Shown one piece after another: positions 1-64,000 of a DNA stretch of 64,000 nucleotides (positions are counted from its first letter, which is position 1; each line of letters starts with the position of its first letter). A program made the position numbers and the translations under genes. This stretch comes from Pseudanabaena sp. UWO311 (GTDB lineage Bacteria > Cyanobacteriota > Cyanobacteriia > Pseudanabaenales > Pseudanabaenaceae). Under the pieces are notes generated by a model. The model did no database searches. It was not told the origin of the DNA and worked only from the letters and a program-made list of their open reading frames with translations. The stretch covers positions 24,725 to 88,724 of the forward strand of contig CALRWX020000001.1 of NCBI GenBank assembly GCA_943371975.1. The letters are read 5' to 3'.

Positions 1-1
1 G

Positions 2-211
2 ACTTCACGGGGTTTAAAGGAAGTTGATTTCCGCGAGATTGCCAATATCATCGCTGATCGCCTCCTCAATCCTGAAAGCGATGCAATTCAAGCAGATTGC
101 ATTACGAGAGTTCAAACTCTATGCGATCGCTTCCCTCTTTATCCTGAACTTGATTATCCTGAACTTGATTATCCTAATCTCACCATCAAAGAACCTGCAT
201 TAGCAGTCTAA
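2..211 (+). CDS. glyA: serine hydroxymethyltransferase, C-terminal fragment (5' end lies outside the window)
   Basis: Frame 2 is open from the window edge to TAA at 209-211. The translation [69 protein letters not shown] follows the SHMT C-terminal pattern (T-R-G-F/L-K-E ... C-x-R-F/Y-P-L/V-Y). Confidence 0.75.
140..176 (+). repeat. in-frame 15-bp tandem duplication (tatcctgaacttgat x2 plus a partial third unit) inside the glyA 3' end
   Basis: Direct reading: units at 140-154 and 155-169 are identical, and 170-176 starts a third. They encode [12 protein letters not shown]. Confidence 0.9.
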
Positions 212-213
212 AT

Positions 214-256
214 CCCAAAAGAGAAAGGAGTGCAAAGTGCTCCTTTCTCTTTTGGG
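214..256 (+). terminator. stem-loop just after the glyA stop
   Basis: cccaaaagagaaaggag (214-230) pairs perfectly with ctcctttctcttttggg (240-256). Its core resembles the hairpin at 28316-28351. Confidence 0.6.
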
Positions 257-434
257 AAAGAATTAGGTAATAAATGGGAGTTGGAGAAAGCAAGAGCGTT
301 GTATATATTTAGAACTTACGCAGAAGAATGAGTAGGGGCAATTCATGTCTCATTTTGTGAATTGCTCGCGCACAAAACACGCCATCCTCTTTGTTTATAA
401 TGTTCGTAGCTGTAAGTTAATTAGCAAATTTAAA

Positions 435-1385
435 ATGACTGTTGCAACTTCAAAGGCTAGCCCAAAGATTGGACTAGCCTCTCGCTTAGTAAATGGCATC
501 TTGTCGATATCGCCTTTATTTAATATTGCCAAACAACGCGCTCGTAAAATGATGATCGAACGGGCCGAGTCGATGGGTGTAAACTGGCGACAAATTGTGG
601 CTGATTTGCAAAAGAAAAATCTTGATGCCGAACTTAACAAAGTCCAAAATCTTCAGATCCAATATCCTGAATATTACATTAAACATTTTCACGCTTACGA
701 AGAAGGGAATCTGGGCTGGCTACCCGCAACGGAAGTAGAAGTTGCTGCCTATGCAGTGCATTCACGAATTTGGAATGATGCTCAGCCTCCAGTCCAAGGT
801 GATGCTCGTCTGCGGCAAAGCTATATTGATATTGTCAAAGAAAAGATCCCGAATCAACCTCAAGACATTCTGGATATCGGTTGTAGTGTGGGCATGAGTA
901 CTTTCGTTCTCCATAATGCTTATCCCGACGCAAAAATTACAGGTTTAGATTTATCACCGCATTTTTTAGCGATCGCTAATTACAACACCAATACTAAGCA
1001 TCCGAAACTTGCGGAAAATGCTCAAGTACAATGGATTCACGCCGCCGCCGAAAACACAGGACTGCCTGATGGTTCCTTTGATTTTGTATCCTGTTTCTTG
1101 CTATTCCATGAGTTGCCTCAAGATGCATCTCGTCAAATTTTGCGAGAAATCCGCCGCATTCTGCGCCCGAATGGTTACTTTACCCTTATGGATATGAATC
1201 CCCGTTCAGATATATATCGCAAAATGCCTCCCTATATTTTGACTTTACTCAAAAGTACCGAGCCTTACCTTGATCAATATTTTTCCTTTGATCTTGAATC
1301 AGAATTAGTCGCCGCAGGTTTTGAAACTCCCAGCATTACTGCAAACTCTCCACGACATCGCACCGTGATTGCTAAAGCACAGTAA
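435..1385 (+). CDS. class I SAM-dependent methyltransferase
   Basis: ORF 345-1385; I prefer the ATG at 435 (MTVATSK...). SAM-binding motif I is DILDIGCSVGMST, with a later acidic-loop and PNGYF segment typical of the Methyltransf_11 type. A TATAAT-like box sits at about 395-400. Confidence 0.8.
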   Translation: MTVATSKASPKIGLASRLVNGILSISPLFNIAKQRARKMMIERAESMGVNWRQIVADLQKKNLDAELNKVQNLQIQYPEYYIKHFHAYEEGNLGWLPATEVEVAAYAVHSRIWNDAQPPVQGDARLRQSYIDIVKEKIPNQPQDILDIGCSVGMSTFVLHNAYPDAKITGLDLSPHFLAIANYNTNTKHPKLAENAQVQWIHAAAENTGLPDGSFDFVSCFLLFHELPQDASRQILREIRRILRPNGYFTLMDMNPRSDIYRKMPPYILTLLKSTEPYLDQYFSFDLESELVAAGFETPSITANSPRHRTVIAKAQ

Positions 1386-1424
1386 AAAATTGATAGCGAG
1401 GCTTTGCCTCGCTATCAATTTTTT
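1384..1424 (+). terminator. rho-independent terminator of the methyltransferase gene
   Basis: aaaaaattgatagcgagg / cctcgctatcaatttttt form a perfect 18-bp stem with loop ctttg and a 3' T-run. It overlaps the stop codon. Confidence 0.8.
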
Positions 1425-1520
1425 ACCGCGTACCCCTTATCTTTAAAAATTATTACAAATATATTATGTATTTTTGTATACTGATAGGTTGAATGGGACA
1501 TACAAAAGGTATTTAATCGC

Positions 1521-3215
1521 GTGAGTCAGCATCCCCTAGAAGAGCTAAATCGCTACGATGCAAAAGCCAATGCCGAATATTACGGTCGTCGCCCTTGGCT
1601 AGCGATTAGTCGTATTTTAAAAATAATTTATTTTGCTTTTAGTTTTGGCTTGGCTTTCGGCTGGGATGTCTTGACTGGCAACACAGTGAGTCAGCCCAAG
1701 CTAGCCGAACAATTACGACGCATCATTACCGACCTTGGCCCGACATATATCAAAGTTGGACAGGCTCTATCGACTCGTCCTGATTTAGTGCGTGTGGATT
1801 TTCTAGAGGAGTTAACTAGACTTCAAGACCAATTACCGCCATTTTCTAATCAGCAAGCTTTTAGGATTATTGAGTCTGAACTAGGCAAACCAGTTAATAG
1901 CGCTTATCGCACTATTTCCAAAGATCCGATCGCGGCGGCAAGTCTAGGGCAAGTCTACAAGGCGACTCTGTATTCAGGTGAAGAAGTTGCAGTGAAAGTG
2001 CAACGCCCCGATCTGATTCCCACCTTGACCCTCGATTTATTTATATTACGTTGGTTTGCAGGATGGTTGGGACCGCTTTTACCTCTAAATCTTGGCAATA
2101 GTCTTGAGGCGATCGTTGATGAGTTTGGACTGAAATTATTTGAAGAAATCGACTACGCCCATGAAGCCACTAACGCTGAAAGGTTTGCTGGATATTTTAA
2201 AAATGATCCTGATGTTAAAGTCCCTTCTATCTATCGTCAGTACAGCACCCATAAAGTCCTGACCCTAGAATGGATTAATGGCATCAAACTCAATGAAATC
2301 GATCAGATCAAATCGGCGGGACTAAATACAGATAATCTTGTTCGCATTGGTGTGATGTCTGGGTTACGTCAATTGCTAGAATTTGGATTTTTCCACGCCG
2401 ATCCTCACCCCGGAAATCTTTTTGCTACCTACGATGGCAAGATGGCATATATAGACTTTGGGATGATGGATCAATTAGATCTGGCTACCAAAGAGCAATT
2501 AGTGGATTCCGTTGTGCATTTGCTCAATAGAGATTATGACGGACTGGGGCAGGACTATGTGAGACTCGGCTTTCTACAACCAGATATTGAGATGAAGCCG
2601 ATTGTGAATGCTCTGGAATCAGTACTAGGTGACATTATGTCGGAGAAGGTGAAGGACTTCAACTTTAAAGTTGTAACCGATCGCTTCTCGAAAGTGATGT
2701 ATGAATATCCTTTCTGCTTGCCTGCTAAGTTTGCGCTGATTATTCGATCTGTGATCACACAGGAAGGAGTTGCCCTTAGCCTCAATCCTGAATTTAGGAT
2801 CGTGCAGGTTGCTTATCCCTATGTGGCACGGCGCTTGCTAACCGATGAATCCGAGAGCTTAAGGTCACGATTATTGGAAGTTCTATTTAAAGACGATCAA
2901 TTCCAATGGTCAAGACTAGAGAATCTATTAGCGATCGCTAAGTCCGATGGTCAGTTTGATATTATTCCTACCGCTAGTATGGGCTTCAAGTTCTTAACTT
3001 CTAAAGATGGAGAATATATCCGCCGTCGCATTTTGTTAGCCCTTACCGAAGACAATCGCCTGCACACAGAGGAACTAATGCGAATCTGGAATATGCTCAG
3101 TGCTGATCTTGAACCTGCAAAATTGTGGGATATGGCAATTAAAACTGTAGCTGGTGTAATGCCCAAGGCGATCGCGGCTGCCCTTCCCTTTGTCGCCTTT
3201 CAGAACGTAAATTAA
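1521..3215 (+). CDS. ABC1/UbiB-family atypical protein kinase
   Basis: 564 aa with a GTG start. Contains LGPTYIKVGQALSTRPD, AAASLGQVYKA, VAVKVQRP and FFHADPHPGN, which are hallmark ABC1 kinase motifs. Confidence 0.9.
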   Translation: MSQHPLEELNRYDAKANAEYYGRRPWLAISRILKIIYFAFSFGLAFGWDVLTGNTVSQPKLAEQLRRIITDLGPTYIKVGQALSTRPDLVRVDFLEELTRLQDQLPPFSNQQAFRIIESELGKPVNSAYRTISKDPIAAASLGQVYKATLYSGEEVAVKVQRPDLIPTLTLDLFILRWFAGWLGPLLPLNLGNSLEAIVDEFGLKLFEEIDYAHEATNAERFAGYFKNDPDVKVPSIYRQYSTHKVLTLEWINGIKLNEIDQIKSAGLNTDNLVRIGVMSGLRQLLEFGFFHADPHPGNLFATYDGKMAYIDFGMMDQLDLATKEQLVDSVVHLLNRDYDGLGQDYVRLGFLQPDIEMKPIVNALESVLGDIMSEKVKDFNFKVVTDRFSKVMYEYPFCLPAKFALIIRSVITQEGVALSLNPEFRIVQVAYPYVARRLLTDESESLRSRLLEVLFKDDQFQWSRLENLLAIAKSDGQFDIIPTASMGFKFLTSKDGEYIRRRILLALTEDNRLHTEELMRIWNMLSADLEPAKLWDMAIKTVAGVMPKAIAAALPFVAFQNVN

Positions 3216-3248
3216 CATCACCCGCGCCTTCGGCGGGGGGATGTTAAT
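3211..3248 (+). terminator. GC-rich imperfect stem-loop after the ABC1 kinase gene
   Basis: attaacatcacccgcgcc ttc ggcggggggatgttaat has one mismatch and one bulge, and no clear T-run. Confidence 0.45.
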
Positions 3249-3324
3249 TAATATTAAAGAAATCCATAAATTATGTTTAGAATCAAGTTAAGCAGTTTAA
3301 AAATGACTTAGGGGCTTACAGCAA

Positions 3325-3384
3325 AATAAAGAACCGATTTTTTGTGGTGCAGCGAAGCCGCACCATAAAAATCGTTTCTTTATT
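3325..3384. repeat. long imperfect hairpin preceded by a TTAGGGGCTTACAGCA box
   Basis: aataaagaaccgattttttgtggtgc ... gcaccataaaaatcgtttctttatt. The upstream box at about 3308-3323 resembles the TTAGGACTTACGCA box seen at 41372 and 54178. Confidence 0.6.
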
Positions 3385-3435
3385 AAATCGCACAACCCTT
3401 ATAGGCTGTTTAGAAAAAATTAGAAAAAGAAACTA

Positions 3436-4920
3436 ATGGGAAAACCGACAGGATTTATTGAGTACCTACGCGAAGCACCAACTGAAATATCACCAAGCGA
3501 TCGCATCAAAAATTGGGATGAATTTCATGTGCATATGCCCGATCAGAATCTGCGTAATCAGGGCGCTCGATGTATGGACTGTGGCACACCATTTTGCCAC
3601 ACAGGCAATTTGATCAGTGGTATGGCAAGCGGATGCCCAATTAATAACCTGATTCCTGAATGGAACGACTTAGTTTATCGTGGACTATGGCGGGAAGCCC
3701 TTGTTCGGTTGCATAAAACTAACAATTTCCCAGAATTTACAGGGCGTGTTTGTCCTGCCCCTTGCGAAGGTTCCTGTGTTCTTGGGATCACTAATCCACC
3801 TGTAACGATCAAAAATATCGAGTATTCAATCATTGACAAGGGATGGGAAGAAGGCTGGATCGTCCCCGAACCACCTGCTAAACGCACAGGAAAAAAGGTT
3901 GCTGTAATTGGTTCAGGTCCTGCAGGATTGAGCGTTGCTGCCCAACTTAACAAAGCTGGTCACTGGGTTACAGTTTATGAACGCGCCGATCGCCCAGGGG
4001 GATTGTTAATGTATGGAATCCCTAACATGAAGTTGGAGAAGGAAAAAGTGGTATTGCGCCGCTTAAATATTCTTGAACAAGAAGGCGTAAAGTTCATTTG
4101 CAATACAGAAATTGGTAAAGATCTGCCTGCGGAAAATTTGCTCAAAGACTTTGATGCTGTAGTGCTTTGTACTGGAGCAACTAAGCCTCGTGATCTTGCG
4201 ATCGAAGGTCGTGAACTTAAAGGTATTCATTTCGCAATGGAATTTTTGACTGCGAATACAAAGGCAGTTCTTAATGGCAAATCAGGGGATGACTTTATTT
4301 CGGCGCAAGGCAAGGATGTTGTGATCATCGGTGGTGGTGACACTGGCACTGACTGCGTTGGCACATCGATTCGTCATGGCTGCACCAGCGTTGTCCAATT
4401 GGAAATTATGCCTAAGCCTCCAGAATCCCGTGCCAAGGACAACCCTTGGCCAGAATGGCCCAAAGTCTACAAAATGGACTACGGACAGGAAGAAGCGAGT
4501 GCTAAGTTTGGTGACGATCCCAGAGCTTACATCACTACAGCGACTAAGATCGAAGGAGACGAAAACGGTCAGGTAAAGGCTGTTCATACCGTGCAGGTGC
4601 AATGGAAGCGTAATGACAAAGGTCAGTTCATTCCTAATCAAGTTGCTGGCACTGAGAAGGTTATCCCTGCCCAAATGGTTTTATTGGCTATGGGTTTCCT
4701 TGGTCCAGAGCAGCCTTTACTAGATTCTCTAGGATTAGAACGCGATCCCCGCAGTAACGTCAAAGCGAATCATGGTCAATTCACTACTAGTCTCCCTAGC
4801 GTTTTTGCCGCAGGAGATTGTCGTCGCGGTCAAAGTCTGATCGTTTGGGCAATTAACGAAGGTCGTGGTGCTGCCCGTGAATGCGATCGCTATCTGATGG
4901 GTGATACAGATTTACCCTAA
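3436..4920 (+). CDS. gltD: glutamate synthase small (beta) subunit, NAD(P)H-dependent
   Basis: 494 aa. N-terminal Cys cluster ([10 protein letters not shown] ... CPAPCEGSC), dinucleotide fold [11 protein letters not shown] and second fold [13 protein letters not shown]. This is the canonical GltD layout. Confidence 0.9.
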
Positions 4921-4933
4921 GCCAATGTATTAA

Positions 4934-4953
4934 CAAGGGGCTTAAGCCCCTTG
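4934..4953 (+). terminator. short GC stem-loop after gltD
   Basis: caaggggc ttaa gccccttg, 14 nt after the stop, with no strong T-run. Confidence 0.5.
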
Positions 4954-4978
4954 CCTGTAATAAATCAAGGAACAAATC

Positions 4979-5200
4979 ATGCCAACCAATGTATCGGTTT
5001 CTCTTGAAACTGTCTATGAAAATCTTAATAAACTCGATCAAGTAGATCTCACCACTAGTGCTGAATATAGAGAGATGGCGCAGGACATTCTTGCTGATTC
5101 TGATATTAATAAGGATGTCCGTGAAGCGATCGCAGATCGACTCAATCAAGCCAATCAACAACTAATTAATACAACTGTTAGCAAAACCGATAGCTATTAA
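4979..5200 (+). CDS. hypothetical small acidic protein (73 aa)
   Basis: An ATG is preceded by aaggaac. The ORF is followed by hairpins at 5216-5295. I recognise no family. Confidence 0.4.
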   Translation: MPTNVSVSLETVYENLNKLDQVDLTTSAEYREMAQDILADSDINKDVREAIADRLNQANQQLINTTVSKTDSY

Positions 5201-5230
5201 AGAGTTAAAAAGAATAGGTGGCGCAAAGCG

Positions 5231-5295
5231 CCTAAATTCTAATCAAAAAGAATTGCTGCGAGTCCCACAGCAATTCTTTTTGATTAGAATTTAGG
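5231..5295. repeat. 65-bp perfect inverted repeat (28-bp arms)
   Basis: cctaaattctaatcaaaaagaattgctg cgagtccca cagcaattctttttgattagaatttagg. Confidence 0.9.
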
Positions 5296-5386
5296 AACTT
5301 ATTTCTTTAGTTGACACTCCTTCTATAAAGCCGTCCTAGAAGGACGGGGTATTTTAAACCCAATTTCCCGATAAGGAGCGAGAATC

Positions 5387-6457
5387 ATGTTGCCAAATCG
5401 ACTTAGTTTAATGGCTGTGATCGTAAGTCTTACATTGCTTGGATGTAGTAAGCCCGAATCGACTAATTCATCACCATCACCTAATAGTTCGGATACCAAT
5501 ACTCCGACATCTAAAACTACTACCTCGTCAACAGCAACTTCGGGAACTTCTAAAGCAAATTCTTCTATATCATCAAATGATTCTGCAAAGGCGATCGCAG
5601 TCGGCAACATCAAAGAACTTGAAGATAATAGTATCTGTAGTAAGACAAAAACAACCTATGCCTATGGAGAAACTTCTAATTATCGAATTTATATATGTGC
5701 AGATGCTAACGCTCCTGAGCGTGCTCGTTATTACATCAGCCGTAATAAAGATGGTAGTGGTGGTTTAGATTTGGAAGCGATGAATTATAATCCTCAAAAA
5801 TCTGGCAAGATTGAATTTAAGAATGATGGATATATCTATACTCTCGAATCGCCAACTACTCAAAATCCTGAACCTACTTTACGTGTAACTTTCCCAAATG
5901 GAAAGCTAAGTGAGGAACAATTATTAAGATATCTTTCCCGATCTAGTGAATCTACCACCGCATCCAGTAGCACAACTACCACAACACCGTTGGAATATGT
6001 TTTACAAAATCGCGAAAATTTAGGAGTTTGTAAAGACAATTTCCGTGCTGAAGATGGAAAAAGAGGTATGGGTTCTAGGGTATTCCAGCTTTCCACTACA
6101 AAATATCTCGTACAAATTCAATGCTCTCTCGCTGCTTATCAAAGTGTGTTGGAATATGTTCTTTGGATTGATGAATCACCTAAGCCTCGCGTAATTCCCC
6201 TTGAATTTGATGTTTTCCAAGAAGGGAAAAATGGCGAAAAGTCTAAGCGAGTGAATGATCGAGCGATTGTTGGTATACCCAGATTTAACGTGCGATCGCA
6301 AACTATAACCAATTTCACTAAGTTTCGCGGCGTAGGAGACTGCGGCTCATCAGCTATTTATAAATTAGAAGGCGATCGCATAGTTTTACAGGAATTTCGA
6401 GCTAAATATGAATGTGATGGGAAATATATTAAAGATTTTCCAGTAGTTTATCCTTAA
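5387..6457 (+). CDS. lipoprotein with S/T-rich linker and multiple conserved-looking Cys (possibly DUF1176-like)
   Basis: Signal peptide plus lipobox (LTLLGC), then an S/T/N-rich low-complexity tract, then a globular part with 6 Cys. The family assignment is from memory only. Confidence 0.65.
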   Translation: MLPNRLSLMAVIVSLTLLGCSKPESTNSSPSPNSSDTNTPTSKTTTSSTATSGTSKANSSISSNDSAKAIAVGNIKELEDNSICSKTKTTYAYGETSNYRIYICADANAPERARYYISRNKDGSGGLDLEAMNYNPQKSGKIEFKNDGYIYTLESPTTQNPEPTLRVTFPNGKLSEEQLLRYLSRSSESTTASSSTTTTTPLEYVLQNRENLGVCKDNFRAEDGKRGMGSRVFQLSTTKYLVQIQCSLAAYQSVLEYVLWIDESPKPRVIPLEFDVFQEGKNGEKSKRVNDRAIVGIPRFNVRSQTITNFTKFRGVGDCGSSAIYKLEGDRIVLQEFRAKYECDGKYIKDFPVVYP

Positions 6458-6523
6458 ACTTTAAAAACGCCACTTCGCTGCAAACTTAAACCCTAGAGTA
6501 TCGTCAGGGTAGCTGACGATACT

Positions 6524-7429
6524 CTAGGCAAATATTATCTCTTCACTACTAGTTTGGAAGTTAGCATCTAACCACACAATCGATATTTTAGTAACTTGCC
6601 CCGATTCTAAAGTAACTATTGAGAAGTTGCGATGTAATCCCTCATTAGTTTTGAGGATTCTCGGTGTCACCGCTGCATTGAGAAAAACTGTTCCCATCTC
6701 ATTAGTTGCGATCGCCTCACGTCTGCGGCTATTATTCAAGCGCAAATGGTGGTGCATATGACCGAAGGTAACTAATGGAATAGATTTACCCATTTGATAA
6801 GATTTAGAAATTGCCTCAGCAAAATCAGGATCTCCATAGTCGCCACCAATGGGTTTCCAATCTTTACCACAAATGGAATATTCTTCTTTGCCTAGCCCGA
6901 AGGGACCATTATGCCCCAGAAAAATAATATTTTCATGCTTAGCATTACCAACAGATTGGATAATCCTGTTAGTGGAATCTGTAAAATGATTTACTTGAAA
7001 GCGATCGCGGTAAAAGAAACTTTTCTTCCACTTTGAGCCGCCCCAGCTAAAGGGGCGCGAACCAACTACAGAGAGATTAAGTTCAGGAAAGTCAAGCCAG
7101 CAATAGCCAACATGACACTTACCTAAAACATCTAATTGCTGTTGAACGCGGTCTTCTTTGATGCGATCGTAAGGGCATTGCTTTTTAGGATGGAGTTTAC
7201 TATAGGGATCGGTGGAGCTATACCAAGCATCGTGATTGCCTAAAATAATTGCTTTTGGTAAGTTTAAATTGGCGATCGCCTTTACGATTTCAATGGACTC
7301 ATTGCCAAAGTCCCCCACAAATAGAACCAAATCAACATTTAATATATGCAGTGCTAATTGATCTTCAATAGGTTGCCATAAATCATGAACATCACCAACT
7401 ACAGCTATTTTGATGGATGATTTGGGCAT
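6524..7429 (-). CDS. metallophosphoesterase (calcineurin-like)
   Basis: Motifs GDVHD, GDFGNE, GNHD and GHMHH. I prefer the ATG at 7427-7429 (MPKSSIKIAVVGDVHD) over the upstream start at 7498. Confidence 0.85.
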   Translation of the reverse strand: MPKSSIKIAVVGDVHDLWQPIEDQLALHILNVDLVLFVGDFGNESIEIVKAIANLNLPKAIILGNHDAWYSSTDPYSKLHPKKQCPYDRIKEDRVQQQLDVLGKCHVGYCWLDFPELNLSVVGSRPFSWGGSKWKKSFFYRDRFQVNHFTDSTNRIIQSVGNAKHENIIFLGHNGPFGLGKEEYSICGKDWKPIGGDYGDPDFAEAISKSYQMGKSIPLVTFGHMHHHLRLNNSRRREAIATNEMGTVFLNAAVTPRILKTNEGLHRNFSIVTLESGQVTKISIVWLDANFQTSSEEIIFA

Positions 7430-7795
7430 AATTTCAAAAACATAAAATACTATAAAGCAATGCGCTAAGCACATTGCTTTATGAGAGTAGTATAGCAATT
7501 ACAGTTTTTCTAGAGGAATTTCATAATCTGATTCAGGTGAAATGAACCTGTCATCATCATGAGGATATGTTCCTCAGGCAAATTCAGGATTTTTTTGATT
7601 TCTAGATGTCGTAACCACGTTCATTATAGAAAGCTTTTGGAACCCTTGCTACCCCTGTCCCACCCCCTCAACCGAAGGATTGAGATATCAAGAGCCAAGA
7701 TACGTTTTGGAAACTTAAAAATTGGCTCTCAAGGGGCTTCCATGTAGGGGGTTAGATTTGAGAACTATGATCAAAATGGTGGCGTGATTTAGGTG

Positions 7796-8797
7796 CTAGA
7801 GGTCGGTTGGCTCGGCTTGCTTTTTGCCAACGACAAAGCTAATTGCCAAGATAATGAGGAAAAGGATTACACCGGCTCCGAAAATGCCTAGGGCTATTTG
7901 CCGCGATGATGAATAAATATCGTATTGGCGACTCTCAACCAGCAGGGCTGTACGGAAATTCGGCAAATACTGATAAACACCTATCACTGGGATTCCTTCG
8001 CTATTTAGATAGTAGTCTTTGCCTGAGTTTCCATCAAGGGCTTTGCGAATACCTACACTATCTAATGGTTTAAACACATAGTCGGGGGGGCTTTGGGTGG
8101 GCGGCGCAATATAGGTTGCCTGGCCTAAGGAGGTGCGAGCCACTAAATAGGATTTTATAGGTGCTGATCCATCCTGAAGAGCTTCTTTGCTCCGGTTAGC
8201 TGGATCGGCAATTTGGTCATTGAGCTTGCGTAGATTGAGATCAATTGCCAGAAAGCCAGCTTTTTGCTCTGGACTTTTGTAGATAGGTAAGGCAACGGAG
8301 ATCGCAGGCAAGCCTGTGGTTGAATTAGTAAAGAAGTTTAGGGGTTTACTTGGCAGTTCTTCCAGACTTAGGCTTGTAGTTGTATTTTTAAGGGGTTGAT
8401 AAGCTGCATATTTATTGTGATCAGTCGAAAAAACAACAATGCCGCCCTTTGTCAGTAAAGATACGCTATTGCGATTTTGTGCATTGCTTGCGAGAATCGC
8501 TTCAAGATCAAGGCTATTGGCCGAATTAATATCTGCAAGACTGTGGCGTTTCGCTTGCAGAATAGTCAGTGAAATCTTCGTCAGTGTGGAATTCAGAAGA
8601 TCTTTTCTGATGTCTTTGACTTCCTCTTGCCACCATCGGTCAATGCTAGCTTGCTTTTCATTCAAGATAGACTGTTGGTTCGCGAGAGCTTTGGCCCCTA
8701 GGGGAACATTGGCAAGAAGGTAGGTGGTTAGGGCGATTACGCTTGATAAGGCCAAGGAGGCGACGGAGAGCTTGATCAAAAAAGAACGATTTTTCAT
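7796..8797 (-). CDS. membrane-anchored double-Cache-like periplasmic sensor domain protein with no cytoplasmic output domain
   Basis: N-terminal TM segment, about 270 aa of extracytoplasmic region with a dCache-like pattern (long helix, GGIVVFSTD, PAISVALPI, GIPVIGVYQYLP...LLVES), a second TM segment, then only an 11-aa tail (VGKKQAEPTDL). Confidence 0.65.
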   Translation of the reverse strand: MKNRSFLIKLSVASLALSSVIALTTYLLANVPLGAKALANQQSILNEKQASIDRWWQEEVKDIRKDLLNSTLTKISLTILQAKRHSLADINSANSLDLEAILASNAQNRNSVSLLTKGGIVVFSTDHNKYAAYQPLKNTTTSLSLEELPSKPLNFFTNSTTGLPAISVALPIYKSPEQKAGFLAIDLNLRKLNDQIADPANRSKEALQDGSAPIKSYLVARTSLGQATYIAPPTQSPPDYVFKPLDSVGIRKALDGNSGKDYYLNSEGIPVIGVYQYLPNFRTALLVESRQYDIYSSSRQIALGIFGAGVILFLIILAISFVVGKKQAEPTDL

Positions 8798-8807
8798 GGT
8801 TCAGATT

Positions 8808-10181
8808 TCAGTTCCAACTAGCAAAAATGGTGCGGATCTCAGTGATGGCAGCGTCAACTGCCTTTTCTGTCGATATGTCGCCGGTGGCAACGGTCTCAAT
8901 CGCCTTACCCCAGATGTTTTTAGCGATTACCTCGCTGTAACCAGGATTGAGAATCCATGTAGGTATTTTTGAAGACTTCATATCCTGGATTGCAGAGGCG
9001 ATATGTACATCTTTTGCATTACGCCAAAAGGGCATGGCGATAATTGACTTTGTGGTGGGCAAGAAGCGACCCTGAGATCCTTCTACATAACGACTTAGGT
9101 TTTCTGTTTTGAGTACGTAGGAAAGTAAGTCTTTGGCTTGATTGACATTGGAACTGTCAAATACAATGGCTTGCTTTACGGATAAGAAAGATTGCATCGG
9201 TGAGCCGTCAACTTTTTTGGGCCAGGGCACGGAGCCAAGACGTTCGAAGTAAGCGATTTCGTCAGAAATCTGGGAGCCTGGGATTGAAAGTGTCGGGTTA
9301 GCAGTCATCAGGGAAAGACTACTAAGAAAATCGATATTATTATCAGGGTCGGACCAGCTTGTGGCTTTTGGAGGCACATATTTTTCTTTGTAATTACTGG
9401 TGTAATCATTAATTGCGTTGATAATTTTTTTACGCGTAACAGGATCCTCAACATTGAGCTTGCCTGTAGAGGTTACTATTTCGACACTGTGGGCTTCTAG
9501 GAAAAACTCAAAAATATAGGTGGTGTCCCTCGCCCGACTAGACATGGGAAGGGACATCCCATAGATTTTGCCGTAGCCCTTTTGGCGCAATGATTTTTGG
9601 CCGGCATGCCAGAAACCCCAGAATTCTTTCCATTCATTCGGGATCTTTGTTTTTTTATTAGTGACGCCACTGGCCTCATCAACCAGATCTTTCCAGTAAT
9701 GCAGACTGACGGAATGCTGTGAGATCGGAACAGCGTAAACCGACTTTGACTTTGTTTGTTTATTCATGTAGGTAACCCCATCCAAGACCCCTGGTAAGAG
9801 ATCATTTTGGATGGGCTTAACAATGTCGTCAAGGGCAATCAATTTATTATTATAGCTGAGCACGGGAACAACCGTATCGTTGATTCCATAGCCATAGAGG
9901 AGGTCAGGGGTTGGTCCACCATCGATAGCCGAACGTGCTTTCGCAGCCAGTTCATTTTCACTAAAGAAACTTAGGTTGATTTTGTTGCCAGTAATTTTTT
10001 GCCAATTCGCGAAGATCTTTTCAATCGCATCGGTTTCTTCGGGATAATATCCTTCAGACCACCAAACTTCAAGATCGTGCTTGCTTTGCTTGATGTCAAG
10101 ACCTCCCGATAATCCAAGCGATTTACAGGAGGCAAGCATGCCAACGGCAACCCCGGTGGCAACAAAATTTCGTCTCTTCAT
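8808..10181 (-). CDS. ABC-transporter extracellular solute-binding lipoprotein (family 1, sugar-type)
   Basis: 457 aa with a Tat-like RRNFV signal plus lipobox LASC. Its size and composition fit SBP family 1. Its stop lies 10 nt before the start of the dCache ORF. Confidence 0.8.
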   Translation of the reverse strand: MKRRNFVATGVAVGMLASCKSLGLSGGLDIKQSKHDLEVWWSEGYYPEETDAIEKIFANWQKITGNKINLSFFSENELAAKARSAIDGGPTPDLLYGYGINDTVVPVLSYNNKLIALDDIVKPIQNDLLPGVLDGVTYMNKQTKSKSVYAVPISQHSVSLHYWKDLVDEASGVTNKKTKIPNEWKEFWGFWHAGQKSLRQKGYGKIYGMSLPMSSRARDTTYIFEFFLEAHSVEIVTSTGKLNVEDPVTRKKIINAINDYTSNYKEKYVPPKATSWSDPDNNIDFLSSLSLMTANPTLSIPGSQISDEIAYFERLGSVPWPKKVDGSPMQSFLSVKQAIVFDSSNVNQAKDLLSYVLKTENLSRYVEGSQGRFLPTTKSIIAMPFWRNAKDVHIASAIQDMKSSKIPTWILNPGYSEVIAKNIWGKAIETVATGDISTEKAVDAAITEIRTIFASWN

Positions 10182-10184
10182 GTT

Positions 10185-10216
10185 AAGTGAGAATTTTAAG
10201 TGAAAATTTTAAGTGG
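10185..10216. repeat. 13-bp tandem repeat (aagtgaRaatttt x2.5) directly upstream of the SBP start
   Basis: Direct reading: units at 10185-10197, 10198-10210 and a partial unit at 10211-10216. Confidence 0.8.
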
Positions 10217-10348
10217 TTCTAGCAGGTAAGAGGGGGGCTATTCAACCTGAATAAATGATAGATTTCTTAGAGGGTTGACCAGTTCTTCAGACGTTAGATA
10301 AGCCTCTAAGCTTGAACCATTCATGCTGGTTGATGTTAGCGTGGTATG

Positions 10349-11395
10349 CTACCAGGTTGTAAGTATGCCTGCCCATACTGGTAGCATGAAGGCAAATGCA
10401 ATGCAAGAAAGTAAAATCGAGGCAACGGTGAGCTCCACGTCAAGCCCATAGTTTTCAGCTAAGACCAATGAAATAAATCCGCAGGGCATAGCCGATTGAA
10501 GTACCAGCACTAAGCGCTGTGGGCCTTCAAATCCCAATGCAGTCAATGCTGCTGATAGGATCAGGGGGATCAGTACGGTTTTGACCAGGACAGGTTGGAT
10601 TGCAAGTTTTAGGTTGAGATTGGAAGAGAGTTGTTGTATTCTCATGCCCATCACAATAAGTGCAACCATGATCGATGACCAGGCAATTACACCCAGTCCC
10701 GACACAAGCCATTCGGGAATGGTCAGTGTCTTGAGGTAGAGACCAACAAAGAACGCATAAAATGTAGGGTTTTTGGCGACTTCGGTGAGTGCATCCAGAA
10801 GGGCCTCAATGCCGCCTCGCTTGCTAGCCCTTATCGTTGATCCCGCTTCGCTTACGCGATTACCCGAAGCAGCATTGGCTTCTGCACTATTGCGACTGGC
10901 TTGACCAGCAATGAATACGCCGAGGCCATAGCCAGATATGAGTGTGCCAAGGATATCGTAAAGCACGGCCGAACTAAAGTATTGGGGACCTAGTTGTGGC
11001 AATAGTAGAATGACGGGAAATCCTAAGTAACTTGTGTTTCCGAGATAGCTGAGTAATACAAAGCTAGCTTGGGTACTTTTGGACCGCGGCTTGGAAGAGC
11101 TTTTCAACAAGTTCCAACTCAAAAAGATCGCCAACAGCACCGCTGTCCAGGCGATCACTGGCGAGAGCCAAACGGATGCGTTGAAATCGGCTTTACGGAT
11201 GAAGTTAGCAACCCCAATCGGAATCCCGACGAGGTAGAGAAACCGAGCCAATACATTCGGAAGAAATTCCTGAATGGGCTGGTTACGGATCACTCGTCTG
11301 GAGAGAGTCAGAACGAAGCTGAGTAACACTCCGAAAAGAGATACGGCAATAATTGGGAGATAAACAGCGGTAGCGATCTGAAGGATTGATTGCAT
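10349..11395 (-). CDS. AEC (auxin efflux carrier) family transporter
   Basis: 348 aa with about 5+5 TM segments separated by a hydrophilic central loop. The termini are typical of the AEC/MdcF-like permease family. Confidence 0.8.
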   Translation of the reverse strand: MQSILQIATAVYLPIIAVSLFGVLLSFVLTLSRRVIRNQPIQEFLPNVLARFLYLVGIPIGVANFIRKADFNASVWLSPVIAWTAVLLAIFLSWNLLKSSSKPRSKSTQASFVLLSYLGNTSYLGFPVILLLPQLGPQYFSSAVLYDILGTLISGYGLGVFIAGQASRNSAEANAASGNRVSEAGSTIRASKRGGIEALLDALTEVAKNPTFYAFFVGLYLKTLTIPEWLVSGLGVIAWSSIMVALIVMGMRIQQLSSNLNLKLAIQPVLVKTVLIPLILSAALTALGFEGPQRLVLVLQSAMPCGFISLVLAENYGLDVELTVASILLSCIAFAFMLPVWAGILTTW

Positions 11396-11469
11396 AATTG
11401 ATGCGAAAAGGATTTAAGCTTCCTTTAGGCAAGTAAGTAAAATCTTGCTTAGTATACACATTAACGACC

Positions 11470-11633
11470 TTAGTGGTGCAGAAAAGTCTGAAAACCCGCA
11501 TTATGTCGTAGTCTTAACCTAAGATGTATTTTAACAACTTTTACTCAAAGCCTTGTAAATAAGCTATTTCAAGACATCAATTTACCTCAATAAAATCTCA
11601 AATAAGACCTCAAAAAGTTTTCTGCTCCACTAA
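11470..11633. repeat. 164-bp segment bounded by 18-bp inverted repeats (MITE-like)
   Basis: ttagtggtgcagaaaagt (11470-11487) against the reverse complement of agttttctgctccactaa (11616-11633): 16 of 18 match. Confidence 0.5.
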
Positions 11634-11644
11634 GAACTAACGGT

Positions 11645-13621
11645 TTAGCAAGCAAAGTTTGTAAAGGGAATTGTTGCCGCTTTGATGTCTGACTCTAGGG
11701 TCTGGTTGCGTTTGATAATCACCGGTTCCTGGATGAAGGCCAGCTCAGCTGTATTGAACGGAGTCGTTTGCTTATGGTGCTTGCCTAGGGCAACCTGCAG
11801 GGCTGCTTGTGGAGAATAGTCTTTCAGGGAGATGCCAGTAAGGCCGAGGATATTTGGCTCGGCTATGATTGGAGATCGGCCTGATGGCTGATCAAGATTA
11901 GCAATGCCAGGGGGATGATTGAGCTCGACGAGAAAATCAAGAACGTGTTGATTGTCAGTAGCAATAAACAGATTTTCAAACTTGCGTAAAATGACTAAGA
12001 GCCTTAGGGCCCTTTGCCCCCCTTCTCCGAGTCCCTTGAAGCCGAGGAAATTGGTTGATTGTTGTAAAAAAATAAGGGCATCACGGGCACCACTGTTGGC
12101 AAAGTGATGACTGGTTCCCGTAATCACATGGCGATGGTTACCAAAGCTATAGGCGAAGGGTTCATCCAGACACTGGGCGAGCTCCTTTAGAAGGGGTGCT
12201 TTTGCTTCAGCCTGGGTATCGGCTGAAATAATGCTAATGAGTAAGGTTTCGAGCCTTGCGAAGAATTTGTCCTCGTTGCTCACAAGCCGCAAGTAGTCTT
12301 CCCAGCGCTTAAGGATGGCTTGTTTGATTTGACTTCGCTTGCGATCGCATAGGTCTTTGTTGGCTTGGATCTGGCCAGAATCGCGGGCTTCTGCGATGGA
12401 TTCATGTACAAAGCTGCGTAGGGCATTGAGATGCAACATGGTTCCTGCATTCCCTATACCATTGGAATTTTTGATTTCATTGCAGGCGTTGAACATCAGG
12501 GCGCTTCGACAGTCTGGCCGAGGTATGAGAATTTGATTGGATGCATCGTCAAAGCTACAGAGAAAATGTAAGCCTCTGGCTCCTGCCAGAATGTCCGTTG
12601 CCTTTCTCTCTTCGGTGTCTACAATGACGAAACTCACTGGGTGATCGAGGGTGACTGTTCGATCCATTTCCAGTTGCTTCGTTAGGACTGCCCTGTTTTT
12701 GTCCTGATCACCAACCCAAATGCAATCGGGTTGATCGGCGATCTTGGCTAGGACCGAAACGCCAAGAGGATCGGCTTTTAGGCGGCCAAATTCTCCCCGA
12801 AGGTGGGTCGTAATTTCCTTGGTGAAATGATCGATTAATGTTACGAAATGGTTATGGGCTTCGCCAGGTCTGGTCAGAGCATGGCACAGCACTTCCATGG
12901 TATGAGTGATGCGAATGATATTGAGGCAACCAATGCCAATAGCAAGCATTTTGTTGATGCCACCGCTGCCTGCGCGGCCCTCATAGGGGTGCAGATCCGT
13001 ATCGCCACCGCTGATAATATAATCATAATGCCATAGCGCAGCCGGAAGCCCGATTCTTATGCACTCTGGTGGACTCGATTCGCCTATGCCTTGCACAACA
13101 GATTGATGATATGGGACTGTCGCATGGGTCTGGTCTTCGAAGGTTTTGGGTGGCGGGGGAATGGTGATGTACCGTTGGGGAAGCGGTTTTAGGGTTGTTT
13201 GCTGTTGCAGGGTGCTGCCCAGAGCGGCAAGGCGTTCCAGCCTTTGGGAACCCATCATGGTTGCGATGTCTTCATCTGACATTAGCGGATGGGTCCCAAG
13301 TCCGAAGATGATGTCAAAGGAAAGCTTCGGCTCGGATTGGCAGAGTTCAACCATCGCGTCGACGAGTAGTCGCGACGCGGTTTGTTTGCGCGTTTTATCT
13401 GGCAAAAGCAAGAGCACCCTGATGTCGCTTTGCAATTCGCTCGGATGGATCTGTGTCAGCAATGGCAGGAGGTGGTCGCGCAGTTGGGGAAGGCTGAGCT
13501 GCCGAGAAATTCCGCTAGCGGGCGCATCCTTGGGGATCAGAATCTGGGCGTCTAGGGGAAGCTCAAGATGGCTATTGGGATAACTTTTAAGGTCGATTTG
13601 TTGAGTTTTACCCAAGTTCAT
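11645..13621 (-). CDS. LarA-N (DUF2088, lactate-racemase-like) domain protein with an unrecognised ~300-aa C-terminal extension
   Basis: 658 aa. LLLLPDKTRKQ, FGLGTHPLMSDEDIATMMG and GGDTDLHPYEGRAGSGGINKM resemble the D-x-T-R, G-T-H and H...SGGxK motifs of nickel-pincer LarA. Confidence 0.65.
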   Translation of the reverse strand: MNLGKTQQIDLKSYPNSHLELPLDAQILIPKDAPASGISRQLSLPQLRDHLLPLLTQIHPSELQSDIRVLLLLPDKTRKQTASRLLVDAMVELCQSEPKLSFDIIFGLGTHPLMSDEDIATMMGSQRLERLAALGSTLQQQTTLKPLPQRYITIPPPPKTFEDQTHATVPYHQSVVQGIGESSPPECIRIGLPAALWHYDYIISGGDTDLHPYEGRAGSGGINKMLAIGIGCLNIIRITHTMEVLCHALTRPGEAHNHFVTLIDHFTKEITTHLRGEFGRLKADPLGVSVLAKIADQPDCIWVGDQDKNRAVLTKQLEMDRTVTLDHPVSFVIVDTEERKATDILAGARGLHFLCSFDDASNQILIPRPDCRSALMFNACNEIKNSNGIGNAGTMLHLNALRSFVHESIAEARDSGQIQANKDLCDRKRSQIKQAILKRWEDYLRLVSNEDKFFARLETLLISIISADTQAEAKAPLLKELAQCLDEPFAYSFGNHRHVITGTSHHFANSGARDALIFLQQSTNFLGFKGLGEGGQRALRLLVILRKFENLFIATDNQHVLDFLVELNHPPGIANLDQPSGRSPIIAEPNILGLTGISLKDYSPQAALQVALGKHHKQTTPFNTAELAFIQEPVIIKRNQTLESDIKAATIPFTNFAC

Positions 13622-14034
13622 GATTGAGCTTTAATTTGATTATTAAATGAGACCAAGGATTGGCTGGATTAGAAAGCATTTAAGAACGCAAGGGCGCAGT
13701 ACAACAGGTATCAGTATCTATACTTTTTTTAATGCGGCAACCCTATTAAATAAGTTATATGGTGAGTCATAGTTTTTTGTGTTTTAACAACACTCACATA
13801 TACTCACACATACTCATATATCACAATAATCAAAGATATTCAAAGAAATTAGCAAACAGGTGAAGTGGACATTGAAAATAAGTGCTTAAAACAGTTGCAT
13901 TTCATGCTTGAAGAGTTAATTTATCTTTCATTTGTGCGAGGCCCCCATTTCAGATTTATAGGTCTAGCTTAATGCTTAACACTTTGTAATAATTTTATAT
14001 TAGCATAGACATATCTACACAAGTTACAAAATCT

Positions 14035-17016
14035 ATGCTGGAACCTTCGCTCATCGTGACAACCCAAGATTCTTCGTTCTCAGAAACGAAAGAATTGAGG
14101 GTTCCAGCCTTTTCAAGCAATGCTAAGCATAATGACTACCAAGCAGATTGTCTAAGTAATGATGCGTTTGCCCCCACTGATAGCTTTGTGCGTCGTCATA
14201 TTGGTGCAACATCCCCAGAAACTCAGCAGATGCTCACAGCAATCGGTTGTGACTCTCTTGATGAAATGATTTATAAGACAGTGCCTGCGGCGATCAGAAT
14301 TAAGCAGCCATTGCAACTAGGTGAAGCACGCGGGGAATATGAACTGTTACAAGAATTAAAGGCGATCGCCTCGAAAAACCAAGTTTGGCGATCATATATT
14401 GGCACTGGCTATTACAACTGCATCACACCACCGATTATTCAGCGCAATATTTTAGAAAATCCGGGTTGGTATACGCAATATACCCCTTACCAAGCCGAAA
14501 TTGCTCAAGGTCGCTTGGAAGCTTTGCTCAATTTCCAAACTATGATTATCGACTTGACTGGTTTAGAGATTGCTAACGCTTCTCTCTTAGATGAAGGGAC
14601 GGCGGCGGCAGAAGCGATGACCATGGCGGCGGGAATTGCTAAGAACAAGGGGAATAAGTTCTTTGTATCCAGTGATTGTCATCCGCAAACGATCGCTGTC
14701 GTCAAAACCCGCGCAATTCCTCTAGGCATTGAAGTCGTGATCGCCAAGCACGATCAAGTGATATTTGATCGAGACTACTTTGGGGCATTGTTGCAATATC
14801 CCACTAGCGATGGCGCGATCTATGACTACACAGAAGTTATTTCGCAAATCCATGCTCAAGGTGGTTTAGCGATCGTTGCTGCTGATTTATTAGCACTTAC
14901 TTTGATTAAATCTCCTGCTGAATTGGGATCTGATATTGCGATCGGTAGCGCCCAAAGATTTGGTGTTCCCTTTGGTTATGGAGGTCCTCACGCTGCTTAC
15001 ATGGCAACTAAGGAAGCTTACAAGCGACAAATGCCCGGACGCTTAGTGGGAGTTTCTAAAGATGTGCATGGTCGTCCTGCGCTCCGTTTAGCATTGCAAA
15101 CCCGCGAACAACATATCCGCCGCGATAAGGCAACTAGCAACATTTGTACGGCTCAAGTACTACTGGCAATTATGGCAAGTATGTATGCGGTTTATCACGG
15201 TGCTGAAGGATTAAGGCGGATTGCAAAACGTGTTAACCTCTTAACTTCAAGCCTTGCCCAATCGATCGCCGATCTCGGTCATACAGTTACGCATCAAGCC
15301 TTCTTCGATACAATTCGCATTGAACTAAAGGGAATCTCTAGCGATGAGATTAAAGTTAGAGCTGCTGCCAAACAGATTAATTTAAGGTATTTAGAAAATA
15401 ATGCGATCGCTATCAGCCTCGACGAAACCGTCTCTAAGCAAGATTTAATTGATCTGATTGCTATATTTTCTGAAGATCAATTAGGAATTAGGGATTCCGA
15501 ATTAAGAATTCCTGATTCTCAATTCGGAATTTCCAGTTCTCTCATTCGTAATTCCCCGTATCTCACCCATCCGACATTCAATTCCTATCATTCTGAATCA
15601 GAGTTATTACGCTATATCTATCGTCTGCAATCAAAGGATTTATCGCTCACCACATCGATTATTCCTCTTGGTTCCTGTACGATGAAGCTCAATGCTACTT
15701 CTGAGATGCTTCCCATGACATGGGCAGAGTTTGGCAATATTCATCCCTTTGTACCATTGGAGCAAACCCAAGGCTATCAGATTCTGTTTCGACAATTAGA
15801 AACTTGGCTCGCGGAAATCACAGGCTTTGCAGGCGTATCACTCCAACCTAACGCGGGATCTCAGGGTGAATATGCAGGTTTACTCACAATTCGAGCCTAC
15901 CACCAACATCGAGGACAAACCAATCGTCATATCTGCCTAATACCCACCTCGGCACATGGGACAAATCCTGCAAGTGCAGTTATGGCAGGGATGAAGGTTG
16001 TGACGGTAAATTGCGATCGCGAGGGCAATATTGATCTCATAGACCTCAAGGCAAAAGCCGAAAAACATCAGCATGAACTCGCGGCTCTAATGGTGACTTA
16101 TCCTTCGACTCATGGCGTGTTTGAGGAATCGATTAAGGATATTTGCGATGTCGTTCACTATCACGGTGGACAGGTATATATGGATGGCGCGAATATGAAT
16201 GCTCAAGTCGGTCTCTGTCGTCCGGGAGATATTGGTGCGGATGTCTGCCATTTGAATCTGCATAAGACTTTCTGTATTCCTCATGGTGGTGGTGGACCGG
16301 GGATGGGACCGATTTGTGTTGCTCCGCAGCTAGTTCCATTTTTGCCAATGCATCCTTTAGAAGAAGTTGTAGAACCAAATACCATTTCGGCAGCTCCTTG
16401 GGGTAGTGCGAGTATTCTCACAATTTCATGGGTATATATTGCTTTGATGGGAGCGAAAGGCTTGAAACTGGCGACCGAAATGGCGATTCTCAATGCAAAC
16501 TATATGGCTCAACGTCTTGCTCCCCACTATCCGATTCTTTATACAGGCAAAAATGGCTTGGTTGCCCATGAATGTATCATTGACCTACATGATTGCAAAA
16601 ATATTGCTGGTATTGAGGTAGATGATATTGCCAAGCGCTTGATGGACTATGGCTTCCATGCCCCAACAGTTTCTTGGCCAGTGGCGGGGACGATGATGAT
16701 CGAGCCAACGGAAAGTGAATCAAAAGCGGAACTCGATCGCTTCTGTGATGCGATGATCGCCATTAAGCAAGAGGTGAATGCGATCGCCTCTGGTGATCTC
16801 GAAAAACTGGACAATCCCCTCAAAAATGCACCGCATACTGCCGAAAGTTTATTAGCTGATGATTGGGCTCATGCCTATAGTCGCCATCAAGCCGCCTATC
16901 CTGCCCCTTGGCTGAAGGAACATAAATTCTGGGCAAGTGTGGGACGTATTGATAATGCTTTTGGCGATCGCAATTTCGTTTGCTCTTGCCTCCCTATACA
17001 AGCCTACGAAGCATAA
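14035..17016 (+). CDS. gcvP: glycine dehydrogenase (decarboxylating), glycine cleavage system P protein
   Basis: 993 aa single-chain P protein with [29 protein letters not shown] and [19 protein letters not shown] (PLP-lysine region). Confidence 0.95.
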
Positions 17017-17049
17017 AATAAAGTTCTGCCAAAGGCAGAACTTTATTTT
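17015..17049 (+). terminator. rho-independent terminator of gcvP
   Basis: aaaataaagttctgcc aaa ggcagaactttatttt forms a perfect 16-bp stem ending in a T-run. Confidence 0.85.
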
Positions 17050-17061
17050 TAAAAGAAACCT

Positions 17062-17745
17062 ATGCGAATCTTATTGGTGGATGATGAGGAAGAACTGGCA
17101 GAACCTTTGCAAAGGGTTTTGACAAATCAGGGCTATGTCGTGGATAGCGCCAGTAGTGGCGATCGCGGATGGGAGTTGGCTCAGGTTGGCGAATACGATC
17201 TGTTGATTTTAGACTGGATGATGCCAGAGAAATCAGGGATTGAGATTTGTCGGAATTTGCGCGAAAAAGGCGATAGTACCCCTGTTCTGATACTTACCGC
17301 CAAAGATACGCTCGACGATCGCGTGACAGGTTTAGATAGCGGAGCCGATGACTATCTGGTTAAACCCTTTGAATTGCGAGAATTATTAGCTAGAGTCAGA
17401 GCTTTATTGCGCCGCGCCCCAACTGCGATCGCTGTAACCGTTGAAACTTCTCGGTTGAGCTATGGAGATTTAGAACTTGATCGCGAAAATCAATTGGTCT
17501 ATCGTGATCAAGTAGCGATCGCTTTAACAGAAAGAGAATATCAACTTTTAGAATATTTCCTACTCCATCCCAATCAGTTATTGAGTCATGAGCAGATTTC
17601 ACAACATATATGGAAAGAAGGTGAAGATTTGCCCACTAGTAATGCTTTGGCTGCCCAAATAAAATTATTACGTCGTAAAATAGATCGCGATCGGCAGATC
17701 TCTCTAATCAATACGGTATATGGTAAGGGATATCGTTTTGGTTAA
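17062..17745 (+). CDS. OmpR-family two-component response regulator (orphan; no kinase is adjacent)
   Basis: Receiver domain (MRILLVDDEEE ... LILDWMMP ... LTAKD ... KPF) plus a winged-helix C-terminus (TVYGKGYRF). Confidence 0.9.
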   Translation: MRILLVDDEEELAEPLQRVLTNQGYVVDSASSGDRGWELAQVGEYDLLILDWMMPEKSGIEICRNLREKGDSTPVLILTAKDTLDDRVTGLDSGADDYLVKPFELRELLARVRALLRRAPTAIAVTVETSRLSYGDLELDRENQLVYRDQVAIALTEREYQLLEYFLLHPNQLLSHEQISQHIWKEGEDLPTSNALAAQIKLLRRKIDRDRQISLINTVYGKGYRFG

Positions 17746-17759
17746 AAATTTGTATAAAA

Positions 17760-17820
17760 ATCCCCGACTTCTTTTGTGGAATTGAAAGGTATTTTTGGTA
17801 GAAGAGAAGAAGTCGGGGAT
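17760..17820. repeat. dispersed hairpin with ATCCCCGACTT / AAGTCGGGGAT stems
   Basis: atccccgacttctt (17760-17773) pairs with aagaagtcggggat (17807-17820). The same stem motif occurs inside the MITE at 43390-43451. Confidence 0.8.
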
Positions 17821-18005
17821 CTCGGACTGATGGTTGCGTGGAACGCAGATTATAAATCTCTTGCTGAATCGCGTGACAGGGAAAGGGGGATTGCCCCTAC
17901 CCAAATAATTGAAATTTTAGACCCTGTAGGGGCTGCGCCCCCGTGCCAGCCCCTAATCTTGGACATCACAGAAATTTCTTCCACGTATTTATTACAGATA
18001 AATTG

Positions 18006-18353
18006 TCATGGTAATGCTTTGCCTCTACAGGATTTTGTCCATCCACCAATTTCAGAACCGATATCTTGTAATTCTTTGTTGAAATATTCGTAGCGATTAT
18101 TTAGTAATAATTCAAAATCATGTAATAGACGAATTTGATAGCGTAAGATGTCAATATTAGAGTTAAGTTCTTCTAGTATGGGAAGTTTGTTTTTGTGGTA
18201 ACGTGCTATGATTAATTTGTCTAGCAAATCATAAAGTGAAGTGATAATTCTATTACCTAACAAATATTTGTGATCGTGAGATAATTTATTAAGAATTGGT
18301 ACTGTCCATTTGATTAAATCGTAGGTTTTTTGAATTACTGGCAGTTCGTTCAT
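18006..18353 (-). CDS. avd: four-helix-bundle protein resembling DGR accessory variability determinant (Avd)
   Basis: 115 aa. PVIQKTYDLIKWTVPILNKLSHDHKYLLGNRI ... LDILRYQIRLLHDFELL ... GGWTK is what I recognise as cyanobacterial Avd / 23S-rRNA-IVS-protein family. It lies directly downstream of a VR-bearing target gene. Confidence 0.7.
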   Translation of the reverse strand: MNELPVIQKTYDLIKWTVPILNKLSHDHKYLLGNRIITSLYDLLDKLIIARYHKNKLPILEELNSNIDILRYQIRLLHDFELLLNNRYEYFNKELQDIGSEIGGWTKSCRGKALP

Positions 18354-18390
18354 GAAATCTCTTTACAAAAGTCAACAATAGCCAAAATCG

Positions 18391-18418
18391 AAAAACAAAA
18401 AAAAGTGCCAAAGGCACT
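18391..18418 (-). terminator. rho-independent terminator between the DGR-type target gene and avd
   Basis: On the minus strand: agtgcc ttt ggcact followed by ttttttttgttttt. Confidence 0.7.
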
Positions 18419-18506
18419 GAACCTAAGTGCAAAATATAAAGCGCAAAAGGGCTAAAAAGCAAAGAAGAAGCCCTCACGCACGCGGAAGGAAGAAAAAGAA
18501 CGGAAC

Positions 18507-20345
18507 TCAAGCGACAACAACCCGAAAACCGAAATCGTAGTAGCTAATGCCCGCAAAGTAACAGTGGCGATACGCTGAACGACAACGGATGTCGGCCCAC
18601 GAGCCACCCCGCAGAGCGCGTCTGCTGTGATCGCCACCAGTTAGCCACGCAGAGCCATTGGTGGGTGCACCATTATAATTTTCATGCCATACGTCTTCAC
18701 ACCATTCCCAAACATTGCCATGCATATCATGCAATCCCCAAGAATTCGCTAACTTCTCTCCCACTGGATGTGTTTTACCTGCTGAGTTCTTATTATACCA
18801 TGCATAGTTCCCTAATTCACTAACATCATCACCAAAACAATATTTACCAGTACTTCCAGCGCGACAAGCATATTCCCATTGTGCTTCAGATGGTAGCTTC
18901 ACTTTTTGACCAATTCTTTTCGATAGTTCCTCACAAAACTTCACAGCATCATGCCATGACACGCACTCTACAGGGTAATTCTCATCGCGTTTGAAATTGG
19001 ATGGATTCTTCCCGATCACCGCCTGATATTGCTTTTGGGTAATTGGGTATTTACTCATCTGAAAAGCTTTCAACGTAACTTGATGTGGTTTTTTCTCATC
19101 ATTAAAATCATTACTTCCCATCGTAAAACTTCCCGAAGGAATATCCACTAACTCCAGATTTAATTCCCTAAAAAGAGCCTGACTGCGTTCTCTGGCTTCC
19201 TGCTGTCTTTGCAGAGCAAGTTGTTCTTCCTGTTGACGGCGAAGCTCGGCGGCGGCGCGTTCCTGTTCTTCCTTTGCCTTTTTTGCTTCCAATACAGGCG
19301 AAAGCTCGTGCTGCACATAGGTTTGAATATTTTCCAAACAAACTTCAAGAGAAGTCTCAGTATTTGCACTCTTCAACCTGTAGTCAAATTCAACTTCACC
19401 ATTAGCATTGCGCGAATTTTCCAATGCATCTAACAACCGATCTTTTTTCAAGTCACTCGCCACCAGAAAATCAAGGATCTTTTGAGACGAGCGATCGTTC
19501 ATTGGCAGATTGCCCGCCTGCTGGCTCACCGCCATTTCGGCAATTTGTTTGATTTCCCGCATTGCTCCCGACAAATCTTTATCAACTTTCGCCACATTCC
19601 CCAACAAAGTTTGGAAAGAACCTAAGAAACTTTCCATATAGTTCTCAAAATTAAAGGCAATCTTGGTCAGTTCCGCCGCTTCAGCTTGCAAACGATTAAT
19701 TTTCAATTGGATTTCATAGGCTCTTTTCTGAACGCTCAGTTTTTTGAACATGCTTTCCAAAACATCGCGCTGCGTTTGTTGATCGTTGGCGATTTTTTCG
19801 AGACTGGCACTCATCAAGTCCAACTTTTTCAACATCAAGATTGCCGCGTAGCCGATCGCTTTGGCTGTGTCTAAAATTTGGGTCTTTTGAGAAGCCGCAA
19901 TTTGTAACAAATCACCATCGTTTTCCTGTCGAGCAATCCGTTCAAATTCCAAGCGCTCTTTTTCCACATTGGCAATATCTGCACATTTGCGGGTCACGAT
20001 CTCGCGAATTTCATCGGCTAGGTTTTCAAAAAACTCCTGATATTCACCTTGATGGTTTTGCAATGTCTCAATGACAGCATCATAATTTTTGACCAGTTTA
20101 TCCAATTCCACAAAGCGATCTTCAAACTTGAGTTCTTGCCTAACGACTTTTTTAATGATTTTTTTAGTAAAAAAGCCTTTTTCCTCAATAGTTCTCTCGC
20201 TTTCAATATATCCCCGTTGCAAATTTTGACTACCACTACAAATTTCAGCTTGTAGGCTGTCGAGTTTACCGTCGCCTAATACGGGCAAGGAATAAGTACG
20301 CTGATAAATTTTGATCTGACGTTTGCGATCGCTAGGGTTACTCAT
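18507..20345 (-). CDS. DGR-target-like protein: ~390-aa helical/coiled-coil N-terminal region fused to an FGE-sulfatase (C-type-lectin fold) domain
   Basis: 612 aa. The C-terminal domain carries IPSGSFTMGS, VECVSWHDAVKFC, LPSEAQWEYACRAG, WGLHDMHGNVWEWCED and RGGSW...GFRVV. It is preceded by the charged coiled coil KKAKEEQERAAAELRRQQEEQLALQRQQEARE. Confidence 0.8.
   Translation of the reverse strand: MSNPSDRKRQIKIYQRTYSLPVLGDGKLDSLQAEICSGSQNLQRGYIESERTIEEKGFFTKKIIKKVVRQELKFEDRFVELDKLVKNYDAVIETLQNHQGEYQEFFENLADEIREIVTRKCADIANVEKERLEFERIARQENDGDLLQIAASQKTQILDTAKAIGYAAILMLKKLDLMSASLEKIANDQQTQRDVLESMFKKLSVQKRAYEIQLKINRLQAEAAELTKIAFNFENYMESFLGSFQTLLGNVAKVDKDLSGAMREIKQIAEMAVSQQAGNLPMNDRSSQKILDFLVASDLKKDRLLDALENSRNANGEVEFDYRLKSANTETSLEVCLENIQTYVQHELSPVLEAKKAKEEQERAAAELRRQQEEQLALQRQQEARERSQALFRELNLELVDIPSGSFTMGSNDFNDEKKPHQVTLKAFQMSKYPITQKQYQAVIGKNPSNFKRDENYPVECVSWHDAVKFCEELSKRIGQKVKLPSEAQWEYACRAGSTGKYCFGDDVSELGNYAWYNKNSAGKTHPVGEKLANSWGLHDMHGNVWEWCEDVWHENYNGAPTNGSAWLTGGDHSRRALRGGSWADIRCRSAYRHCYFAGISYYDFGFRVVVA
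18510..18644 (-). other. putative DGR variable region (last 45 codons of the target gene)
   Basis: Invariant scaffold strings RALRGGSW / RCRSAYR / GFRVV separate three patches: LTGGDHS, ADI and HCYFAGISYYDF. The patches consist almost entirely of NNC/NNT codons encoding residues reachable from AAC/AAT. Confidence 0.6.
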
Positions 20346-20432
20346 TTGCTGTAGCTACAAGTCTATAAATACGCTCATACTATTTTAATTCACTTTTAAT
20401 TTGCCAATATCGTTGCTCACCCTACTACAGAA

Positions 20433-20482
20433 ATAAACTTGGCAAATTTCGGCAACTTTTCGGTATTGTATCGTATTGCTTA
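20433..20482 (+). repeat. left copy of the 50-bp direct repeat flanking hicBA
   Basis: ataaacttggcaaatttcggcaacttttcggtattgtatcgtattgctta against 21062-21111: 46 of 50 identical. Confidence 0.9.
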
Positions 20483-20534
20483 AGCGATCGCCTTATGAAT
20501 TTGATACAGGAAGGGTTGCGCGATTCACCTAACC

Positions 20535-20577
20535 TATAATTTTTGTTTAATGAATGCGTTACGTTACGCTAACGCAT
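20535..20577 (+). promoter_or_regulatory. candidate hicBA promoter -10 box plus palindromic operator
   Basis: TATAAT at 20535-20540. Palindrome atgcgtta (20554-20561) / taacgcat (20570-20577) lies about 60 nt upstream of the hicB ATG. Confidence 0.4.
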
Positions 20578-20635
20578 CCTACAAGCAATTAAACTAAAAT
20601 ACAGTAAAACAATTAGAATTCCTAGTAAAATCCTT

Positions 20636-20854
20636 ATGCTCACTACATTTACAGCAAATTACACCAAAATTGAGTCAGGCTATATGGGACAGCTTATAGA
20701 ATGGCAAGAGGTAATCACTGAAGGCGAAACCCTTGAATTGTGCCGAGAATCCTTACAAGATGCTTTACAAGAAATGATCGCAGCCTATAAACAACTAAAT
20801 AAAGATATTCCCAATGGTAAGTCCTTAATTGAGCAGATTCCAGTGGAAGTATAG
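20636..20854 (+). CDS. hicB: type II toxin-antitoxin system HicB-family antitoxin (short form without DNA-binding domain)
   Basis: 72 aa. FTANYTKIESGYMGQLIEWQEVITEGETLEECRESL-type HicB N-domain pattern. The stop lies 3 nt before the hicA start. Confidence 0.75.
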   Translation: MLTTFTANYTKIESGYMGQLIEWQEVITEGETLELCRESLQDALQEMIAAYKQLNKDIPNGKSLIEQIPVEV

Positions 20855-20857
20855 TTT

Positions 20858-21046
20858 ATGTCTGTTAAACGTAGCGATTTAGTAAAATATTTTGAAAGTA
20901 ATGGCTTCTATTTGCTTAGAGAAGGAGGAAATCATTCCATTTATACCAATGAAACCAAAACAATCCCCATCAAAAGACATCGAACTATTGATCGAATCAC
21001 AGCAAATGCTATATGTAAGCAAGCAGGAATTAATCCAAAGTTTTAA
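20858..21046 (+). CDS. hicA: type II toxin-antitoxin system HicA-family mRNA interferase toxin
   Basis: 62 aa. KRSDLVKYFESNGFYLLREGGNHSIYTN...IPIKRH is the classic HicA/YcfA signature, including the catalytic GxxH. Confidence 0.85.
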   Translation: MSVKRSDLVKYFESNGFYLLREGGNHSIYTNETKTIPIKRHRTIDRITANAICKQAGINPKF

Positions 21047-21061
21047 AAGATTTTCAATAAG

Positions 21062-21111
21062 ATAAACCTAGAAAATTTCGGCAACTTTTCGATATTGTAT
21101 CGTATTGCTTA
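21062..21111 (+). repeat. right copy of the 50-bp direct repeat flanking hicBA
   Basis: ataaacctagaaaatttcggcaacttttcgatattgtatcgtattgctta. Confidence 0.9.
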
Positions 21112-21210
21112 TGGAGAGATTGAGATCCCAAACTTTTTTGCATGAATGACAAAAACAATCTGCGATCGCAAAGAAAAAACGGAGAACTAGGCATCTGTAA
21201 TCAATTCAAT

Positions 21211-21287
21211 GGTTTCCTGAAAAAGAGATTTCTTTTTCAGGAAACCAAATAAAATTTTTTAAGTCTTTGCTTAGCAAAGACTTAAAA
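21211..21287 (+). terminator. two consecutive perfect stem-loops between hicA and tamB
   Basis: ggtttcctgaaaaag/ctttttcaggaaacc (21211-21246) and ttttaagtctttgc/gcaaagacttaaaa (21257-21287). Confidence 0.55.
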
Positions 21288-21348
21288 TCTGAAACTTGCA
21301 TATATATGTAAAAATAGTGTCGTGTGGGCATCAATGGAGTGAAAAATT

Positions 21349-24300
21349 GTGGGACAAGCTCAATTACCGCCGCAGAGACCGACTAACTCTACATTAGCGA
21401 AAAATCTAGGACGCGTCGGTGTTGGACTAGCGATCGCACTGACAGCGACGAGTTTAGGCGTTTTCTGGTATGGGCGTTATTTTCTCAATGAGCAGTTATC
21501 ACCCCTATTGCAAACCGAGTTAAGCAAATCTCTGAAGCGTCCTTTGCAGTTAGGTAAAGTTGAACGAGTGGGCTTTTCGAGCATTAGATTTAGTAAGTCG
21601 CTCATACCGCCAACCGATAAGGAGGCAAACTTCTTAGCAGTAGAGGCGATCGAAGTTAAGGTTGATCCTTGGGCTTATCTCACCCGTCGCCAAATTGGAT
21701 TAGATGCAGTTGTTGAGCAGCCACAGGTGTTTCTGAAGCAGGACGCTACAGGTTTACTGCAATTACCCAAAATCACGCCGCCCGAACGCCCCACCCAAGA
21801 AGGTTTCGTTGATTTACGGACAATTACTTTTAATGATGCACAGTTAACAATTCAGACGATCTCTAAAGGTGAATTGGTTTCTCTCAGTCAAGTCAAGATT
21901 GATAGTAATTGGAAGATTCTTGATCTGAACAATCAAAATTTAAAAATGAATGGTCAAGGGCATGTAACCTTGCCAAATCTTGCAGCGATCGCTACCCCCC
22001 CAAATCCTGAACAACTAAAAAAGGCGATCGACGTTGCTAATGCGGATAAAGATGGGAACAAAGGGAATATGTCCTTTGTGATCGATTGGGATCTGACAAG
22101 AGGACAGGGCAAAATTGATGTCCAGTCTCAAAATTTGCAAATTGCAGCAATTCAAGGCTTTGCGGTTAATTCGCCTTTAGAAATTCAACAGGGTAAACTT
22201 GATGCCGCGGCAAGCATTACTGTAAGTGCAGGCAAAGTAACCCCTACTGATTCCGTTGCTAGTGATTCCCTGTTAGGGGCAAACAAAATTTCTATATCCG
22301 CCCAGCTTAGTGGCGGTGCTGTGAAATTGTCGCAATTACCCAAACCAATTACCCAAATTGATGGGAAATTTAACTTTGATGGCACAACAATGACCATTAA
22401 AGAATTTACGGCAGAATACGACTTCTTAAAAACAACTGCTGAAGGAACTTTTGATCAGCAAAAAGGATTTAATCTCAATTTTGCGAGTATTGCACTAGAT
22501 CTAGCTAAAGTCATAGAGAATTTAAAATTAAAAATACCTGTAGCGATCGCTGGTGAAGTTAAGCTTAGTGGCAAACTTACGGGTACTACTCAGAAGCCCT
22601 CTCTGAGTTTAAATATCACTACTCCTAAATCCATTAGCTTTGATCGGGTAAAGATTGATCGCTTTCTCACCACGATTGAGCTCAAAGATATTAATACGCT
22701 GCTAATCAAAAAATTCCAAGCAGCCTCTGCTGGCGCAAGCATCACAGGAGAAGGGCAGATCAAATTACCTGACAAAGATAAACCTGCGGAAATCATCTTT
22801 AACAGTAGTCTAGTCGGAGTTGCCGAAGATTTTACAACTCTGTATGGGGCAAAGCTCCCAGTCACTATTGGGCAAGTTACTAGTTCGCTCCAAATTACTG
22901 GCAATCTCAATAATCCTCAAGTTCTCGCCCAGATTGAAGCACCTAATGCAACCTACCCCGCAAGAGGAGAAGTGTTTGTTTCTGATGGGTTAGCGACAAT
23001 CCGCAATACTAAGGTGCGATTCCCCATTGGTGAAGCTGCTCTGGCGGGCACTTATAACATTGCGAGTGGAGCATGGAAAACACAGCTAAATAGTAATGGA
23101 ATTCCTTTGTCTGCTTTTCTGCTCAATCAAAAAGGAATTCTAGACGGATTAATCAATCTCCGAAGCGATCGCGGTGGATTTTCCATAGCTGATATTACGG
23201 CTGATGGGACAATCCGTTTACCTCAAGGGCTTACAGAAATTCCCGATGCGATCGCCACCAATTTTACATGGGACGGCAAAAATCTACTGATTCAATCTTT
23301 ACAAGTTGGCAATTATTTATCGGCAAATGGTAGGGTCGATCTTGCTTTTCCCAATAATTCACCTAATCAATTACCAACGGGAATTGCAGGAATTAATCTC
23401 GATCTGATTTCGCGTAATGTCAATATCAGTCGCTTAGCTTCACTTTCTAGTGTGATTCCTGCACAAGCCAAAGGGCTATTAAACTTTCGCGGCAATCTAT
23501 CAGGGGCGATCGATAAGCTGAAAATTGCAGGAGACTTACAACTAGATAATGTCGATCTTGCTTCTCTTGGCTCAGGTTTAGCTAAGCAGGGAATAGTAGC
23601 ACCATCACGAGGTTCTCTCGATTTTAATGGTTCTGTTAAGGGCGAGTTAAATGATCCTCGATTAGTTGGCAATCTCCGTATAGCTAGTTTGAGAGTCAAT
23701 CAAGTAGAAGTAGATAATCTCAATTTCAATGGCATTCTCAATGGCATTAGTCAGATTCCTCAAATTACCGGTGATCTTCTACTTGCAGGACTGAGAGTAG
23801 ATAAACTTGCCTTTGATCCCCAACTAGAAGGCAAAGTGAATTTTAATACAAGTCAAGGCGCAAATATCGATATGCGTGGAAATCGCGATCGCATTTCAGC
23901 AAGATTAGATCGATCTTTGCGCCCGATTGATTTTAATGTCAATTTAGGTGAAGCCGTAGCAAGTGGTAAGCGCTTACAGAATAATCCTAATCGTCTACAA
24001 GTAGCGATCGCCAATCTTCCTCTGCCCTTAATTGCCTCATTCTCAGGGCAAAATGATGTCAGTGGTAAAATTTCTAGTAATTTAATCGTAGATTTTGGTA
24101 ATAATCCCTCTGCAAATGGTGAAGTCACGATTGAACTTCCAAGGTTTGGGCGATTTCTTGCGGAACGTGCGATCGCTAAAATCTCCTATGCTGATGATGT
24201 TTTTGCTATCAGAGATGGCAATTTGATTGTCCGTCAGGGAGAATCAAATAATGAATATAAATTTCGACTCACCTACAATCCTGCTTTAGACGATCCTCTA

Positions 24301-26508
24301 GCAGGAGATGTAGAAATTGCTCAAGGAAGAATGCAGGATGTCTTTGCAACTTTGCAATGGGCAAAGATTCTTGATGCAACTCAAGTATTTAGTTTAGCAA
24401 AAACAAGAGCTTCAGATTTAAAACCACTCCAAGTAATTAATTTACTAGGTGAACCTCTATACAAACAGCTACAATATCTTACTCAAATTGAACTTCGCCA
24501 AGATCAACAGGAAGCTATTAGTTCTGCCCGTAATTTTAACCTTCCACCACTAACAGATTTTCGTGGTGATATTAAGGGAAAGATCACTTTTGGCTTAAAT
24601 AAAAATCGAGGTATTCGTTTAGGGTTTGATCTAGTTGGCAAAAAATTTGAATATGGGAAGTTTATCGTTGATGACATTAAATTTCAGGGAAGTTATTTTA
24701 ACAATGTTTTTACGATCGCCAATGCTAATTTTCAGTCCGACAAAAGCTATGGGAAGATCGCCAAGGCACGGCTGAGACTCACCCCTGCATCTAATCCATT
24801 GCTCCGTGTCCGCGAACAAAGTGGAGAAATTGAGATTAAAGATTTCCCAATCGAATCTTTACGCCCCCTACCATTTTTCAGCGCTGTTCCCGTTGAGTTG
24901 ACAGGTAAAATCAATGGAAATCTCTCCATTACAGGAACTAGTCTTCTTGACACAAAAATTGTTGGCAATTTGAGCTTGACTGATGGCACAGTGAATCGGC
25001 AGGCGATTGAGTTTATTGGTCTCAAATTTAACTATGAAAAGCTAAATGTTAACTTTGAGACCAATATGAAAGCAGCAGGTAAAGATGCTGTTTTAGCGTC
25101 AGGCAGCTTTGGTGCTTTTGGTAACTTCAATGTGAAATTAGATGTCAAAAATGAAGGTATCGCGCTGATTAATATTTTTAATCAGCCTGTACGTTGGCTA
25201 GATGGAAAAGGAAATGTAAATCTCACGGCAAGTGGAACTTTCAAAGATCCTAAAATTGCAGGAAAGATTACTGTCGATAATGCCAAAGTAAAAATTGCTG
25301 GATTACCAGGGGATTTTAAGGAAGTGCAAGGTGATATTACATTTACTAGCGATCGCCTCACTAGTAATATCACCAGTAATTTTAGCGAAGGTAAATTAAC
25401 GCTAAAGGGAATCTTACCCATTAGCAACCAAAATCTCATTAAAGAAGATAGCCCAGAATATCAACAAGCCCTCGCTATCAATGCTGACAAACTGAAGTTA
25501 AATATTCGCGATATTAGCTCTGACAACTTTAATAGCCGTGTGATCGTGCTAGGTTCACTCCTAACACCACGGATTACAGGCGAAGTATTGCTCGGTGATG
25601 GCAGATTAGTTATCGGTAACGATGCCGACCCCAATAGTCCCCCCAGTCAAGCTAATACAAATAATGATGTACCAGATCTAGTGTTTGATCGCCTTGCTGT
25701 TAAGCTTCAAAATATGCAGGTAACGCGCTTCCCAATCTTTAACTTTCTCGGTGAAGGCACTTTAATGGTTAATGGGACATTACAAAGACCAGAAACAGCA
25801 GGGAGAGTCAATATTACTCGTGGTCAGTTTAATGCAATTTCAGCTCGTTTCCGCCTTGAAAGTACCTATGAAAACTTTGTCGAATTTAAGCCGTCTCAAG
25901 GACTTAATCCGATTCTTAACGTTAGGGTCTCAGGAGCTGTCGCTGAAATCACCCGCATACCAATTAACTCCAATCGCCCTAATGATTTATTTAGTCCTAA
26001 CGAAGTTCCTGTAAGTAATTTAGGGGCACAGCGTACTTTGCAAGTGCAAGCCAATGTTACGGGTACTGCACTCGCGCCAGATATTCGCCTAACGAGTAGC
26101 CCACCTCGCAGTCAAGCTGAAATCATCGCACTCATTGGTGGTGGGATACTTCAGCAACAAGGGGCTTCAGATCCTTCCGCAGCCCTTGCCAACTTTGCTG
26201 GTAGTACCATATTAAACTTCTTGCAAGACGCGATCGGCGATGCCCTAAATCTAGCTGAATTTAATCTTAACCCCGTGACTACCAATACTTCAAGTAGTAG
26301 CCGCACAGGAACCCTAGGTTTATCTGCTGAAGCCGCGATTAATGTCAGTAATAATTTTTCGATCTCATTGCAAAGGATTATCAATGATTCTACGCAGCCG
26401 ACTAATTTCTCAATTCGCTATCGTGTTGATCCTAATATCCTCTTGCGTGGAAACTATGGCTCTGATAGCAACAAAGGTATTTCCATCGAATATGAGAATC
26501 GCTTTTGA
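21349..26508 (+). CDS. tamB: translocation and assembly module protein TamB (DUF490; cyanobacterial TIC236 homologue)
   Basis: 1719 aa with a GTG start and an N-terminal TM anchor. The body is a long repetitive beta-rich region. The C-terminus (LSLQRIINDSTQPTNFSIRYRVDPNILLRGNY...) is typical of DUF490. Confidence 0.9.
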   Translation: MGQAQLPPQRPTNSTLAKNLGRVGVGLAIALTATSLGVFWYGRYFLNEQLSPLLQTELSKSLKRPLQLGKVERVGFSSIRFSKSLIPPTDKEANFLAVEAIEVKVDPWAYLTRRQIGLDAVVEQPQVFLKQDATGLLQLPKITPPERPTQEGFVDLRTITFNDAQLTIQTISKGELVSLSQVKIDSNWKILDLNNQNLKMNGQGHVTLPNLAAIATPPNPEQLKKAIDVANADKDGNKGNMSFVIDWDLTRGQGKIDVQSQNLQIAAIQGFAVNSPLEIQQGKLDAAASITVSAGKVTPTDSVASDSLLGANKISISAQLSGGAVKLSQLPKPITQIDGKFNFDGTTMTIKEFTAEYDFLKTTAEGTFDQQKGFNLNFASIALDLAKVIENLKLKIPVAIAGEVKLSGKLTGTTQKPSLSLNITTPKSISFDRVKIDRFLTTIELKDINTLLIKKFQAASAGASITGEGQIKLPDKDKPAEIIFNSSLVGVAEDFTTLYGAKLPVTIGQVTSSLQITGNLNNPQVLAQIEAPNATYPARGEVFVSDGLATIRNTKVRFPIGEAALAGTYNIASGAWKTQLNSNGIPLSAFLLNQKGILDGLINLRSDRGGFSIADITADGTIRLPQGLTEIPDAIATNFTWDGKNLLIQSLQVGNYLSANGRVDLAFPNNSPNQLPTGIAGINLDLISRNVNISRLASLSSVIPAQAKGLLNFRGNLSGAIDKLKIAGDLQLDNVDLASLGSGLAKQGIVAPSRGSLDFNGSVKGELNDPRLVGNLRIASLRVNQVEVDNLNFNGILNGISQIPQITGDLLLAGLRVDKLAFDPQLEGKVNFNTSQGANIDMRGNRDRISARLDRSLRPIDFNVNLGEAVASGKRLQNNPNRLQVAIANLPLPLIASFSGQNDVSGKISSNLIVDFGNNPSANGEVTIELPRFGRFLAERAIAKISYADDVFAIRDGNLIVRQGESNNEYKFRLTYNPALDDPLAGDVEIAQGRMQDVFATLQWAKILDATQVFSLAKTRASDLKPLQVINLLGEPLYKQLQYLTQIELRQDQQEAISSARNFNLPPLTDFRGDIKGKITFGLNKNRGIRLGFDLVGKKFEYGKFIVDDIKFQGSYFNNVFTIANANFQSDKSYGKIAKARLRLTPASNPLLRVREQSGEIEIKDFPIESLRPLPFFSAVPVELTGKINGNLSITGTSLLDTKIVGNLSLTDGTVNRQAIEFIGLKFNYEKLNVNFETNMKAAGKDAVLASGSFGAFGNFNVKLDVKNEGIALINIFNQPVRWLDGKGNVNLTASGTFKDPKIAGKITVDNAKVKIAGLPGDFKEVQGDITFTSDRLTSNITSNFSEGKLTLKGILPISNQNLIKEDSPEYQQALAINADKLKLNIRDISSDNFNSRVIVLGSLLTPRITGEVLLGDGRLVIGNDADPNSPPSQANTNNDVPDLVFDRLAVKLQNMQVTRFPIFNFLGEGTLMVNGTLQRPETAGRVNITRGQFNAISARFRLESTYENFVEFKPSQGLNPILNVRVSGAVAEITRIPINSNRPNDLFSPNEVPVSNLGAQRTLQVQANVTGTALAPDIRLTSSPPRSQAEIIALIGGGILQQQGASDPSAALANFAGSTILNFLQDAIGDALNLAEFNLNPVTTNTSSSSRTGTLGLSAEAAINVSNNFSISLQRIINDSTQPTNFSIRYRVDPNILLRGNYGSDSNKGISIEYENRF

Positions 26509-26537
26509 GACTCAAAAGCGATTCTCATATTCGATGG
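26483..26537 (+). terminator. 55-bp perfect palindrome covering the last 8 codons and stop of tamB
   Basis: ccatcgaatatgagaatcgcttttgag a ctcaaaagcgattctcatattcgatgg. The TGA stop is at 26506-26508, near the apex. Confidence 0.6.
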
Positions 26538-26685
26538 TGCTTTGCGCCACCGACCTTTATTTGGGGCTTAAGAAAGCACAAAGGGCTGTATATTCCTGTT
26601 AGACTTGTAAATGCGCGAAATTGTGTGACCTCGCAACTTCAAACACCAAACTTTACTTTTGAAAGATTTTCGGATAATTACCACT

Positions 26686-28281
26686 ATGTTTTGGGCGGAT
26701 AAATTTGCAGTCGATGCAAGCGGCGATCGCATTATTGTTAACGATTCCAAAACCCCTTCTGGGCGTGTCCATGTCGGTTCATTGCGCGGGGTTGTGATTC
26801 ATGATGCTATCTACCGCGCCCTTCAACACGCAGGTAAACCCGTGACATTTACCTACGGTGTTGATGACTACGATGCTCTCGACACCGTACCCCATTACTT
26901 AGATCAAGAGAAATTTACGCCCTATTTAGGACAGCCTCTTTGCAATGTCCCCTCGCCTGAAGCATCAGCGACCGACTATGCCAAATACTTTATGGGCGAA
27001 TTTCTGGAAGTATTCGAGCATTTAGGTGTACGCCCCGAAATTTACTACCTGCGCGATCTCTATCGTTCGGGCAAGATGAATCAATATATCGATTTATTCT
27101 TGAACAATGCTCATCTCGTCCGTGAGTCTTACAAAGAAGTCAGCAAAGCCGATCGTCCTGATAATTGGTACCCCTTCCAAACTATTTGTGAAAACTGCGG
27201 CAAAATTGCGACTACGGTTGTCACCGACTACAAAGATGGCAAAGTCTTTTACACCTGCAAGCCTAATGCGATGGAGTATGTCAAAGGCTGTGGTCATACA
27301 GGCTGGGTGTCGCCCTTTGATGGTAATGGTAAATTGCCTTGGAAGGTAGAATGGGTTGCTAAGTGGGAAGTTGTGGGTGTATCGATTGAGCTAGCTGGTA
27401 AGGATCACTCACAAAAGGGTGGTTCTCGCGATGTGGCTAACTCCATTTGTCGCAAAGTCCTCAAAAAGAATCCTCCTACCCATGCGCCCTACGAATTTAT
27501 TTTGGTAAATGGAACTAAAATGAGTTCTTCTAAAGGAGTTGGTTCTAGTGCTAAGGAAATTGCGGATTTATTACCTCCTGAATTATTGCGCTTTCTAATG
27601 TTGCGGACGCAGCCTCGCAGCGTGATTAATTTCATGCCTAACTATGAGACCGTGACTCGCCTCTTCCGCGATTATGATACTTTGATAGGCAAATATCAAG
27701 ATGATGCGCCTAAGGATGAAAAGGCTCAAGAAGAATTAGTTCCTCTTATCTATTCGCAATTGAATATGGAGGAGAAAGTCGAAGTTTATCAAGCTTTTGA
27801 TTTTAGTACGCTAATTTCGCTCTTACAGATCCCTCACCTTAATCTTGAAGCAGAAATAGTCGCTAGAAGTATCAACCCACTGAACGATCGCGACCGAGAA
27901 GTCGTACGCGATCGCATTAGAGTCGGCAAAAAATGGCTACAGGACTATGCTGATGAAGAAGAGAAATTAGTTCTATATCTTGACTCCATGCCCGAAAAAG
28001 CAAAAACACTCGCCGCCGAACAAGTTACTTATCTTGAGCTTTTAGCAACTAATCTTGCAGCTGATGTCAAATGGGACGGAGAAGAACTGCAAAACCTATT
28101 GTTTAGTACATCCAAGCAAGTAGAAGTTTCTCAGAAAAGTGCATTTGCCGCAGTTTACTACACTTTCTTAAATAAGGAGCGTGGACCAAAAGCAGGAAGT
28201 TTACTTTCGTATTTAGATAAAGATTTCGTGATTAAGCGCATTAAAGATGCGATCACCCTAAATCTTGTGCCTATAGGATAA
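26686..28281 (+). CDS. lysK: class I (archaeal-type) lysine--tRNA ligase
   Basis: MFWADKFA start (the ORF opens at TTG 26659, but I prefer ATG 26686). HIGH-like PSGRVHVGSLRG, GKDH and KMSSSKG (the KMSKS equivalent). The length and layout fit class-I LysRS, not class II. Confidence 0.85.
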   Translation: MFWADKFAVDASGDRIIVNDSKTPSGRVHVGSLRGVVIHDAIYRALQHAGKPVTFTYGVDDYDALDTVPHYLDQEKFTPYLGQPLCNVPSPEASATDYAKYFMGEFLEVFEHLGVRPEIYYLRDLYRSGKMNQYIDLFLNNAHLVRESYKEVSKADRPDNWYPFQTICENCGKIATTVVTDYKDGKVFYTCKPNAMEYVKGCGHTGWVSPFDGNGKLPWKVEWVAKWEVVGVSIELAGKDHSQKGGSRDVANSICRKVLKKNPPTHAPYEFILVNGTKMSSSKGVGSSAKEIADLLPPELLRFLMLRTQPRSVINFMPNYETVTRLFRDYDTLIGKYQDDAPKDEKAQEELVPLIYSQLNMEEKVEVYQAFDFSTLISLLQIPHLNLEAEIVARSINPLNDRDREVVRDRIRVGKKWLQDYADEEEKLVLYLDSMPEKAKTLAAEQVTYLELLATNLAADVKWDGEELQNLLFSTSKQVEVSQKSAFAAVYYTFLNKERGPKAGSLLSYLDKDFVIKRIKDAITLNLVPIG

Positions 28282-28308
28282 AAAATTCGCGATGCGAATT
28301 TTTTATCC
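28276..28308 (+). terminator. rho-independent terminator of the LysRS gene
   Basis: ggataaaaaattcgc gat gcgaattttttatcc overlaps the TAA stop. Confidence 0.75.
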
Positions 28309-28315
28309 TCAGAAA

Positions 28316-28351
28316 CAGAGAAAGGCAGTGCAAAAGCACTGCCTTTCTCTG
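28316..28351. terminator. bidirectional terminator hairpin between convergent LysRS and Mo-nitro_C genes
   Basis: cagagaaaggcagtgc aaaa gcactgcctttctctg, followed by a T-run on the plus strand. It lies 7 nt from the minus-strand gene stop. Confidence 0.75.
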
Positions 28352-28357
28352 TTTTTC

Positions 28358-28729
28358 TTAGCAATAGGAGCTAATGTCTTCACCGCATCGATCAGCTAAA
28401 AAGCAGAGCGCGCGAAATCTTAAATATACTAATTCGTCGTAAAGGGGATTGAGTTTACACAGAGGAGGAATATGTATTAGAGTGTGACCAAAAAATTTAA
28501 TGGTACGTTCAAAAGGGCATTGAGCAGGGACTAGCTTTGCGATAAGGTGGGCTGTTTGTGATTTCTGGATTTCAAAATTGTCTAACTTCTTGCGTAAAGG
28601 CTTGAGGATATCAAAGGTTGCTGGAGACCGAGAACTTTTGAGATCTGGGGTTTCCCCACCAAATCCTGTGCTATTAATACTTGACATGTTCACCAAACGC
28701 TCTCTTGAATCAGAGTTATGTACGTTCAA
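28358..28729 (-). CDS. Mo-dependent nitrogenase C-terminal domain family protein (function unknown)
   Basis: CPFERTIKFFGHTLIHIPPLCKLNPLYDELVYLRFRALCFLADRCGED matches the conserved cyanobacterial Mo-nitro_C pattern. The start codon is uncertain. Confidence 0.7.
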   Translation of the reverse strand: MNVHNSDSRERLVNMSSINSTGFGGETPDLKSSRSPATFDILKPLRKKLDNFEIQKSQTAHLIAKLVPAQCPFERTIKFFGHTLIHIPPLCKLNPLYDELVYLRFRALCFLADRCGEDISSYC

Positions 28730-28942
28730 ACCAGTTACGTTACTAATCTTAACATAACTGGTTTGAATAGAGTGTCGAAAAATGTATTATTCATCCTTAT
28801 GTATGAGATTATGGATACAATCGAAAGATAGTACTTTTTCTATACTCTTCATAGATTAAAGAATGCCCACTTGAATGTATTGACGATCGCAAAACTCTTA
28901 AAATTAACAAAAAAGACGTGCTTGGCACGTCCTTTTTTGTTG

Positions 28943-29761
28943 TTAGATCCGACTAGGGATTGGACCACGTCTTCCTGATACCGTAATTGAATCTTGAAGA
29001 AATTGGTACAGGTGCTGAACATGGGAATTGTCAGTAAAGTTTGCCAGTTTCTCAAGTGCTTCAACTAGGGTCAGATCTTGATGGTAGAGCAATCGAAATG
29101 CTGACTTTAGTAGCTGTTGGGTTTCCACGTCTAGACCAGCCCGATCAATACCAACTCGATTAAGAGTACGAACACGAGAGGGATTGCCCTCAACCAAAGT
29201 ATAGGGAGGAACATCGCGTTCAATGCGACTCATTCCGCCCACCATTGATAAACGACCAATGCGGACAAATTGATGCACACCTAGCACACCACTAAGTCTG
29301 GCATGGGACTCGATATGTACATGACCTGCTAAAGCAACGCCGTTAGCAATAATTATTCGATCTTCGAGTTCGCAGTTATGCCCAACATGGACATAGGCCA
29401 TCAGTAAGTTACCGTTACCGATTGCTGTAACTTCATTGGCTTCATTGGCGCGATTAATCGTGACATATTCACGAATACGGTTGTCATTCCCGATTTGTAC
29501 AAGACTTTCGGCTCCCAAATACTTTAGGTCTTGGGAGTCTAAACCGATCGCTGCACCTGGATAAATCTGGTTGCGATCGCCGATTTCGGTACGCCCTTCA
29601 ACAATGGCATGATGCCCAATGACAGTATGAGCGCCAATTTCCACCTGCTCACCGATGACGGCATAAGCTCCGACTTTGACAGTTGGATGTAGTTGGGCAT
29701 CAGGATGCACTATGGCTGTCGGGTGAATAAATTCAGACACAGGCGCATGGGACACAGGCAT
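28943..29761 (-). CDS. lpxA: acyl-ACP--UDP-N-acetylglucosamine O-acyltransferase
   Basis: Left-handed beta-helix hexapeptide repeats (IHPTAIVHPDAQLHPTVKVGAYAVIGEQVEIG...) and the LpxA C-terminal helical domain. I prefer the ATG at 29759-29761. Confidence 0.9.
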   Translation of the reverse strand: MPVSHAPVSEFIHPTAIVHPDAQLHPTVKVGAYAVIGEQVEIGAHTVIGHHAIVEGRTEIGDRNQIYPGAAIGLDSQDLKYLGAESLVQIGNDNRIREYVTINRANEANEVTAIGNGNLLMAYVHVGHNCELEDRIIIANGVALAGHVHIESHARLSGVLGVHQFVRIGRLSMVGGMSRIERDVPPYTLVEGNPSRVRTLNRVGIDRAGLDVETQQLLKSAFRLLYHQDLTLVEALEKLANFTDNSHVQHLYQFLQDSITVSGRRGPIPSRI

Positions 29762-29879
29762 AAAAAATTTGGCTCGCTTGATACTAAGATAGATCGCTTT
29801 GTTTGCGATCGCTTGGATCGCCAGTGGATAATTAAAATAACCGTTGTTTTTTAGAGTACAAATCGCTCTAAAAAACAAC

Positions 29880-30407
29880 CTAAAGATTTACTAAGGAAAA
29901 CATCAATTCACCCTCACAGGCAAGCTGACCATCGACTTCTGCTCGTCCATGCATCTTACCAAAGCGCTTGCGGGCAACAAGCAACTCAGTGGTGATCGTT
30001 AGACGATCACCAGGGACGACAGGACGACGAAATCGAACTTTATCAATGCCTGCAAATAGGGAAAGCTGATCTTCCATCCCAGGTAAATGTCTTAACACAA
30101 TACCGCCTACCTGCGCCATTGCTTCGACAATCAGTACTCCTGGCATGATTGGACGCTCAGGAAAATGTCCTTGAAAGAATGGTTCGTTGAAAGTCACATT
30201 TTTAATACCTGTCGCTGATTTGTTCGGTACAAACTCAATGATGCGATCAACCAGCAAAAAAGGATAGCGATGGGGTAGTAACTTCTGAATATCCTCAATC
30301 ATCAAAATCTGACTGGGTGTATTTGCAACCTCACTATTTGAATTAGGCTTTGGCTCAGAGTTTAGGTCGGTGCTATGTATATTTGTTTCTTCAGTCAAAG
30401 TGGACAT
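29880..30407 (-). CDS. fabZ: 3-hydroxyacyl-ACP dehydratase
   Basis: [13 protein letters not shown] ... [23 protein letters not shown] is the FabZ signature. Confidence 0.95.
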
Positions 30408-30470
30408 ATTTAAGTATTAAATTGGCGGTATTGGAGTGCTAATGCTGACAGTTCAAAGTATTTGCCAACA

Positions 30471-31307
30471 TTAGCTTCTAGAGATTTGCTTAGCTATGGC
30501 GATCGCAAATTCAGCATGAAGGTTATGGCTAGCTTTGTAGGCAAGAATATGCGCTCTTGGTAAAAATCCTAGCAAGCTTATGTCACCAATGAGATCTAAA
30601 AGTTTATGACGACAGGGCTCATTGTCAAAACGCAGGGGCGGATTAACCCAGCGCTCGTCATCACAAACAATCGCATTATCGAGACTTCCACCTTTAATTA
30701 GTCCTGCGGCACGAGCTTGCTCAATAAAAGCTGCGAGGGTAAAGGTTCGGGCTGGGGCAATTTCGGCGACAAATTGCTCACTAAATTTATTGATTTCAGG
30801 CGACCAGCTAAACCACTGTTCACCAATAGCTTTCGTCGGATACTCAACTCCATAGGTAAAGCGTAAAGTATTTGCAGGAATCGCAGTAACAAAGCTATCA
30901 CCCTTAGAAACGGTAATTGTTCCGGTGAGAGGAACCAAGCGATCGCCTTCGATTTGAGTCTCGATACCAACCTTAGCGATCGCCTCTACCCAAGGCAAAG
31001 CTGACCCATCAAGAATTGGTAATTCAGGACGATCAAGCTCAATAGCAGCATTATGGACGCCCATACCAAATAGAGCCGAAAGCAAATGTTCGACAGTCCT
31101 TACGCCTATACCATCTTGACGTAACTCCGTCGATAGCTGCGAGCCTAGAACGACACTAGTATTTGCAGGGATTTTAGTATTGCCATAGATAAAATAGCAT
31201 CCTGCATCAACAGGGGCAGGCTTAACTGTTACAGAAACATGCTCACCGCTATGAAGCCCGATCCCTGACAACGAAAATGGGGCAGCGATCGTCTGTTGAT
31301 ACAGCAT
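30471..31307 (-). CDS. lpxC: UDP-3-O-acyl-N-acetylglucosamine deacetylase
   Basis: QQTIA..SLSGIGLHSG, TVEHLLSAL and HKLLDLIGD are LpxC motifs. Confidence 0.9.
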   Translation of the reverse strand: MLYQQTIAAPFSLSGIGLHSGEHVSVTVKPAPVDAGCYFIYGNTKIPANTSVVLGSQLSTELRQDGIGVRTVEHLLSALFGMGVHNAAIELDRPELPILDGSALPWVEAIAKVGIETQIEGDRLVPLTGTITVSKGDSFVTAIPANTLRFTYGVEYPTKAIGEQWFSWSPEINKFSEQFVAEIAPARTFTLAAFIEQARAAGLIKGGSLDNAIVCDDERWVNPPLRFDNEPCRHKLLDLIGDISLLGFLPRAHILAYKASHNLHAEFAIAIAKQISRS

Positions 31308-31309
31308 GA

Positions 31310-33307
31310 CTAGAATTTTTCTCCTAGACCAAAGCTAAACTGAGTTCCGCCATCGGATGCCAAACCGTAATCTACTCTGATGGAGCCAAGGGGGGATTGG
31401 ACTCGGACACCAATACCATAACCAGCACCACTACCCGGTTTATTTCTTGCTCCCGCAGGATTACCTGGAACTGACGGAGCCGATCCTAAATCTGTACCAT
31501 AGTCAAAGAACAGCACGCCACCAACAATACTGAAAACAGGGAAGCGATATTCTGCGGAGAAAATACTAAAGCTACGACCACTACCAATTTTGCCCTCATC
31601 CCAGCCGCGTACTGAGTTGCTACCACCAATTTGAAATGCTTCGTAGGGAGGTAGCGTACCAATTACAGTACCAGCTTGGAAATTAAACGCCAGAGCTTGT
31701 GTACCTTCAGAAAAATTCAAAAACTTAACTGGGACAAAGTAGCTATAACTAGCCCTGACTCGATTTAAGAAAATAGATCCTAAGCCAATAGGAATAGATT
31801 GCTCAGTGGCAATCCGAAATACGGAACCAGATGAAGGCTTAAGGGGGTTATCTCTTTGATCACTTGCATAGGCAAATTGCAATAACAGCAAGTCATCTTG
31901 CCCTGTACCACTTGCTGTAAGCGAATTGCCGAGAAAGTCCGTAGCCACGACCGCATTGTCTGTATTGTCAAGTACGCTGACACGCTGGTAGCGAAAACCT
32001 AGTGAAGCCGTTTCCGTAGTACTTAACGGACGGGAGAAACTAAAACCAGTGCCGAGTCGATTGATAACTAGTTGGTTGTTGTTAACTGCGGCTCCGACGG
32101 GACTATCAAAAATGTAGCTAAATACCCGTTGATTGAAAATATTAGCCGTGAACGAAGTGCGATTAGGATCACCTGCTAACCAAGGATCGGTAAAGTTAAG
32201 GTCAAACAACAAAGAAGTTGTGCCAACTTGAATGTCTAAACCAAGCTTTTGGTTGTTGCCACCAAGATTTTGCTGTTGAAAGCTGACTGTACCAAATAAA
32301 CCTGTTGACGAACTTAAGCCTGCACCTGCGGCGATCGAACCCGTATTTTTCTCCTTAACATTGACCGTAACGATCACTTTTTTAGGATCACTACCCGGAG
32401 CAAGTCCAATGTTGAGATCGTCAAATAGTCCAAGAGCAAAAACCTTTTGCAAATCATTTTGAACTGTATTTTTATTAAAGACTTCACCTTCCTTAATTGT
32501 AAGTTCGCGGGTAATGATAAAGTCGCGGGTATTACCAGTGACAGGCTTACCATCTTTGTCTACCGTTTTACCATCCTCGTTAATAAAGGCAACTTTGATA
32601 CCCTCAATCGTCCCCTCAGAGGCAATTAAATTGATATCACCTTCAGGGGTGGCCTTGATGTCGACAATTTGAGCTAGAGAATAGCCCTTATCTTGATAGT
32701 ACTTTTCGAGTTCTTTTACTCCTGCTTGAATGTCCTTGAGGTTGGTGATTTTGCCAATCTGGGGACCAAAAATGCGATCAATGACTCCTTTTTCCAATAC
32801 TTTAGTCCCTTCGGCATTGACGGATTTCAGAATAGGATTGGGCAAGACAAAGAAGGTGACACGAACACCAATATCAGTATCTTCTGGCTCAGCTTGGACA
32901 TTTGAGAAGAAACCTGTGGCAAATACTGCATTAATGTCAGATTGTAGCTGCGTTTTTGTTACAGTCCGTCCAGGCTTTGTTGAAATCACATCATAAATTT
33001 TTGTTTGAAGTTCAGGGGGGAGAGGAGCCTGTCCTTCTGGTGTTTTAATGGCAACTTCACCAACTAACACCTGAACTTCCGATGTAGATGCAGGCGGAGT
33101 CGTCGTTGACGGCAGGGTAAAATTTGATGGAGTATTCGGCTGAGTTGAAGGAGCATTGGGTGCGCTAGGCGTAGTCGGAGTAGTTGGCTGCGGAGTCGGC
33201 GCTTGAGCAATCTCTTGCCGTGCAGGGGCAGCCTTTGCCAGCAGGGGATTAGATAGTAATGTGCTGGATGCGGCAATGGCTGTGAATACGAGCAAGTTTA
33301 TACGCAT
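31310..33307 (-). CDS. bamA: outer membrane protein assembly factor BamA (Omp85/Toc75 type) with a Pro/Thr-rich N-terminal region
   Basis: Signal peptide, P/T-rich linker, POTRA repeats and a C-terminal beta-barrel ending ...QFSFGLGEKF. I prefer the ATG at 33305-33307 (MRINLL). Confidence 0.9.
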   Translation of the reverse strand: MRINLLVFTAIAASSTLLSNPLLAKAAPARQEIAQAPTPQPTTPTTPSAPNAPSTQPNTPSNFTLPSTTTPPASTSEVQVLVGEVAIKTPEGQAPLPPELQTKIYDVISTKPGRTVTKTQLQSDINAVFATGFFSNVQAEPEDTDIGVRVTFFVLPNPILKSVNAEGTKVLEKGVIDRIFGPQIGKITNLKDIQAGVKELEKYYQDKGYSLAQIVDIKATPEGDINLIASEGTIEGIKVAFINEDGKTVDKDGKPVTGNTRDFIITRELTIKEGEVFNKNTVQNDLQKVFALGLFDDLNIGLAPGSDPKKVIVTVNVKEKNTGSIAAGAGLSSSTGLFGTVSFQQQNLGGNNQKLGLDIQVGTTSLLFDLNFTDPWLAGDPNRTSFTANIFNQRVFSYIFDSPVGAAVNNNQLVINRLGTGFSFSRPLSTTETASLGFRYQRVSVLDNTDNAVVATDFLGNSLTASGTGQDDLLLLQFAYASDQRDNPLKPSSGSVFRIATEQSIPIGLGSIFLNRVRASYSYFVPVKFLNFSEGTQALAFNFQAGTVIGTLPPYEAFQIGGSNSVRGWDEGKIGSGRSFSIFSAEYRFPVFSIVGGVLFFDYGTDLGSAPSVPGNPAGARNKPGSGAGYGIGVRVQSPLGSIRVDYGLASDGGTQFSFGLGEKF

Positions 33308-33528
33308 AAAGTCTTCCAAACACCTACAGAATATTTAAGAGGAAACTATTGACGAGCAAATGTAAACAGAAAGTTTCTGGAACTAGTAATAGATTACTAT
33401 AACTTTCAATATCCCTATATTGCTAGAGTTTGACAATCTAGTTTTATTTTGTGGGGATAAAACTACAGTTTATTTGAGCTTATTCCTAAAAAGTACTGCA
33501 AAGCATCACTTTTTAAAATCATTTAAAA

Positions 33529-34257
33529 TCATTGGTCGATCGCAGCCAATACGCGCTTTAGTACTTCTTGATAAGCTTCAGCAACATTGCCAAGATCTTT
33601 GCGAAATCGGTCTTTGTCTAAGATACGAGCCGTAGGATCGGCGATCGCTTTGTCCCAGAGACGACAGGTATCGGGACTAATCTCATCGGCTAGCAATAAT
33701 GTACCCCTAGTATCTACGCCAATTTCAATTTTAAAATCAACCAAAATTAAGTTGCAACGATCAAAAAATGCTTGTAGGTGATGGTTAATACTTATCGCAA
33801 GTTGCTTGAGTTGTTTAACCTGTTCGGGGGTTGCCAAATCGAGTAGGGCAACATGAGCATCGGTAATTAGAGGATCGCCTAGATCGTCATTTTTATAGAA
33901 AAATTCGACTAGGGGTTGTTTGAGGGGTTGCCCTTGCTCTAATCCGAGACGTTTACAAATACTACCTGCGGCAATGTTTCGTACAACTACTTCGATTGGC
34001 AAAATCTTAACCGCAGCAACCTCCATTTCAGTAGGTGAGATTTGCTTGATAAAGTGAGTGGCAATACCCTGATCCTCTAGATACTGAAAAATATGCGATG
34101 TGATCGCACAGTTCACTTCTCCTTTTTTAGAGATTGTACCTTTTTTTAAAGCATTGAAGGCAGTTGCATCATCTTTGTATCGCGACAACAAAATATTGGG
34201 GTCATCTGTCGTAAACAGAATTTTGGCTTTGCCTTCGTAGAGCTTAGTTCCACTCAT
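33529..34257 (-). CDS. purC: phosphoribosylaminoimidazole-succinocarboxamide (SAICAR) synthase
   Basis: LYEGKAKILF ... ADEISPDTCRLWD are canonical PurC motifs. Confidence 0.95.
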   Translation of the reverse strand: MSGTKLYEGKAKILFTTDDPNILLSRYKDDATAFNALKKGTISKKGEVNCAITSHIFQYLEDQGIATHFIKQISPTEMEVAAVKILPIEVVVRNIAAGSICKRLGLEQGQPLKQPLVEFFYKNDDLGDPLITDAHVALLDLATPEQVKQLKQLAISINHHLQAFFDRCNLILVDFKIEIGVDTRGTLLLADEISPDTCRLWDKAIADPTARILDKDRFRKDLGNVAEAYQEVLKRVLAAIDQ

Positions 34258-34373
34258 GGATATATTGCGATAAGTAATTGCTTAAGTATTTTATCGGAAA
34301 ATGGAAGGCATTTTAAGGCGATCCCATTTCACAAGCGATTTGCGATAAATTGTGCCACAACTCGCTTATAGCA

Positions 34374-34427
34374 GGCTTCGACATCGCTCAGCCAACGTAT
34401 CCCTTTGGCTGAGCGATGTCGAAGTCC
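34374..34427. repeat. dispersed hairpin repeat, family B (CTTCGACNTCGCTCAGCC stem)
   Basis: ggcttcgacatcgctcagcc ... ggctgagcgatgtcgaagtcc. The flank aaatcatttagga is shared with the copy at 51020-51093. Confidence 0.85.
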
Positions 34428-34467
34428 TATTTTTCTCATAAATCATTTAGGAATGTTGTATTGAGTT

Positions 34468-35970
34468 TTAAGCTAGTTTCACAAAATTTAATTCTTCACT
34501 GGTGAAGCTTTCAAAGTTAGTTTGCTGATTAGCTAATAGCTCAACGGTGGCATCGGCAATATCATTGTTGGCGGCGGCGCGATCGCGTAAACGTTGCTGT
34601 AAAACTTCTACAGGAGCAGTGCAATAGATGATTTCTACAGGAATATTTTGGGCTTGAGCAGCAGCGATCGCTTGGCTTCTCAAGCTAACACGATCATGCT
34701 TTGCATCAAGAATGACGGTAAAACCTTTGCTTGATAGCAAAGCACCTAGCTCCGTCAATCTGGCATAGGTTTTCGCCGTCATCTCTGGCGTATAAATATC
34801 ATCACTACCACGCTCAAATAGAGAAATTCCTGCAATTTGCTTGCGGATAGCATCTGATCGCAGATAAATGGCATCTTGTTTTGAGGCGATCGCTCTTGCC
34901 GTTGTACTTTTACCAGAACCAGACACCCCTGACATGATGATTAATTTGCCTTGTTTGGTTTGCGTATATTCCCAAGCAAGTTTGTAATATGCAGCCGCTT
35001 CCTTTTGTGCATTTGCTTTCACACCCGCAGGAATATTCGGATCGTCGAGCAGGAATGATGTGACTTTGGCACGGATATAGGCTCTCATGCTGCAATGCAG
35101 TGGCAATAATACAACCCCTTCATAATCACCTGTGCGTTCTAGATAAGTATTTAGGAAAATATTAGCGAGATCACTTCTGCCACGAAATTGTAGATCCATT
35201 AACAGGAAGGCAGCATCGTATAGCACATCACTATTACGGAATGGCTCATTAAATTCGATGCAATCAAAGATTTGGATTTTATCTTGGTAAAGACAAATAT
35301 TCTTTAAATGAACATCACCATGACATTCGCGCACTTTCCCCTTAACAATGCGATCGCTAAACAAATCAACATTTTCAGCAAAAAACTTCTCGGTATAGGC
35401 ACGAGTTTGAGCAAGTTGCTCTGCGGTTTGAGCAATGCCGACATATTTTTCCGTAGAAGCATAATTATCATTAGCGACGGAGCGAACGGCGGCGGCTGTA
35501 CCAAAAGTATTGATATGGTCATTAGTAAGCGCCTGTTGATGAAAAGCTGCTAATTGTTCGCCAATTTGTCGCACATGGTCAGCCGTCAATCGACCCGAAG
35601 CAAACATCTCAGTTAATAAGTCTTCTTGGGAAAACTCTGGCATGGCGATCGCATATTCCGCTGCTGCTCCCTGACCTGATTTGTCAAAGCTATATTTCCC
35701 ATCAGTTTCGACAATTGGTAAAACCGATAGATATAAATCAGGTGCAAGACGACGGTTTAGACGAAGTTCTTCTTCACAAAAATATTTACGCTTTTCTAGA
35801 GTAGAGAAATCTAGAAAGCCAAAGTTCATTGGTTTCTTAACTTTGTACGCATATTTTCCTGTAAGTAGCACAAAGGAAATATGGGTTTGCAAAAGCTGAA
35901 TTGGTTCTGTGACAGGATGCTCATAAAACTTAGGTGAGAGCATCTGCTCGATAATCGGCGGTAGTGACAT
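34468..35970 (-). CDS. bifunctional aminoglycoside-phosphotransferase-like kinase / P-loop (AAA/zeta-like) ATP-binding protein
   Basis: N-terminal APH/choline-kinase-like domain (HGDVHLKNI, DCIEFN) and a C-terminal Walker A motif (MSGVSGSGKST). Confidence 0.8.
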   Translation of the reverse strand: MSLPPIIEQMLSPKFYEHPVTEPIQLLQTHISFVLLTGKYAYKVKKPMNFGFLDFSTLEKRKYFCEEELRLNRRLAPDLYLSVLPIVETDGKYSFDKSGQGAAAEYAIAMPEFSQEDLLTEMFASGRLTADHVRQIGEQLAAFHQQALTNDHINTFGTAAAVRSVANDNYASTEKYVGIAQTAEQLAQTRAYTEKFFAENVDLFSDRIVKGKVRECHGDVHLKNICLYQDKIQIFDCIEFNEPFRNSDVLYDAAFLLMDLQFRGRSDLANIFLNTYLERTGDYEGVVLLPLHCSMRAYIRAKVTSFLLDDPNIPAGVKANAQKEAAAYYKLAWEYTQTKQGKLIIMSGVSGSGKSTTARAIASKQDAIYLRSDAIRKQIAGISLFERGSDDIYTPEMTAKTYARLTELGALLSSKGFTVILDAKHDRVSLRSQAIAAAQAQNIPVEIIYCTAPVEVLQQRLRDRAAANNDIADATVELLANQQTNFESFTSEELNFVKLA

Positions 35971-36014
35971 AAATAAATCGCAAGTTAGGGTTTACATAAT
36001 ATAGCAATGCAAAT

Positions 36015-36067
36015 TTTAAAGCCCAAATAAAGGCGGCGCATAGCGCCGCCTTTATTTGGGCTTTAAA
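36015..36067 (-). terminator. 25-bp perfect stem-loop immediately after the 36068-36949 gene
   Basis: tttaaagcccaaataaaggcggcgc ata gcgccgcctttatttgggctttaaa. Confidence 0.7.
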
Positions 36068-36949
36068 TTAGTTAGGCTTTTTATAGCGTGTTAGCCAAGT
36101 AAAGAACAAAATTGGCATCGAAATTGCCACCAATGTTTCTGCCCAGAAGAATGAAAGAAAATCTGACAATCCACCGAGAGGCGGCACGCTAGGCTGAAGA
36201 TTGCGTACCGCAGGCAAAGCAAACAACATCCCCGCAATCAGTGTAAACATCCCAAATTCGATAGGGCGTGGCTGCAAAACTACGATCATTGTCATCGTAA
36301 AAACGACTAAACCAATCAACCACATGGCAATCATTAAGAAAATGGAGAAAGACTTAGTAATTACTGATCGCGATATTCTTACGCGCAATCCCATATAAGT
36401 GTCCGATGATTCAAACTCAGCCTTGGGAATATAATCAGCATCAATGTTATACCCTGAGATCGCCCCATAGAAATGTACTGCCATTGGAATCGCCTCCTTT
36501 TCATCCTTAGGGTTTGAGAAATAGAGGGAGAGATCAGAATTATGCTTATCAAAGGGATAGTCACTGACCCTGCCAACTACTGACACTGCACCTGTCACTG
36601 TATCAGGAATCCGATTCTTATCAAGGGTGACTTCCGCTTTGCCGCTTTCGATGCCTGTAAAGAATTTCAATTCTTTACTAAGACGATCATCTTTAGCATA
36701 TGTGCCTTCCGGTTTAGGCGCAAAACGAAGATTTATCTCTCCTTTAACGGGATCAACCCCCAATAAACTGATCGCAACATCCATACGGTTTGCCACTTTT
36801 TCATCGCCAAATATTAAATCAGCCGATCGCTGAGTGCGATCATTTTGATAGAAGTAAAGCGCTCCTGAAAATGCCCCGACAAATAAAGCTACAAAAATCA
36901 GTATTATAACAATACGTTTAATTAAGAGTTTGCGTGTGATATCTGCCAT
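36068..36949 (-). CDS. membrane protein (N-terminal TM, extracytoplasmic domain, 3 C-terminal TM; possibly DUF4436-like)
   Basis: 293 aa. The topology was read from hydrophobic stretches. The family name is from memory and has low certainty. Confidence 0.6.
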   Translation of the reverse strand: MADITRKLLIKRIVIILIFVALFVGAFSGALYFYQNDRTQRSADLIFGDEKVANRMDVAISLLGVDPVKGEINLRFAPKPEGTYAKDDRLSKELKFFTGIESGKAEVTLDKNRIPDTVTGAVSVVGRVSDYPFDKHNSDLSLYFSNPKDEKEAIPMAVHFYGAISGYNIDADYIPKAEFESSDTYMGLRVRISRSVITKSFSIFLMIAMWLIGLVVFTMTMIVVLQPRPIEFGMFTLIAGMLFALPAVRNLQPSVPPLGGLSDFLSFFWAETLVAISMPILFFTWLTRYKKPN

Positions 36950-36995
36950 ATAGTTCTATTCAGTGTAATTAGAGATACGAAAATCTCTAATTACA

Positions 36996-37832
36996 CTAAC
37001 CCACTTTGCGCTCAGTTACTAAAGTTAAATTTGTCCATTCACCATGCCGATCATAGGTGCGAATCATACGATGGTGAAGGTTTGACTCTAATAGCCAAGA
37101 AATCGATAGGGGGAATGGCTGACGTGAGTTGATTGTTTTAGGGCAAGTTAACGATGCACCATCGGGCAGAAATAGAGTTTGAATGGATAGGTTCTCCTGA
37201 TTAAAATATAAGATTTGTGGATTAGATTGATCGATTTGGGCGATTGAAGTAATTATTTGCTTGCCTGCGGCAGTTGTCATATGCAAAGACAGAATGGCGC
37301 GATCGCCTTCGCGTTGCCATTCTGTAACTGTTGGTGTCACCTCTGGAGCCAACCAGTTCGGAGATAGGGTAATAGATTCACCTTCCCATCTGCCAAGTAA
37401 TTGGTCGAGGGTCAAGGGTTGGCGTTCGGGTGTGCTGTTTTGGGGTAAATGCTCGCGAATGAGTGTAACGCGCTCTAGTTGACTAGATTTGTCATAGAGA
37501 GGAATCAAGCGTAAACGGCGATCGCCGAAAATCAAACCTAATTCTGCGCCAAACTCAGTAAATGGGGCGAACTGAATAGCTCCTTGCGAGAAAGCACCAT
37601 TCTCAAATAAAATTATACTTTTATTTAAGGTGCGATATTCCAAAACTAAATCCTGTGGCCGCCCATCATAAAAGCGGCGCACGACTTGGTGCATGGTTTG
37701 CTGATCTTCCTTGAGCTCTAGAATAGTTTCACTGGGAATATCTTCTAATATTATGCCCTTTGGTGATAATCGAGTAAAGGAACCCTGCCAACAGCCAAGG
37801 TTCTCTAGTAAGCATTCCCATTGCGATCGCAT
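36996..37832 (-). CDS. DUF3598 family protein (cyanobacteria/plastid lineage)
   Basis: MRSQWECLLENLGCWQGSFTRLSPKG is the characteristic DUF3598 N-terminus. Confidence 0.75.
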   Translation of the reverse strand: MRSQWECLLENLGCWQGSFTRLSPKGIILEDIPSETILELKEDQQTMHQVVRRFYDGRPQDLVLEYRTLNKSIILFENGAFSQGAIQFAPFTEFGAELGLIFGDRRLRLIPLYDKSSQLERVTLIREHLPQNSTPERQPLTLDQLLGRWEGESITLSPNWLAPEVTPTVTEWQREGDRAILSLHMTTAAGKQIITSIAQIDQSNPQILYFNQENLSIQTLFLPDGASLTCPKTINSRQPFPLSISWLLESNLHHRMIRTYDRHGEWTNLTLVTERKVG

Positions 37833-37985
37833 AATTTTATTTAAGATTTTTTGAGTTAACGAACAAGCGACTTAATCTCCTTGTTTATTTTATGGTTTTG
37901 AGTCCCCCAAAATTGTGGAGGTGCAAAGCGAATCCTCAATTTTATGATTGTTTTCTAAGTACAGGACAAAAAGATACAAAAGTAG

Positions 37986-38373
37986 AAAGGAAGGGGTTTT
38001 GTAGAAGATAACCACATCACCAATACCCCCATCATCCTGCGACCCTCTATGAATCTTTTGCTCCTGAGGAAGCTAACCGCATCCTCAAAAACTTGAATTT
38101 CATTACACCCCTAAACACGCGAGTTGGCTTAATGAAGTTGAAATTGAATTCTCGGTTCTATCACGTCAGTGTCTTGACCGTCGTATTCCCACTAAAGAGA
38201 TTCTATCTGAGCAGGTTACCTTCTGGACAGACAACCGTAACTTTCATAAAGCTACTGTTGTCTGGCGCTTCTCTAGTTCCAATGCTAAAGTTAAACTGAA
38301 GTCCTTATACCCCATTATTGAACCTACAAAAGCTGATGTTGAACCTAGCATAGTTAGCTTGGCTCACTACTAG
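37986..38373 (+). pseudogene. IS630-family transposase remnant (5'-truncated, at least 2 frameshifts)
   Basis: Pieces in three frames: VEDNHITNTP | HHPATLYESFAPEEANRILKN | KLEFHYTPKHASWLNEVEIEFSVLSRQCLDRRIPTKEIL...*. The HYTPKHxSWLN-x-EIxFS motif is the C-terminal DDE region of IS630-type transposases. Confidence 0.75.
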
Positions 38374-38546
38374 GATAAAATGCCAGTCTTAAGCCATTTT
38401 TGCGTGAGTCCTATTGGATAACACTTATGCCAAAAACTGATTAAGCCCTAGCGCTTCTCCCCTAAGAGAAATGTTAGGGCTTAATCAGAATTGTCCTTAG
38501 TTTTTCCTTAGTTTTAATGTCAGCTTAAGTGCTGCACTTGCTATAG

Positions 38547-38564
38547 AATACTAGATCTAGTATT
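38547..38564. promoter_or_regulatory. perfect 18-bp palindrome (candidate operator) 28 nt upstream of the aminotransferase start
   Basis: aatactagatctagtatt, overlapping a tatagaat -10-like box at 38542-38549. Confidence 0.35.
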
Positions 38565-38591
38565 TAACCAAGCATTACAAGATTTCGACTC

Positions 38592-39743
38592 ATGGAAGAT
38601 AAGTTGATGTTGATGATCCCAGGTCCAACACCTGTGCCTGAACAGGCGCTGTTGGCTCTGGCAAAAGCTCCGATCGGACACCGCAGCGGCGATTTTAGCA
38701 AGATCATGGCAGATGTGACTGCTAAGCTCAAATGGCTGCACCAAACCACCAATGATGTATTGATTCTCACCACGAGCGGAACTGGGGCGATCGAAGCTGG
38801 CATCATTAATTTCTTAAGCAAAGGCGATCGCGTCCTTGTTGGGGATAATGGCAAATTCGGCGAACGCTGGGTCGAAGTTGCCCAAGCCTATGGGCTAAAT
38901 GTTGAAGTAATCAAAGCGGAATGGGGCAAACCCCTTAATCCTGAAGATTTCCGAGTCAAGTTAGAAGCTGATACTAACAAAGAAATCAAAGCGGTGGTCA
39001 TCACCCATAGCGAAACTTCGACAGGGGTTCTCAATGACCTTGAGACAATCAATCGCCATGTTAAGGCTCACGAAAAAGCCCTAATTATTGTCGATGCTGT
39101 TACTAGCTTGGGCGCGTTCAATGTTCCTATTGATAAACTTGGTTTGGATGTAGTCGGTTCTGGTTCGCAAAAAGGCTACATGATCCCCCCTGGATTAGGA
39201 TTTGTATCAGTTAGCCCTAAAGCATGGGAAGCATACAAAACTGCCAATCTTCCCAAGTACTATTTTGATTTGGGCAAAGCTCGCAAAGATGCCGCCAAAA
39301 ATTCGACTCCCTTCACTACTTCTGTGAATATGGTGATTGCGTTACAAGCTTCCTTAGAAATTATGCAGCGTGAAGGTTTAGAAAATATTTTTGCCCGTCA
39401 CTTGCGGCATCGTGATGCAACCCGTGCTGCTGTCAAAGCATTGAATTTGGGTCTATTGGCTCCCGATGATGCAGCAAGTGCTTCGATTACTGCGGTTGTA
39501 CCTCCCGAAGGGCTGGAAGCAGAAAAGATTCGCGCCACGATTAAAAAGAAGTTTGATATTGTCCTCGCGGGTGGTCAAGATCACCTTAATGGCAAGATTT
39601 TCCGTATTGGTCATTTAGGCTTTGTTAGCGATCGCGATATTCTTACGGCTATTAGCGCTCTCGAAGCGTCAATTGCGAGCCTTGGTTATACCAATTTCAC
39701 CTATGGTGCTGGTGTCAAGGCAGCGATCGAGGTTTTCGGTTAA
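38592..39743 (+). CDS. class V aminotransferase (alanine--glyoxylate / serine--pyruvate aminotransferase type)
   Basis: LMIPGPTPVP N-terminus and SGSQKGYMIPPGLGF (PLP-lysine). This is the protein historically called 'soluble hydrogenase small subunit' in cyanobacteria. Confidence 0.9.
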   Translation: MEDKLMLMIPGPTPVPEQALLALAKAPIGHRSGDFSKIMADVTAKLKWLHQTTNDVLILTTSGTGAIEAGIINFLSKGDRVLVGDNGKFGERWVEVAQAYGLNVEVIKAEWGKPLNPEDFRVKLEADTNKEIKAVVITHSETSTGVLNDLETINRHVKAHEKALIIVDAVTSLGAFNVPIDKLGLDVVGSGSQKGYMIPPGLGFVSVSPKAWEAYKTANLPKYYFDLGKARKDAAKNSTPFTTSVNMVIALQASLEIMQREGLENIFARHLRHRDATRAAVKALNLGLLAPDDAASASITAVVPPEGLEAEKIRATIKKKFDIVLAGGQDHLNGKIFRIGHLGFVSDRDILTAISALEASIASLGYTNFTYGAGVKAAIEVFG

Positions 39744-39776
39744 ATTCAAGAAGTTTGCAATGCAAAACTCTTAAAT

Positions 39777-39805
39777 AAAAAAGCCTCGCATAGCGAGGCT
39801 TTTTT
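39777..39805. terminator. bidirectional terminator between the convergent aminotransferase and pilin-like genes
   Basis: aaaaaagcctcgc atag cgaggctttttt, with A-run and T-run on the two sides. Confidence 0.85.
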
Positions 39806-40709
39806 ATGGATTGATTCTGATATAAGTATCAGGACAGATATAGTCTTCATCTTGTTTCTTAGGAACTGGTGGGACAGCTTTAGTGGAAATATCACTTTCG
39901 CAAAGAAAGGGCTTAGTTACTTTTTGATTGCTTTCATTACCAACGATCACATAGACAAATCCCGTATAAGCTTTTAATCCATCCTGTAGAGGAATCGCAC
40001 TATGCTGGGCAATTAACCCTGAACCTGTATCTATTACTGTGATTTTGTAACTATAAAATTCCGAATTTAGAGTCAAACCTGATACTAATTGATTAATATC
40101 CGTTGAGAATTGTCCCTTCTCTTGAAATACATTTTGCTGCGATCGCATGATGGCGCGAATATAGGACTTACTCTCAGCCTCACGAATCAATATCGATGAA
40201 GCAATTAAATCGGGAGATCGCAGAATTTTAATATCACTGGCAATATTTGTACTATCAGAAACCTTGGTTAACTGGTGAGGTTGAGTCTCTAAGGTCGTTG
40301 GGCGGGGCTGATTAGGAACCGTATTCGCTATTTTTAACTTCCCATAATTACTAACTTCATAAATGGTTTGGGTAGTGAGATCGCCAAAGGTAAGATCGAG
40401 TTGCTGAGGATTGGTATTTAGATTGACCTTATATCTTCCAGCAATCGCCGTCTTTCCCAACGGTAAGTCATTAGACACAATATAAACATCACCATCAATT
40501 CCATTTTGAGAGTCAAAAATCGCTGTACCATTCTTGAATCCATCTTGATTTTTAAATTCCCAAGTTCCCGATAGTTTTTGATTATTTGCGTCTTTTGGGC
40601 GATCGCCTACACTATTACAACCAATAAACAAGCTAGTACTGATGAGAAATAGTATTGCGATCGATTGGAAAGATCTCACTAAAGCAGGTTTTACATTACT
40701 CATAGCCAA
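39804..40709 (-). CDS. lipoprotein with a C-terminal type-IV-pilin-like G/H family domain
   Basis: Signal peptide plus lipobox (LFIGC). The C-terminal half has EAESKSYIRAIMRSQQNVFQEKGQFSTDINQL ... YSYKI, the pattern I recognise from cyanobacterial pilin-like G/H proteins. Confidence 0.6.
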   Translation of the reverse strand: MAMSNVKPALVRSFQSIAILFLISTSLFIGCNSVGDRPKDANNQKLSGTWEFKNQDGFKNGTAIFDSQNGIDGDVYIVSNDLPLGKTAIAGRYKVNLNTNPQQLDLTFGDLTTQTIYEVSNYGKLKIANTVPNQPRPTTLETQPHQLTKVSDSTNIASDIKILRSPDLIASSILIREAESKSYIRAIMRSQQNVFQEKGQFSTDINQLVSGLTLNSEFYSYKITVIDTGSGLIAQHSAIPLQDGLKAYTGFVYVIVGNESNQKVTKPFLCESDISTKAVPPVPKKQDEDYICPDTYIRINP

Positions 40710-40712
40710 TTT

Positions 40713-41270
40713 CTAGGTAAATAACCGCAGTTCCGAAGTAGGAGAATTTAGGAATAGATCTGCTCTTCTCAGGACTGATGGCGATATTATAATTTGCTTG
40801 AGTGCGACTAATCCTTCACTAATAAATGATTGACAAAGTGCTGCATTATTTCTTTTATTAAAACTGGTCTCATAAAAAACTTCGCGAATACCTGCGGACA
40901 CCACTAGCTTTAAGCAAGAAATACAAGGTTCTAAAGTTACATAAATACTAGCTCCATCGGTGGGAATACCATGTTTGGCAGCTTGGGCGATCGCATTAGC
41001 TTCAGCATGAACAGCTCTTGACGGAAATTCTTTACTAGCATCACAAGTAATGACATTAGGATAGCAATAGCCTTGGGTAGTGCAATGGACTGAACCAGAG
41101 GGCGAGCCGTTATAGCCTGTGGCAAGCACCTGTTTGTTTTTAACGATCACAGCGCCGACAGGAAAAGCTAGACATGTCGATCGCATCGCCGCTATCTTGG
41201 TCAGCAGCATAAAATATTCGTCCCATGTGGGTCTTTGCTGAAAAGTAGCATTGTTGAGCAGTTCTGTCAT
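40713..41270 (-). CDS. deoxycytidylate (dCMP) deaminase, ComEB-like
   Basis: Zinc motifs HAEANAI and PCISCLK, plus N-terminal WDEYFM. Confidence 0.9.
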   Translation of the reverse strand: MTELLNNATFQQRPTWDEYFMLLTKIAAMRSTCLAFPVGAVIVKNKQVLATGYNGSPSGSVHCTTQGYCYPNVITCDASKEFPSRAVHAEANAIAQAAKHGIPTDGASIYVTLEPCISCLKLVVSAGIREVFYETSFNKRNNAALCQSFISEGLVALKQIIISPSVLRRADLFLNSPTSELRLFT

Positions 41271-41371
41271 GAATATGGTTAAACGATTAGGTTGAGATGA
41301 TAGTGCAAAATAGTTTACCTCACAATAAGATCGAATCTGAAAGAGCGACCCACAGGGATGCTCTTTCAGAT

Positions 41372-41461
41372 TTAGGACTTACGCAAGCCTAACCGAATTT
41401 ACTAGGGGTAGATGTAGCGCGTGCTTCGCACGCGCTACATCTACCCCTAGTAAGTCCTAAG
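41372..41461. repeat. dispersed hairpin repeat, family A (TTAGGACTTAC box plus TAGATGTAGCGCGTGC palindrome)
   Basis: ttactaggggtagatgtagcgcgtgc ttc gcacgcgctacatctacccctagtaa is flanked by inverted ttaggacttac boxes. An inverted copy lies at 54178-54250. Confidence 0.85.
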
Positions 41462-41467
41462 ATTGTA

Positions 41468-42649
41468 TTAACTTTGGAGATTTCTTTCTAATTTTTGACT
41501 GGCTTGTGAAAGCGAGAAACAAAACATCCAATAGATTAAAGCAACAAATAGATAGACTTCAGCATAGCGACCGATAAATTCTGGCTGTGATAGCACGGAG
41601 CGTGATACACCCATCAAATCAACAAGACCGACGATCGCTACCAATGATGTATCCTTAAATAAGCCAATAAATTGACCAACAATCGCAGGAATTGATGCTT
41701 TGAGCGCTTGCGGCAAGGTAATTAAAATAATCGTTAAGGGGATATTCAATCCCAATGCTCTGGAGGCTTCGGCTTGACCTTTAGGAATTGACTGCAAACC
41801 ACCGCGCACATTTTCGGCAAGATAGGCGGCACTGAAAAAGACAAAAGCTGCGATCGCTCTTAATACGCGATCAATTTCTAATCCTGCGGGTAAAAATAAA
41901 GGAAGCATTACTTGCGCCATAAATAAAATGCCGATCAATGGCAAGCCACGCACAATTTCAATATAAAAGACGCAAAACCATTTGATGAGAGGCAATGTAC
42001 TTTGTCTTCCCAAAGCCAGCAAAACGCCCAATGGAAAAGAAAAGACAATTCCTGATATGGCGACAATCAAGGTTAAAACTAATCCGTTCCAAACATTTAC
42101 ATCAACGGGAACTAGCCAAAAATTACCACCAATTAACCATAAAGAAATTGGTAAAGAGGCAAACCATGCGATCGCCAAAATTAAAGAACTTGATTCAAAA
42201 CGCTTAACTTGTTGACCGATCACAAAACCCAAGGCGATCGCGCCACTAATTGCTAAGGTCAAAATTTTGAAAATCCCATCAACGGGTAACAAAATCGCCA
42301 AAGCAACTGAAAAAGAACTAATGGAGATCGCTACAGTTCGACTAAATCTACCCCATAGTCCCCATGAAACTCCTGATAGCAAACCTGCGATCACTAAAAT
42401 GCCCCACAGTCGCCAAAATTCTTCGACTGGGTAAAGTCCAACTAAAAATAGTCGCAAATTAGCACTTACTACCGCCCATTGAGCTTTAGTTATAGCCCAT
42501 ATCCAGACATTACTGACTAGCTGATAAATTAGCCAAACACTAAAAACCGTAAGTAAACTATTAAACCAACTACTAAACAGATTTTTTTTTGCCCATTTCA
42601 AAGGGCTTGGCAAGGCTTGTGGCGGCAGTGCAACCGAGTTTTGCGTCAT
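41468..42649 (-). CDS. amino-acid ABC transporter permease (His/Glu/Gln/Arg/opine family, AapM-like long form)
   Basis: 393 aa. An N-terminal TM extension is followed by the EAA-loop region AAYLAENVRGGLQSIPKGQAEASRALGL. Confidence 0.9.
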   Translation of the reverse strand: MTQNSVALPPQALPSPLKWAKKNLFSSWFNSLLTVFSVWLIYQLVSNVWIWAITKAQWAVVSANLRLFLVGLYPVEEFWRLWGILVIAGLLSGVSWGLWGRFSRTVAISISSFSVALAILLPVDGIFKILTLAISGAIALGFVIGQQVKRFESSSLILAIAWFASLPISLWLIGGNFWLVPVDVNVWNGLVLTLIVAISGIVFSFPLGVLLALGRQSTLPLIKWFCVFYIEIVRGLPLIGILFMAQVMLPLFLPAGLEIDRVLRAIAAFVFFSAAYLAENVRGGLQSIPKGQAEASRALGLNIPLTIILITLPQALKASIPAIVGQFIGLFKDTSLVAIVGLVDLMGVSRSVLSQPEFIGRYAEVYLFVALIYWMFCFSLSQASQKLERNLQS

Positions 42650-42706
42650 AGAGGTAATTCCAACAACCTACTTTATAGCGTCCCTCAATTATGCACTTTA
42701 ATCCCC

Positions 42707-42730
42707 CAAAAAGAGGTGCTAAGCACCTCT
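42707..42730 (-). terminator. rho-independent terminator after the 48-aa ORF
   Basis: On the minus strand: agaggtgc tta gcacctct followed by ttttt. Confidence 0.65.
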
Positions 42731-42737
42731 CTATATT

Positions 42738-42884
42738 TTATTTAGAATTTTCCGAGGCGGAATCACCACTGTAAGGTTGTTCACCAGTGGCAGGAAAATT
42801 GTCTTTATTTGGTGTGAAAATCTTCGCGATCGCATCGCTTAAATATTCGACCACATTTATAAATTTTTGCTTTAAACCGTTCAT
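42738..42884 (-). CDS. small protein, 48 aa (not in the supplied ORF track)
   Basis: My translation of the minus strand is MNGLKQKFINVVEYLSDAIAKIFTPNKDNFPATGEQPYSGDSASENSK*. It has an ATG start and its own terminator 8 nt downstream. Confidence 0.45.
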   Translation of the reverse strand: MNGLKQKFINVVEYLSDAIAKIFTPNKDNFPATGEQPYSGDSASENSK

Positions 42885-43140
42885 AACTATCACCATTGAA
42901 GGAATATCTAGAGAACTTGATTTAGGATTATTTTCCTATGTGTATTTTGTATATATTTTAATACTTATAATTGTTAAGGATCGCTGATTTTAAAATCCTG
43001 CAACAATTATTTGAATTTCGACACAGGTTTCAATGTATAAATTTCATTTTTACTGATGTGGAAAAAAGTCGAAAAGAAACCTGAATTTGAACAAAAATCG
43101 AAGACTGAACTACAATTAGTAAAAATGAGTCAAAATCAAA

Positions 43141-43550
43141 GTGTCAGAACAACCTGATAAATTTCCTTACGAAATTTCAGTTCATGCTAAAGAACGCATT
43201 GAGGAAAGAAATATATTGCTAACATGGATACAGGAAACGATAGAAAAACCTGATAAAACAGAACCACATCAAACTGATCCAGAGCTAGAAATAGCATTCA
43301 AAAAATTTGAAAGCTTTAGTGGGCGTGTTTTAAAGATTGTCTACAACAAAAATGTAAGTAGGTCAGCAAAAGAAACCTGTAAATGCCTAGATCCCCGACT
43401 TTTTCTAGGCAAGCAAAGACAATTTGCAAATTCACAAAAAAAGTCGGGGATCTTAATCTTTGCTTCTTAAGTTTTCTTATGCCTAGCTACTTATCTCCAA
43501 TAAGAATTGTTACGGCACATTTTGATCGGAGTATGAAGGGAAAACTATGA
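43141..43550 (+). pseudogene. DUF4258-family toxin-like gene interrupted by a 135-bp MITE
   Basis: The N-terminal part ...EISVHAKERIEERNI...RVLKIVYNKNV (to 43356) and the C-terminal part SPIRIVTAHFDRSMKGKL* (43494-43550) are in different frames. Removing the element plus one TA joins them in frame. Confidence 0.75.
43357..43491. mobile_element. MITE (135 bp) with imperfect terminal inverted repeats and TA target-site duplication
   Basis: TA|agtaggtcagcaaaagaaac ... gttttcttatgcctagctact|TA. It has an internal gatccccgac/gtcggggatc hairpin. Confidence 0.75.
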
Positions 43551-43939
43551 ATATTCAATATGATCAACAAGTTGATGCCGCTTATTTAACTCTAGAGACA
43601 GCAAAGATTGTTGACTCAGAAGAAATACAGCCTAACGTGGTATTTGATTATGATGAGTCAGATCTCGTTGTTGGCATTGAGTTGTTAAGTGTAAAACGAA
43701 ATATTCCTAACTTATTGCAGCTTCTAAAACTTATCCCTACAGGACAGGTAGGTAAAGTAGGCTTTGATTTTCCAGTGTTTCTCGATTTTTTGATTAAGTC
43801 AGTGGATTTAAGCTTGATTGACAAAAAAACAAGGCAAAGGATAGGCATGACAAAAAAATTACTAGAAAATTCATCGAGTATTTTGCGATCAACTCAAGAA
43901 TCCCTAGAGGCTTCTAATCCAAGATTTACGAGAATCTAA
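43547..43939 (+). CDS. DUF2283-domain protein (antitoxin-like partner of DUF4258) with a ~60-aa C-terminal extension
   Basis: MNIQYDQQVDAAYLTLE...DYDESDLVVGIELLS is the DUF2283 pattern. The ATGA start/stop overlap with the upstream gene is typical of TA coupling. Confidence 0.7.
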   Translation: MNIQYDQQVDAAYLTLETAKIVDSEEIQPNVVFDYDESDLVVGIELLSVKRNIPNLLQLLKLIPTGQVGKVGFDFPVFLDFLIKSVDLSLIDKKTRQRIGMTKKLLENSSSILRSTQESLEASNPRFTRI

Positions 43940-44017
43940 AATTTGTTATTGTTATGGGACAGTTTTGAGGGAAAATGTACCTGATTGAGTACAAAAATTT
44001 TTTAAGCAATTTTAACT

Positions 44018-46021
44018 ATGGTCGCTGCACCCTCGAAACCTCAAAGCATTGAGACACTCTCCATTAACTCCATCCGCTTTTTAGCGATCGATGCGGTCGA
44101 AAAAGCCAAATCTGGTCACCCCGGTCTGCCGATGGGCGCAGCACCAATGGCTTTTGTGCTGTTCGATCAGTTCTTAAAGTTTAATCCTAAAAATCCCAAG
44201 TGGGCCGATCGCGATCGATTCGTCCTCTCCGCAGGACATGGCTGTATGTTGCAGTATGCTTTGCTCCACCTCACGGGCTATGACAGCGTAAGCATTGAAG
44301 ACATTAAGCAATTCCGTCAGTGGGGCAGTAAAACCCCAGGACATCCTGAAAACTTTGAAACCGAAGGTGTGGAAGTCACCACGGGGCCTCTTGGTCAAGG
44401 TGTCGGTAATGCGGTGGGCTTAGCGATCGCTGAAGCACATTTGGCGGCGCGTTTCAACAAACCCAATCACACCATTGTCGATCACTATACCTATGTGATC
44501 CTTGGTGATGGTTGCAACATGGAAGGGATCGCTTCGGAAGCAGCTTCCTTGGGCGGACACCTCAAACTCGGTAAGCTGATCATGCTTTATGACAGCAACA
44601 GCATTTCGATTGATGGTAGCACCGACTTAGCCTTTACTGAAGATGTAGGCAAACGCTATGAAGCCTATGGTTGGCACGTAGTTCGCGTTGCGGATGGCAA
44701 CGAAGATCTAGATGCGATCGCTAAGGCTCTCGAAGAAGCTAAATCCGTCAGCGACAAGCCTAGCATCCTGATCGTCACCACCACTATTGGTTACGGTTCT
44801 CCTAAAAAGTCTGGTACTGCGGGTATTCACGGTGCTGCTCTTGGTACTGATGAAGTTGCCGCAACTCGCGCTAACCTCGGTTGGGAATATGCTCCCTTTG
44901 AAGTGCCTGATAACGTTTATAGCCGTTTTCATCAAGCGATCGAGAAGGGCGCTAAAGCGGAAGCTGAATGGAACGATCGCTTTGCTGCTTACGAAAAAGC
45001 CTATCCTGCGGAAGCTGCGGAATTCAAGCGCATTACCTCTGGCAAATTGCCTGAAGGTTGGGAAAAAGCCCTCGATCCAGTTCTCGAAAAGGAAACCTCT
45101 ACACGCTTGCTCTCAGAAGCGGCTTTAAATGCCCTTGCACCAGTATTGCCTGAGCTTTTGGGTGGTTCTGCGGACTTGGCTCACTCCAACATGACCACCG
45201 TTAAGGGATTTGTAGATTTTCAACATGGTTCCTACGAAGGTCGCAACTTCCGTTTTGGCGTTCGTGAACATGCGATGGGCGCAATCATGAATGGCTTAGC
45301 CCTTCATGGTGGTACAATCCCTTATGGTGCAACCTTCCTCGTATTTGCTGACTATTTGCGCGGTGCAATTCGTCTTTCGGCACTAGCTGAAATTGGAGCG
45401 CTGTATATCCTCACCCATGACTCGATCGTTGTCGGTGAAGATGGTCCAACCCACCAGCCTGTAGAAACCGTTGCTTCCTTGCGCGTGATTCCTAACTTGT
45501 TGGTATTACGTCCCGCCGATGCGAAGGAAACCGTTGCTGCTTATCAAATTGCGATCGCCAACCGCAAACGTCCTAGTGCCTTAGCATTCACTCGCCAAAA
45601 CGTGAAGAACCTCGCTGGTACTTCCGTTGAAGGTGCAAAGAAAGGTGGTTACATCGTTGTTGATGCTCCTAATCCTGAATTGATCTTCATCGCCACAGGT
45701 TCGGAACTAGAGTTAGCGGTTAAGGCTGCGGCAATCCTCGCTGCTGAAGGTAAGGCAATCCGTGTTGTTTCCTTCATCTCTCAAGAACTCTTCAATGAGC
45801 AATCGGCTGAGTACAAAGAATCCGTACTTCCTGCTGCCGTCAGAAAGCGCGTCAGTGTTGAAGCTGGTAGCACCTTTGGCTGGCACAAGTATGTGGGCTT
45901 TGAAGGCACAGCGATCGGAATTGACACCTTCGGTGCTTCGGCTCCCGGTCCAATTGTTTATGAGAAGTTTGGCTTCACCGTTGATAACGTCGTTGCTACT
46001 GCGCGTAAAGTTCTTGGTTAA
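44018..46021 (+). CDS. tkt: transketolase
   Basis: 667 aa with SGHPG, the GDGCNMEG ThDP motif and the [16 protein letters not shown] transketolase signature. Confidence 0.95.
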
Positions 46022-46040
46022 TTAACAGAAGTATTTCTAT

Positions 46041-46069
46041 AAAAAAAGCGCACTAGGTGCGCTTTTTTT
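46041..46069 (+). terminator. rho-independent terminator of tkt
   Basis: aaaaaaagcgcac tag gtgcgcttttttt. Confidence 0.9.
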
Positions 46070-46120
46070 ATGTCTACGGTTTATGAGATAGCCGCTAAAT
46101 CAAGATTAGAATAGCTTGAG

Positions 46121-46602
46121 ATGATGATCACAGGAGCAACTCTGATGAATCAAACAATTGCACCGCCATTGACTTTATACGATCGCGATCTTGATTTGTG
46201 GTTAGAAACGGCGATCGCACAATTAAAGGCGGGTGACTTTCACAATCTTGATGTCGAAAATTTAATAGATGAATTAGAAGGCTTGTCGGGTATTAACAAA
46301 CGTTAGAGCATAGGTTAGAGGGTTTGATCGAGCATATTCTCAAGCGCTGCTATGTCAATATGTTTGAATGTCACCGAGGTTGGCTATTGACAATATTTGA
46401 TCAACGCAGGGATATGAATAAACTGGTTCGCCAATCTCCAAGCCTCAAACGTCACTTTATAAAAATGTTTGATGATTGCTTTGAAACTTCTTTAAAGCGG
46501 ATCAAGATTGAAAATCCTGATTACCAATTTCCTGATAAATGGCAATTTGGGAGCGATATTGACGCGATGCTAAATGTTGATTTTTGGGAAGAGACAAAGT
46601 AA
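46121..46602 (+). pseudogene. DUF29-family gene split by a single frameshift near 46295-46305
   Basis: ORF 46121-46306 (...LYDRDLDLWLETAIAQLKAGDFHNLDVENLIDELEGLSGINKR*) continues in another frame as TLEHRLEGLIEHILKRCYV...SPSLKRHF... (to 46602). Together they form one DUF29 protein. Confidence 0.7.
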
Positions 46603-46670
46603 GTCTATGACCGTAAACGCAGAACGTTATACATATCGAAATCTATAGCAATTCGATATGATTTAAAACA

Positions 46671-46724
46671 GGGTTCGACTTTGCTCACCCAGCGTGGACT
46701 GATGGCTGAGCATAACTTGGTGGG
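46671..46724. repeat. degenerate copy of hairpin family B
   Basis: gggttcgactttgctcaccc agcgtggactgat ggctgagcataacttggtggg. Confidence 0.5.
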
Positions 46725-46982
46725 ACATTTTTTATCCGCAAGTGCCTTGTCGAGCCACTATAGCGATTTTCATTTTGCCTACGGCAAAATGAAAATCGTA
46801 AACTCTTACTAGGATTGATTTTTGGTTTTCAAATGAGTACACACTCATTTGAAAACCGCTATAACTATTGATATGACGGAACCTAACTAGAGCGATCGCT
46901 ATTGATTGCAAAGTCAAATGGGGTATGAAAAGTTGTATATTGGCTAGAGTGACACATTTATAGATACAAAACTTAAAAAGCC

Positions 46983-48047
46983 TTGATAGCAACTCCCGTT
47001 AAACCAACGACAAGACGACCTGTATTTCCTTTCACCGCCGTGATCGGACAGGAAGAGATGAAGCTCGCCCTGTTGCTCAACGTCATCGACCCTAAAATCG
47101 GTGGAGTCATGGTCATGGGCGATCGCGGTACAGGCAAATCTACCACCGTTCGCGCCCTTGCCGACCTCCTACCCGAAATTGCAGTTGTCGCTGATGATCC
47201 CTTTAGCAGTCACCCCACCGACGGGGACTTGCAAAGTGAAGAAGTTCGCCAACGCATTGCCAATGGCGAAAATCTACCTGTTACCACCAAGCAAGTAATC
47301 ATGGTGGACTTGCCACTCGGCGCAACCGAAGACCGCGTTTGCGGCACGATCGATATCGAAAAAGCATTATCTGAAGGGGTAAAAGCCTTTGAAGTCGGAC
47401 TACTTGCCAAGGCAAATCGCGGCATTCTCTACATTGATGAAGTTAACCTTCTCGACGATCACCTCGTTGATGTATTGCTAGACTCTGCCGCATCTGGTTG
47501 GAATACCGTTGAGCGTGAAGGTATTTCCATTCGCCACCCCGCTCGCTTTGTGCTAGTTGGTTCAGGGAATCCCGAAGAAGGTGAGTTGCGTCCACAGTTG
47601 CTCGATCGCTTTGGCATGTATGCCGAAATTAAGACTGCACGTGATCCAGAACTACGTTTGCAAATCGTCGAAAATCGCACCACCTTTGATAACAATCCCC
47701 ACGAATTTCTATCTGAGAAGTCTGAGCAACAAGCTGAAAAGCAAAACCAAATCGTGGGAGCGCAAACTATTCTCAATGATGTAAATATTGATCGCGATTT
47801 GCGTCTCAAAATCTCAACAGTTTGTGCTGACCTGAATATTGATGGGTTGCGTGGCGATATTGTCACTACCCGTGCGGCTAAGGCTTATGCCGCTTCGGAA
47901 GGACGTAAGGAAGTAGAAGTAGATGATATCAAGGCTGTAATTGGTCTCTGTCTGCGTCACCGTCTTCGCAAAGATCCTCTTGAATCGATTGATTCAGGCT
48001 ATAAAGTCCTTAAAACTTTCAATCAGGTTTTTGGAATCGAAGAATAA
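46983..48047 (+). CDS. chlI: magnesium chelatase ATPase subunit I
   Basis: PVFPFTAVIGQEEMKLALLLNVIDPKIGGVMVMGDRGTGKST, plus Walker B ILYIDEVNLLDDHLVD. The start is non-ATG. Confidence 0.95.
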   Translation: MIATPVKPTTRRPVFPFTAVIGQEEMKLALLLNVIDPKIGGVMVMGDRGTGKSTTVRALADLLPEIAVVADDPFSSHPTDGDLQSEEVRQRIANGENLPVTTKQVIMVDLPLGATEDRVCGTIDIEKALSEGVKAFEVGLLAKANRGILYIDEVNLLDDHLVDVLLDSAASGWNTVEREGISIRHPARFVLVGSGNPEEGELRPQLLDRFGMYAEIKTARDPELRLQIVENRTTFDNNPHEFLSEKSEQQAEKQNQIVGAQTILNDVNIDRDLRLKISTVCADLNIDGLRGDIVTTRAAKAYAASEGRKEVEVDDIKAVIGLCLRHRLRKDPLESIDSGYKVLKTFNQVFGIEE

Positions 48048-48063
48048 TAATTGAGAAGACAAA

Positions 48064-48112
48064 GCATTTCCAATAAAAAACCTTTCATAGCGAGGTTTTT
48101 TATTGGAAATGC
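48064..48112. terminator. shared 20-bp-stem terminator of convergent chlI and thiL, overlapping the thiL stop
   Basis: gcatttccaataaaaaacct ttcatagcg aggttttttattggaaatgc. Confidence 0.8.
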
Positions 48113-49110
48113 TGAAAAGCTGATCGCATTTCTAATCCGTCAATTTGATCTCCTTCAATAATTTCACCAATAATTGCAGAATTAGATAATTGATTAACAA
48201 ATGGCTCGGCTAAACTCAAAGGCATACATAAAATCAGTTCAAAGTCTTCACCACCATACAAGACCCAATCTAAAGCGCGATCGCCTGCTAATGTCCTTAC
48301 TGCTTGATGAATTGGCAGCGATCGCCAAAATATTTTTGCACCGACTTTACTGGAGCGACAAATCTGGGCGATCGCATCGGCAAGTCCATCACTGCTATCC
48401 ATTCCTGAGATCGGGAAGTCCTTTACATAATTATTTTTTTTGAGAAGTTTATATAAAAGAGCAATCGCATCAAAACGGGGAATTGGACGCTGATGATAGC
48501 GGCAAATTGCATTTGCTAATTTTTCACCAGATAGAATTCGATTACCAATTTTGAGTGGAGCTAATAACTTCTGTTTGAGACTGTGATCAAATAGAAGTTC
48601 TAAACCTGCCTTAGATAGTCCATGCAGTCCCGTCATCACGATCGCATCACCAACCTGTGCCGTATATCTCTGAATGACTTGACTTTGATGAACCTGTCCA
48701 AAGGCGGTTACTGATAAAGTGCAAATTGGCGATCGCACCGTATCTCCCCCTACTAACTCTGTCCCATAGGTTCGCAAACATTCACTAAAGCCACGATAAA
48801 CACCTTCTATCCATTCAACTTCTGTATCAGGTGGCAATCCTACAGACATCACCAATCCCCAAGGTTTAGCCCCCATTGCAGCTAAATCGGATAAATTTAC
48901 AGCCGCCGCACGCCAGCCGACATCTTCAGGACTTGTAGTGCGATCGCTAAAATGCACACCATCGAGCAACATATCGGTAGTCACGACCAACTGATGCTCT
49001 GGCAAAGTTGCCCCCATCGGTGCTGCATCATCACCAACCACATCACTACAATATTGCCGAAAAATTTTCAGCAATCCTTGCTCACCTATGTTTTTAATCG
49101 TTTCTGTCAT
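48100..49110 (-). CDS. thiL: thiamine-monophosphate kinase
   Basis: VVGDDAAPM, DMLLDGVHF and the AIR-synthase-like fold pattern. Confidence 0.9.
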   Translation of the reverse strand: MTETIKNIGEQGLLKIFRQYCSDVVGDDAAPMGATLPEHQLVVTTDMLLDGVHFSDRTTSPEDVGWRAAAVNLSDLAAMGAKPWGLVMSVGLPPDTEVEWIEGVYRGFSECLRTYGTELVGGDTVRSPICTLSVTAFGQVHQSQVIQRYTAQVGDAIVMTGLHGLSKAGLELLFDHSLKQKLLAPLKIGNRILSGEKLANAICRYHQRPIPRFDAIALLYKLLKKNNYVKDFPISGMDSSDGLADAIAQICRSSKVGAKIFWRSLPIHQAVRTLAGDRALDWVLYGGEDFELILCMPLSLAEPFVNQLSNSAIIGEIIEGDQIDGLEMRSAFQHFQ

Positions 49111-49149
49111 TTATAGCGATTGATAGCACTTTGTACCCACTTAAGAAAA

Positions 49150-49356
49150 TTAAGAAGACTGCTCCAGTCTTTGCTTAATTAAACTGTCAATTTCTGAAAG
49201 ATCGGCTATTGAATGAGACATAGCAAAGATTTCTGGTGACGCACTCAGTGTAAAGCGATCGACAAATATCCGAAATGCGTCTTTGCCAATGGGATGAGCA
49301 ATGACAGAAGCTCGTAACTCTTTCTTAGTCATTGTGTTGAAATCAATCTTGATCAT
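49150..49356 (-). CDS. small hypothetical protein (68 aa; resembles cyanobacterial DUF6887-type proteins)
   Basis: GGAGG lies 5 nt before the ATG at 49354-49356 (MIKIDFNTMTKKELRASVIAHP...). The family name is from memory. Confidence 0.5.
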   Translation of the reverse strand: MIKIDFNTMTKKELRASVIAHPIGKDAFRIFVDRFTLSASPEIFAMSHSIADLSEIDSLIKQRLEQSS

Positions 49357-49551
49357 AAAAACCTCCAAAGACCATTACGATAAATCCCTATTTCTATATT
49401 ATCGCCAGCCAGTATGAATACGTTACCTGTTCTTTCATCTAGACGTAATAGAAAAATGGGAGTAAAGGTGCTTGTTAAAGATTGGCATAAGATGACACAC
49501 ATGATGCCTTGTTCGGAGGTGGGCAAAATTGATAAACCACATGAGATTTAA

Positions 49552-49584
49552 AGGTAGAAAGTTAGCACAGCTAACTTTCTACCT
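49552..49584 (-). terminator. stem-loop downstream of argC
   Basis: aggtagaaagttagc aca gctaactttctacct, 12 nt after the argC stop. Confidence 0.6.
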
Positions 49585-49595
49585 CTGGTAATAAA

Positions 49596-50654
49596 TTAAG
49601 GATAGAAAGTTAGCTTCGGTAAAGCTAATGACTCTTCCCAACCAAGCATAATATTCATACATTGCACAGCTTGGGCAGCTTGCCCTTTCATGAGGTTGTC
49701 GATCGCTGAGACTACAATAACTCGCCCTGTACGCTCATCAACTTCCACTCCGAGATAACAGAGATTTGTACCTAACGCCCATTTTGTTTGTGGAAAAGTG
49801 TTTTTGGGTAGTACCTGTACCCATTGCGAATTGCGATAAAAGGATTTATAGATCGTCAGCACATCATCCTTTACCAGACCGGGATCGCGTAATTTTGCAT
49901 ATACCGTCGAAAGAATACCTCGAATCATCGGAATTAGGTGAGGTGTAAATTGTACCAATACTTCTTGACCTGCTAGATCACTACAAACCTGTTCGATTTC
50001 AGGGGTATGACGATGATTCGCAATTCCATATGCCCCTAGAGAACCATCAGCTTCGGCAAGTAATAAATTAGTTTTAGGCTGACGACCTCCTCCTGATGTC
50101 CCCGACTTAGCATCGATGATGATTGTACTAGGATCGACTAAACCTTGTTTAAGTAATGGTTGCAGGGCTAATAAACTCGCTGTGGGATAGCAACCTGCAC
50201 AACCAACTAAATTTGCTGTCGCAATGCGATCGCGATAAATTTCAGGCAAGCCATAAACTGCCTTGGAATTAACCTCAGCATCGGTACGAGCCTCTTTGTA
50301 CCAAGATTCATAGACTTGCAGATCGGTAAAGCGATAATCTGCGGAGAGGTCAAGCACTTTGCAGCCCTTAGCTAAAAGACGTGGTGCAATTTTACTGGCA
50401 AGCCCATTGGGTAAAGATAAAAAGACAATCTGAGCGCGATCGGCAATTTCTTCTGGTTCCAAATTTTCGATGGGTAAATTCACGGCATGAGCAATATGTG
50501 GGTAAAGATCAGCAAAATTTTGCCCCACAGAACCACTGCCACCCATATAGGTAATGTCAACTAATGGATGCTCTACCAGCAATCTAACCAATTGGATACC
50601 GCCATAACCAGATGCGCCAATAATACCTACGGGGATACGATTCTGCGAGCTCAT
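49596..50654 (-). CDS. argC: N-acetyl-gamma-glutamyl-phosphate reductase
   Basis: [11 protein letters not shown] and the active-site region GCAGCYPT. Confidence 0.95.
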
Positions 50655-51019
50655 AAATCTACTCCATCAAAATGTTAGAAATGCTTTTCGAGTTTGGGCT
50701 AATAACTTAGCATGACTGCTATATTTTGCCCATACTAACTAACGTAAATGTAAAGCATATTTTATGCAGAAACAATTTATGTACAATTGAAGATCTTTTA
50801 GTTTTTAGTTTTTTAGTAAATTTGGGGATGTCCCTCAAGATAGACTTCTAGTTGAGATGGTGACTCTCAAACACTTATTTCAAAATAAATCACCTGTGCG
50901 GGTGAATAAATATGCATTGCATTTATGTGAAGTTTTACCAATACAAAACAAAGCCAAAAAGATGGGGAATTTAGATTTAATTTTGTATAGCAGTCATAAA
51001 TCATTTATGAGAAAAATTG

Positions 51020-51072
51020 GGCTTCGACTTCGCTCAGCCAAAATATCCAGATGGCTGAGCGAAGTCGAAGCC
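51020..51072. repeat. dispersed hairpin repeat, family B
   Basis: ggcttcgacttcgctcagcc aaaatatccagat ggctgagcgaagtcgaagcc. Flanking aaatcattta(t/g)g motifs occur on both sides. Confidence 0.85.
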
Positions 51073-51528
51073 TCTCTCAAATCATTTAGGATTGCTATAT
51101 TACCTATTTTGGCAGGTGTATATAGTAATTCTCTAGTAACTAAACCATATAAAACAAATAAAATAAAGTCGATAGTAGGGATCTAAATGACTAATATCTA
51201 TTGTAATGACGATTCTTTTTGAACGCATCTACAATATTGTGATTCCGACAATCTATCTTTACATCAAGAGAGATTTTAAAAGTATTTTTTTCGTATTTCC
51301 ATATATTTGCCATCTCTGTATAATTTCGTCATAGTATGATTTTCAAAATACTATGACACTTAATCAAGATGTTTTTAAATTTAGTCTAATATTTTTGTCC
51401 AATGTGTTTAAAAATGTACGACAATATTTAAGTATATCTAAGTGGCTCAAAATCCACAAATTTGAAAAATCTTACTATTTTTAGAGAAAGATTTTCAGCT
51501 TTGAAACCTTGAAATTTCTGATAATCCT

Positions 51529-51921
51529 ATGACAGACACAGTAAATGCTCCTTTAACAGGAAAGGCTCTTCTGCAAAAGGCAAAAGAGCTTAATAACCTA
51601 CCTAAGCGCGAACAGGCTAAAAAATGTGGTTATTTTACACGGGGGAAAGACGGTGTAGATCGTGTGAATTTGACAGAGTTTTATGAAGCAGTGCTTGCTG
51701 CTAGGGGCTTTGCAATTAATCCTGAACAGAATAAAGATGGTCGTGGTCGTGAACCAACGTTTCGCGTCAGTGTCCATAAAAATGGTCAAATTGTGATTGG
51801 TTCTACCTATACACGCTCGATGGGCTTGAATGAAGGAGATGAGTTTGAAATCAAACTTGGATATAAACATATTCATTTAATTCAGCTAACTAATGATCAG
51901 TCAGAAGATAGTGAAGAATAA
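51529..51921 (+). CDS. cyanobacterial AbrB-family transcriptional regulator (cyAbrB/CalA-type)
   Basis: 130 aa. The N-terminal LTGKALLQKAKEL...KCGY segment and the C-terminal swapped-hairpin AbrB domain (IVIGSTYTRSMGLNEGDEFEIKLGYKHIHL) are present. Confidence 0.85.
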   Translation: MTDTVNAPLTGKALLQKAKELNNLPKREQAKKCGYFTRGKDGVDRVNLTEFYEAVLAARGFAINPEQNKDGRGREPTFRVSVHKNGQIVIGSTYTRSMGLNEGDEFEIKLGYKHIHLIQLTNDQSEDSEE

Positions 51922-52168
51922 TTGTCTAACTCTCTAGATTTAGTATGTACTAGCATATAAGCCTTATTAGTTTATATGCTGACATTTATCTTGTGGTTAA
52001 GAGATTAGGAATGTAAATTTAAAAACTTGCTGAGTTAATACATTTAGCTACTACAACTCAGTAAGAAGTAAGCGAGAGAATTAATGCTGCTTGACTAAGT
52101 AGGTGTTCATTTTTCTCGCTTTTTTATTTACTCTATTTTTAGGTTTGTTTTTGATTTCTAGGTTTTTT

Positions 52169-52963
52169 ATGCAACTTGTAGATACTCACGTCCACATTAA
52201 TTTTAAAGATTTTCAGACTGATCTTAATGAAGTGCGCGATCGCTGGTTAGCGAATGGTGTGACTAAGTTAATACATTCCTGTGTCAGTCCTGATGAATTC
52301 ATGCACATTCAATCAATCGCTGAGCAATTTCCTGAAGTTAGTTTTGCTGTAGGACTACATCCTTTAGACAAAAATCTCAATGAGAAAGGCTGGAATCCTG
52401 AAATAGGTGATCGCATTAAGAGCTTAGCAATTAGCGATCGAAGGGTAGTCGCGATCGGTGAAACAGGCTTAGATTTTTTTAAGTCTGATAGCAAAGAGGC
52501 TCAAATTGAGGCTTTTAAATCGCAATTACGCACAGCGCGATCGCTAAATTTGCCCGTTATCATTCATTCCCGCGAAGCCTCGATCGCCACCCGTGAAGTG
52601 TTGCAAGAAATTAATGCTGAATCGCCCAACGGGTCAATTCGCGGGGTGATGCACTGCTGGGCAGGTAATCCCGAAGAAACACAATGGTTTCTAGATTTGG
52701 GGATGTATATCAGTTTTAGTGGGGTGGTTACATTTAAAAATGCCCATGACTTACATGAGTCAGCCAAAATTGTACCTAGCGATCGCATCCTAGTAGAAAC
52801 CGATTGCCCATTTCTCGCGCCCGTTCCGAGACGAGGCAAACGCAATGAACCTGCCTATGTGCTACATGTGGCGGAAAGCGTTGCAAAGTTAAGAAATGTT
52901 GATCTAGCCACTTTTGCTGAGCAAACTACCAGCAACGCATTTACCTTATTTGCACTTACTTAG
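52169..52963 (+). CDS. tatD: TatD-family metal-dependent DNase/hydrolase
   Basis: [25 protein letters not shown] and [10 protein letters not shown] prefer the ATG at 52169. Confidence 0.9.
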
Positions 52964-53049
52964 GCTTATATAGCGCTTTGCGCTTTCTTGAAGAGAGTTG
53001 TGCCCGCAACTCTCTTCTTAAGTTTTTCAATTACAGCTAAAATTGATCT

Positions 53050-54243
53050 ATGCAGATATATCTAGATCACGGTGCTACTAGCCCTGCGCGTCCAGAAGTC
53101 ATTGACCTAATGGCAGAAGTAATGCGATCGCAATGGGGAAATCCCTCTAGCCTCCATTGGTGGGGTGAACGTTCAACGACGACGGTCGAACGCGCCCGCT
53201 TGCAAGTGGCAAGCTTACTGAATGCCGAGCCTGAAGGAATTATTTTCACATCGGGGGGAACCGAGTCAGACAATATGGCTTTGATGGGAATTGCGCGGCA
53301 ATATCAAACGCCCCAACATATGATTATTTCCTCAGTGGAGCATTCCGCAGTCCGCTTACCTGCTGAATATTTAGAACAACATGGCTGGGAAATTACGCGA
53401 TTACCCGTTGACCGCGAAGGCAAAGTTTCTCCTCAAGACTTGGAGCGATCGCTGCGCCCTAACACTGTACTAGTATCGATAATTACTGCCCAAAATGAAG
53501 TTGGCACAATTCAACCAATTGAAAAGCTAGGACAAATTTGTCGTCATGCTGATGTCTTGTTTCACACTGATGCTGTGCAAGCGATTGGCAAAATACAAAT
53601 TGATGTGCAGTCCTTACCCATGGATCTGCTCTCCCTTTCAGCTCATAAGTTTTATGGCACTCAAGGTATCGGAGCGCTATATATTCATCCCCTGATTATT
53701 AAAAAACATTCATTCGTCCCCCTAAATTTAGGCGGTGGTCAAGAGCAAGGCTATCGGTCAGGTACACAGGCTGTCGCGGCGATCGCAGGTTTAGGACTTG
53801 CTGCCGAATTAGCCGAAAAAGAATTAGTTACTGAATCTCAACGCCTCGTAGAACTGCGTGATCGCCTCTATACCCTACTTGCCGATATTCCCGAACTCTT
53901 CCCAACGGGCAGCCTCGAACGATTACCCCATCATCTCAGCTTCTATCACGGATATTACGATGGTCGCCGCCTTGTCCGAGAACTAAATTACGCAGGTATT
54001 GCTATTAGCTCTGGTTCGGCGTGTAGTAGTGGTGCGATCGAGCCAAGCCCTATTTTATTAGAGATGGGATATTCCGAAGTAGAAGCCAGAAATAGTATTC
54101 GCCTAACCCTCGGAAAATCTACCAACGCCAATGATATTGAATGGACATCATTAGTCATCCATCAAATTCTGAACCGCTTAGGACTTACGGATCGGCTAGA
54201 TGTAGCGCGTGCGAAGCACGCGCTACATCTAGCTAAAACCTAG
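53050..54243 (+). CDS. cysteine desulfurase (NifS/IscS-like class V aminotransferase); the 3' end is supplied by a repeat element
   Basis: IYLDHGATSP, TSGGTESDN and SAHKFYGTQGIGALY (PLP-lysine). The last ~22 codons (LGLTDRLDVARAKHALHLAKT*) lie inside repeat family A. Confidence 0.9.
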   Translation: MQIYLDHGATSPARPEVIDLMAEVMRSQWGNPSSLHWWGERSTTTVERARLQVASLLNAEPEGIIFTSGGTESDNMALMGIARQYQTPQHMIISSVEHSAVRLPAEYLEQHGWEITRLPVDREGKVSPQDLERSLRPNTVLVSIITAQNEVGTIQPIEKLGQICRHADVLFHTDAVQAIGKIQIDVQSLPMDLLSLSAHKFYGTQGIGALYIHPLIIKKHSFVPLNLGGGQEQGYRSGTQAVAAIAGLGLAAELAEKELVTESQRLVELRDRLYTLLADIPELFPTGSLERLPHHLSFYHGYYDGRRLVRELNYAGIAISSGSACSSGAIEPSPILLEMGYSEVEARNSIRLTLGKSTNANDIEWTSLVIHQILNRLGLTDRLDVARAKHALHLAKT

Positions 54244-54250
54244 TAAATTC
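54178..54250. repeat. dispersed hairpin repeat, family A (inverted relative to 41393-41461)
   Basis: ttaggacttacggatcgg ctagatgtagcgcgtgc gaa gcacgcgctacatctag ctaaaacctagtaaattc. Confidence 0.85.
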
Positions 54251-54488
54251 TTTGGTCTTTACTCAAGCGGCGATAATTGCCAATCTAAGCATAGGTTCTT
54301 TCAACAACCCAACGCTTTGAAAATTAGCCCTGCACTTACTTTTCCCCTCCTACGATTCATAGATGGTCTAGGTTCGACACTTTTATGTCTGCATTTTTTG
54401 TATTAATTTTTCTTTACTCTTTGTTGGCTTTCTCATTGCCTTTCGTTTATTATTTTACCCTTCCATTACGAGTGGAATGTTGGTTATA

Positions 54489-54587
54489 AGTGCTTGTGCA
54501 AAATAAATTACCAAAACCCGTAAAGTTGCGCCCCAAAGGGGCGCAACTTTACGGGTTTTGGTTTGTAATTAATTATGCCTAACTACT
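54489..54587. mobile_element. MITE (99 bp), same family as 43357-43491, flanked by TA
   Basis: TA|agtgcttgtgcaaaataaattacc ... ggtttgtaattaattatgcctaactact|TA. The internal perfect hairpin is accaaaacccgtaaagttgcgcccc aaa ggggcgcaactttacgggttttggt. Confidence 0.7.
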
Positions 54588-54661
54588 TATATCAATTTTT
54601 TCTTTCACTTTCCTAATTCACTTATTGAGCCAAAAGGTTTAATTGCGCTTTGAAACGATAT

Positions 54662-56215
54662 TTAACGTACATATTTTAAGCTTTCTGTATTCTTAAAGAA
54701 GAAATCAGTAAAGAGACTAATAACAGTGCGCTCACGAATTTTAATATTTGCAGTTAAAGACATACCTGACTGCAAATTAATTTTCCTGTATTCGTTAATT
54801 TTGATGGCTTGTTTCTCAATCTGAACTTTAGCGGGGAATCGATAGGTAGGATTGGATTGATCGGGGGGAAGGGCATCAGAACCAATCCAAACTAGTTTTC
54901 CTTTAATATCACCAAATTCACTGAAAGGAAAAGAATCTAACCGCACATCAACGGGCATTCCTTCTTTAACAAAGCCGATATCTTGGTTAGTGATAAATAT
55001 TTTGGCGACCAATTGATCATCAGGAACTATTTTGAGAACACTTTCAGAAGTGCTGATATTCGCCACATAACCTAGCCCTGCTTTTAGCTCAAAGACTGTT
55101 CCTGAGACAGGAGCGCGTAACTCTTGATATTGCAAGGTGACAGATGCTTGACTAATCTGTCCTTCAACTTCGGCAAGACGTTTGCTGTTCTCTACTAGAG
55201 CCTTGGTCAACTGACTGTCGATTTCGGCAATTCGCTTGGTATTGTCAGCTATTTGCACTGTCAACTCTTTACGATTAGTGTCAAAGGTGTTATTTAGACG
55301 CGATCGCCCTTCTGTGATCGCTGCCATAAAACGCATTTCTTCCTGTTGCAGTTGACGGATTTCTGACTCAGTATTCTTGACCTCTTCCTGTTGTTTGAGA
55401 TATTGAATCCGCGCAATTGCCCCTTCATCGAAGGCATTTTTAATATCGTTAAGAATCTTTTTATTGATCGCTAGAGATTCTTGCCGAGCGAGCCGTTTCG
55501 TTTGAGTTTGGTTAAGCTGTTCAATTGTTTGCAAGATATTTGCCTCCGCCGCTTGCGATCGCGAATTTAGTTCTGATTGATTCGCTCTGAGCCGCTCCCT
55601 CTGATCGCCAGAAAGATCTGCGCCACCACCATTAAGCTGGATTCGATAGAGTTGTGATTCGGAAACAAGAGCCTCACGGTTACTGGCTAGTGATAATAAT
55701 TCGGCAGGGACAGCTATAGCTTTTTTAGTGGTAATTGGTGTGCGATCGCCAGTGAGAACAGATCGATAAAACTGATTTTCTTCTTGGAGATTCTGGCGCA
55801 GCTTCTGCAAGGATTCAAGTTGGGCTTTTGCTGCAGTGGCATCAATGCGTAATAGGACTTGTCCCTCAACAACCCGTTCACCATCCTTAACCAAAATTTC
55901 CTTAAGTACACCAGTGGCAGGTGTTTTGACTTCTTTGACAGTTCCCTGTGGTTCCAATTTGCCTTGGGCTGGTACTGATTCTTCGATTTTCGCGATCCAA
56001 GCCCAAATTAGCCCAAAGGTAACAGAACCAATTAATGTCCATAAAATCGCCTGTGTCCATTTTGATGATTGCCGTAGGACTAGTGGCTGATCAAAAGCTT
56101 GTGTATCATTCTCAAAGGCTTTGCCCGCATTGTCTTCATGAAGTCCATCAGATTGGATGCGATTGGCTTCTGGACTCAAACCGTTATTTACCGCCTTCAC
56201 ATTTACATCAGTCAT
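54662..56215 (-). CDS. HlyD-family type I secretion membrane-fusion protein
   Basis: 517 aa: N-terminal TM, lipoyl-like motif (GVLKEILVKDGERVVEGQVLLRID), a long coiled coil and a C-terminal beta-barrel. Confidence 0.9.
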   Translation of the reverse strand: MTDVNVKAVNNGLSPEANRIQSDGLHEDNAGKAFENDTQAFDQPLVLRQSSKWTQAILWTLIGSVTFGLIWAWIAKIEESVPAQGKLEPQGTVKEVKTPATGVLKEILVKDGERVVEGQVLLRIDATAAKAQLESLQKLRQNLQEENQFYRSVLTGDRTPITTKKAIAVPAELLSLASNREALVSESQLYRIQLNGGGADLSGDQRERLRANQSELNSRSQAAEANILQTIEQLNQTQTKRLARQESLAINKKILNDIKNAFDEGAIARIQYLKQQEEVKNTESEIRQLQQEEMRFMAAITEGRSRLNNTFDTNRKELTVQIADNTKRIAEIDSQLTKALVENSKRLAEVEGQISQASVTLQYQELRAPVSGTVFELKAGLGYVANISTSESVLKIVPDDQLVAKIFITNQDIGFVKEGMPVDVRLDSFPFSEFGDIKGKLVWIGSDALPPDQSNPTYRFPAKVQIEKQAIKINEYRKINLQSGMSLTANIKIRERTVISLFTDFFFKNTESLKYVR

Positions 56216-56260
56216 ATTACTTCACCTGTATCTACTAAAACGTATTTATGAATTTTTATG

Positions 56261-56290
56261 GTGCTTTGTGGTGCTTTGTGGTGCTTGCGT
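56261..56290. repeat. 10-bp tandem repeat (gtgctttgtg x2 plus gtgcttgcgt) in the ABC-hlyD intergenic spacer
   Basis: Direct reading. Confidence 0.8.
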
Positions 56291-56313
56291 TCTATTTATT
56301 AGTAACCTATCGA

Positions 56314-59265
56314 TCATGATTCGCCAGCCGCCTCTTGTTGGAGATAAAGTGTGTAATACAGTCCACGTTTTGCCATCAAATCAGGATGGGTTCCTTGTTC
56401 CGCAACTTGTCCCGCATCCATTACCAAAATCAGGTCAGCGGTGTGGATCGTCGCTAGGCGATGGGTGATAAAAAAGACAGTGCGCCCACGAAATTCTTCG
56501 GCAAGGTTGAGACAGACTTGACGCTCGGTATTGTAGTCTAAAGCGCTAGTTGCCTCATCTAAGATGAGTAATTGTGGCTTTTGTAAGACAGTGCGGGCGA
56601 TCGCAATCCTTTGTCTCTGTCCCCCTGAGAGGGCTGCCCCACGCTCACCAACCCGTGATTCATAGCCTTGAGGTAACTGCATAATGAATTCATGGGCGCA
56701 AGCTACACGAGCTGCTTCCGTGATTTCTTCGGGCGTGGCATCAGGATTAGTCAGTGCAATATTTTCTTGAACCGTACCATCAAAGAGCAAAGTATCCTGT
56801 AGAACTACGCCAATCTGACGACGCAGAGAATAAAGCTCAACTTTATTAACATCATAATCATCCACGAGAATGCGTCCTGACTCTGGCTCGTATAGTCGCG
56901 ATAGTAACTTCGTGAGAGTACTCTTACCCGCACCGCTAGCACCCACAACCCCAACAAACTTACCTGCAGGAACTTCTAAACTGACGTTATTTAGTTGGAG
57001 TTTCCCATTCGGAACAAAGCGAAAATGAACATTCTCATATCTGACTGCGCCCATAATTGCAGGCATAGGAATATTACGCCGACCTGCTTCTTCTTGCTCT
57101 TGAGGGTGATTGATAATATCGCTCAGTCTTTCAAGGGAGAGGGCAGTCTCTTGGAAGTTCTGCCAAAGCTGAATCAATCGCAATAGCGGCGTAGTCGTAT
57201 AACCTGCAATAATCCGAAAGGCGATTAACTCGCCAAGACTTAATTTATTAGCAAGTACTAGATAGGCTCCAACCCAGAGCAGTAGCAAGTTTGACAATTG
57301 GTTGAGAAATTGGCTAGTTGCTCCCGCAGTAGTGGAAGTCACAACGTTTTTAAAACCTGCGGAAACATAACGAGCATATCGACGTTGCCATTCCCATCGT
57401 GATTTTAACTCAATGCTTTGAGCCTTAACTGTTTGAATCCCTGAAACGACTTCTACAAGGTAGGATTGAGTAGTGGCATTACGTTCTGCCTTGGTTCGCA
57501 ATTGTCCGCGAATAATTGGCGACACAATAAATGTGAGCAAAGCGAATAAGGGGACTGTTCCCAGCGCTACTAGGGTCAACAACCAGCTATAGCAAATCAT
57601 TACAACGATATAAATCACTGAGAAAACTGCATCTAAAACAACAGTCAGGGCAGTTCCTGTGAGAAATTGGCGAATATTCTCTAGCTCACCAATGCGACTA
57701 GATAATTCCCCAACTGATCGCTTTTCAAAATAGCTCAAAGGTAATCGCACAAGGTGATCAATAGTTTCGGAGCCAAGGGTTAAATCGATACGGTTGGTGG
57801 TATTAACAAAGAGATAGGTTCGCAAGGCACTAATGACGGCTTCAAATACGAAAATCGTCACAAGGAGAATACCCAGAGTATTCAGCGTTGCAGGGGCGTT
57901 TTGGATAATTACCTTATCAATAATTACCTGTGTGATCAAGGGATTTGCTAGCCCTAGTAATTGCACAAAGAAAGAGGCGATTAATACCGTAATTAAGGTG
58001 TTTTGATAACGCTTTAGGGATGGTAAAAACCACGATAGACCAAACTTGAGTTGGGGTGTATCCTTGGTTGGTTGAACTAATAAAACTTGTCCTGAATCAC
58101 CCCAAAGATCGGCAAATTGAGAGGTTTTTTTAGTAACGATCCCTTGTTCAGGAATGCCTAAAATCAGTTCGCGATCGCTGGCCTTGTAAAGTACTGCAAA
58201 GGTATCCTGCCAAGGTAATAAAGCAGGTGTTGGCACTTGAGCAATCAATCTAGCAGGAATCGATAGTAACTGTCCATTTAAGCCCATCAGTTCAGCAATC
58301 GCCCCACATAGCTGCAATGACAATTTAGGAGATCGAGCAAATTGACTATCGATGGCACGCTTGACTACATGGCGATAAAAAGGCATTTGCCAATACCTCG
58401 CTAACATTTGGAAGCAAGCAAGGGAAGCATCAACGGGACCACGACCATAAAAATGCGGATAATCAGTACCTTTGGGATTAGTTATCTCTCCAACCTTCGG
58501 TAATTCAGGAGCGTAGGGAATATCTAAAGCAGTTAGTACTGGCATTTCCTTCACGACTTCCACTTTGACTGCAAAATTATCTCGCAAACCGATTAAACGA
58601 ACATTCCCCTCCTGCGAAACTTCAAGGAAGTCATTGTCATTTACAGACTCAATGCGACTACCCACGGCTGCGCCGAAATGATCACTACCACTAACTAGCC
58701 ATACAAAATCGCGATCGAGTTTAGACAAAGGCATTTTACCTGCTGTCAAGGTCATCACCGATGCCCCTGGTAAGGCATCACGCGCTAGCTGTGCTAAATT
58801 AGCAGGAATCTGCGCCCGCCGAGCCATTTCTGCGGCAAGGAGATCGAATACTTCGATCAAGCCCACTTTGTTTGTAAAAGCAGCTTTAAACGCAGGATTA
58901 CGATCGCAAAATTGCAAAAAATCTGATGCTTCTAATGCTAAACAGGTACTTTCTATAGAAGAAATTATCCTTTCACAAGGTACGTTACGAATTAGGCTCA
59001 CCCAACCCATGACCGCCCTCGGTTTAAGAATCTCTAAAGTATCCGATGATGTTGCTTTGGGAACTTGTCCCAGTAACCTTGCTTGTCCCTCCATCAAAAA
59101 TAGAACCTGCGCTGGCATCGTTTCTCGACGTAAAATCACCTGTCCCATGCCATAGCGTAAAGGCTGGACTCGTTCGCTTAATTCTTTTAAAGTCAGGCGA
59201 TCAACCGCTTGTAACTCTGGCACAAGCGAGAGAAAGTCTTGAATGGAAGGTATTATAGATGTCAT
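56314..59265 (-). CDS. type I secretion ABC exporter with an N-terminal cyclic-nucleotide-binding domain and a degenerate C39-like domain
   Basis: 983 aa. cNMP-like beta-roll (RYGMGQVILRRETMPAQVLFLMEGQARLLG). The C39-like region has A at the catalytic Cys position (VDASLACFQML) and T at the catalytic His position (DTFAVLY). There are 6 TM segments, Walker A GASGAGKST, signature LSGGQRQR and Walker B LLILDEATSALD. Confidence 0.9.
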   Translation of the reverse strand: MTSIIPSIQDFLSLVPELQAVDRLTLKELSERVQPLRYGMGQVILRRETMPAQVLFLMEGQARLLGQVPKATSSDTLEILKPRAVMGWVSLIRNVPCERIISSIESTCLALEASDFLQFCDRNPAFKAAFTNKVGLIEVFDLLAAEMARRAQIPANLAQLARDALPGASVMTLTAGKMPLSKLDRDFVWLVSGSDHFGAAVGSRIESVNDNDFLEVSQEGNVRLIGLRDNFAVKVEVVKEMPVLTALDIPYAPELPKVGEITNPKGTDYPHFYGRGPVDASLACFQMLARYWQMPFYRHVVKRAIDSQFARSPKLSLQLCGAIAELMGLNGQLLSIPARLIAQVPTPALLPWQDTFAVLYKASDRELILGIPEQGIVTKKTSQFADLWGDSGQVLLVQPTKDTPQLKFGLSWFLPSLKRYQNTLITVLIASFFVQLLGLANPLITQVIIDKVIIQNAPATLNTLGILLVTIFVFEAVISALRTYLFVNTTNRIDLTLGSETIDHLVRLPLSYFEKRSVGELSSRIGELENIRQFLTGTALTVVLDAVFSVIYIVVMICYSWLLTLVALGTVPLFALLTFIVSPIIRGQLRTKAERNATTQSYLVEVVSGIQTVKAQSIELKSRWEWQRRYARYVSAGFKNVVTSTTAGATSQFLNQLSNLLLLWVGAYLVLANKLSLGELIAFRIIAGYTTTPLLRLIQLWQNFQETALSLERLSDIINHPQEQEEAGRRNIPMPAIMGAVRYENVHFRFVPNGKLQLNNVSLEVPAGKFVGVVGASGAGKSTLTKLLSRLYEPESGRILVDDYDVNKVELYSLRRQIGVVLQDTLLFDGTVQENIALTNPDATPEEITEAARVACAHEFIMQLPQGYESRVGERGAALSGGQRQRIAIARTVLQKPQLLILDEATSALDYNTERQVCLNLAEEFRGRTVFFITHRLATIHTADLILVMDAGQVAEQGTHPDLMAKRGLYYTLYLQQEAAGES

Positions 59266-59392
59266 ACAAACGTTTATGAAACGATTTTGATGTAATGCTG
59301 CTTTTTGAAAAAGGTAAATTTTTTACGGCTTAATCTTGCCATACTTTGACGTAAAGTGTTGATAGATAAATAGAATGCTAGCGATTGTTAAT

Positions 59393-60121
59393 TTATACCA
59401 TCACAAATGTTGCCATTTGTTGCGCCACATTTTCTTCTAACCATTTACTAAATCCTTCATCAATTAACCGTCGCTGCATTGCTTCATCAAGGATTGCTGG
59501 CAACAACTTCTCAAGCCTTACGACGACGATCAAATCACCGATTACAGCGGGAGGCTGCACCTGTCCCGCGTCACTGGAAATCAACATGGTTCCTAAATTA
59601 GGATGAATCGAACCAATCTCTACAGGCCCAATCAATCCTCCCGTTTGTGATTCTGGTCCTTGTGAGTATTCCCGTGCTAGTTCGTCGAAAGACTGCTCTC
59701 CTTCTTTGATCCGAAAGTACAATTCTTGAGCAATACAAGGATCTTTAGTGCAAATTAGTGAATAAATAACGCGATCTAGTTGTTTTTTGCGTTCCAAAAA
59801 AACGGAATTAACTTTACCTCCCCATGTTTCCTGTTTAAACTTTGTTAACTTTAACGATTTTTCGGCTCGTTTTTCTAAATCGATGCGGGTCATCCCTTGT
59901 TGTTTTAGCCAAATCCTCAACTTTTCATCTGCGTCAATTCCTAATTGTTGAAAAGCCTGTTGATGTGCATTTTTCTGATCTTCGGGGGTAAGCGATATAT
60001 CAGATGTCACGCGATCGAGTGTCATTTCTCTGACCAGTTGAGGCAACATACCATAAGTGACCAATTTCTCAACCAATATTTCTGCTCGAAATTTACCTCC
60101 ATTAATTTCTACTGCTTTCAT
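59393..60121 (-). CDS. parvulin-type peptidyl-prolyl cis-trans isomerase (no signal peptide seen)
   Basis: 242 aa with a SurA/PrsA-like N-terminal helical part and a C-terminal rotamase segment (FDELAREYSQGPESQTGGLIGPV). Confidence 0.75.
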   Translation of the reverse strand: MKAVEINGGKFRAEILVEKLVTYGMLPQLVREMTLDRVTSDISLTPEDQKNAHQQAFQQLGIDADEKLRIWLKQQGMTRIDLEKRAEKSLKLTKFKQETWGGKVNSVFLERKKQLDRVIYSLICTKDPCIAQELYFRIKEGEQSFDELAREYSQGPESQTGGLIGPVEIGSIHPNLGTMLISSDAGQVQPPAVIGDLIVVVRLEKLLPAILDEAMQRRLIDEGFSKWLEENVAQQMATFVMV

Positions 60122-60563
60122 ATAGTATATAAGATTCTAGCTTCTTGTTTTCTTACATAATATTATCAGGCTGTATGGGGCAAGATTTTTATATAAACAA
60201 ATGCCAAGCAGTCGCCCATCATCATAAATTAACGATCGCGCACGGCTTCACATCAAAAGTAGCTTGCCTTCAACTCAGTGATACTAGTCCCTTGCGAATA
60301 CCAACGATCGCTGCTAGATAATCAATCCGTTCTAGAAGTTCTTGTTATGTTCCTATTATGTTCCTAGGGGCATTTTTCAGGTGTTTTGAGTGATTAAAAA
60401 AAGCCAAATAGATTTTCTATCTGTTCATTTGGAATGCTATCAAATTCTTGTAATAGTAATTATTTAAGGGTCATCGCACCTTAATTCAACCAACGATCGC
60501 CCCCCCTCAACCTCACAAATCGACGATTATTTGTAAAAATCAAATAGCTTTTTTTGAGAGAAA

Positions 60564-61067
60564 CTATCTAACCTTAAATTTGACTGAATCTGTTGTATAA
60601 ATTTTATCATTCCATCTATAAGTTACAACAGCATCAAGTTCTTTCCAGTCTGCAAAGCCATTAGAATTAGTTAGATGAAACCCTTGCTCTAGAATCTGTA
60701 ATCCACCTAGATCAAAGGCACTTAATACCTTTGATATTAGAATTTTATGATTATTAGACTGACGGATCTCGATTTTGGTAAGATTAGCAGCGATGTTATC
60801 TAAGCTCAGATTTTCTACTTTAATCCTAATCACAACATGTCCAACTGGATGTCCTAATGAAGCCCCAGGAGGAGGGACAAGATCTTCATAAGCCTCGAGA
60901 AGAGTAAAGCTGAGTCGGAAGGGAAGTGTTTGAGGATTCTGAGTCATAGTTCTGAGTTGATAAGTAGAGATTTCATTCAATCGCGGTGCTAGCGGTAATG
61001 AGGTGACGGATTTGAGATTAGTCGATACCCATACCCAAAACAAATCAAGCATAAAATATACCATCAA
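60564..61067 (-). CDS. hypothetical protein (167 aa, or 127 aa from the ATG at 60945-60947); I recognise no family
   Basis: An ORF between the calpain-like gene and the PPIase gene. The composition looks beta-rich. The start is ambiguous (MMVYF... or MTQNPQ...). Confidence 0.5.
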   Translation of the reverse strand: MMVYFMLDLFWVWVSTNLKSVTSLPLAPRLNEISTYQLRTMTQNPQTLPFRLSFTLLEAYEDLVPPPGASLGHPVGHVVIRIKVENLSLDNIAANLTKIEIRQSNNHKILISKVLSAFDLGGLQILEQGFHLTNSNGFADWKELDAVVTYRWNDKIYTTDSVKFKVR

Positions 61068-61102
61068 ACTTTTAATAATTTCGATGCTTACCAGACAAGA
61101 CG

Positions 61103-61140
61103 AAAGCCTATTCAGAAAGTTTCGGTTCTGAATAGGCTTT
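61103..61140 (-). terminator. stem-loop 30 nt downstream of the calpain-like gene
   Basis: aaagcctattcagaa agtttcgg ttctgaataggcttt, with a weak T-run. Confidence 0.5.
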
Positions 61141-61169
61141 TAGCTCATTAGGTTTACTCAGTCTTAGGG

Positions 61170-63908
61170 TTAAGCAATAGCAACGCCAAAGTTAAAGGCA
61201 CTACGGAACTCATCTAAGCTCAAATCAATGAATCCATCGCTAGCATTACCACTAGCTGTTCGTCCATCTACGCCCCAAGGGTTACGTACTACCACACGCT
61301 GCTGATTACTAGAGTTGACATAAGCATTTGTCACCGAGTAAGCATGACCAGAAACGATGAACGCGGTATCAGCAGAGCCAACACGTCCCGTCTCTACAGC
61401 TCGTCCGCTACTAAGGGCAGTTTGCAGTTGAGTGAAAGTGACACTACTTGCATTGTAGTTGTTCACAGTCCTTCCTGTAATAAATGACAAAGGATTCACT
61501 AGATTGTCTCCATTACCAATACGGTTATAGCCGGGAGTACCTTCTCGCCCTTCCAGCCATTGAGCATATGCACGCTCAGCCAGAGGAACCCACAGTGCAC
61601 GACTAGCGCTAGCACCAAACAGCTGCCCGTTATATGTTGCCAGTCGGTTATCAACAGTTACATACTGAGCACTGCCATTGGAGTAGAAACGGAAAGTATA
61701 AGACTGGATTCCTGACACAGAATCTACACCATTGCTCTCGATCATGCTATTAATCACAGAGCTAGATTGGTTCCCAGCGTCATTAGATTGCGCGCCGAAA
61801 GTTGAACCCAATGCTGCTAAGAAAGCGCAATCACCAAAACTACCTTGATTAATATCACCAATCCGAGCTTGTCCAGAACTGCCAAACAAGTTACCTTGTA
61901 CTGCTGTGTGTGCGAAGGTGTAGTTATTAAAAACGGCAGTAGGGGCTACTGTTCCTAGGAACCAACGACCGACCAGACTAGACTCAAATTGACTAGCCGA
62001 AATATTGGCAGATGCACCATTAGCAACTTGTGTCGCTAGATATGTCACAGAATCAGTTAAAGCAAAGCGAGTGGAGTTAGCGACAATGGCACGTAAATCA
62101 GTAACCTCAGTTGCATCAACAACTCCTCCGTCTTCAGCATTGCGGAAGATAGAAAGAATATCATTACGACTCAAACTACCATCGGCAGCGAGAGAACGGG
62201 TTAAGCTGATAATTTCCGCATCACGGAGATTTTGGGTATACCAGTCGGTAGGTGCAGGTGCAGGTGTAGGTGCAGGTGTAGGTGCAGGTGCAGGTGTAGC
62301 TGTTAAAGCGAGGTTGTAGTTGGTATTGCCACTATACTGATAAACTCGCGCAAAGTAATTACCAGCAGCCAGAGTACGGTTAATTGTGTCGGCTGTTGTA
62401 CCACCATTGATAGAACGTTGTAGCACCTCACCTGCATCAACAATCCCATTGTTATTCAGATCTTGAATTAGCTCTACATCCGCATCTGCACTTAATCCGT
62501 TGAGGGTCAGATTAAAGGTGCTTGGGGCATTGACTGAGAAGCGATAGAAGTCGTTGGTGTCTCCAGTACCTACCCAGTCACTGAAGCTCTGTGTACCACT
62601 TAATGTACCAATGTTACGTGCCGCACCAAGTGTGTTACCTGCACCATCAGCCATAGCTGTAGCTGTTAAAGCGAGGTTGTAGTTGGTATTGCCACTATAC
62701 TGAGAGACTCGCGCAAAGTAATTGCCACTACCCAGAATACGGTTAATTGTGTCGGCTGTTGTACCACTATTGTTAGAAAGTTGTAGCACCTCACCTGCAT
62801 CAACAATCCCATTGTTATTCAGATCTTGAATTAGCTCTACATTCGCATCTGCACTTAACCCGTTGAGGGTCAGATTAAAGGTGCTTGGGGCATTGACTGA
62901 GAAGCGATAGAAGTCGTTGGTGTCTCCAGTACCTACCCAGTCACTGAATCTTTGTGTACCACTTAATGTAGCAATGTTACGCGTCGCACCAAGTGTGTTA
63001 CCTGCATAATCTACAGCCGCCGCACTGACGGTGTAGGTTCCTCTATCAGTTGTCGAGGAAGCACGTGCGCCTAGGTAATAAGTACCCGTATAGCCAGCAG
63101 TGTATGTGATTAGAGAGTTGCGATTGCCGCCACTGTTATCATTGGAGGCTATTGCCACACTAGAACTATTAAACAGGGTTAGGAAAGGATCTCCGAGAGT
63201 TGTAAGGTTTTGACGAAACTCATAGGTTGTACCTGCGACTAGGTTGACACGGAACCAGTCTGTATCTCCTCCAAAGTTAATTGTTCCTGATATAGCTCCA
63301 CCAATGTTGACAACCCCTGTTGTTGTTGCATTCCCCGCATAGTCAATATTTAGTTCCGCAGAGGTTCTCTGACCATTAATAGTGATAAACCCAGTATCAT
63401 CTTCGCTTCTGATGCGAGCTAACTCAGAAGCACTGAGAGACTGACCAAAGATCAAATTGCTTGCAAGCTCGCCTTCATCACCCCTAGTATCTGCTCCTAC
63501 GAGATCATCTAACCAATGAAAAGTCTCTTCGACTAGAACACCTGCTGCACCCAAAAACGAATTAGATGGCGCAGCATTGGCTCGAAATAGTACATCAGAA
63601 AGGTAGACTGTCCGATTTAAACTGACATAGGCTCCAAGAGCCTCATTTGCATTAGCTGCCGAAAGTATTTGGACAGACGGCAATTGACTAAAATCACCTA
63701 CCGACCATTGCGATCGCACTGCTCGCAGTTCAGACGTATTTGCTTTATCTCCAAAAACCTGTGCGAACAGGTCAGGGTTACTTGCCGATTGCTGAAGCCT
63801 TTCCCTAACTAAACCTAAGACATCTGGAAGCTGATTTGTCCCAAAAATTGAAGCATCCGCTCCACTGCTCACCCCAAAGGTCGCTCCTGAATTCTGACTA
63901 CCAAACAT
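61170..63908 (-). CDS. large multidomain calpain-type (peptidase family C2) cysteine protease, probably secreted without a Sec signal
   Basis: 912 aa with no signal peptide. N-terminal VLVEETFHWLDD...GDEGELAS module, then three pre-peptidase-C-terminal-like domains (GDTDWFRV; 2x GDTNDFYRF) and a PAPAPTPAPTPAPAPT linker. The C-terminal catalytic domain carries QGSFGDCAFLAALGS (Cys), SGHAYSVT (His) and VRNPWG (Asn). Confidence 0.85.
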   Translation of the reverse strand: MFGSQNSGATFGVSSGADASIFGTNQLPDVLGLVRERLQQSASNPDLFAQVFGDKANTSELRAVRSQWSVGDFSQLPSVQILSAANANEALGAYVSLNRTVYLSDVLFRANAAPSNSFLGAAGVLVEETFHWLDDLVGADTRGDEGELASNLIFGQSLSASELARIRSEDDTGFITINGQRTSAELNIDYAGNATTTGVVNIGGAISGTINFGGDTDWFRVNLVAGTTYEFRQNLTTLGDPFLTLFNSSSVAIASNDNSGGNRNSLITYTAGYTGTYYLGARASSTTDRGTYTVSAAAVDYAGNTLGATRNIATLSGTQRFSDWVGTGDTNDFYRFSVNAPSTFNLTLNGLSADANVELIQDLNNNGIVDAGEVLQLSNNSGTTADTINRILGSGNYFARVSQYSGNTNYNLALTATAMADGAGNTLGAARNIGTLSGTQSFSDWVGTGDTNDFYRFSVNAPSTFNLTLNGLSADADVELIQDLNNNGIVDAGEVLQRSINGGTTADTINRTLAAGNYFARVYQYSGNTNYNLALTATPAPAPTPAPTPAPAPTDWYTQNLRDAEIISLTRSLAADGSLSRNDILSIFRNAEDGGVVDATEVTDLRAIVANSTRFALTDSVTYLATQVANGASANISASQFESSLVGRWFLGTVAPTAVFNNYTFAHTAVQGNLFGSSGQARIGDINQGSFGDCAFLAALGSTFGAQSNDAGNQSSSVINSMIESNGVDSVSGIQSYTFRFYSNGSAQYVTVDNRLATYNGQLFGASASRALWVPLAERAYAQWLEGREGTPGYNRIGNGDNLVNPLSFITGRTVNNYNASSVTFTQLQTALSSGRAVETGRVGSADTAFIVSGHAYSVTNAYVNSSNQQRVVVRNPWGVDGRTASGNASDGFIDLSLDEFRSAFNFGVAIA
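62251..62298. repeat. hexanucleotide microsatellite (ggtgca/ggtgta x8) encoding the PA/PT linker
   Basis: Direct reading. Confidence 0.9.
62297..63006. repeat. tandem duplication, period 363 bp (121 codons), two copies about 95% identical
   Basis: I aligned 62297-62643 against 62660-63006 by eye and found about 17 mismatches in 347 bp. The mismatches cluster in three short patches. Confidence 0.9.
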
Positions 63909-64000
63909 AGTGTATATTTCCTGTTAGCTTAGATCGCGTAACCCCGACTCTCCTATGGCGATACTATAGACAATATCCTCAGTCAGCGTCTGTGATTTGA

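Follow-up and report, generated by a model that had tools for sequence, protein, structure and literature searches.

A four-gene cassette of picocyanobacterial type, probably acquired horizontally, in a Pseudanabaena chromosome

Genes and boundaries of the island

The stretch of DNA analysed (64 kb, hereafter the window) carries a block of four genes between the genes for a metallophosphoesterase (MPE) and GcvP (Table 1). As described in the initial annotation, all four genes are on the minus strand, and their products match dCache_1, SBP_bac_8/1, Mem_trans (AEC) and, weakly, Lar_N. Judged from its sequence, the host is a Pseudanabaena. The MPE (whose start is likely the ATG at 7429) shares 89% identity with that of Pseudanabaena sp. 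UBA1465 (dS 0.48), the DUF1176 protein of the window is 69-71% identical to those of other Pseudanabaena, and gcvP contains five HIP1 sites and has a GC3 of 0.396.

Table 1. Features of the island and its flanks (positions in the window)
Feature	Position	Strand	Evidence or remark
MPE gene, native left flank	6524..7429	-	TIGR04168, 370 bits
Terminator-like hairpin, native, upstream of the MPE gene	7452..7482	-	14-bp stem, then T run
Left junction	7501..7795	.	No homology to donor cassette or Pseudanabaena relatives
Cassette, probably imported	7796..13673	-	DNA homology to picocyanobacterial cassettes; 5.9 kb, four genes
Membrane dCache sensor without cytoplasmic output domain	7796..8797	-	Order TM, dCache, TM
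Family-1 solute-binding protein, lipoprotein-type	8808..10181	-	SBP_bac_8 64 bits, SBP_bac_1 48 bits
AEC-family (Mem_trans) permease, 348 a.a.	10349..11395	-	Mem_trans 77 bits (cut-off 25.7); TIGR00946
MITE-like element, 166 bp	11469..11634	.	17-nt terminal inverted repeats, arms 94% complementary
LarA-like protein, 658 a.a.	11645..13621	-	Weak Lar_N; predicted fold; active-site residues
Sole HIP1 site of the island	12341..12348	.	Same GCGATCGCAAGCGAAG at same codon position in L088 and L089
Right junction	13674..13973	.	AT-rich; cassette homology ends at 13673
gcvP, native right flank	14035..17016	+	85% a.a. identity to Pseudanabaena sp. FACHB-1998

The extent of the block follows from DNA homology: blastn aligns 13673-11642 and 11458-7796 at 80-84% identity to picocyanobacterial contigs L082, L084, L085 and L087-L089. 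On the left side, homology to locus L001 stops at position 7500 and cassette homology stops at 7796; the junction in between includes a G+C-rich patch of 37 nt (7638-7674), similar to the 5' end of sprT from picocyanobacteria (86% match, E=1.8e-5; LEPLLPLSHPLNR in the window versus LEPLLPLFHRLNR). On the right side, homology to the gcvP-upstream region of L002 restarts at 13974-14008, and the low-complexity run of decamers reported for this boundary is present at 13792-13821 as (ACTCACATAT)x3. Both bounding non-coding stretches are AT-rich (G+C 0.40 and 0.32), also as reported. The hairpin upstream of the MPE gene is kept in UBA1465, with compensatory changes. No tRNA gene was found in the 64-kb window and no flanking direct repeats around the island, and none of the four island proteins has a mobility (integrase or transposase) domain.

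The product of the lead gene scores 21.7 bits against Lar_N (PF09861), under the Pfam cut-off of 23.3, and 16-30 bits against the NCBIfam NPN models (cut-offs 460-500). Its family profile aligns to the malate racemase Mar2 (6D6Z) over the GLGTH and LHPYEGRAGSGGINK...H motifs, which places GLGTH111, LH211, GGINK224 and H240 on the equivalents of LarA H108, H174, K184 and H200 (the reference set of the catalytic His pair, the cofactor-binding Lys and the Ni-binding His); H111, H211, K224 and H240 do not vary among 49 members of the family. The AF2 model (pLDDT 84, pTM 0.85) has the two-domain LarA fold, and the top 19 Foldseek matches in the PDB are all LarA-family proteins (E=1e-13, target-normalised TM-score 0.72-0.77). 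On this modelling the lead gene is predicted to encode a divergent LarA-fold, nickel-pincer-type racemase/epimerase with a full active-site set. It shares with the LarA family (5HUQ lactate racemase, 6D6Z Mar2 and 9EIA Isosphaera LarA) the two-domain fold and the equivalents of both catalytic His, the cofactor-tethering Lys and the nickel-binding His; however, identity is only 10-13%, Lar_N and NCBIfam scores stay below their cut-offs, and the protein is ∼230 a.a. longer, with a helical insertion of ∼150 a.a. (residues ∼392-547). It is also surrounded by a carrier, a solute-binding protein and sensors rather than by larBCE: no larB, larC or larE was found in the 64-kb window or adjoining any cassette examined. 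The larBCE genes are reported to be widespread in cyanobacteria (PMC11796402). The lead-gene family is rare (59 clusters at 90% identity among 5.8 billion proteins).

The AEC permease is polytopic (∼8-10 hydrophobic segments) and shares 81-85% a.a. identity with its picocyanobacterial copies; the corresponding range for the solute-binding protein is 82-86%. The latter is an orphan, since the cassette has no ABC permease or ATPase gene in any host examined. The dCache_1 match of the last protein scores 36.7 bits, below the cut-off of 45; hydrophobic segments (residues 5-33 and 297-329) flank the dCache domain, and the protein terminates ∼10 residues past the second one, with no output domain. 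In relatives the dCache gene is invariably followed by a transducer gene, for a cyclase or for a dCache-HAMP histidine kinase; the window cassette lacks this gene, and tblastn finds no remnant of it.

Between the first two genes of the cassette lies an inverted-repeat element, which the initial annotation had given as 164 bp (11470-11633) and whose ends we place one nucleotide further out on each side. It sits in a 183-nt insertion (11459-11641) that breaks the homology and that picocyanobacterial alleles lack. An 86% identical copy is found on plasmid5 of Calothrix sp. NIES-4101, and the identity begins and stops exactly at the terminal inverted repeats (TIRs). Like bacterial MITEs (PMC10969869, PMC3184786), the element is short, non-coding, AT-rich and TIR-bounded; it occupies an intergenic spacer, and the Calothrix plasmid provides a second copy with sharp homology ends. 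It differs in that only two copies are known (none further in the window or the other loci searched), no unambiguous target-site duplication abuts the TIRs and the loci examined contain no parent IS.

Base composition, HIP1 and codon usage

The island deviates from the rest of the window in G+C, HIP1 density, tetranucleotide and codon usage. Its G+C content is 0.465 versus 0.421 for the rest, in line with what had been seen by eye, and is the highest among all 5.9-kb windows (maximum elsewhere 0.448; mean 0.420, sd 0.0115). The impression of more G/C-ending codons also holds: GC3 of the four genes is 0.437, 0.467, 0.499 and 0.525, the top four of 43 ORFs, and the codon-usage chi-square peaks at the LarA-like gene (186, df 41). 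For the transketolase gene of the window, GC3 (0.46) and the codon chi-square are elevated as well. Tetranucleotide usage of the island is the most deviant in the window, with the lowest correlation to the remainder (r=0.74-0.76); r is 0.92 between the island and the L082 cassette, versus 0.76 between the island and the remaining window.

There are 83 HIP1 sites in the window, and the counts given earlier are exact: 13 in 1-7795, one in the block and eight in 14035-17745. HIP1 density is 0.17/kb in the homology-defined island and 1.41/kb elsewhere (one site observed versus 8.3 expected, Poisson P=0.002). But a second stretch (56597-63710) is as HIP1-poor as the island and has normal GC3, and random placement of 83 sites gives such a HIP1-poor span in ∼5% of simulations. 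As a marker of import, HIP1 depletion thus flagged a genuine island, but because of this second stretch it is by itself marginal and weak evidence. The single HIP1 site of the island appears to have come in with the cassette.

Related cassettes in picocyanobacteria

The taxonomic best-match check suggested by the initial annotation found the same genes, in the same order, in contigs of freshwater Synechococcus/Cyanobium type, which come from the same kinds of lake samples. The cassette-bearing contigs (L082-L101) have this gene order plus a fifth gene, encoding a membrane adenylate cyclase (L098 and L099 are cyclase-less variants), and the donor-type locus is fixed: ligA-VTT, then the cassette, then a DUF1400 gene. 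The LigA flanking the cassette shares a 90% cluster with Synechococcus sp. Baikal-G1. In contigs with 900 nt or more of flank, the flanks have 63-70% G+C, roughly 68%, with GC3 of 0.8-0.9 (the cyclase-less variants average about 0.51), so that the cassettes, at 48-53% (∼49%), are low-G+C islands there. Beyond these contigs, the four-gene core with a variable transducer is conserved down to ∼30% identity across cyanobacteria.

The four window genes share 79-87% nucleotide and 75-86% a.a. identity with the picocyanobacterial copies, with dS of 0.43-0.79 between members of different orders; dS of the native MPE and GcvP between Pseudanabaena species is 1.7-2.2 (0.48 to the closest species). In a neighbor-joining (NJ) tree of 1729 concatenated columns, which underlies the direction of transfer and shows signs of allele mosaicism, the window copy groups with L088 with 84% bootstrap support, and only 11% of the replicates place it as basal. 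Polarised site patterns include 23 synapomorphies for the window, L088 and L082, and show no excess of the pattern that unites all picocyanobacterial copies but the window copy. Third-position changes are 93 GC>AT versus 42 AT>GC on the window branch, and 74 GC>AT versus 60 AT>GC on the L088 branch.

The site in other Pseudanabaena

The block is absent upstream of the MPE gene in ∼27 other MPE loci of Pseudanabaena/Pseudanabaenales, including the closest, UBA1465, and is carried only by near-identical contigs of the same species (its absence genome-wide from other Pseudanabaena was inferred from protein-database matches and the MPE loci). In relatives the slot is filled by PIN toxin-antitoxin genes, an ABC permease or gcvP. 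The initial annotation implied a simple insertion between MPE and gcvP, and this is partly borne out: FACHB-1998 does have gcvP beside MPE, but in the opposite orientation, and UBA1465 has PIN toxin-antitoxin genes there. These two arrangements show the site to be a rearrangement hot spot.

Origin of the island

The best explanation, to which we give a probability of about 0.7, is that 7796-13673 is a cassette acquired horizontally from the picocyanobacterial allele pool and constitutes a putative sensing, transport and stereo-inversion module. That the block was acquired horizontally, as the initial annotation proposed, is supported by its absence from the corresponding site in relatives, its collinearity with the picocyanobacterial cassette and the contrast in dS given above; these comparative data, rather than HIP1 depletion, are the decisive evidence for transfer. 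The claim that the import was recent holds in a relative sense only, as dS to the nearest sampled allele (∼0.5) is similar to the divergence from the closest Pseudanabaena species. The direction of transfer is drawn from nestedness under uneven sampling (one Pseudanabaena species versus many picocyanobacterial contigs).

In the most parsimonious history, one allele of the picocyanobacterial pool would have entered the Pseudanabaena lineage about when it split from its closest sampled congener, landing in the variable slot upstream of MPE. Entry was probably by illegitimate recombination, since integrase, tRNA and flanking repeats are all lacking. The window copy lacks the cyclase, carries the MITE-like element and has drifted toward the AT-rich composition of the host, with the four ORFs kept intact under purifying selection; in this history the cyclase would have been lost and the element gained after the transfer. 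The island would be G+C-richer than the host because the cassette carries its own ∼50% composition, and its scarcity of HIP1 would go back to HIP1-poor donors, with no site added since. The ultimate source of the cassette may be a third lineage of ∼50% G+C, since it is compositionally foreign in picocyanobacteria too, without drift toward that host.

This last observation also bears on a rival that we consider unlikely, though deserving of weight, namely that transfer was in the reverse direction or that both groups drew on a third party. The cassette would then be native to a Pseudanabaena-like or other filamentous lineage of moderate G+C; picocyanobacteria would have taken it up from there, perhaps more than once, and homologous recombination among them would have spread it at a single locus. 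It would fit a picocyanobacterial cassette ∼20 points under its flanks in G+C with no upward drift, cassette alleles at dS 0.8-0.9 where flanking core genes of the same two contigs are at 0.22-0.5, and distant versions that have host-like composition and HIP1 sites (L107, 0.44 in flanks of 0.42; L111, 0.50 in 0.49). However, the window copy is nested among picocyanobacterial alleles rather than basal and, with its excess of GC>AT changes, is still out of compositional equilibrium; it has its only HIP1 site in common with L088, other Pseudanabaena do not have the block at the corresponding site, and the outgroup alleles L102 and L103 are also in hosts of 60% G+C.

Two further readings are far less probable. 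A vertically inherited operon, atypical in composition through expression or amino-acid content and HIP1-poor by chance, is highly improbable and already contradicted: HIP1-poor stretches do arise by chance or otherwise, as at 56.6-63.7 kb, and the raised GC3 of the transketolase gene, which is highly expressed, lends it some plausibility, but 80-87% DNA identity and low dS to another order, when native genes approach saturation even inside the genus, and the absence of the block from the site in relatives speak against it. Least probable of all is a chimera of assembly or binning that joined picocyanobacterial DNA to a Pseudanabaena contig. One project (GROS21-1 samples) did yield metagenomes with both organisms, but the junctions recur at 99.7-100% identity in three assemblies made independently: L114 (ENA) spans both, L081 (Logan) the gcvP side and L115 (ENA) the MPE side. 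Moreover, the DNA of the block is 13-21% diverged from each of the picocyanobacterial alleles, and the block bears its own MITE-like insertion and AT-ward substitution bias.

Relation to known islands

HIP1-poor, compositionally deviant islands are known, e.g. in Synechococcus elongatus PCC 7942 (PMC3025956), as is the detection of transfer by oligomer frequency (PMC3497702), and the block acquired by Pseudanabaena is a clear but ordinary genomic island of this kind. It is likewise a few kb long and low in HIP1, deviates in G+C as well as in its use of codons and tetranucleotides, is not found in relatives and has an incongruent phylogeny. It differs in having no integrase, tRNA or repeats, in being G+C-richer, not poorer, than its host and in having an identified source pool, which belongs to another order of cyanobacteria. 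In donor-type contigs the cassette resembles the low-G+C flexible islands of Synechococcus, Cyanobium and Prochlorococcus (PMC7522525), being a low-G+C insert between core genes with an allele diversity that exceeds that of the flanks, but its composition does not drift toward that of the picocyanobacterial host, and one allele is found outside picocyanobacteria, in a Pseudanabaena. The block represents clean, datable gene flow between ecologically co-occurring and very distant orders, the Pseudanabaenales and freshwater Synechococcus/Cyanobium, for which the donor pool, boundaries, post-transfer gene loss, MITE-like insertion and measurable amelioration are identified. At the 64-kb scale, it also illustrates both sides of HIP1 paucity, which flagged a genuine island yet is equally marked in a stretch of ordinary GC3.

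Proposed function

Domain content suggests that the cassette serves to sense an exogenous 2-hydroxy-acid or sugar-acid, to transport it and to invert its stereochemistry. The solute-binding and dCache proteins would act as sensors outside the cell, with the AEC carrier moving the substrate and the nickel-pincer-type homologue of LarA racemising or epimerising it; the signalling output of this module would have been lost in the window copy. Signalling that depends on a solute-binding protein and passes through periplasmic sensor proteins is known from systems of the LuxP-LuxQ and TorT-TorS type. The cassette likewise has an orphan solute-binding protein beside membrane proteins with periplasmic Cache-type domains, and its relatives place a kinase or cyclase output adjacent to them; it differs in its extra, output-less dCache protein and in an output that varies by lineage (cyclase or histidine kinase, none in the window), and any interaction among its proteins is putative.

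The divergent LarA-fold lead enzyme bears on what cyanobacteria use the NPN cofactor for, but its family is too rare (the 59 clusters above) to be a general answer. We also put forward, as a speculation that is rather doubtful at present, that the cassette is a self-contained mobile module for 2-hydroxy-acids or sugar-acids that moves between lineages of lake cyanobacteria and is built around an unrecognised deep branch of LarA. If so, it would be one 'missing' client of the pathway for the nickel-pincer cofactor, a pathway encoded by most cyanobacteria with no recognisable LarA alongside, and its host-independent G+C of ∼50% would reflect frequent movement between hosts, not residence in one.

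Composition and HIP1 content of the island

The four minus-strand genes of the island encode a LarA-like protein, an AEC carrier, a lipoprotein SBP and an output-less dCache protein, a gene content that the initial annotation had described correctly. G+C content of the island is 0.465, versus 0.421 in the remainder of the window, making it the richest of all 5.9-kb windows (elsewhere the maximum is 0.448; mean 0.420, sd 0.0115). Its genes have the four highest GC3 values among 43 ORFs (0.437, 0.467, 0.499 and 0.525), the largest codon-usage chi-square (186) belongs to the LarA-like gene, and windows at 7-14 kb show the lowest tetranucleotide correlation with the rest of the window (r = 0.74-0.76). 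The earlier impression of a G+C-richer block is upheld. The inverted-repeat-bounded element and the decamer run at the right boundary reported with it are also real (see the table for coordinates).

HIP1 (GCGATCGC) occurs 83 times in the window, and recounting gives exactly the numbers reported earlier: 13 sites in 1-7795, one at 12341-12348 and eight in 14035-17745, with none between 7280 and 12340. The single site in the island compares with 8.3 expected (0.17/kb versus 1.41/kb; Poisson P = 0.002), and low HIP1 density is routinely taken as a sign of foreign DNA (PMC3025956, PMC3497702). The depletion, from which import had been argued, is therefore genuine, but by itself it is only marginal evidence for a foreign origin, because a second stretch is equally poor and because placing 83 sites at random yields an equally HIP1-poor span in ∼5% of trials (scan statistics); the compositional claim is stronger. 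The island's sole site is also present in two picocyanobacterial copies (L088 and L089), and the flanks in picocyanobacteria are likewise HIP1-poor (0.1-0.3/kb).

The second stretch has a single HIP1 site in 7.1 kb, a low tetranucleotide correlation (r = 0.75) and normal GC3 (0.35-0.38). Its products are an ABC exporter carrying C39 peptidase and cNMP-binding domains, and a calpain/PPC-domain protein of 912 aa. This stretch could be a further region of atypical or acquired DNA, or it may deviate merely through unusual protein composition.

Coordinates of features in the window and in the loci compared with it
Feature	Sequence	Coordinates	Description
Island	window	7796-13673	four genes, minus strand
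Terminator-like hairpin	window	7452-7482	immediately upstream of MPE; long hairpin, then T run
Terminator-like hairpin	Pseudanabaena sp. UBA1465 (L001)	∼4815-4845	as above
Terminator-like hairpin	FACHB-1998 (L002)	∼3690-3730	as above
sprT-like patch	window	7638-7674	37 nt, G+C-rich, in left junction
MITE-like element	window	11469-11634	166 bp, AT-rich; 17-nt terminal inverted repeats; core of 183-nt insertion between the first two genes
Copy of MITE-like element	Calothrix sp. NIES-4101 plasmid5 (AP018278.1; L116)	4001-4169	unannotated intergenic region between moaA and a WD-repeat gene
Decamer run	window	13792-13821	right boundary
bAvd-like gene and adjoining gene	window	18006-20345	second product 612 aa
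Direct repeat	window	20433-20482, 21062-21111	50 nt, 92% identical, 629 nt apart; non-coding, upstream of a TamB-like gene
Second HIP1-poor stretch	window	56597-63710	
SBP/hybrid-kinase pair	Pseudanabaena sp. GL79_UP MAG (L005)	6-3689	
Picocyanobacterial cassette	L082	∼10001-17811	five genes
Variant without cyclase	L098/L099	∼290-940, 8052-8409	

Host and insertion site

The left neighbor of the island, the TIGR04168 metallophosphoesterase (MPE), is 89% identical to its counterpart in Pseudanabaena sp. UBA1465 and 64-77% identical to those of ∼26 other Pseudanabaena/Pseudanabaenales genomes, and GcvP on the right is 85% identical to that of Pseudanabaena sp. FACHB-1998; the window therefore comes from a Pseudanabaena. 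At none of these MPE loci do the four genes adjoin MPE. What occupies the slot upstream of it differs among relatives: PIN-domain toxin-antitoxin genes in UBA1465 and an ABC permease gene in many species. The adjacency of MPE and gcvP in relatives, which the initial annotation had proposed as a check, does exist in FACHB-1998, where gcvP directly adjoins MPE on the same strand, but this orientation is inverted relative to the window, and the slot is occupied in UBA1465. Native homology to UBA1465 reaches 7500, and homology to the region upstream of gcvP in FACHB-1998 restarts at 13974.

The hairpin upstream of MPE is kept across Pseudanabaena species with compensatory base changes, and is probably a terminator that shields MPE from whichever gene fills the variable slot. 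The true start of MPE is probably the ATG at 7429, since the TTG start at 7498 chosen by the ORF caller reads through the hairpin. Metagenome contigs of the same species match the window at 99.7-100% nucleotide identity over the junctions they cover: one (L114) has the entire layout gcvP/cassette/MPE/DUF1176/gltD/ABC1, and two others have the MPE side (L115) and the gcvP side (L081). These matches rule out an assembly chimera.

Other elements were seen in the neighborhood. In the GL79_UP MAG, ∼5 kb upstream of MPE and oriented as the window cassette, the gene for a distant SBP homologue (43% identical) precedes one for a hybrid kinase of 993 aa (dCache-HAMP-PAS-HisKA-HATPase-receiver), so that another Pseudanabaena has a related sensing pair in the same neighborhood. 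To the right of the island, a gene for a bAvd-like accessory protein of diversity-generating retroelements (DGRs) adjoins one whose product ends in an FGE-sulfatase/C-type-lectin-like domain, the fold typical of DGR targets; neither a reverse transcriptase nor a template/variable repeat pair was seen within 17.7-21.4 kb, and the two genes may be a DGR remnant or part of a split DGR.

Homologous cassettes in picocyanobacteria

Among 5.8 billion proteins, homologues of the LarA-like protein form only 59 clusters, and all named clusters are cyanobacterial. Homologues with 73-82% identity sit in a five-gene cassette (LarA-like, AEC, SBP, dCache and a 697-aa adenylate/guanylate cyclase), always with ligA/VTT-domain genes on one side and a DUF1400 gene on the other. 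Clustering at ≥90% groups the neighboring LigA with that of Synechococcus sp. Baikal-G1, so the hosts are freshwater picocyanobacteria. DNA homology to the window cassette runs from 13673 to 7796 at 80-84%, with 11459-11641 as the sole interruption, and per-gene identities are 79-87% (nucleotide) and 75-86% (amino acid). The homologous DNA thus takes in 52 nt upstream of the first gene, which would have been transferred along with it. The closest copies of the four proteins, whose affinities the initial annotation had left to be determined, are thus found in another order, which supports import.

The picocyanobacterial cassettes have 48-53% G+C, and their flanks 63-70% with GC3 of 0.8-0.9 (contigs with at least 900 nt of flank); their internal gradient, LarA-like > AEC > SBP ∼ dCache, is the same as that of the window. 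Across L082-L097 the cassette has ∼49% G+C and GC3 of 0.52-0.53 in all alleles inside the 63-70% G+C genomes; at third positions, GC>AT and AT>GC changes are almost equal in number, with no amelioration toward the host. One picocyanobacterial variant (L098/L099) lacks the cyclase, as the window does. Beyond its dCache gene, on the downstream side, lies a further, partial copy of the VTT-domain gene (77% identical), so that VTT sequences bracket the cassette; this hints at integration or rearrangement via recombination at VTT.

Transfer, direction and timing

Synonymous divergence (dS) between the window and picocyanobacterial copies is 0.43-0.79, with dN/dS of 0.13-0.23. The fetched loci share no housekeeping genes that would give a direct Pseudanabaena-picocyanobacteria baseline, so dS within Pseudanabaena was used instead: native MPE has dS of 0.48 to UBA1465, 1.8 to BL-A-41 and 2.2 to FACHB-1998, and native GcvP has 1.7 to FACHB-1998. 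As judged from these sequences, an inter-order dS so far below intra-genus values can only reflect horizontal transfer. Three of the four usual marks of a genomic island are present (composition, absence in relatives and phylogenetic incongruence); the fourth, mobility signatures, is absent.

The direction of transfer was examined with a neighbor-joining tree built from the concatenated alignment of the four proteins (1729 columns), in which the 56-58% identical alleles L102 and L103 served as the root. The window copy groups with L088 (84% bootstrap), and only 11% of replicates place it basally to every picocyanobacterial allele. Polarised nucleotide patterns include 23 derived sites shared by the window, L088 and L082, and the pattern uniting all picocyanobacteria to the exclusion of the window occurs 29 times, inside the 16-34 range of the other all-but-one patterns. 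There is some mosaicism: the window has more states in common with L082 (46) than with L088 (33). On the window branch GC>AT changes exceed AT>GC changes at third (93 versus 42) and first positions (62 versus 27), and on the L088 branch they are nearly balanced (74 versus 60); at third positions the two branches have similar totals of changes (157 for the window versus 166), and first- and second-position changes are 1.8-fold commoner on the window branch.

We propose that one allele passed from a picocyanobacteria-associated pool to the Pseudanabaena lineage, at about the time when the window lineage split from UBA1465 (dS about 0.5), and would then have undergone AT-ward amelioration under somewhat relaxed constraint. 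Transfer in the reverse direction, or from a third-party source, seems improbable to us though well short of negligible: the cassette looks foreign in picocyanobacteria as well, it has not drifted toward their composition, and its alleles are more diverged than neighboring core genes (dS of 0.8-0.9 versus 0.22-0.5 for L082 versus L085).

For the proposed entry into Pseudanabaena, the likely route would be illegitimate recombination following DNA uptake. Neither direct nor inverted repeats were detected on either side of the island in a repeat search, no integrase marks it, ARAGORN found no tRNA in the window, and there is no Rfam family in 7000-14500, which includes both junctions and the MITE-like element. 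A profile scan of IMG/VR found no LarA-like gene in viruses and so lends no support to a phage vector, and a plasmid search recovered the MITE-like element only, not the cassette.

Changes in the window copy

The window has no counterpart of the cyclase gene, and the picocyanobacterial cyclase as tblastn query detects no remnant. Cassette homology ends at the dCache stop codon; an apparent extension toward 7736 is too weak to count. The left junction (295 nt) matches nothing except for the short G+C-rich patch, which has 86% identity (LEPLLPLSHPLNR versus LEPLLPLFHRLNR) to the opening codons of picocyanobacterial sprT, a gene that in the donors lies ∼4 kb away on the opposite side of the cassette. 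This patch might be left over from the donor, and is too short to be relied on.

The 166-bp element at the core of the insertion between the first two genes behaves, from its sequence, as a MITE: an 86% identical copy is found on the Calothrix plasmid, with homology limits exactly at the inverted repeats. That plasmid is mobilizable (MOBF) and belongs to Nostocales.

Putative function of the cassette

The 658-aa LarA-like protein does not reach the LarA thresholds of Pfam and NCBIfam. Its family profile aligns to the malate racemase Mar2 over GLGTH and LHPYEGRAGSGGINK...H, and H111, H211, K224 and H240 (equivalent to LarA H108, H174, K184 and H200) are invariant in 49 sequences. The AlphaFold model (pLDDT 84, pTM 0.85) matches LarA, Mar2 and Isosphaera LarA over both domains (target-normalised TM-score 0.72-0.77), with an additional helical insertion at residues ∼392-547. 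Profile, residues and predicted fold together point to a divergent nickel-pincer-type racemase or epimerase. Neither the window nor the surroundings of any examined cassette contain larBCE genes; according to the literature, these genes are widespread among cyanobacteria, and recognisable LarA is mostly absent (PMC11796402).

The order of the four genes is kept across cyanobacteria down to ∼30% identity, and a variable transducer follows them: in picocyanobacteria a cyclase that has a periplasmic domain of its own, and in distant versions a dCache-HAMP histidine kinase (L107) or a dCache-HAMP protein (L111). We infer that the cassette would be a module that senses, transports and stereo-inverts a hydroxy-acid or sugar-acid from outside the cell, and that its signalling output has been lost in the window copy; the four remaining ORFs are intact and under purifying selection. 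No close sequence relative of the SBP has a solved structure, PADLOC gives no defence-system match for the four window proteins, and we found nothing on this cassette in the literature. The relatives' cyclase was also considered as PycC, and this was rejected since PycC models matched via the generic class III cyclase domain only.

The island is of interest as a transfer across orders for which the partner lineage is identified, and as a cassette that stays at ∼50% G+C in both 42% and 68% G+C genomes. Its lead gene would be a deep branch of LarA in a phylum said to be largely without LarA.

Follow-up and report, generated by a model that had tools for sequence, protein, structure and literature searches.

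In an intact diversity-generating retroelement (DGR), a reverse transcriptase (RT) and the Avd protein copy the RNA of a template repeat (TR) into cDNA with misincorporation opposite adenines, and the cDNA replaces the last ~150 nt of a target gene, guided by a shared 3' end (IMH). The experimental prototype is the DGR of Bordetella phage BPP-1, arranged as mtd-avd-TR-brt. BPP-1 and the locus described here, which lies in a 64-kb stretch of Pseudanabaena DNA (the window), have in common a target of C-type-lectin (CLec) fold, a C-terminal variable region (VR), Avd, and adenine-specific differences between TR and VR. The BPP-1 element is, however, phage-borne, complete and active, with its TR between avd and RT, whereas the window has neither RT nor TR.

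RT-less DGR remnants are a known kind of object, and they are uncatalogued because DGR surveys start from the RT. Thiohalocapsa PB-PSB1 likewise has loci that lack RT and/or TR (Doré et al. 2024, PMC10907252); some of them are diversified in trans, and DGR 1 is invariant. These loci have been shaped by MITE-like repeats and transposons, similar to what is seen in the window, but they come from a different phylum and have different target architectures, and the term 'Avd' is absent from the main text of that paper (PMC10907252). Cyanobacterial remote variable proteins (Vallota-Eastman et al. 2020, PMC7517822) resemble the target in being multidomain, in carrying a C-terminal CLec VR and in being dispersed over the genome, and the same paper proposes that a favourable variant can become fixed when parts of a DGR move or are lost. 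The degraded cassette of Anabaena sp. 90 keeps the RT only (PMC7517822), whereas the window keeps target and avd without RT. From the sequence comparisons below, we conclude that the locus is probably a DGR remnant, with target and avd but no RT or TR in cis within 64 kb, and with a frozen VR.

The target gene, its variable region and avd

The target gene (18507..20345, minus strand) encodes 612 aa and, as an earlier note on this DNA had claimed, ends in a domain of the FGE-sulfatase family (PF03781, aa 398-610, E=3.7e-51 in Pfam). This C-terminal domain has the FGE-sulfatase/C-type-lectin fold and carries the VR. None of the NCBIfam enzyme equivalogs PvdO, EgtB and GldK scores above its cut-off for the target. 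A coiled-coil/unknown module makes up the N-terminal ~390 aa and has 62-64% identity to GUN4- and TPR-fused Pseudanabaena proteins.

Alignment with the TRs of complete relatives places the VR in the strict sense, i.e. the TR-homologous stretch, at 18473..18619 on the minus strand: homology starts at GCGCTCTGCGG (18619) and ends at 18473, 34 nt beyond the stop codon. The 3' end, GGTTTTCGG...CGTGAG, is IMH-like and matches the relatives up to CGTGAG, the point at which their own VRs and TRs diverge. When compared with the closest TR recovered, that of Pseudanabaena sp. FACHB-1998 (locus L017), 17 of the 28 TR adenines are changed in the window VR but only 4 of the 92 other bases (Fisher p=4.4e-10), and because of this bias the VR is, at the sequence level, a real and formerly diversified one, as the earlier note had held. 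Cognate VR/TR pairs of the complete relatives have 15-19 of 31-39 adenines and 0-5 other bases changed. Relative to all 7 TRs recovered, each from another strain, the window VR has a private 6-nt deletion; each of the 7 mismatches it in length and at 4 or more non-adenine positions, and every A-type TR does so at 4-7.

The variable codons fall into two blocks on the minus strand, as defined by TR alignment. GCC GAC ATC CGT (A D I R; 18585..18596) stand for AAC AAC [AAT GCG deleted] ATC AAT in the relatives' TRs, and the second block (18531..18572) comprises TAT; CAC TGT TAC TTT; GGC ATT; and TAC TAC GAT TTC, with the fixed codons CGC, GCG and AGC scattered through it. The first of the variable patches originally proposed, LTGGDHS, is not TR-templated: its codons GGC GAT CAC AGC AGA (18621..18635, minus strand) differ among paralogues, but in all complete relatives the templated stretch begins downstream of them, and the TRs of L017, L019, L028 and L023 begin to match the window VR only at GCGCTCTG. 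Two residues of the supposedly invariant scaffold RCRSAYR, its initial R (CGT) and its Y (TAT), are also encoded by TR-adenine codons.

Between target and avd, 55 nt beyond CGTGAG, lies a hairpin, AGTGCC-TTT-GGCACT (18404..18418, minus strand), followed by a T run and resembling an intrinsic terminator. It is conserved among relatives; L031 shows a T-A to C-G change. Apart from this hairpin, predicted RNA folding downstream of the VR is not more stable than that of shuffled sequences (z=-0.69), and an Rfam scan of 17000-21200 at E<=0.1 gave no match.

The intact avd gene (18006..18353, minus strand; 115 aa) begins 153 nt after the target stop. Its product passes both curated Avd models, Pfam bAvd (PF22296, E=4.9e-19, 69 bits against a cut-off of 40) and the NCBIfam equivalog NF033474, 'diversity-generating retroelement protein Avd' (120 bits against 80); in Pfam, bAvd is the sole family at E<=0.01 and no 23S-IVS family is hit. 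The profile HMM check suggested in the earlier note therefore bears out the Avd identity over a generic 23S-IVS protein. In the block, avd alone is AT-rich (30.7% G+C, at the 1.3 percentile). Compared with the Avd of L017, 33 synonymous and 2 non-synonymous differences were counted, which shows strong purifying selection, and on these substitution counts avd could still be in use. Most of this history of selection may, however, predate the loss of the RT.

The downstream junction and complete relatives

As previously asserted, the 64 kb contain neither a second copy of the VR (blastn, word size 7) nor an RT: a scan of the six frames gave no RT motif, and tblastn with an RT of the cognate family gave a best E of 6.8. 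Homology to complete elements stops ~16 nt after the avd stop, leaving a remnant of the avd-RT spacer, CAATTTATCTGTAATA (17990..18005, minus strand), recognized by alignment with relatives. In agreement with the initial description, 260 nt of repeat-rich DNA (17746-18005) lie 3' of avd, followed by a convergent OmpR/RppA-type response regulator (17062..17745, plus strand; Pfam Response_reg and Trans_reg_C), which is a host gene bounding the remnant and not part of it.

Two dispersed repeats were delineated in this DNA by sequence comparison. One, of ~140 nt with G+C-rich hairpins (17822..17962, minus strand), has a copy in L037-type DGRs, where it occupies the equivalent place in the avd-RT spacer, ending ~15 nt before the RT start codon; further copies are found in L031 (1923-2085, 81% identity) and L027. 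The other, of 62 nt (17760..17821, minus strand) with the terminal inverted repeats GATCCCCGACTTCTTC...GAAGAAGTCGGGGAT, sits where the RT would begin and recurs at the RT-TR deletion site of L031-L036, after the remote VRs of L026, L027 and L029, and at 43386-43457 in the window. Because the repeat next to avd is a dispersed element, it is no proof of a deletion in situ.

Complete elements were found in Pseudanabaena and Tumidithrix (L017, L019, L023, L028, L037 and L042-47), with Avd 59-98% identical to that of the window. Their order is target-avd-RT-TR, contrary to the target-avd-TR-RT order previously taken as canonical. The closest, L017 (contig NZ_JACJQA010000004.1), shares with the window the VR scaffold, the IMH-like 3' end, the terminator hairpin and the C-terminal CLec/FGE fold, and its avd is 90% identical in DNA and 98% in protein; over the whole stretch from VR to avd, the DNA identity to a complete DGR is 84%. 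L017 differs in possessing an RT (355 aa, motifs LGNLTSQ and YVDD) with a TR 3' of it, in its unrelated target N-terminus and in its chromosomal site. In another lineage (L031-L036), RT and TR have been lost independently at the canonical site, where ~260 nt replace L017 1114-2433; avd is intact there, and the VR is identical in the six assemblies. An intact avd is thus present at two independent RT-less loci.

A scan of GTDB genomes with the pattern CGCGCYCTGCGKGGTGGCTCGTGG yielded 16 loci, and every match was a VR; TRs escaped the scan, as their homology begins one base further on (AGCGC...), and were obtained only within loci that happened to contain them. Among these 16 VR loci, avd occurs only with an RT beside it. 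The adenine-free, window-specific 3' end TTCTTCCTTCCGCGTGCGTGAG, which would match both the window VR and any cognate TR, gave 0 matches in a metagenome scan; the collection does not contain even this VR locus. No RT was found from the same samples or assembly as the window-type loci, the closest RT clusters belonging to other samples. The RT-TR contig L051 (GCA_020063685.1) was considered as the cognate and rejected, as its TR is of normal length and mismatches the VR at non-adenine positions.

Stasis and turnover of the variable region

Across eight window-type assemblies, taken as consensus sequences, the VR shows one difference in 120 nt, which is the background rate. Contig L008, from sample ERR9580592, is 100% identical to the window. 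Between the window and L001-5 and L009, the flanks are 0.27-0.36% diverged, against a single differing site in the 120 nt of VR; the sole polymorphism is C/T at 18566 (CAC/TAC). Hypervariability confined to TR-adenine positions was therefore not seen among the window-type consensus assemblies. In an active comparison, L037 and L038 differ at 4 VR positions against 1 in 4400 nt. The stasis in consensus assemblies is weak evidence for a frozen VR. Six assemblies of an RT-bearing strain (L042-47) likewise share one VR, but they are uninformative as a control because their flanks are identical too.

Three sister strains (L048, L049 and L050) have the same chromosomal site, which lies between a HicAB pair and the RppA-like gene, with flanks 99% identical. 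They carry only a 3' stump of avd, and avd is accordingly dispensable there. They also have the same downstream junction as the window, with ~85 nt more of the avd-RT spacer, which places the RT-less state, on these alignments, as ancestral at the site and older than the split from the sister strains. Their VR has been swapped to that of another TR family and is hypervariable: within 68 nt of VR, L048 and L049 show 18 differences, every one at the 1st or 2nd position of an AAY-type codon, while about 5990 nt of flank has 27, so that the VR turned over at 0.45% flank divergence. The variability that the earlier note proposed to look for in related strains is thus found at the orthologous site.

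One window-type assembly departs from this stasis. While its background is almost identical (0.19% divergence outside the VR), the VR allele of L006 is very different from that of the window, with 30 changed positions and two +6-nt indels, all of them within 18537-18632 or at 18666 and 18683. The two alleles have the same scaffold strings between the patches and share eight derived adenine-site states. The contig of L007 starts exactly at the point where the L006 and window alleles reconverge. The L006 allele occurs in no other assembly or protein record, no donor for its patches was found, and no VR of the family has similar codons. Since it is a single contig end, a misassembly is possible.

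Alternative readings and implications

The frozen VR of a decapitated DGR is the reading towards which the evidence leans, given that the VR diverges no faster than its flanks, that the 6-nt deletion is private and that avd has decayed in the sister lineage. The source would have been a chromosomal cyanobacterial DGR of the target-avd-RT-TR type of Pseudanabaena and Tumidithrix, whose RT-TR part may have been deleted, or may never have been copied when a VR-avd segment arrived. With no cognate template, the VR would have become fixed in one previously diversified state; the target would now be a binding protein of constant specificity, and avd presumably a leftover. The deletion counts for this reading because it would not survive another round of homing if the TR were of normal length. 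An A-type RT-TR elsewhere in the genome is possible, and the locus might then be a remote target-plus-avd module that a complete A-type DGR still serves in trans, with rare rewriting; the segment from VR and IMH through avd to the spacer would have been copied by gene conversion between the conserved CLec region and the flanking dispersed repeat. We consider this doubtful. In its favour, diversification in trans has been seen at this very locus in the sister strains, with a VR from another TR family, and gene conversion of VR plus 3'UTR has occurred at the site; the IMH-like 3' end, the hairpin and avd are all intact, and avd evolved under purifying selection. Chromosomal DGRs are documented to have remote targets >100 kb away from their RT (PMC5758913), and Thiohalocapsa offers examples both of incomplete loci that are diversified in trans and of a matching locus that stays invariant (PMC10907252). 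However, the window VR shows no turnover over 0.3% flank divergence, whereas that of the sister strains turned over at the somewhat larger divergence noted above, and besides its deletion it has non-adenine mismatches to every A-type TR found. The sister lineage, moreover, lost avd without replacement, and the 16 GTDB VR loci keep avd only where an RT adjoins.

The frozen-VR reading leaves the L006 allele unexplained. If that allele is real, the VR might still be diversified independently of an RT, through patchwise gene conversion with paralogous CLec C-termini as donors and L006 as a product; its differences are clustered against a low background, its scaffold and derived adenine-site states agree with the window, and L007 begins exactly where the alleles reconverge. 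We nevertheless hold this to be very improbable, as the allele comes from one contig end that may be misassembled and is matched by no other record, and the donor was not found for codons that do not resemble the family VRs. Taken together, it is rather unlikely that the RT-less module is not dead, whether as a satellite of a DGR elsewhere with avd under selection or as a tip that changes without an RT by patchwise gene conversion. Were it so, L006 would be the first sign of RT-independent tip change, and the sister strains would represent a third route, in which swapping VR and IMH re-wires an orphaned target to another DGR family. The absence of TR and RT from the 64 kb would also suit an ordinary FGE-domain paralogue beside an unrelated four-helix-bundle gene with no DGR history, but this is scarcely credible and is ruled out by the adenine-specific differences from related TRs (p=4e-10), the Avd equivalog match, the 84% DNA identity to a complete DGR from VR to avd, and the avd-RT spacer remnant at the site.

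The locus and its relatives form a natural series: complete elements; elements from which RT and TR have gone with avd intact, twice independently; loci in which avd is deleted; and those in which the VR is swapped and re-diversified in trans. It shows how fixation of a hypervariable binding protein can come about and how the protein can be re-recruited afterwards. For annotation, it is a warning that neither an avd gene nor a VR-like codon pattern implies an active DGR. Existing knowledge of the DGR mechanism is unchanged by the locus.

Two further features of the block concern its composition and its length. The block contains a single HIP1 site, as had been pointed out, but this is no anomaly, as 20% of the 2.6-kb windows in the 64 kb have one or none; a foreign origin, considered on HIP1 paucity together with block G+C, was rejected as not significant. 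The linker of the target contains a 42-nt unit (19225..19266, minus strand) that is single-copy in the window and a tandem array in other strains, with 4.1 copies in L001. Assembly gaps occur at this unit, and the target products across strains measure 612, 679 and 707 aa.

Target gene, avd and the 3' edge of the element

The 612-aa ORF on the minus strand (18507-20345), the target gene, has an FGE-sulfatase domain at residues 398-610 in a Pfam search (E=3.7e-51), which bears out the formylglycine-generating-enzyme/C-type-lectin (CLec) C-terminus proposed in an earlier note; the product is not near the cut-offs of the NCBIfam enzyme equivalogs PvdO, EgtB and GldK. Multidomain proteins with a C-terminal CLec are diversified by cyanobacterial diversity-generating retroelements (DGRs) (Vallota-Eastman et al. 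2020, PMC7517822). The N-terminal ~385 residues (19200-20345) give no Pfam match and recur, at 62-64% identity, in other Pseudanabaena proteins that carry GUN4 or TPR in place of the lectin domain; the segment therefore acts as a fixed module whose C-terminal heads are exchangeable. In the window, the Glu/Arg/Gln-rich linker has a single copy of a 42-nt unit (19225-19266); in another strain the unit is tandemly repeated 4.1 times (L001 8876-9046). The array accounts for target lengths of 612, 679 and 707 aa, and several assemblies break there. A toxin-antitoxin pair, HicB-like (UPF0150; 20636-20854, plus) and HicA (20858-21046, plus), lies close upstream of the target and is read from the other strand.

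The avd gene (18006-18353, minus; 115 aa) starts 153 nt downstream of the target on the same strand. Its product, the N-terminus of which was recognized as Avd in the earlier note, scores 69 bits against Pfam bAvd (cut-off 40) and 120 bits against the NCBIfam equivalog 'diversity-generating retroelement protein Avd' (cut-off 80). Compared with avd of the complete DGR of Pseudanabaena sp. FACHB-1998 (L017), it has 33 synonymous and 2 non-synonymous differences, a ratio that reflects selection in the past and says nothing for present use. As the earlier note described, repeats follow avd; 260 nt further on, a convergent gene for an OmpR/RppA-type response regulator (17062-17745, plus) ends with its stop codon. 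The note's statement that the 64-kb window holds neither a second copy of the variable region (VR) nor a reverse transcriptase (RT) also held in a VR-copy search, in six-frame motif scans and in tblastn with a cognate-family RT (best E only 6.8). The block does have a single HIP1 site as claimed; this is of no significance, as 20% of the 2.6-kb windows in the same stretch have at most one.

DNA homology with L017 spans 18748-18010 at 84% identity and ends at the avd end. On the minus strand there follow a 16-nt remainder of the avd-RT spacer directly after the avd stop (18005-17990), 27 nt common only to the window and a sister contig, L048, a dispersed repeat of ~140 nt (17962-17822), and a repeat of 62 nt bounded by terminal inverted repeats (17821-17760), 14 nt from the regulator stop codon. 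RT-bearing DGRs of the L037 type, ordered target-avd-RT (389 aa)-TR (template repeat), have a copy of the ~140-nt repeat in the equivalent place of the avd-RT spacer, ending ~15 nt before the RT start codon (alignment A3). This placement fits a breakpoint just upstream of the RT. However, copies of the repeat also occur at unrelated places (e.g. L031 1923-2085, 81% identity), so that in-situ deletion is unproven by it.

Adenine signature of the variable region

A pattern scan of GTDB representative genomes recovered 16 VR loci, four of which also have Avd and RT: L017, L019 (Pseudanabaena sp. UBA1465), L028 (Tumidithrix elongata) and L023 (P. cinerea), with Avd 98%, 93%, 68% and 59% identical to that of the window, respectively. 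All four are ordered target-avd-RT-TR; L017 has avd at 603-950, the RT at 1140-2207 (motifs LGNLTSQ and YVDD) and the TR at 2230-2379. The TR/VR homology in these relatives extends from GCGCTCTGCGG to CGTGAG, ~45 nt beyond the stop codon (A1), and corresponds to 18619-18473 in the window. Immediately 3' of the TR, a stretch of ~60 nt (TACTGCCaAAGGTCAGAAT...GGGAATGAATCGAGTGTACGTTATGGaAGTCCAG) is conserved in both TR families (L017 2380-2440, L019, L028, L023 and L037), and may be the counterpart of the cDNA-priming spacer RNA in the Bordetella phage element.

Of 28 adenines in the L017 TR, 17 are changed in the window VR, compared with 4 of the 92 other bases (Fisher p=4.4e-10); 6 nt of that TR (AAT GCG) are missing from the VR. 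The cognate VR/TR pairs of the relatives show 15-19 of 31-39 adenines changed with 0-5 other bases, implying that the window VR is likewise a genuine product of adenine mutagenesis. None of the seven TRs recovered is a perfect match to it. Two points of the VR layout drawn in the earlier note need correcting: the patch LTGGDHS (18621-18635) lies outside the templated stretch, and the scaffold Arg (CGT) and Tyr (TAT) fall on codons with TR adenines.

Sister strains, VR activity and readings of the locus

The closest non-identical target homologue (P0005, 92%) is located at the same chromosomal site in the sister contigs L048, L049 and L050, where the flank with the response regulator and glycine dehydrogenase genes shares 99% identity with the window. 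Only the last ~80 nt of the avd ORF are left, followed by ~85 nt of avd-RT spacer, mostly lost in the window, and then by the same junction and the same repeats (A2). The common ancestor must therefore already have had target-avd-spacer without RT-TR at this site; avd has since gone in one lineage, and part of the spacer in the other. The VR and 3'UTR of L048 and L049 come from a different TR family (GCGCCCTGCGTGG..., 3' end GTTTGCCTTTTCGCGTGAGGAC) and were evidently imported by gene conversion from a paralogue. L048 and L049 differ at 18 positions in 68 nt of VR, all at positions 1 or 2 of AAY-type codons, versus 27 in ~5990 nt of flank (0.45%); this VR is being diversified in trans. The orphaned target (L048 2119-2300, L049 1070-1250, L050) appears to have been re-wired to another DGR.

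The exact Avd protein of the window is found on at least 22 contigs, all at the window locus among the matches listed, and the sample is unbiased with respect to the VR because the contigs were retrieved through Avd. Contigs L001-L005 and L009, with flanks 0.27-0.36% different from the window, have a single VR difference in 120 nt (C/T at 18566, CAC/TAC); L008, with identical flanks, has none. The comparison of strains proposed in the earlier note therefore reveals no hypervariability: the window-type VR changes at background rate. Between the RT-bearing L037 and L038 there are four VR differences with one flank difference in 4400 nt, whereas L042-L047, also RT-bearing, are uninformative, with zero differences in both VR and flanks. 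The L038 VR (1552-1577) has an in-frame TAA (TGG TAA TAC) that truncates the target, owing to a C to A change not at an adenine site.

That the locus is half a DGR, a VR target plus avd with no TR or RT alongside, is supported by the Avd equivalog match, the adenine signature and the lack of an RT or VR copy in the window. Our best reading is that it is probably a frozen DGR remnant. Service of the window VR in trans by a DGR elsewhere would have precedent in the remote targets documented for chromosomal DGRs, in some of which the RT lies >100 kb away (Wu et al. 2018, PMC5758913); we consider it unlikely, as the background-rate VR and the private 6-nt deletion argue against homing since the divergence of the compared strains. 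As to its origin, an RT may never have accompanied the VR-avd-spacer segment at this site; gene conversion involving the conserved lectin-domain region and a flanking repeat could have copied the segment in, in which case a donor DGR may still be present.

One contig, L006, is only 0.19% different from the window outside the VR, but its VR differs by 30 substitutions and two 6-nt insertions, all in 18537-18632 plus 18666 and 18683. The two alleles agree in their scaffold strings and in eight derived adenine-site states. The replaced patches (L006 109-230; window 18537-18635) contain Lys, Gln, Met and Glu codons, unreachable by adenine mutagenesis of AAY, and another contig, L007, begins exactly where the alleles reconverge at the 3' edge. 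Searches for the allele in other records or for a donor sequence found neither, leaving the allele a singleton. It may be a second real allele produced by patchwise recombination or a contig-end assembly artefact, and we leave it unexplained.

Other incomplete DGR loci

Twenty-two contigs encode a close Avd variant (P0255), at the canonical site beside an SNF2 helicase gene. There, the segment equivalent to L017 1114-2433 (RT and TR) is replaced by ~260 nt including the same 62-nt repeat as in the window, avd has stayed intact, and the six assemblies examined all have the same VR; RT and TR were here lost a second time, independently. Of the metagenomic loci that encode an Avd homologue, 51 have at least 1.5 kb of sequence downstream. 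In 50 of these an RT match follows avd directly, only as a fragment in several (L073, L093 and L127), and in one (L123) there is none. RT-less avd loci are thus uncommon but recurrent. L123 and the loci with RT fragments suggest that in cyanobacterial DGRs the RT has decayed repeatedly while avd beside it stayed intact. The closest RT clusters are from other samples.

A degraded cassette with the RT alone retained is on record (Vallota-Eastman et al. 2020, PMC7517822), and the incomplete DGR loci of Thiohalocapsa, which have MITE-like repeats close by, include trans-diversified ones and one that is invariant (Doré et al. 2024, PMC10907252). The window locus is another incomplete DGR, unusual only in that the target and avd are the surviving half, and in the stages of decay and re-wiring that its relatives display as a series.

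Both RT-TR loss junctions (window 17760-17821; L031 6568-6620) carry the 62-66-nt repeat, which is bounded by terminal inverted repeats of 16 nt. A second window copy is at 43386-43457, and up to four tandem copies stand directly 3' of remote-VR 3'UTRs in other Pseudanabaena (L026 4303-4689, L027 2650-2821 and L029 3539-3607). Its association with the edges of DGR cassettes looks non-random.

Follow-up and report, generated by a model that had tools for sequence, protein, structure and literature searches.

What has happened to a predicted toxin gene whose open reading frame (ORF) is cut short, and whose last codons lie a short distance downstream in a different frame? The question is raised by a DUF4258 gene and its DUF2283 neighbor in a 64,000-nucleotide stretch of DNA from Pseudanabaena sp. 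UWO311 (hereafter the window, meaning the whole stretch that was analyzed). The window has 42.5% G+C and 83 copies of GCGATCGC, a host signature that is cyanobacterial, and the relatives of its sequences lead to the Pseudanabaenaceae. An original prediction, made from the letters and ORFs of the window, held that a MITE had inactivated the toxin half of a putative toxin-antitoxin (TA) pair. The prediction proved right in almost all particulars. Our results make it highly probable that a MITE inserted at a TA dinucleotide in the DUF4258 gene and duplicated it, leaving a product that is almost certainly inactive and sparing the DUF2283 gene.

In the proposed course of events, a 135-bp non-autonomous element entered at a TA dinucleotide within codons 72-73, and the target was duplicated upon insertion; the reaction would have been cut-and-paste, performed in trans by a TA-targeting DDE transposase. 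The shifted reading frame now specifies 72 native and 37 element-encoded residues. Such a product is without the last β-strand and residues P74, F82, D83, and R84 of a RelE/ParE-like (BECR) fold, and is almost certainly inactive. The DUF2283 gene, normally coupled to the toxin gene through an ATGA overlap, remains untouched and under purifying selection, and what is left is a dead toxin gene followed by an orphan that resembles an antitoxin gene.

As it stands, the DUF4258 gene is divided between two frames of the forward strand. The 5ˊ part (43141-43356) has a GTG start, comprises codons 1-72, and is recognized both by Pfam (PF14076) and by alignment to intact homologues. In the ORF list, the frame that begins there continues to 43470 and, as had been noticed, finishes with 37 residues read from the element, which gives a 109-aa chimera with 72 toxin residues. 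The same ORF occurs in close relatives, and it is annotated as a gene in public data. Reconstruction locates the 3ˊ part, codons 73-90 plus the stop codon, at 43494-43550 on the same strand, exactly where it had been predicted. It reads SPIRIVTAHFDRSMKGKL in a frame that differs from that of the 5ˊ part, and an ATGA overlap joins its end to the DUF2283 ORF at 43547-43939. The ORF list also includes a putative 55-aa ORF (43383-43550, forward strand) whose ATG lies within the MITE and which extends through the final toxin codons, with its ATGA overlap to the DUF2283 gene intact; it may have a role such as preserving translational coupling. Upstream of both genes, a consensus scan identified a sigma-70-like site (TTGAAC, 18 nt, TACAAT; 43087-43116, forward strand; 9 of 12 matches), which is a candidate only for the promoter of the two-gene operon because the count of such sites in the region is not above that in shuffled sequences.

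Removal of the element together with one TA (137 nt) restores the frame as claimed and produces a 273-nt ORF of 90 aa, the length of 91 aa given originally being a trivial miscount. The residues ...YNKNV are thereby joined to SPIRIVTAHFDR..., and this region aligns without gaps to intact relatives. Among the 19 close homologues found, those that are intact have 90-95 aa, share 62-89% identity, and read ...VYNK(T/N)VSPIRIVTAHFDRSMKGKL at the corresponding position, so that the rebuilt junction between V and SP falls in the same register with zero gaps and zero extra residues. When compared with the DUF4258 profile (Pfam gathering cut-off 25 bits), the rebuilt protein scores 44 bits over positions 1-69 of 71 and is above the cut-off, versus 34 bits over positions 1-61 for the broken 109-aa ORF, in which positions 62-71 are gone. 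A complete DUF4258 domain carrying P74, F82, D83, and R84 is absent from the present gene and appears only after in-silico excision. The rebuilt length is normal for the family, which comprises 730 members in a profile search, nearly all of those listed having 83-92 aa. The agreement is far above chance. The junction is in register with intact homologues, and the empty site is seen in related loci. PADLOC and NCBIfam produced zero matches for the DUF4258 or DUF2283 protein, as did PDB sequence searches for either family.

The empty site was found in three syntenic loci. At the filled site, the sequence is G-TA-(135 bp)-TA-TC, compared with G-TA-TC at the empty site. Specifically, AAAAATG-TA-(135 bp)-TA-TCTCCA is found both in the window and in L001, an independent scaffold from a metagenome, and locus L002, whose protein is 89% identical, reads AAAACTG-TA-TCCCCT with a single TA and without the element. 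Two loci from a Pseudanabaenaceae MAG (L030 and L031; 79% identity) likewise have a single TA and encode an intact 90-aa DUF4258 protein, within the order ABC permease, small ORF, DUF4258, DUF2283, and transketolase. The left copy of the duplicated target in the window is at 43355-43356, where the empty sites have their single TA, and the right copy is at 43492-43493, as established by the reconstruction, by the comparison of filled and empty sites, and by the TA flanks of other copies of the element. The filled site recurs in independent assemblies. Insertion with a 2-bp TA target duplication is therefore directly demonstrated. Had the 135 bp been conserved coding sequence, relatives would carry it as such; instead, close relatives carry the same insertion and the same premature stop. 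Wherever the empty allele was seen, the lineage was a different one at species level (protein identity 79-89%), and the sampled close relatives are all filled.

The insertion cuts off part of the predicted fold. An AlphaFold model of the DUF4258 protein based on a 106-sequence alignment (pLDDT 87.6) has two helices (residues 14-22 and 27-35) and four strands (39-42, 49-56, 62-69, and 76-83). A first model based on a 20-sequence alignment had been too poor to use (pLDDT 53.5). The best fold matches in the PDB all belong to the RelE/ParE superfamily (HigB2, HP0894, ParE2, a Salmonella toxin, BrnT, and RelE), with TM-scores of 0.5-0.6 and weak E-values of 0.04-0.2. Residues H15, R23, W29, L64, and P74 are invariant in the family, and those that are nearly invariant include F82, D83, and R84. 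Interruption after residue 72 eliminates the last β-strand (76-83) along with P74, F82, D83, and R84. Because this strand and these residues are removed, the product, a predicted toxin, is very likely inactivated, which supports the original prediction on its central point. DUF4258 has been classified as a predicted BECR-fold TA toxin with its target given as 'Unknown' in Table 1 of one survey (PMC11980606), and a preprint from 2026 (10.64898/2026.08.28.747851) places it together with colicin-like/Ntox49 domains. In a survey of E. coli, the partners of DUF4258 are strictly downstream (PMC10790755).

The downstream gene has been left whole, as the original prediction stated. The DUF2283 gene (43547-43939, forward strand) encodes 130 aa, of which residues 3-49 match DUF2283 (PF10049) with a Pfam score of 60 bits, well above the gathering cut-off of 23. 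Its ORF is identical in all carriers of the insertion. Across lineages, omega is 0.17-0.26 for the gene overall, with values of 0.08-0.16 in the N-terminal domain and 0.23-0.32 in residues 51-130, and the gene is under purifying selection. The C-terminal extension noted originally is real and conserved, and it comprises 80 aa (residues 51-130). Proteins of this long form (125-131 aa) are confined to the clade, and more distant DUF2283/YuzE proteins have 75-91 aa and align to the N-terminal half only. Based on these alignments, the extension is clade-wide and unrelated to the MITE. Searches of PDB, PADLOC, and NCBIfam returned no match for the extension.

In every intact locus, the two genes are small, adjacent, and co-oriented, with a tight toxin-then-antitoxin order and a 4-nt ATGA overlap. 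This overlap survives in the window, where the toxin frame is broken upstream of it, and the insertion may influence expression of the DUF2283 gene. Family membership, fold, and gene arrangement together predict that DUF4258 acts as the toxin and DUF2283 as the antitoxin; the intact DUF4258 protein would be toxic, and the DUF2283 protein would neutralize it. Damage to the upstream gene has also occurred elsewhere. In L003, a locus of the Synechococcus PCC 7502 type, the same toxin gene is broken by a 1-nt deletion that causes a frameshift, and the partner is intact. In L032/L033, it is broken by an insertion that includes an ISKra4-like transposase fragment (NCBIfam E = 5e-6), at which the contigs end. 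Three independent losses of the upstream gene are thus on record, and the window, L001, and L003 have all kept the downstream gene. A TA pair would be expected to show this asymmetry, in which the first gene is lost repeatedly and the second survives.

These observations bear on a reading that accepts the insertion but denies that the two genes form a TA module, and that would instead make them a small nuclease or an RNA-binding protein with its regulator. We consider this unlikely, yet it is the most serious of the alternatives. Our literature search found no experimental test of standalone DUF4258 or of DUF2283 as an antitoxin, and the lack of PADLOC and NCBIfam matches and the conserved 80-aa extension of the partner are in keeping with some other role. 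Furthermore, the DUF2283 domain, which is similar to the anti-activator QseM, has been described in FseA, a transcriptional activator of an ICE (PMC4755241). Against this stand the RelE/ParE-like fold of the toxin model, the invariable gene order with its 4-nt overlap in all intact loci, and the asymmetry expected of a TA pair in the three independent losses.

We now turn to the inserted DNA itself. The MITE occupies 135 bp (43357-43491), as predicted, with TA on both sides, and it is recognized by its inverted repeats, its RNA fold, and its multiple copies. Its outer arms lie at approximately 43357-43392 and 43456-43491. The terminal inverted repeats are indeed imperfect: complementarity is 71% between the 38-nt arms (TA included), and the 25 terminal bases agree at 17 positions. 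Inside the arms, perfect 16-bp stems (43389-43404 and 43438-43453) enclose a 33-nt loop to form a core hairpin, a feature that was absent from the original prediction. When folded as RNA, the element has a free energy of -46.4 kcal/mol (z = -6.9). It is small and non-coding, with zero ORFs wholly inside, and simple consensus scans revealed no promoter- or terminator-like sites within it. Zero Rfam families reach threshold anywhere in the window, and a weak match of the MITE to a miRNA-like hairpin in Rfam (E = 0.03) was dismissed as noise.

The core hairpin also occurs by itself. A stand-alone core without the outer arms is located at 17760-17820 of the window, 15 nt past the stop codon of the ORF at 17062-17745, and another armless core is present at L006. 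In some copies of the MITE the loop of the core is inverted. The termini, in turn, are conserved among the copies and among sister families whose cores differ.

A search for further copies and their TA duplications had been proposed originally, and a pattern scan of species-representative genomes uncovered 22 matches, all of them in Pseudanabaena genomes. Three additional matches beyond those in the genome scan were obtained by using blastn against plasmids. One is a full-length copy with TA on both flanks in an intergenic spacer of plasmid ABRG53c from Pseudanabaena sp. ABRG5-3; the others are a left-half copy on P. galeata pPg_02 and a core-only copy. The flanks of the dispersed copies are unrelated. 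After orthologous loci were collapsed, nine independent loci carry a copy of exactly 135 bp flanked by TA on both sides, and at other loci the copy is shortened or one flank is mutated. Beyond the left end of the element, TA is present at 16 of 21 independent loci (P ~1e-15), and beyond the right end at 11 of 13 (P ~6e-12), given a background TA frequency of 6.5%. No target motif wider than TA is visible in the tabulated flanks. A P. minima copy shares 98.5% identity with the MITE in the window, and those in several other species share 94-98%. Orthologous genes of the hosts that carry it have dS values of 0.2-0.5, and the comparison with MITE identities of 94-98.5% across species argues for recent activity or spread of the family.

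Some of these features could suggest a different mode of transposition, in which a hairpin-based REPIN/PATE-like element is moved as single-stranded DNA by a Y1 transposase (IS200/IS605 or RAYT) and in which the TAs on either side do not represent a duplication but are part of the element or of its target motif. The perfect core hairpin, its occurrence without arms at two sites, the inverted loops, which suggest hairpin-driven DNA dynamics, and the failure to find a DDE parent in the DNA searched would all be compatible with this proposal. At the DUF4258 locus, however, the whole 135-bp unit including its arms is present or absent, with one TA in empty sites and two in filled sites. In addition, the inverted repeats at the ends are conserved over families with different cores. 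TA is palindromic, such that a duplication cannot be separated by sequence from an element that carries one TA, but Y1 elements lack terminal inverted repeats. The PATE/REPIN type associated with IS200/IS605 is characterized by the absence of both inverted termini and target duplication and by a fixed tetra- or pentanucleotide, whereas this element has the former two features and shows no conserved tetra- or pentanucleotide 5ˊ of its copies beyond TA. We therefore regard transposition by a Y1 enzyme as very improbable and favor cut-and-paste insertion with duplication of the TA.

The MITE belongs to a wider set of TA-flanked elements that have the termini AGTAGCTAGGCAT... in common and differ in their hairpin cores. 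A second element of this kind, 99 bp in length, is present in the window at 54489-54587 between convergent ORFs, and it combines related termini with a different, perfect 25-bp hairpin core. More such elements are found on P. galeata pPg_02 (for example, L035 39665-39781). A metagenome scan with the consensus terminus AGTAGYTAGGCATAATTAA yielded 73 termini, 64 of which (88%) have TA outside (P ~1e-59), and for 30 of the 73 a partner end is present 93-112 bp away.

An autonomous element with matching ends was not found in approximately 270 kb of Pseudanabaena loci, 100 kb of the P. galeata plasmid, and 446 kb of metagenome loci. Likewise, a blastn search of all plasmids with the left terminus and a search of the loci for distant right ends did not recover a parent insertion sequence. 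Two long terminus pairs, in L091 (2,153 bp) and L078 (1,464 bp), were rejected as parents because they enclose host genes and no transposase. The transposases annotated in 100 kb of pPg_02 belong to the Tn3 and IS4 families and have unrelated ends, and the annotation of this plasmid includes no IS630-family gene over its first 100 kb. Since the TA duplication is strict and terminal inverted repeats are present, we infer from what is established for IS630/Tc1-mariner transposases that an enzyme of this type is the prime candidate for mobilization. The IS427 group of IS5 likewise makes 2-bp TA duplications and may instead have supplied the transposase.

How the interrupted allele has fared can be assessed from its relatives. 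At least 25 contigs carry it, as four haplotypes (ancestral, Q4K, W29R, and both); a single metagenome series supplied most of them, and JGI and NCBI some others. Over 15-20 kb, each of these contigs shares at least 99.9% identity with the window, and the MITE does not vary among them. The insertion is present in all five full-length variants from close relatives. The closest intact allele found is 89% identical, and a search of the metagenome collection for the exact empty junction (...AAAAATGTATCTCC...) was negative. The insertion looks fixed in the lineage of the window. Given that no empty allele from the same species was found, the insertion at this locus is not demonstrably recent. The toxin remnant (273 nt) contains two of the approximately 18 variable sites in 20 kb, versus 0.24 expected (P ~0.02), and one of the two changes replaces the invariant W29. 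This is mild evidence that the remnant may be under relaxed constraint. An earlier impression that both SNPs between the window and L001 in 6.3 kb fell within the toxin remnant was weakened to this mild enrichment when flanks of 15-20 kb from four more contigs were included.

We give very little credence to the idea that the gene is not dead, with the chimera partly active or precise excision restoring the toxin in part of a population as a reversible switch, for although the remnant in the window is otherwise undamaged and retains every ancestral residue, removal of the element plus one TA repairs the frame exactly, and MITE-ORF fusions are known in Anabaena (PMC3184786), the chimera has lost the final strand of the sheet as well as four residues that are invariant or nearly so, a family-invariant position is polymorphic among carriers, and the collection searched yielded filled sites in place of the empty junction. 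Inactivation of the DUF4258 gene by the MITE is by far the more probable reading.

Similar elements are known in other bacteria. Like the MITE described here, the Correia elements of Neisseria, the RUP elements of Streptococcus pneumoniae, and ERIC-type elements are approximately 100-160 bp in length, non-coding, bounded by terminal inverted repeats with TA at both ends, dispersed in many copies, and stable when folded as RNA. Correia elements are not known to have a parent transposase, and none is evident here, and a link between RUP and an IS630-type transposase has been proposed. The resemblance is one of description only, and these elements are from other phyla; the MITE here differs in its termini, AGTAGCTAGGCAT..., and in its perfect 16-bp hairpin module, which also occurs alone and in both orientations. 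Disruption of an ABC-transporter gene by an RUP insertion has been documented (PMC3184786). Also comparable are Nezha of Anabaena/Nostoc, MaeMITE of Microcystis, and the mcy-inactivating MITEs of Anabaena, which are likewise cyanobacterial and have inverted terminal repeats, direct repeats, and stable structure. Cyanobacterial MITEs of 130-170 bp are on record, with mobility established from filled and empty orthologous sites and with natural gene inactivation that includes mcy (PMC3184786, PMC10969869). Again compared by description only, Nezha has a matching insertion sequence (ISNpu3), whereas the MITE here has none in the DNA searched, and it was seen only in Pseudanabaena, unlike Nezha and MaeMITE with their respective hosts.

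The DUF4258 protein also conforms to what has been described for predicted toxins of its family, including a length of approximately 90 aa, the conserved positions from H15, R23, and W29 through FDR, a two-helix, four-strand fold, and a small gene just downstream. Its partner is a long DUF2283 protein, whereas the partners encountered in our literature search are HicB in Synechocystis and, for fused DUF4258 proteins, MqsA. Here the toxin gene precedes its partner, in contrast with the antitoxin-then-toxin order listed for DUF4258 in the table of Gerdes 2025.

TA-flanked MITEs, cyanobacterial MITEs, and gene inactivation by MITEs are already known, and the finding is ordinary in kind and well documented; it reveals no new mechanism. 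What seems to be new is the MITE family itself and its modular architecture, and our literature search found no link between Pseudanabaena and MITEs. A bolder interpretation, which we offer tentatively and think somewhat doubtful as a whole, is that the 135-bp element belongs to an undescribed, Pseudanabaena-wide superfamily of orphan TA-flanked MITEs. Its members would share about 15 nt of common termini (AGTAGCTAGGCAT...) and exchange perfect-hairpin cores, one of which is free-standing and orientation-flipping, and their parent transposase would be unrecognizable, as with Correia. Separately, under the same interpretation, the destruction of the toxin gene in three ways while the long DUF2283 partner is kept under selection could mean that the latter is an orphan antitoxin or a regulator with a role of its own.

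The locus is an exemplary natural case of how a MITE can disarm a putative toxin and spare its partner, with the filled and empty sites, the duplicated target, and the exact repair in silico all available. To what is recorded for the bloom-forming genus Pseudanabaena, it contributes a MITE family and a broader TA-flanked set, both apparently undescribed. Genome annotation can benefit, since public data list the 109-aa ORF as a gene, and the insertion is a possible strain marker. Finally, the dead toxin gene and its preserved neighbor constitute a small natural experiment on whether DUF4258 and DUF2283 truly pair as toxin and antitoxin.

The DUF4258 gene, a predicted toxin gene interrupted in the window by a 135-bp TA-flanked MITE (43357-43491), has also been broken separately from this insertion in other lineages. 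In the locus of the Synechococcus PCC 7502 type (L003, 3001-3192), the frame is disrupted by a 1-nt deletion, and the DUF2283 partner is intact at 131 aa. In two metagenome contigs (L032 and L033, 3001-3812), the gene is interrupted after about residue 56 by an insertion coding for an ISKra4-like transposase fragment, and both contigs stop there.

Two nonsynonymous polymorphisms, Q4K and W29R (window positions 43150 and 43225), are present in the toxin remnant when the window is compared with L001, an independent metagenome scaffold, and the close-relative contigs L108-L111, all of them insertion carriers with an identity of at least 99.9%. The second change affects a family-invariant tryptophan. 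All four possible combinations of the two variants occur among these carriers, so recombination or recurrent mutation has taken place. Compared with the surrounding 20 kb, the remnant is mildly enriched in polymorphism (P about 0.02).

The DUF4258 ORF of the window begins with GTG. An upstream ATG (ATGAGTCAAAAT..., 43126-43143) matches the site where the 95-aa homologues (MSQI...) start. Here, and likewise in 90-aa relatives such as the empty-site relative L002, this ATG is not in the reading frame of the gene. Downstream, an ATG within the MITE opens a 55-aa ORF (43383-43550) in the frame of the toxin C-terminus. Because this ORF closes at the native ATGA where the DUF2283 gene starts, the partner could in principle still be translationally coupled to it.

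The MITE copies differ in the 33-nt loop between their perfect 16-bp stems. Relative to the outer arms, this loop is inverted in L012 (1628-1762), L025 (4177-4311), and L015. When its orientation is switched in silico, the match to the copy in the window improves from 78% to 92% identity for L012 and from 81% to 96% for L025. The copies in L023 and L027 carry an entirely different loop. A second MITE-like element of 99 bp, also TA-flanked, lies between convergent ORFs (window 54489-54587). It has termini related to the ends of the 135-bp MITE but a different core, a perfect 25-bp hairpin (ACCAAAACCCGTAAAGTTGCGCCCC / GGGGCGCAACTTTACGGGTTTTGGT). A metagenome scan for the terminus common to both elements matched 73 termini, 88% with TA outside, and most belong to ~103-bp elements. 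The core hairpin of the 135-bp MITE (stems ATCCCCGACTT / AAGTCGGGGAT) is additionally found without outer arms at two sites, one beginning 15 nt past the stop of ORF 17062-17745 (window 17760-17820) and the other in L006 (1503-1562). This hairpin may be a small repeat or module in its own right that the MITE has as cargo.

Follow-up and report, generated by a model that had tools for sequence, protein, structure and literature searches.

A candidate type I export route for a calpain-type protease in Pseudanabaena sp. UWO311

Analysis of a 64,000-nucleotide stretch of Pseudanabaena sp. UWO311 (the window) revealed a gene for a calpain-type cysteine protease lying beside the genes of a HlyB-type type I secretion system (T1SS). 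Judged from gene content and neighborhood, we consider it somewhat probable that the calpain is exported by the adjoining T1SS and that a small, likewise exported partner may serve as its inhibitor or immunity factor. Were this so, it would be the first route of export put forward for any bacterial calpain. Five genes, all on the minus strand, follow one another in the order calpain, small ORF, PPIase, ABC and HlyD; coordinates and Pfam matches bear out the strand, order and domains proposed in an earlier note on this DNA. The features of the locus are:

61170..63908, minus strand: calpain-type (C2) cysteine protease, 912 aa, without signal peptide, proposed T1SS cargo (Pfam Peptidase_C2 and three PPC stretches)
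63339..63908, minus strand: N-terminal domain of the calpain, ~190 aa, without Pfam or NCBIfam match
62289..63323, minus strand: three PPC domains, N-terminal to the protease (Pfam PPC)
62241..62288, minus strand: Pro/Ala/Thr-rich linker TPAPAPTPAPTPAPAPT, read from the translation
61173..62240, minus strand: helical pre-domain and calpain protease core (AF2 model, pLDDT 92.7)
61827-61829, 61344-61346 and 61281-61283, minus strand: catalytic triad C694, H855 and N876, from alignment
61173..61238, minus strand: C-terminal 22 aa DGFIDLSLDEFRSAFNFGVAIA, a strand-helix-strand of the core (pLDDT 95-97)
61103..61140, minus strand: terminator-like hairpin between calpain and small ORF (15-bp stem, weak T tract)
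60564..61052, minus strand: small ORF of ~162 aa (homologues 161-166 aa), conserved calpain partner and candidate periplasmic inhibitor
60122..60563, no strand assigned: 442-bp spacer joining the calpain unit to the cassette unit
59393..60121, minus strand: PrsA/SurA-like parvulin, 242 aa, without signal peptide, first cassette gene (Pfam Rotamase)
56314..59265, minus strand: T1SS ABC transporter, 983 aa (Pfam, NCBIfam and PDB match)
58897-59157, minus strand: cNMP-binding domain of the ABC transporter (Pfam cNMP_binding)
58063-58431, minus strand: catalytically dead C39-like domain of the ABC transporter (Pfam Peptidase_C39)
57184-57996, minus strand: TMD of the ABC transporter (Pfam ABC_membrane)
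56545-56994, minus strand: NBD of the ABC transporter (Pfam ABC_tran)
54662..56215, minus strand: HlyD-family membrane-fusion protein, 517 aa (TIGR01843, Pfam HlyD_3)
54513..54559, no strand assigned: strong bidirectional terminator hairpin, ~100 bp past the HlyD stop codon (20-bp stem)

The gaps along the five genes (98, 127, 442 and 102 bp) and the hairpin after the calpain gene reproduce those reported earlier. Because this hairpin lies 3' of the calpain gene and the 442-bp spacer 5' of the PPIase gene, the five genes form at least three transcription units, which counts against export and upholds the previous caution that they are not one tight operon. The locus consists of two units joined together, the PPIase–ABC–HlyD cassette and the calpain–small gene pair. 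Comparison of the spacer with that of Pseudanabaena ABRG5-3 leaves only 106 bp beside the PPIase gene as its conserved part. On a 97% identical MAG contig (L007), synteny ends at ~60473, inside the spacer, at a GCGATCG (HIP1-like) site; the calpain–small pair adjoins there an ABC importer and not a T1SS cassette, which likewise counts against the export reading.

Profile searches, which had been suggested as a check on the Peptidase_C2 and PPC domains, found both in the 912-aa protein (Peptidase_C2, E 3.6e-20; three PPC stretches). Foldseek searches with the model of the calpain core returned the cores of calpain-1, -3 and -9 as best matches (E ~1e-13 to 1e-14), and the proposed Cys/His/Asn triad context lines up with Cys105, His262 and Asn286 of m-calpain, with no variation at the triad columns in 38 homologues. 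The second and third PPC domains are tandem copies (~87% identical by pairwise comparison), and the ~190-aa N-terminal domain recurs at the start of two other proteins, a Calx-beta protein (P0101) and one with RTX repeats (P0102), the latter counting in favor of export. The N-terminus harbors no hydrophobic stretch (maximum KD15 0.85), and the protein contains neither a twin-arginine nor a GGxGxD motif, in agreement with the earlier reading that it lacks both a Sec/Tat signal and RTX repeats. CLD-type transporters usually have such repeats as their ligand, and the lack of RTX repeats in the window calpain counts against export. The protein contains a single Cys in 912 aa, which counts in favor of it. 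Members of the family lack signal peptides and carry the protease core at the extreme C-terminus in every case, with all accessory domains N-terminal to it. An extracellular-type architecture is supported for the calpain, and its family looks exported.

Bacterial calpain homologues are rare C2-family proteins, present in 14 of 53 cyanobacterial genomes, with a signal peptide in only 3 of 66 bacterial homologues and with PPC domains in an unusually N-terminal position, features that the window calpain shares; a Gloeobacter calpain with eight RTX repeats also counts for the export reading (Rawlings 2015, PMC4631099). Gene neighborhoods lay outside that survey, in which the word 'operon' has zero occurrences, and neither T1SS linkage nor a conserved partner is described there (Rawlings 2015, PMC4631099).

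The last 22 residues of the calpain had been taken for a tail of the kind that acts as a T1SS signal. In the AF2 model, they form part of the catalytic fold (E349-353/H354-360/E364-367), and the C-terminal motif is kept at the very end throughout the family; its sequence presumably resembles the end of eukaryotic calpain cores. Since these residues are folded into the core and conserved family-wide, they cannot count as separate evidence for a T1SS signal. The C-terminus, as modeled, is a core element with no free tail, which counts against the export reading.

The adjoining ABC and HlyD genes do encode a genuine HlyB-type T1SS, as the earlier note had recognized in outline. The ABC transporter exceeds the cut-off of the NCBIfam HlyB model (733 against 725.6 bits), and E. 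coli HlyB is its best PDB match (E 4e-166), in an end-to-end alignment that pairs Ala280 with Tyr9 of HlyB. Both the catalytic Cys and the catalytic His of the C39 domain are absent, both from the window transporter and from each of the six calpain-linked homologues, which therefore identifies a HlyB-type T1SS and not a peptide-processing exporter. The HlyD protein, with a hydrophobic segment at about residues 56-75, passes the TIGR01843 cut-off (217.9 against 208.65 bits). The PPIase, whose best PDB relatives are PrsA foldases, has no hydrophobic N-terminus, consistent with the reported lack of a signal peptide, and its gene is always 5' of the ABC gene in related loci. No OEP/TolC domain was found in window ORFs of at least 400 aa, again as reported. 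The PPIase–ABC–HlyD arrangement is an already known, near-universal cyanobacterial cassette, published as the 'group I bacteriocin cluster': SurA–long C39 ABC–HlyD cassettes occur in nearly all cyanobacteria (Wang 2011, PMC3140520). The PPIase is thus a standard cassette member and not specific to this locus.

We surveyed the cargo slot of 12 related cyanobacterial cassettes, all plasmid-borne. A gene for a large extracellular-type protein lies upstream on the same strand in eight of them, with a small opposite-strand gene intervening in two of these eight, and a giant Ig-domain protein is encoded divergently at two further cassettes. For three cargo proteins the start was read, and none of them has a signal-like N-terminus; Cys is absent from all five with sequence read. 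The calpain gene occupies the slot that presumed cargo genes fill at related cassettes, immediately upstream of the transporter unit.

The small ORF, described previously as an orphan of 127/167 aa, proved to encode a conserved partner of ~162 aa, with homologues setting its start at 'MLDLFW' (ATG 61052), and it lies directly downstream of calpain at 22/64 loci. Its family, which is unannotated, comprises ~113 clusters with mostly signal- or lipoprotein-like N-termini; the N-terminus is hydrophobic in 86 of 105 full-length members, and 34 of the 105 have a lipobox-like Cys. The N-terminus of the window protein is only weakly hydrophobic, with zero basic residues, which counts against the export reading, and precedes an 8-strand β-sandwich core (60567-60920; AF2 core pLDDT >90). 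Fold searches returned generic β-sandwiches only (TM 0.4-0.5), matching no known inhibitor. By analogy with AprA/AprI, we tentatively regard the small protein as a candidate periplasmic inhibitor of the calpain, at rather less than even probability.

In the mechanism judged most likely, the calpain would be made in the cytoplasm and kept unfolded, with the parvulin, itself cytoplasmic, maintaining an export-competent cargo. Being catalytically dead, the C39 domain would probably dock the substrate rather than cleave it, and the calpain would pass C-terminus-first through ABC, HlyD and a TolC encoded elsewhere, and then act as a cysteine protease outside the cell. The small protein would take a route of its own, the Sec or lipoprotein pathway, and sit in the periplasm or on the membrane as inhibitor or immunity factor, as AprI does for AprA.

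An alternative reading, which we consider unlikely, is that the adjacency carries no functional meaning: a self-contained calpain–small pair landed beside a housekeeping T1SS, and the calpain is cytoplasmic or leaves via lysis, vesicles or an unlinked system. Where long flanks surround a calpain locus, a cassette is mostly absent within 10 kb (L010, L013-L017, L022, L023 and others), which counts against export, and the pair is found without any cassette at most loci. The synteny break inside the spacer and the separate transcription units point in the same direction, as do an IS element between calpain and small ORF in ABRG5-3 and the contrast between a cassette 92-95% identical in the two Pseudanabaena compared and a calpain and small ORF at 63% and 52%. 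Nevertheless, among 80 distinct calpain clusters/loci (877 kb), a cassette lies within ~10 kb at eight, against <0.5 expected by chance, in at least three architectures, with a full CLD-type ABC in seven and a partial one in L034. The five-gene order is repeated in L033 at identities of 39/46/57/48%, thus surviving at 39% calpain identity; L002 presents the order PPIase–ABC–calpain–small, and in Nostocales-type islands (L041, L057, L065, L071/L018) PPIase–ABC and a convergent HlyD gene enclose PPC-S8, PPC-calpain and S8 genes. These neighborhoods support a calpain family–cassette linkage far above chance. Moreover, the calpain shares its slot with the RTX and giant proteins of other cassettes, and PPC domains and a near Cys-free sequence fit an extracellular protein and are ill-suited to a cytoplasmic role. 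The T1SS identity, the linkage and the cargo position are supported, whereas the term 'dedicated' of the original proposal is not, given L007 and the lack of a nearby cassette at most calpain loci.

The calpain could also serve, once delivered by the T1SS, to attack competitors or grazers, with the small protein as cognate immunity factor, a special case of the export reading with another biological purpose that we judge quite improbable. The calpain–small pair diverges faster than the transporter does, the domains preceding the core vary in architecture, and three Nostocales-type loci (L008, L011 and L012) keep intact small-ORF genes without calpain, resembling orphan immunity genes, whereas a syntenic fourth genome (L010) keeps the calpain. 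The fast divergence could, however, simply arise because constraint on an extracellular enzyme is relaxed. PPC domains are a typical feature of ordinary secreted proteases, no delivery or translocation domain was recognized, and alternative toxin tips or immunity genes are not present as arrays. Far less plausible is that the ABC protein cleaves and exports double-glycine leader peptides with the calpain as accessory processing enzyme, in line with the classification of such cassettes as bacteriocin clusters and of group VI S8 peptidases as extra cleavage enzymes (Wang 2011, PMC3140520). The dead C39 domain argues against it, as do the RTX and giant proteins adjoining related cassettes, the lack of any credible small precursor ORF in or around the spacer, and the mere 0.35 precursors per group I cluster (Wang 2011, PMC3140520). 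Group I and VI clusters resemble the locus in their SurA/rotamase, long CAP_ED- and C39-bearing ABC and HlyD proteins, and group VI has S8 peptidase genes in addition, which recur in islands L041, L057, L065 and L018; they differ in being read as peptide-bacteriocin machinery, whereas here the C39 domain is dead and the large signal-less neighbors look like cargo. Calpains have zero occurrences in that study (Wang 2011, PMC3140520).

Returning to export of the calpain by the adjoining T1SS, the closest functional analogue of the proposed layout, in which the inhibitor role remains a candidate one, is found in serralysin loci. In P. aeruginosa (aprDEF–aprA–aprI) and Dickeya (prtDEF–inh–prtABC), a T1SS adjoins a secreted protease that has no signal peptide, together with a small β-protein that is exported on its own and acts as periplasmic inhibitor of that protease. 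Serralysins, however, are M10 metalloproteases and carry RTX repeats at the C-terminal end, the corresponding ABC transporters lack the N-terminal domain, and the inhibitors (family I38) match the small ORF neither in sequence nor in fold. Staphopain–staphostatin pairs (scpA–scpB, sspB–sspC) similarly comprise a cysteine protease gene directly followed by a gene for a small all-β inhibitor. Their topology is reversed, with cytoplasmic staphostatins and Sec-exported staphopains; the calpain model matches staphopain weakly (rank 39), and the small proteins share no similarity. Relative to E. coli HlyCABD, the locus presents an extra cyclic-nucleotide-binding domain in the ABC, a PrsA-like parvulin gene before it, a proposed cargo without RTX repeats, no acyltransferase and genes that do not form one tight operon. 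The two systems share an ABC with an N-terminal dead C39-like domain, a HlyD adaptor, a cargo gene, in the window a proposed one, immediately upstream of the transporter genes and a TolC that in the window organism would likewise be encoded elsewhere. The likeness goes further at one of the eight cassettes with an upstream cargo gene: an Acaryochloris plasmid cassette even retains two HlyC-like acyltransferases together with an RTX cargo bearing 26 GGxGxD motifs.

The best-supported reading of the five-gene locus, drawn from sequence comparison, is that its calpain is a putative cargo of the adjacent type I secretion system (T1SS) and would act outside the cell. The genes follow one another on the minus strand, with the last three (PPIase, ABC transporter and HlyD) forming a secretion cassette:

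63908-61170, minus strand, calpain
61067-60564, minus strand, small ORF (long form)
60121-59393, minus strand, PPIase
59265-56314, minus strand, ABC transporter
56215-54662, minus strand, HlyD protein
54513-54559, strong bidirectional terminator downstream of HlyD

Checks of coordinates and sequence reproduced the intergenic gaps of the earlier note (98 bp between ABC and HlyD, then 127, 442 and 102 bp) and its hairpin at 61103-61140, and every one of its domain claims was confirmed by Pfam and NCBIfam profile searches. Within the 442-bp spacer separating the small ORF from the PPIase gene, only the 106 bp adjoining the latter are conserved with respect to Pseudanabaena sp. ABRG5-3. The spacer also holds several GCGATCG (HIP1-like) sites (60240-60540), one of which coincides with the point, at ~60473, where a 97%-identical MAG contig (L007) loses synteny with the window and runs on into an ABC importer. 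Because the hairpin lies 3' of the calpain gene and the spacer and synteny evidence falls between the two halves of the locus, the arrangement suggests three or more transcription units; a promoter scan of the locus yielded no signal over shuffled background.

The ABC transporter belongs to the HlyB family (NCBIfam TIGR01846, 733.3 bits against a cut-off of 725.55), its residues 279-975 aligning with E. coli HlyB (E 4e-166), and has an additional N-terminal cyclic-nucleotide-binding domain. Its neighbor is an HlyD-family membrane-fusion protein (TIGR01843, 217.9 against a cut-off of 208.65 bits). Ala280 of the transporter occupies the catalytic-Cys position of C39 peptidases, where it aligns to HlyB Tyr9; the catalytic His is missing too, and both losses recur in six ABC homologues from calpain-linked loci. 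Since Cys and His are lost and the HlyB model is passed, the protein is a C39-like-domain (CLD) transporter of haemolysin type, not a peptide-cleaving exporter. As the earlier note had observed, the window lacks a TolC-type outer-membrane factor, with no OEP/TolC domain in any ORF of at least 400 aa; TolC is commonly unlinked from other T1SS genes.

The 242-aa PPIase matches Pfam Rotamase (E 4.8e-9) and, weakly, SurA_N_3, and its sequence contains no signal peptide. Among solved structures it is closest to PrsA foldases (PrsA1, 5htf, E 3e-5, residues 9-171). Because the first parvulin histidine, in the 'RHILV' of PrsA1, corresponds to Ser in the PPIase ('YSLIC') in one pairwise alignment, the protein may serve as a chaperone and not as an isomerase. 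The SurA/rotamase–long ABC–HlyD trio has been described as the 'group I bacteriocin cluster', with 57 clusters found in all surveyed cyanobacterial genomes but one (Wang et al. 2011, PMC3140520), and membership in this near-universal cluster makes the PPIase a generic part of the cassette.

Searching annotated cyanobacterial plasmids with the window PPIase provided 12 cassettes for inspection. A large gene of extracellular type lies upstream of the cassette, on the same strand, in eight of them:

PCC 7002: ExeM/NucH nuclease, 1686 aa
PCC 7120 alpha: PPC-domain protein
Acaryochloris marina pREB1 (L108): RTX protein with 26 GGxGxD motifs, after two HlyC-like acyltransferase genes
Calothrix PCC 7716 p5 (L106): giant gene of ~31-35 kb, immediately upstream
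Aulosira laxa NIES-50 (L105): giant gene of ~31-35 kb, a small opposite-strand gene intervening
Calothrix NIES-4105 plasmid3 (L109): giant gene of ~31-35 kb, a small opposite-strand gene intervening
N. flagelliforme: PKD protein
Nostoc TCL26-01: Calx-beta protein

In two further cassettes a giant Ig-domain protein is encoded divergently; the remaining two show nothing obvious. None of the three upstream-slot proteins read from the start has a signal-like N-terminus, and all five that were read contain no Cys (for two giants, in the last 1,500 residues only). The window calpain occupies the equivalent slot. The giant products at L106, L105 and L109 exceed 10,000 aa, one being annotated as peptidase S8/S53, while the A. 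marina locus is a haemolysin-style operon, its acyltransferases being HlyC-like lysine acyltransferases, into which a PPIase gene is inserted. An opposite-strand gene of ~245-255 aa between giant cargo gene and PPIase (L105 5734-6492, L109 4878-5648, and plasmid cassettes L104 5866-6600 and L110 4456-5193), annotated as 'filamentous hemagglutinin outer membrane protein' in two of the four, may be another recurrent accessory gene.

The catalytic triad of the calpain (C694, H855 and N876, in GDC…, GHAYS and RNPWG contexts) aligns with m-calpain Cys105/His262/Asn286 and is invariant among 38 homologues. An AlphaFold2 (AF2) model of residues 545-912 (pLDDT 92.7) has a two-lobed core matching the protease cores of calpain-1, -3 and -9 (Foldseek, E ~1e-13 to 1e-14, 4e-14 at best, ~300 aligned columns), and Pfam detects neither the C2-like nor the penta-EF-hand domains of classical calpains. 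Some cyanobacterial calpain homologues have Ca site 1 only (Rawlings 2015, PMC4631099). In agreement with the earlier description of a protease devoid of Sec/Tat signal and RTX repeats, a sequence scan revealed neither a hydrophobic N-terminus nor a twin-arginine or GGxGxD motif, and the single Cys among the 912 residues is the catalytic one.

The short C-terminal tail had been put forward as a possible secretion signal. The last 22 residues form a strand-helix-strand element (AF2, pLDDT 95-97) whose motif, …DGFIDLSxxEFxxxFxxGVxIA, closes nearly every family member, with distant members ending in …LELSWxEIxxNFSYWD… instead, and which resembles the end of the eukaryotic calpain protease core. 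Because it is folded, family-conserved and similar to that core end, the tail provides no independent evidence of a signal. A signal-like N-terminus is absent from every calpain family member whose start was read, and the accessory domains of the family (PPC, Calx-beta, occasional RTX repeats) are all N-terminal, leaving the protease core as the free C-terminus; these two family-wide features appear compatible with C-terminal export. GGxGxD repeats occur in some members (e.g., at locus L093). Previous work reported eight RTX repeats in a Gloeobacter homologue and a signal peptide in only 3 of 66 bacterial calpains, and remarked on the odd N-terminal placement of PPC (Rawlings 2015, PMC4631099). 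The N-terminal ~190-aa domain of the window calpain (63339-63908), which has no Pfam family, also heads an RTX-repeat protein (P0102) and a Calx-beta protein (P0101), and may represent a building block common to cyanobacterial exoproteins; it is present in other calpains as well (occurrences: P0101, P0102, P0054, L028). PPC domains 2 and 3 (62289-63020, residues ~297-540) are tandem copies with ~87% identity, pointing to a recent internal duplication.

Conservation of the neighbourhood, which the earlier note had proposed as a check on its module, was borne out in part. In a de-duplicated set of 80 calpain clusters (877 kb), a cassette is present at eight, in several layouts, and most long calpain loci have none nearby; a full CLD-type ABC transporter is found at seven clusters and a partial one at L034. 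Besides the cassette-free loci, the L007 synteny break, the largely unconserved spacer and the lower identity of calpain and small ORF than of the cassette between the two Pseudanabaena speak against conservation. The window layout is repeated in two other assemblies. Pseudanabaena sp. ABRG5-3 (L001) harbors all five genes; an IS element, a DDE_Tnp_1 transposase gene (8898-9959), separates calpain and small ORF there, and the flanks past HlyD are unlike those of the window. Locus L033 retains the order calpain–small–PPIase–ABC–HlyD, with 39/–/46/57/48% identity to the window. The order is PPIase–ABC–calpain–small at L002 and ABC–calpain–small at L034, where the HlyD gene is convergent. At L041, L057/L038, L065 and L071/L018, genes for PPC-S8, PPC-calpain and S8 proteases are flanked by PPIase–ABC on one side and a convergent HlyD gene on the other, an island layout matching 'group VI' of Wang et al. 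2011 (PMC3140520). One such island contains, between its calpain and a second S8 gene (L018, 6814-7597), a gene for a YhaV-type toxin preceded by a small ORF. L081 was not counted as a cassette, its HlyD match being a fragment of 270 aa that adjoins a gene for two-partner secretion.

The small ORF had been regarded as an orphan, a label that no longer applies: among the 64 distinct loci with at least 800 bp visible past the calpain gene, a hidden Markov model places a family member directly 3' of that gene at 22, including one in a Pantanalinema genome (hhalign 99.9%). Two more iterations added no new members among the loci, and the ORF 3' of the L015 calpain was rejected as not homologous. 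Because homologues span 161-166 aa, the long form is the correct one, its start probably being ATG 61052. Across 1.84 billion proteins the family counts 113 representatives; Pfam and NCBIfam offer no relative for it, and neither do PDB sequences, which were also searched with a profile. In the AF2 model, a disordered N-terminus precedes an eight-strand β-sandwich (residues 50-167, pLDDT >90), for which Foldseek returned only generic β-sandwiches (ApaG, the TMEM106B luminal domain and glycosidase Ig-like domains; TM 0.4-0.5) and no known inhibitor, so that the fold gives no readable function. Since a hydrophobic N-terminus occurs in 86 of the 105 full-length members and a lipobox-like Cys in 34, the family is predicted to be mostly exported; in the window copy the N-terminus is short, weak and without basic residues.

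That the adjacency is coincidental and the calpain has another fate appears unlikely. From the 86 SurA-containing clusters reported in surveyed genomes (Wang et al. 2011, PMC3140520) and assumed genomes of ~4-5 Mb, we roughly estimate ~0.3 linked clusters by chance, and the observed linkage exceeds this even when only three independent architectures are counted. A toxin–immunity purpose for the calpain–small-ORF pair would agree with its fast divergence, calpain and small ORF being 63% and 52% identical between the window and ABRG5-3 against 92-95% for the cassette. It would also agree with the calpain-less, intact small-ORF copies of three Nostocales-type genomes (L008, L011, L012), which have kinase/small ORF/aminotransferase synteny in common with the calpain-keeping L010; even so, we consider it quite improbable. 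These four loci comprise Nostoc/Anabaena FACHB contigs and a Leptolyngbyaceae MAG, the kinase is a Ser/Thr kinase, and Anabaena subtropica has a 999-aa calpain at the same kinase–aminotransferase site.

The cassette might instead export a bacteriocin, a reading that its published name invites and that we reject as scarcely credible: the C39 domain is catalytically dead, and no credible double-glycine-leader precursor is present among ORFs of at least 20 aa within 60100-61200. Group I clusters in general have only 0.35 candidate precursors each (Wang et al. 2011, PMC3140520).

Under the preferred reading, with the calpain as T1SS cargo, the protease would leave the cell through the adjoining system and then work extracellularly, while the small protein, exported separately, would protect the envelope by acting as inhibitor or immunity factor. 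The PrsA-like protein may hold the non-RTX cargo unfolded, an anti-folding role that SecB plays for HasA, and the cyclic-nucleotide-binding domain may gate export. On this reading the layout mirrors aprDEF–aprA–aprI and prtDEF–inh–prtABC, but around a cysteine protease. Serralysin loci (AprA/AprI, Prt/Inh) place a small, separately exported periplasmic protein beside a T1SS protease, an arrangement that the conserved adjacency and the signal or lipobox N-termini of the family may reflect; the window copy's N-terminus is weak. Those loci pair an M10B protease with an I38 inhibitor, whereas the window protease is of family C2 and Pfam, NCBIfam and PDB sequence searches detected no homology to I38 or M10B. 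The locus would constitute a novel version of the T1SS protease-plus-inhibitor theme. A bolder proposal, which we regard as possible and rather doubtful, is that the small β-sandwich protein would be the first member of a new class of calpain-inhibiting proteins, bacterial counterparts of calpastatin in function alone, which would reside in the periplasm and shield the producer from its T1SS-secreted calpain. Calpain-less copies would guard against neighbours' enzymes, and group I/VI 'bacteriocin clusters' would be protein-export systems in which a PrsA-like cytoplasmic chaperone replaces the RTX/Ca2+ anti-folding mechanism.

The cassette is already known, probably misfiled, and the calpain family is also known. 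Literature searches found no description of the calpain–cassette linkage, the cargo-slot pattern or the conserved exported partner, nothing relevant on calpain with cyanobacterial exoproteomes or T1SS, and no usable functional paper on sll1180/sll1181. Bacterial calpains lack a securely characterised member, and the exit route of signal-less forms is unknown (Rawlings 2015, PMC4631099); the window locus and its relatives offer a concrete candidate type I export route and, in the small protein, a possible natural inhibitor. These findings suggest that a near-universal cyanobacterial cassette, classed for 15 years with bacteriocin machinery although hardly any precursors accompany it, exports proteins encoded by adjoining cargo genes; if true, this would bear on cyanobacterial exoproteomes and on engineered protein secretion in cyanobacteria.

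Elsewhere in the window, a 658-aa ORF (11645-13621, minus strand) has no Pfam match at E ≤ 1e-5, and the remaining large genes scanned are ordinary, encoding GcvP, TamB, Omp85, transketolase and LysRS.
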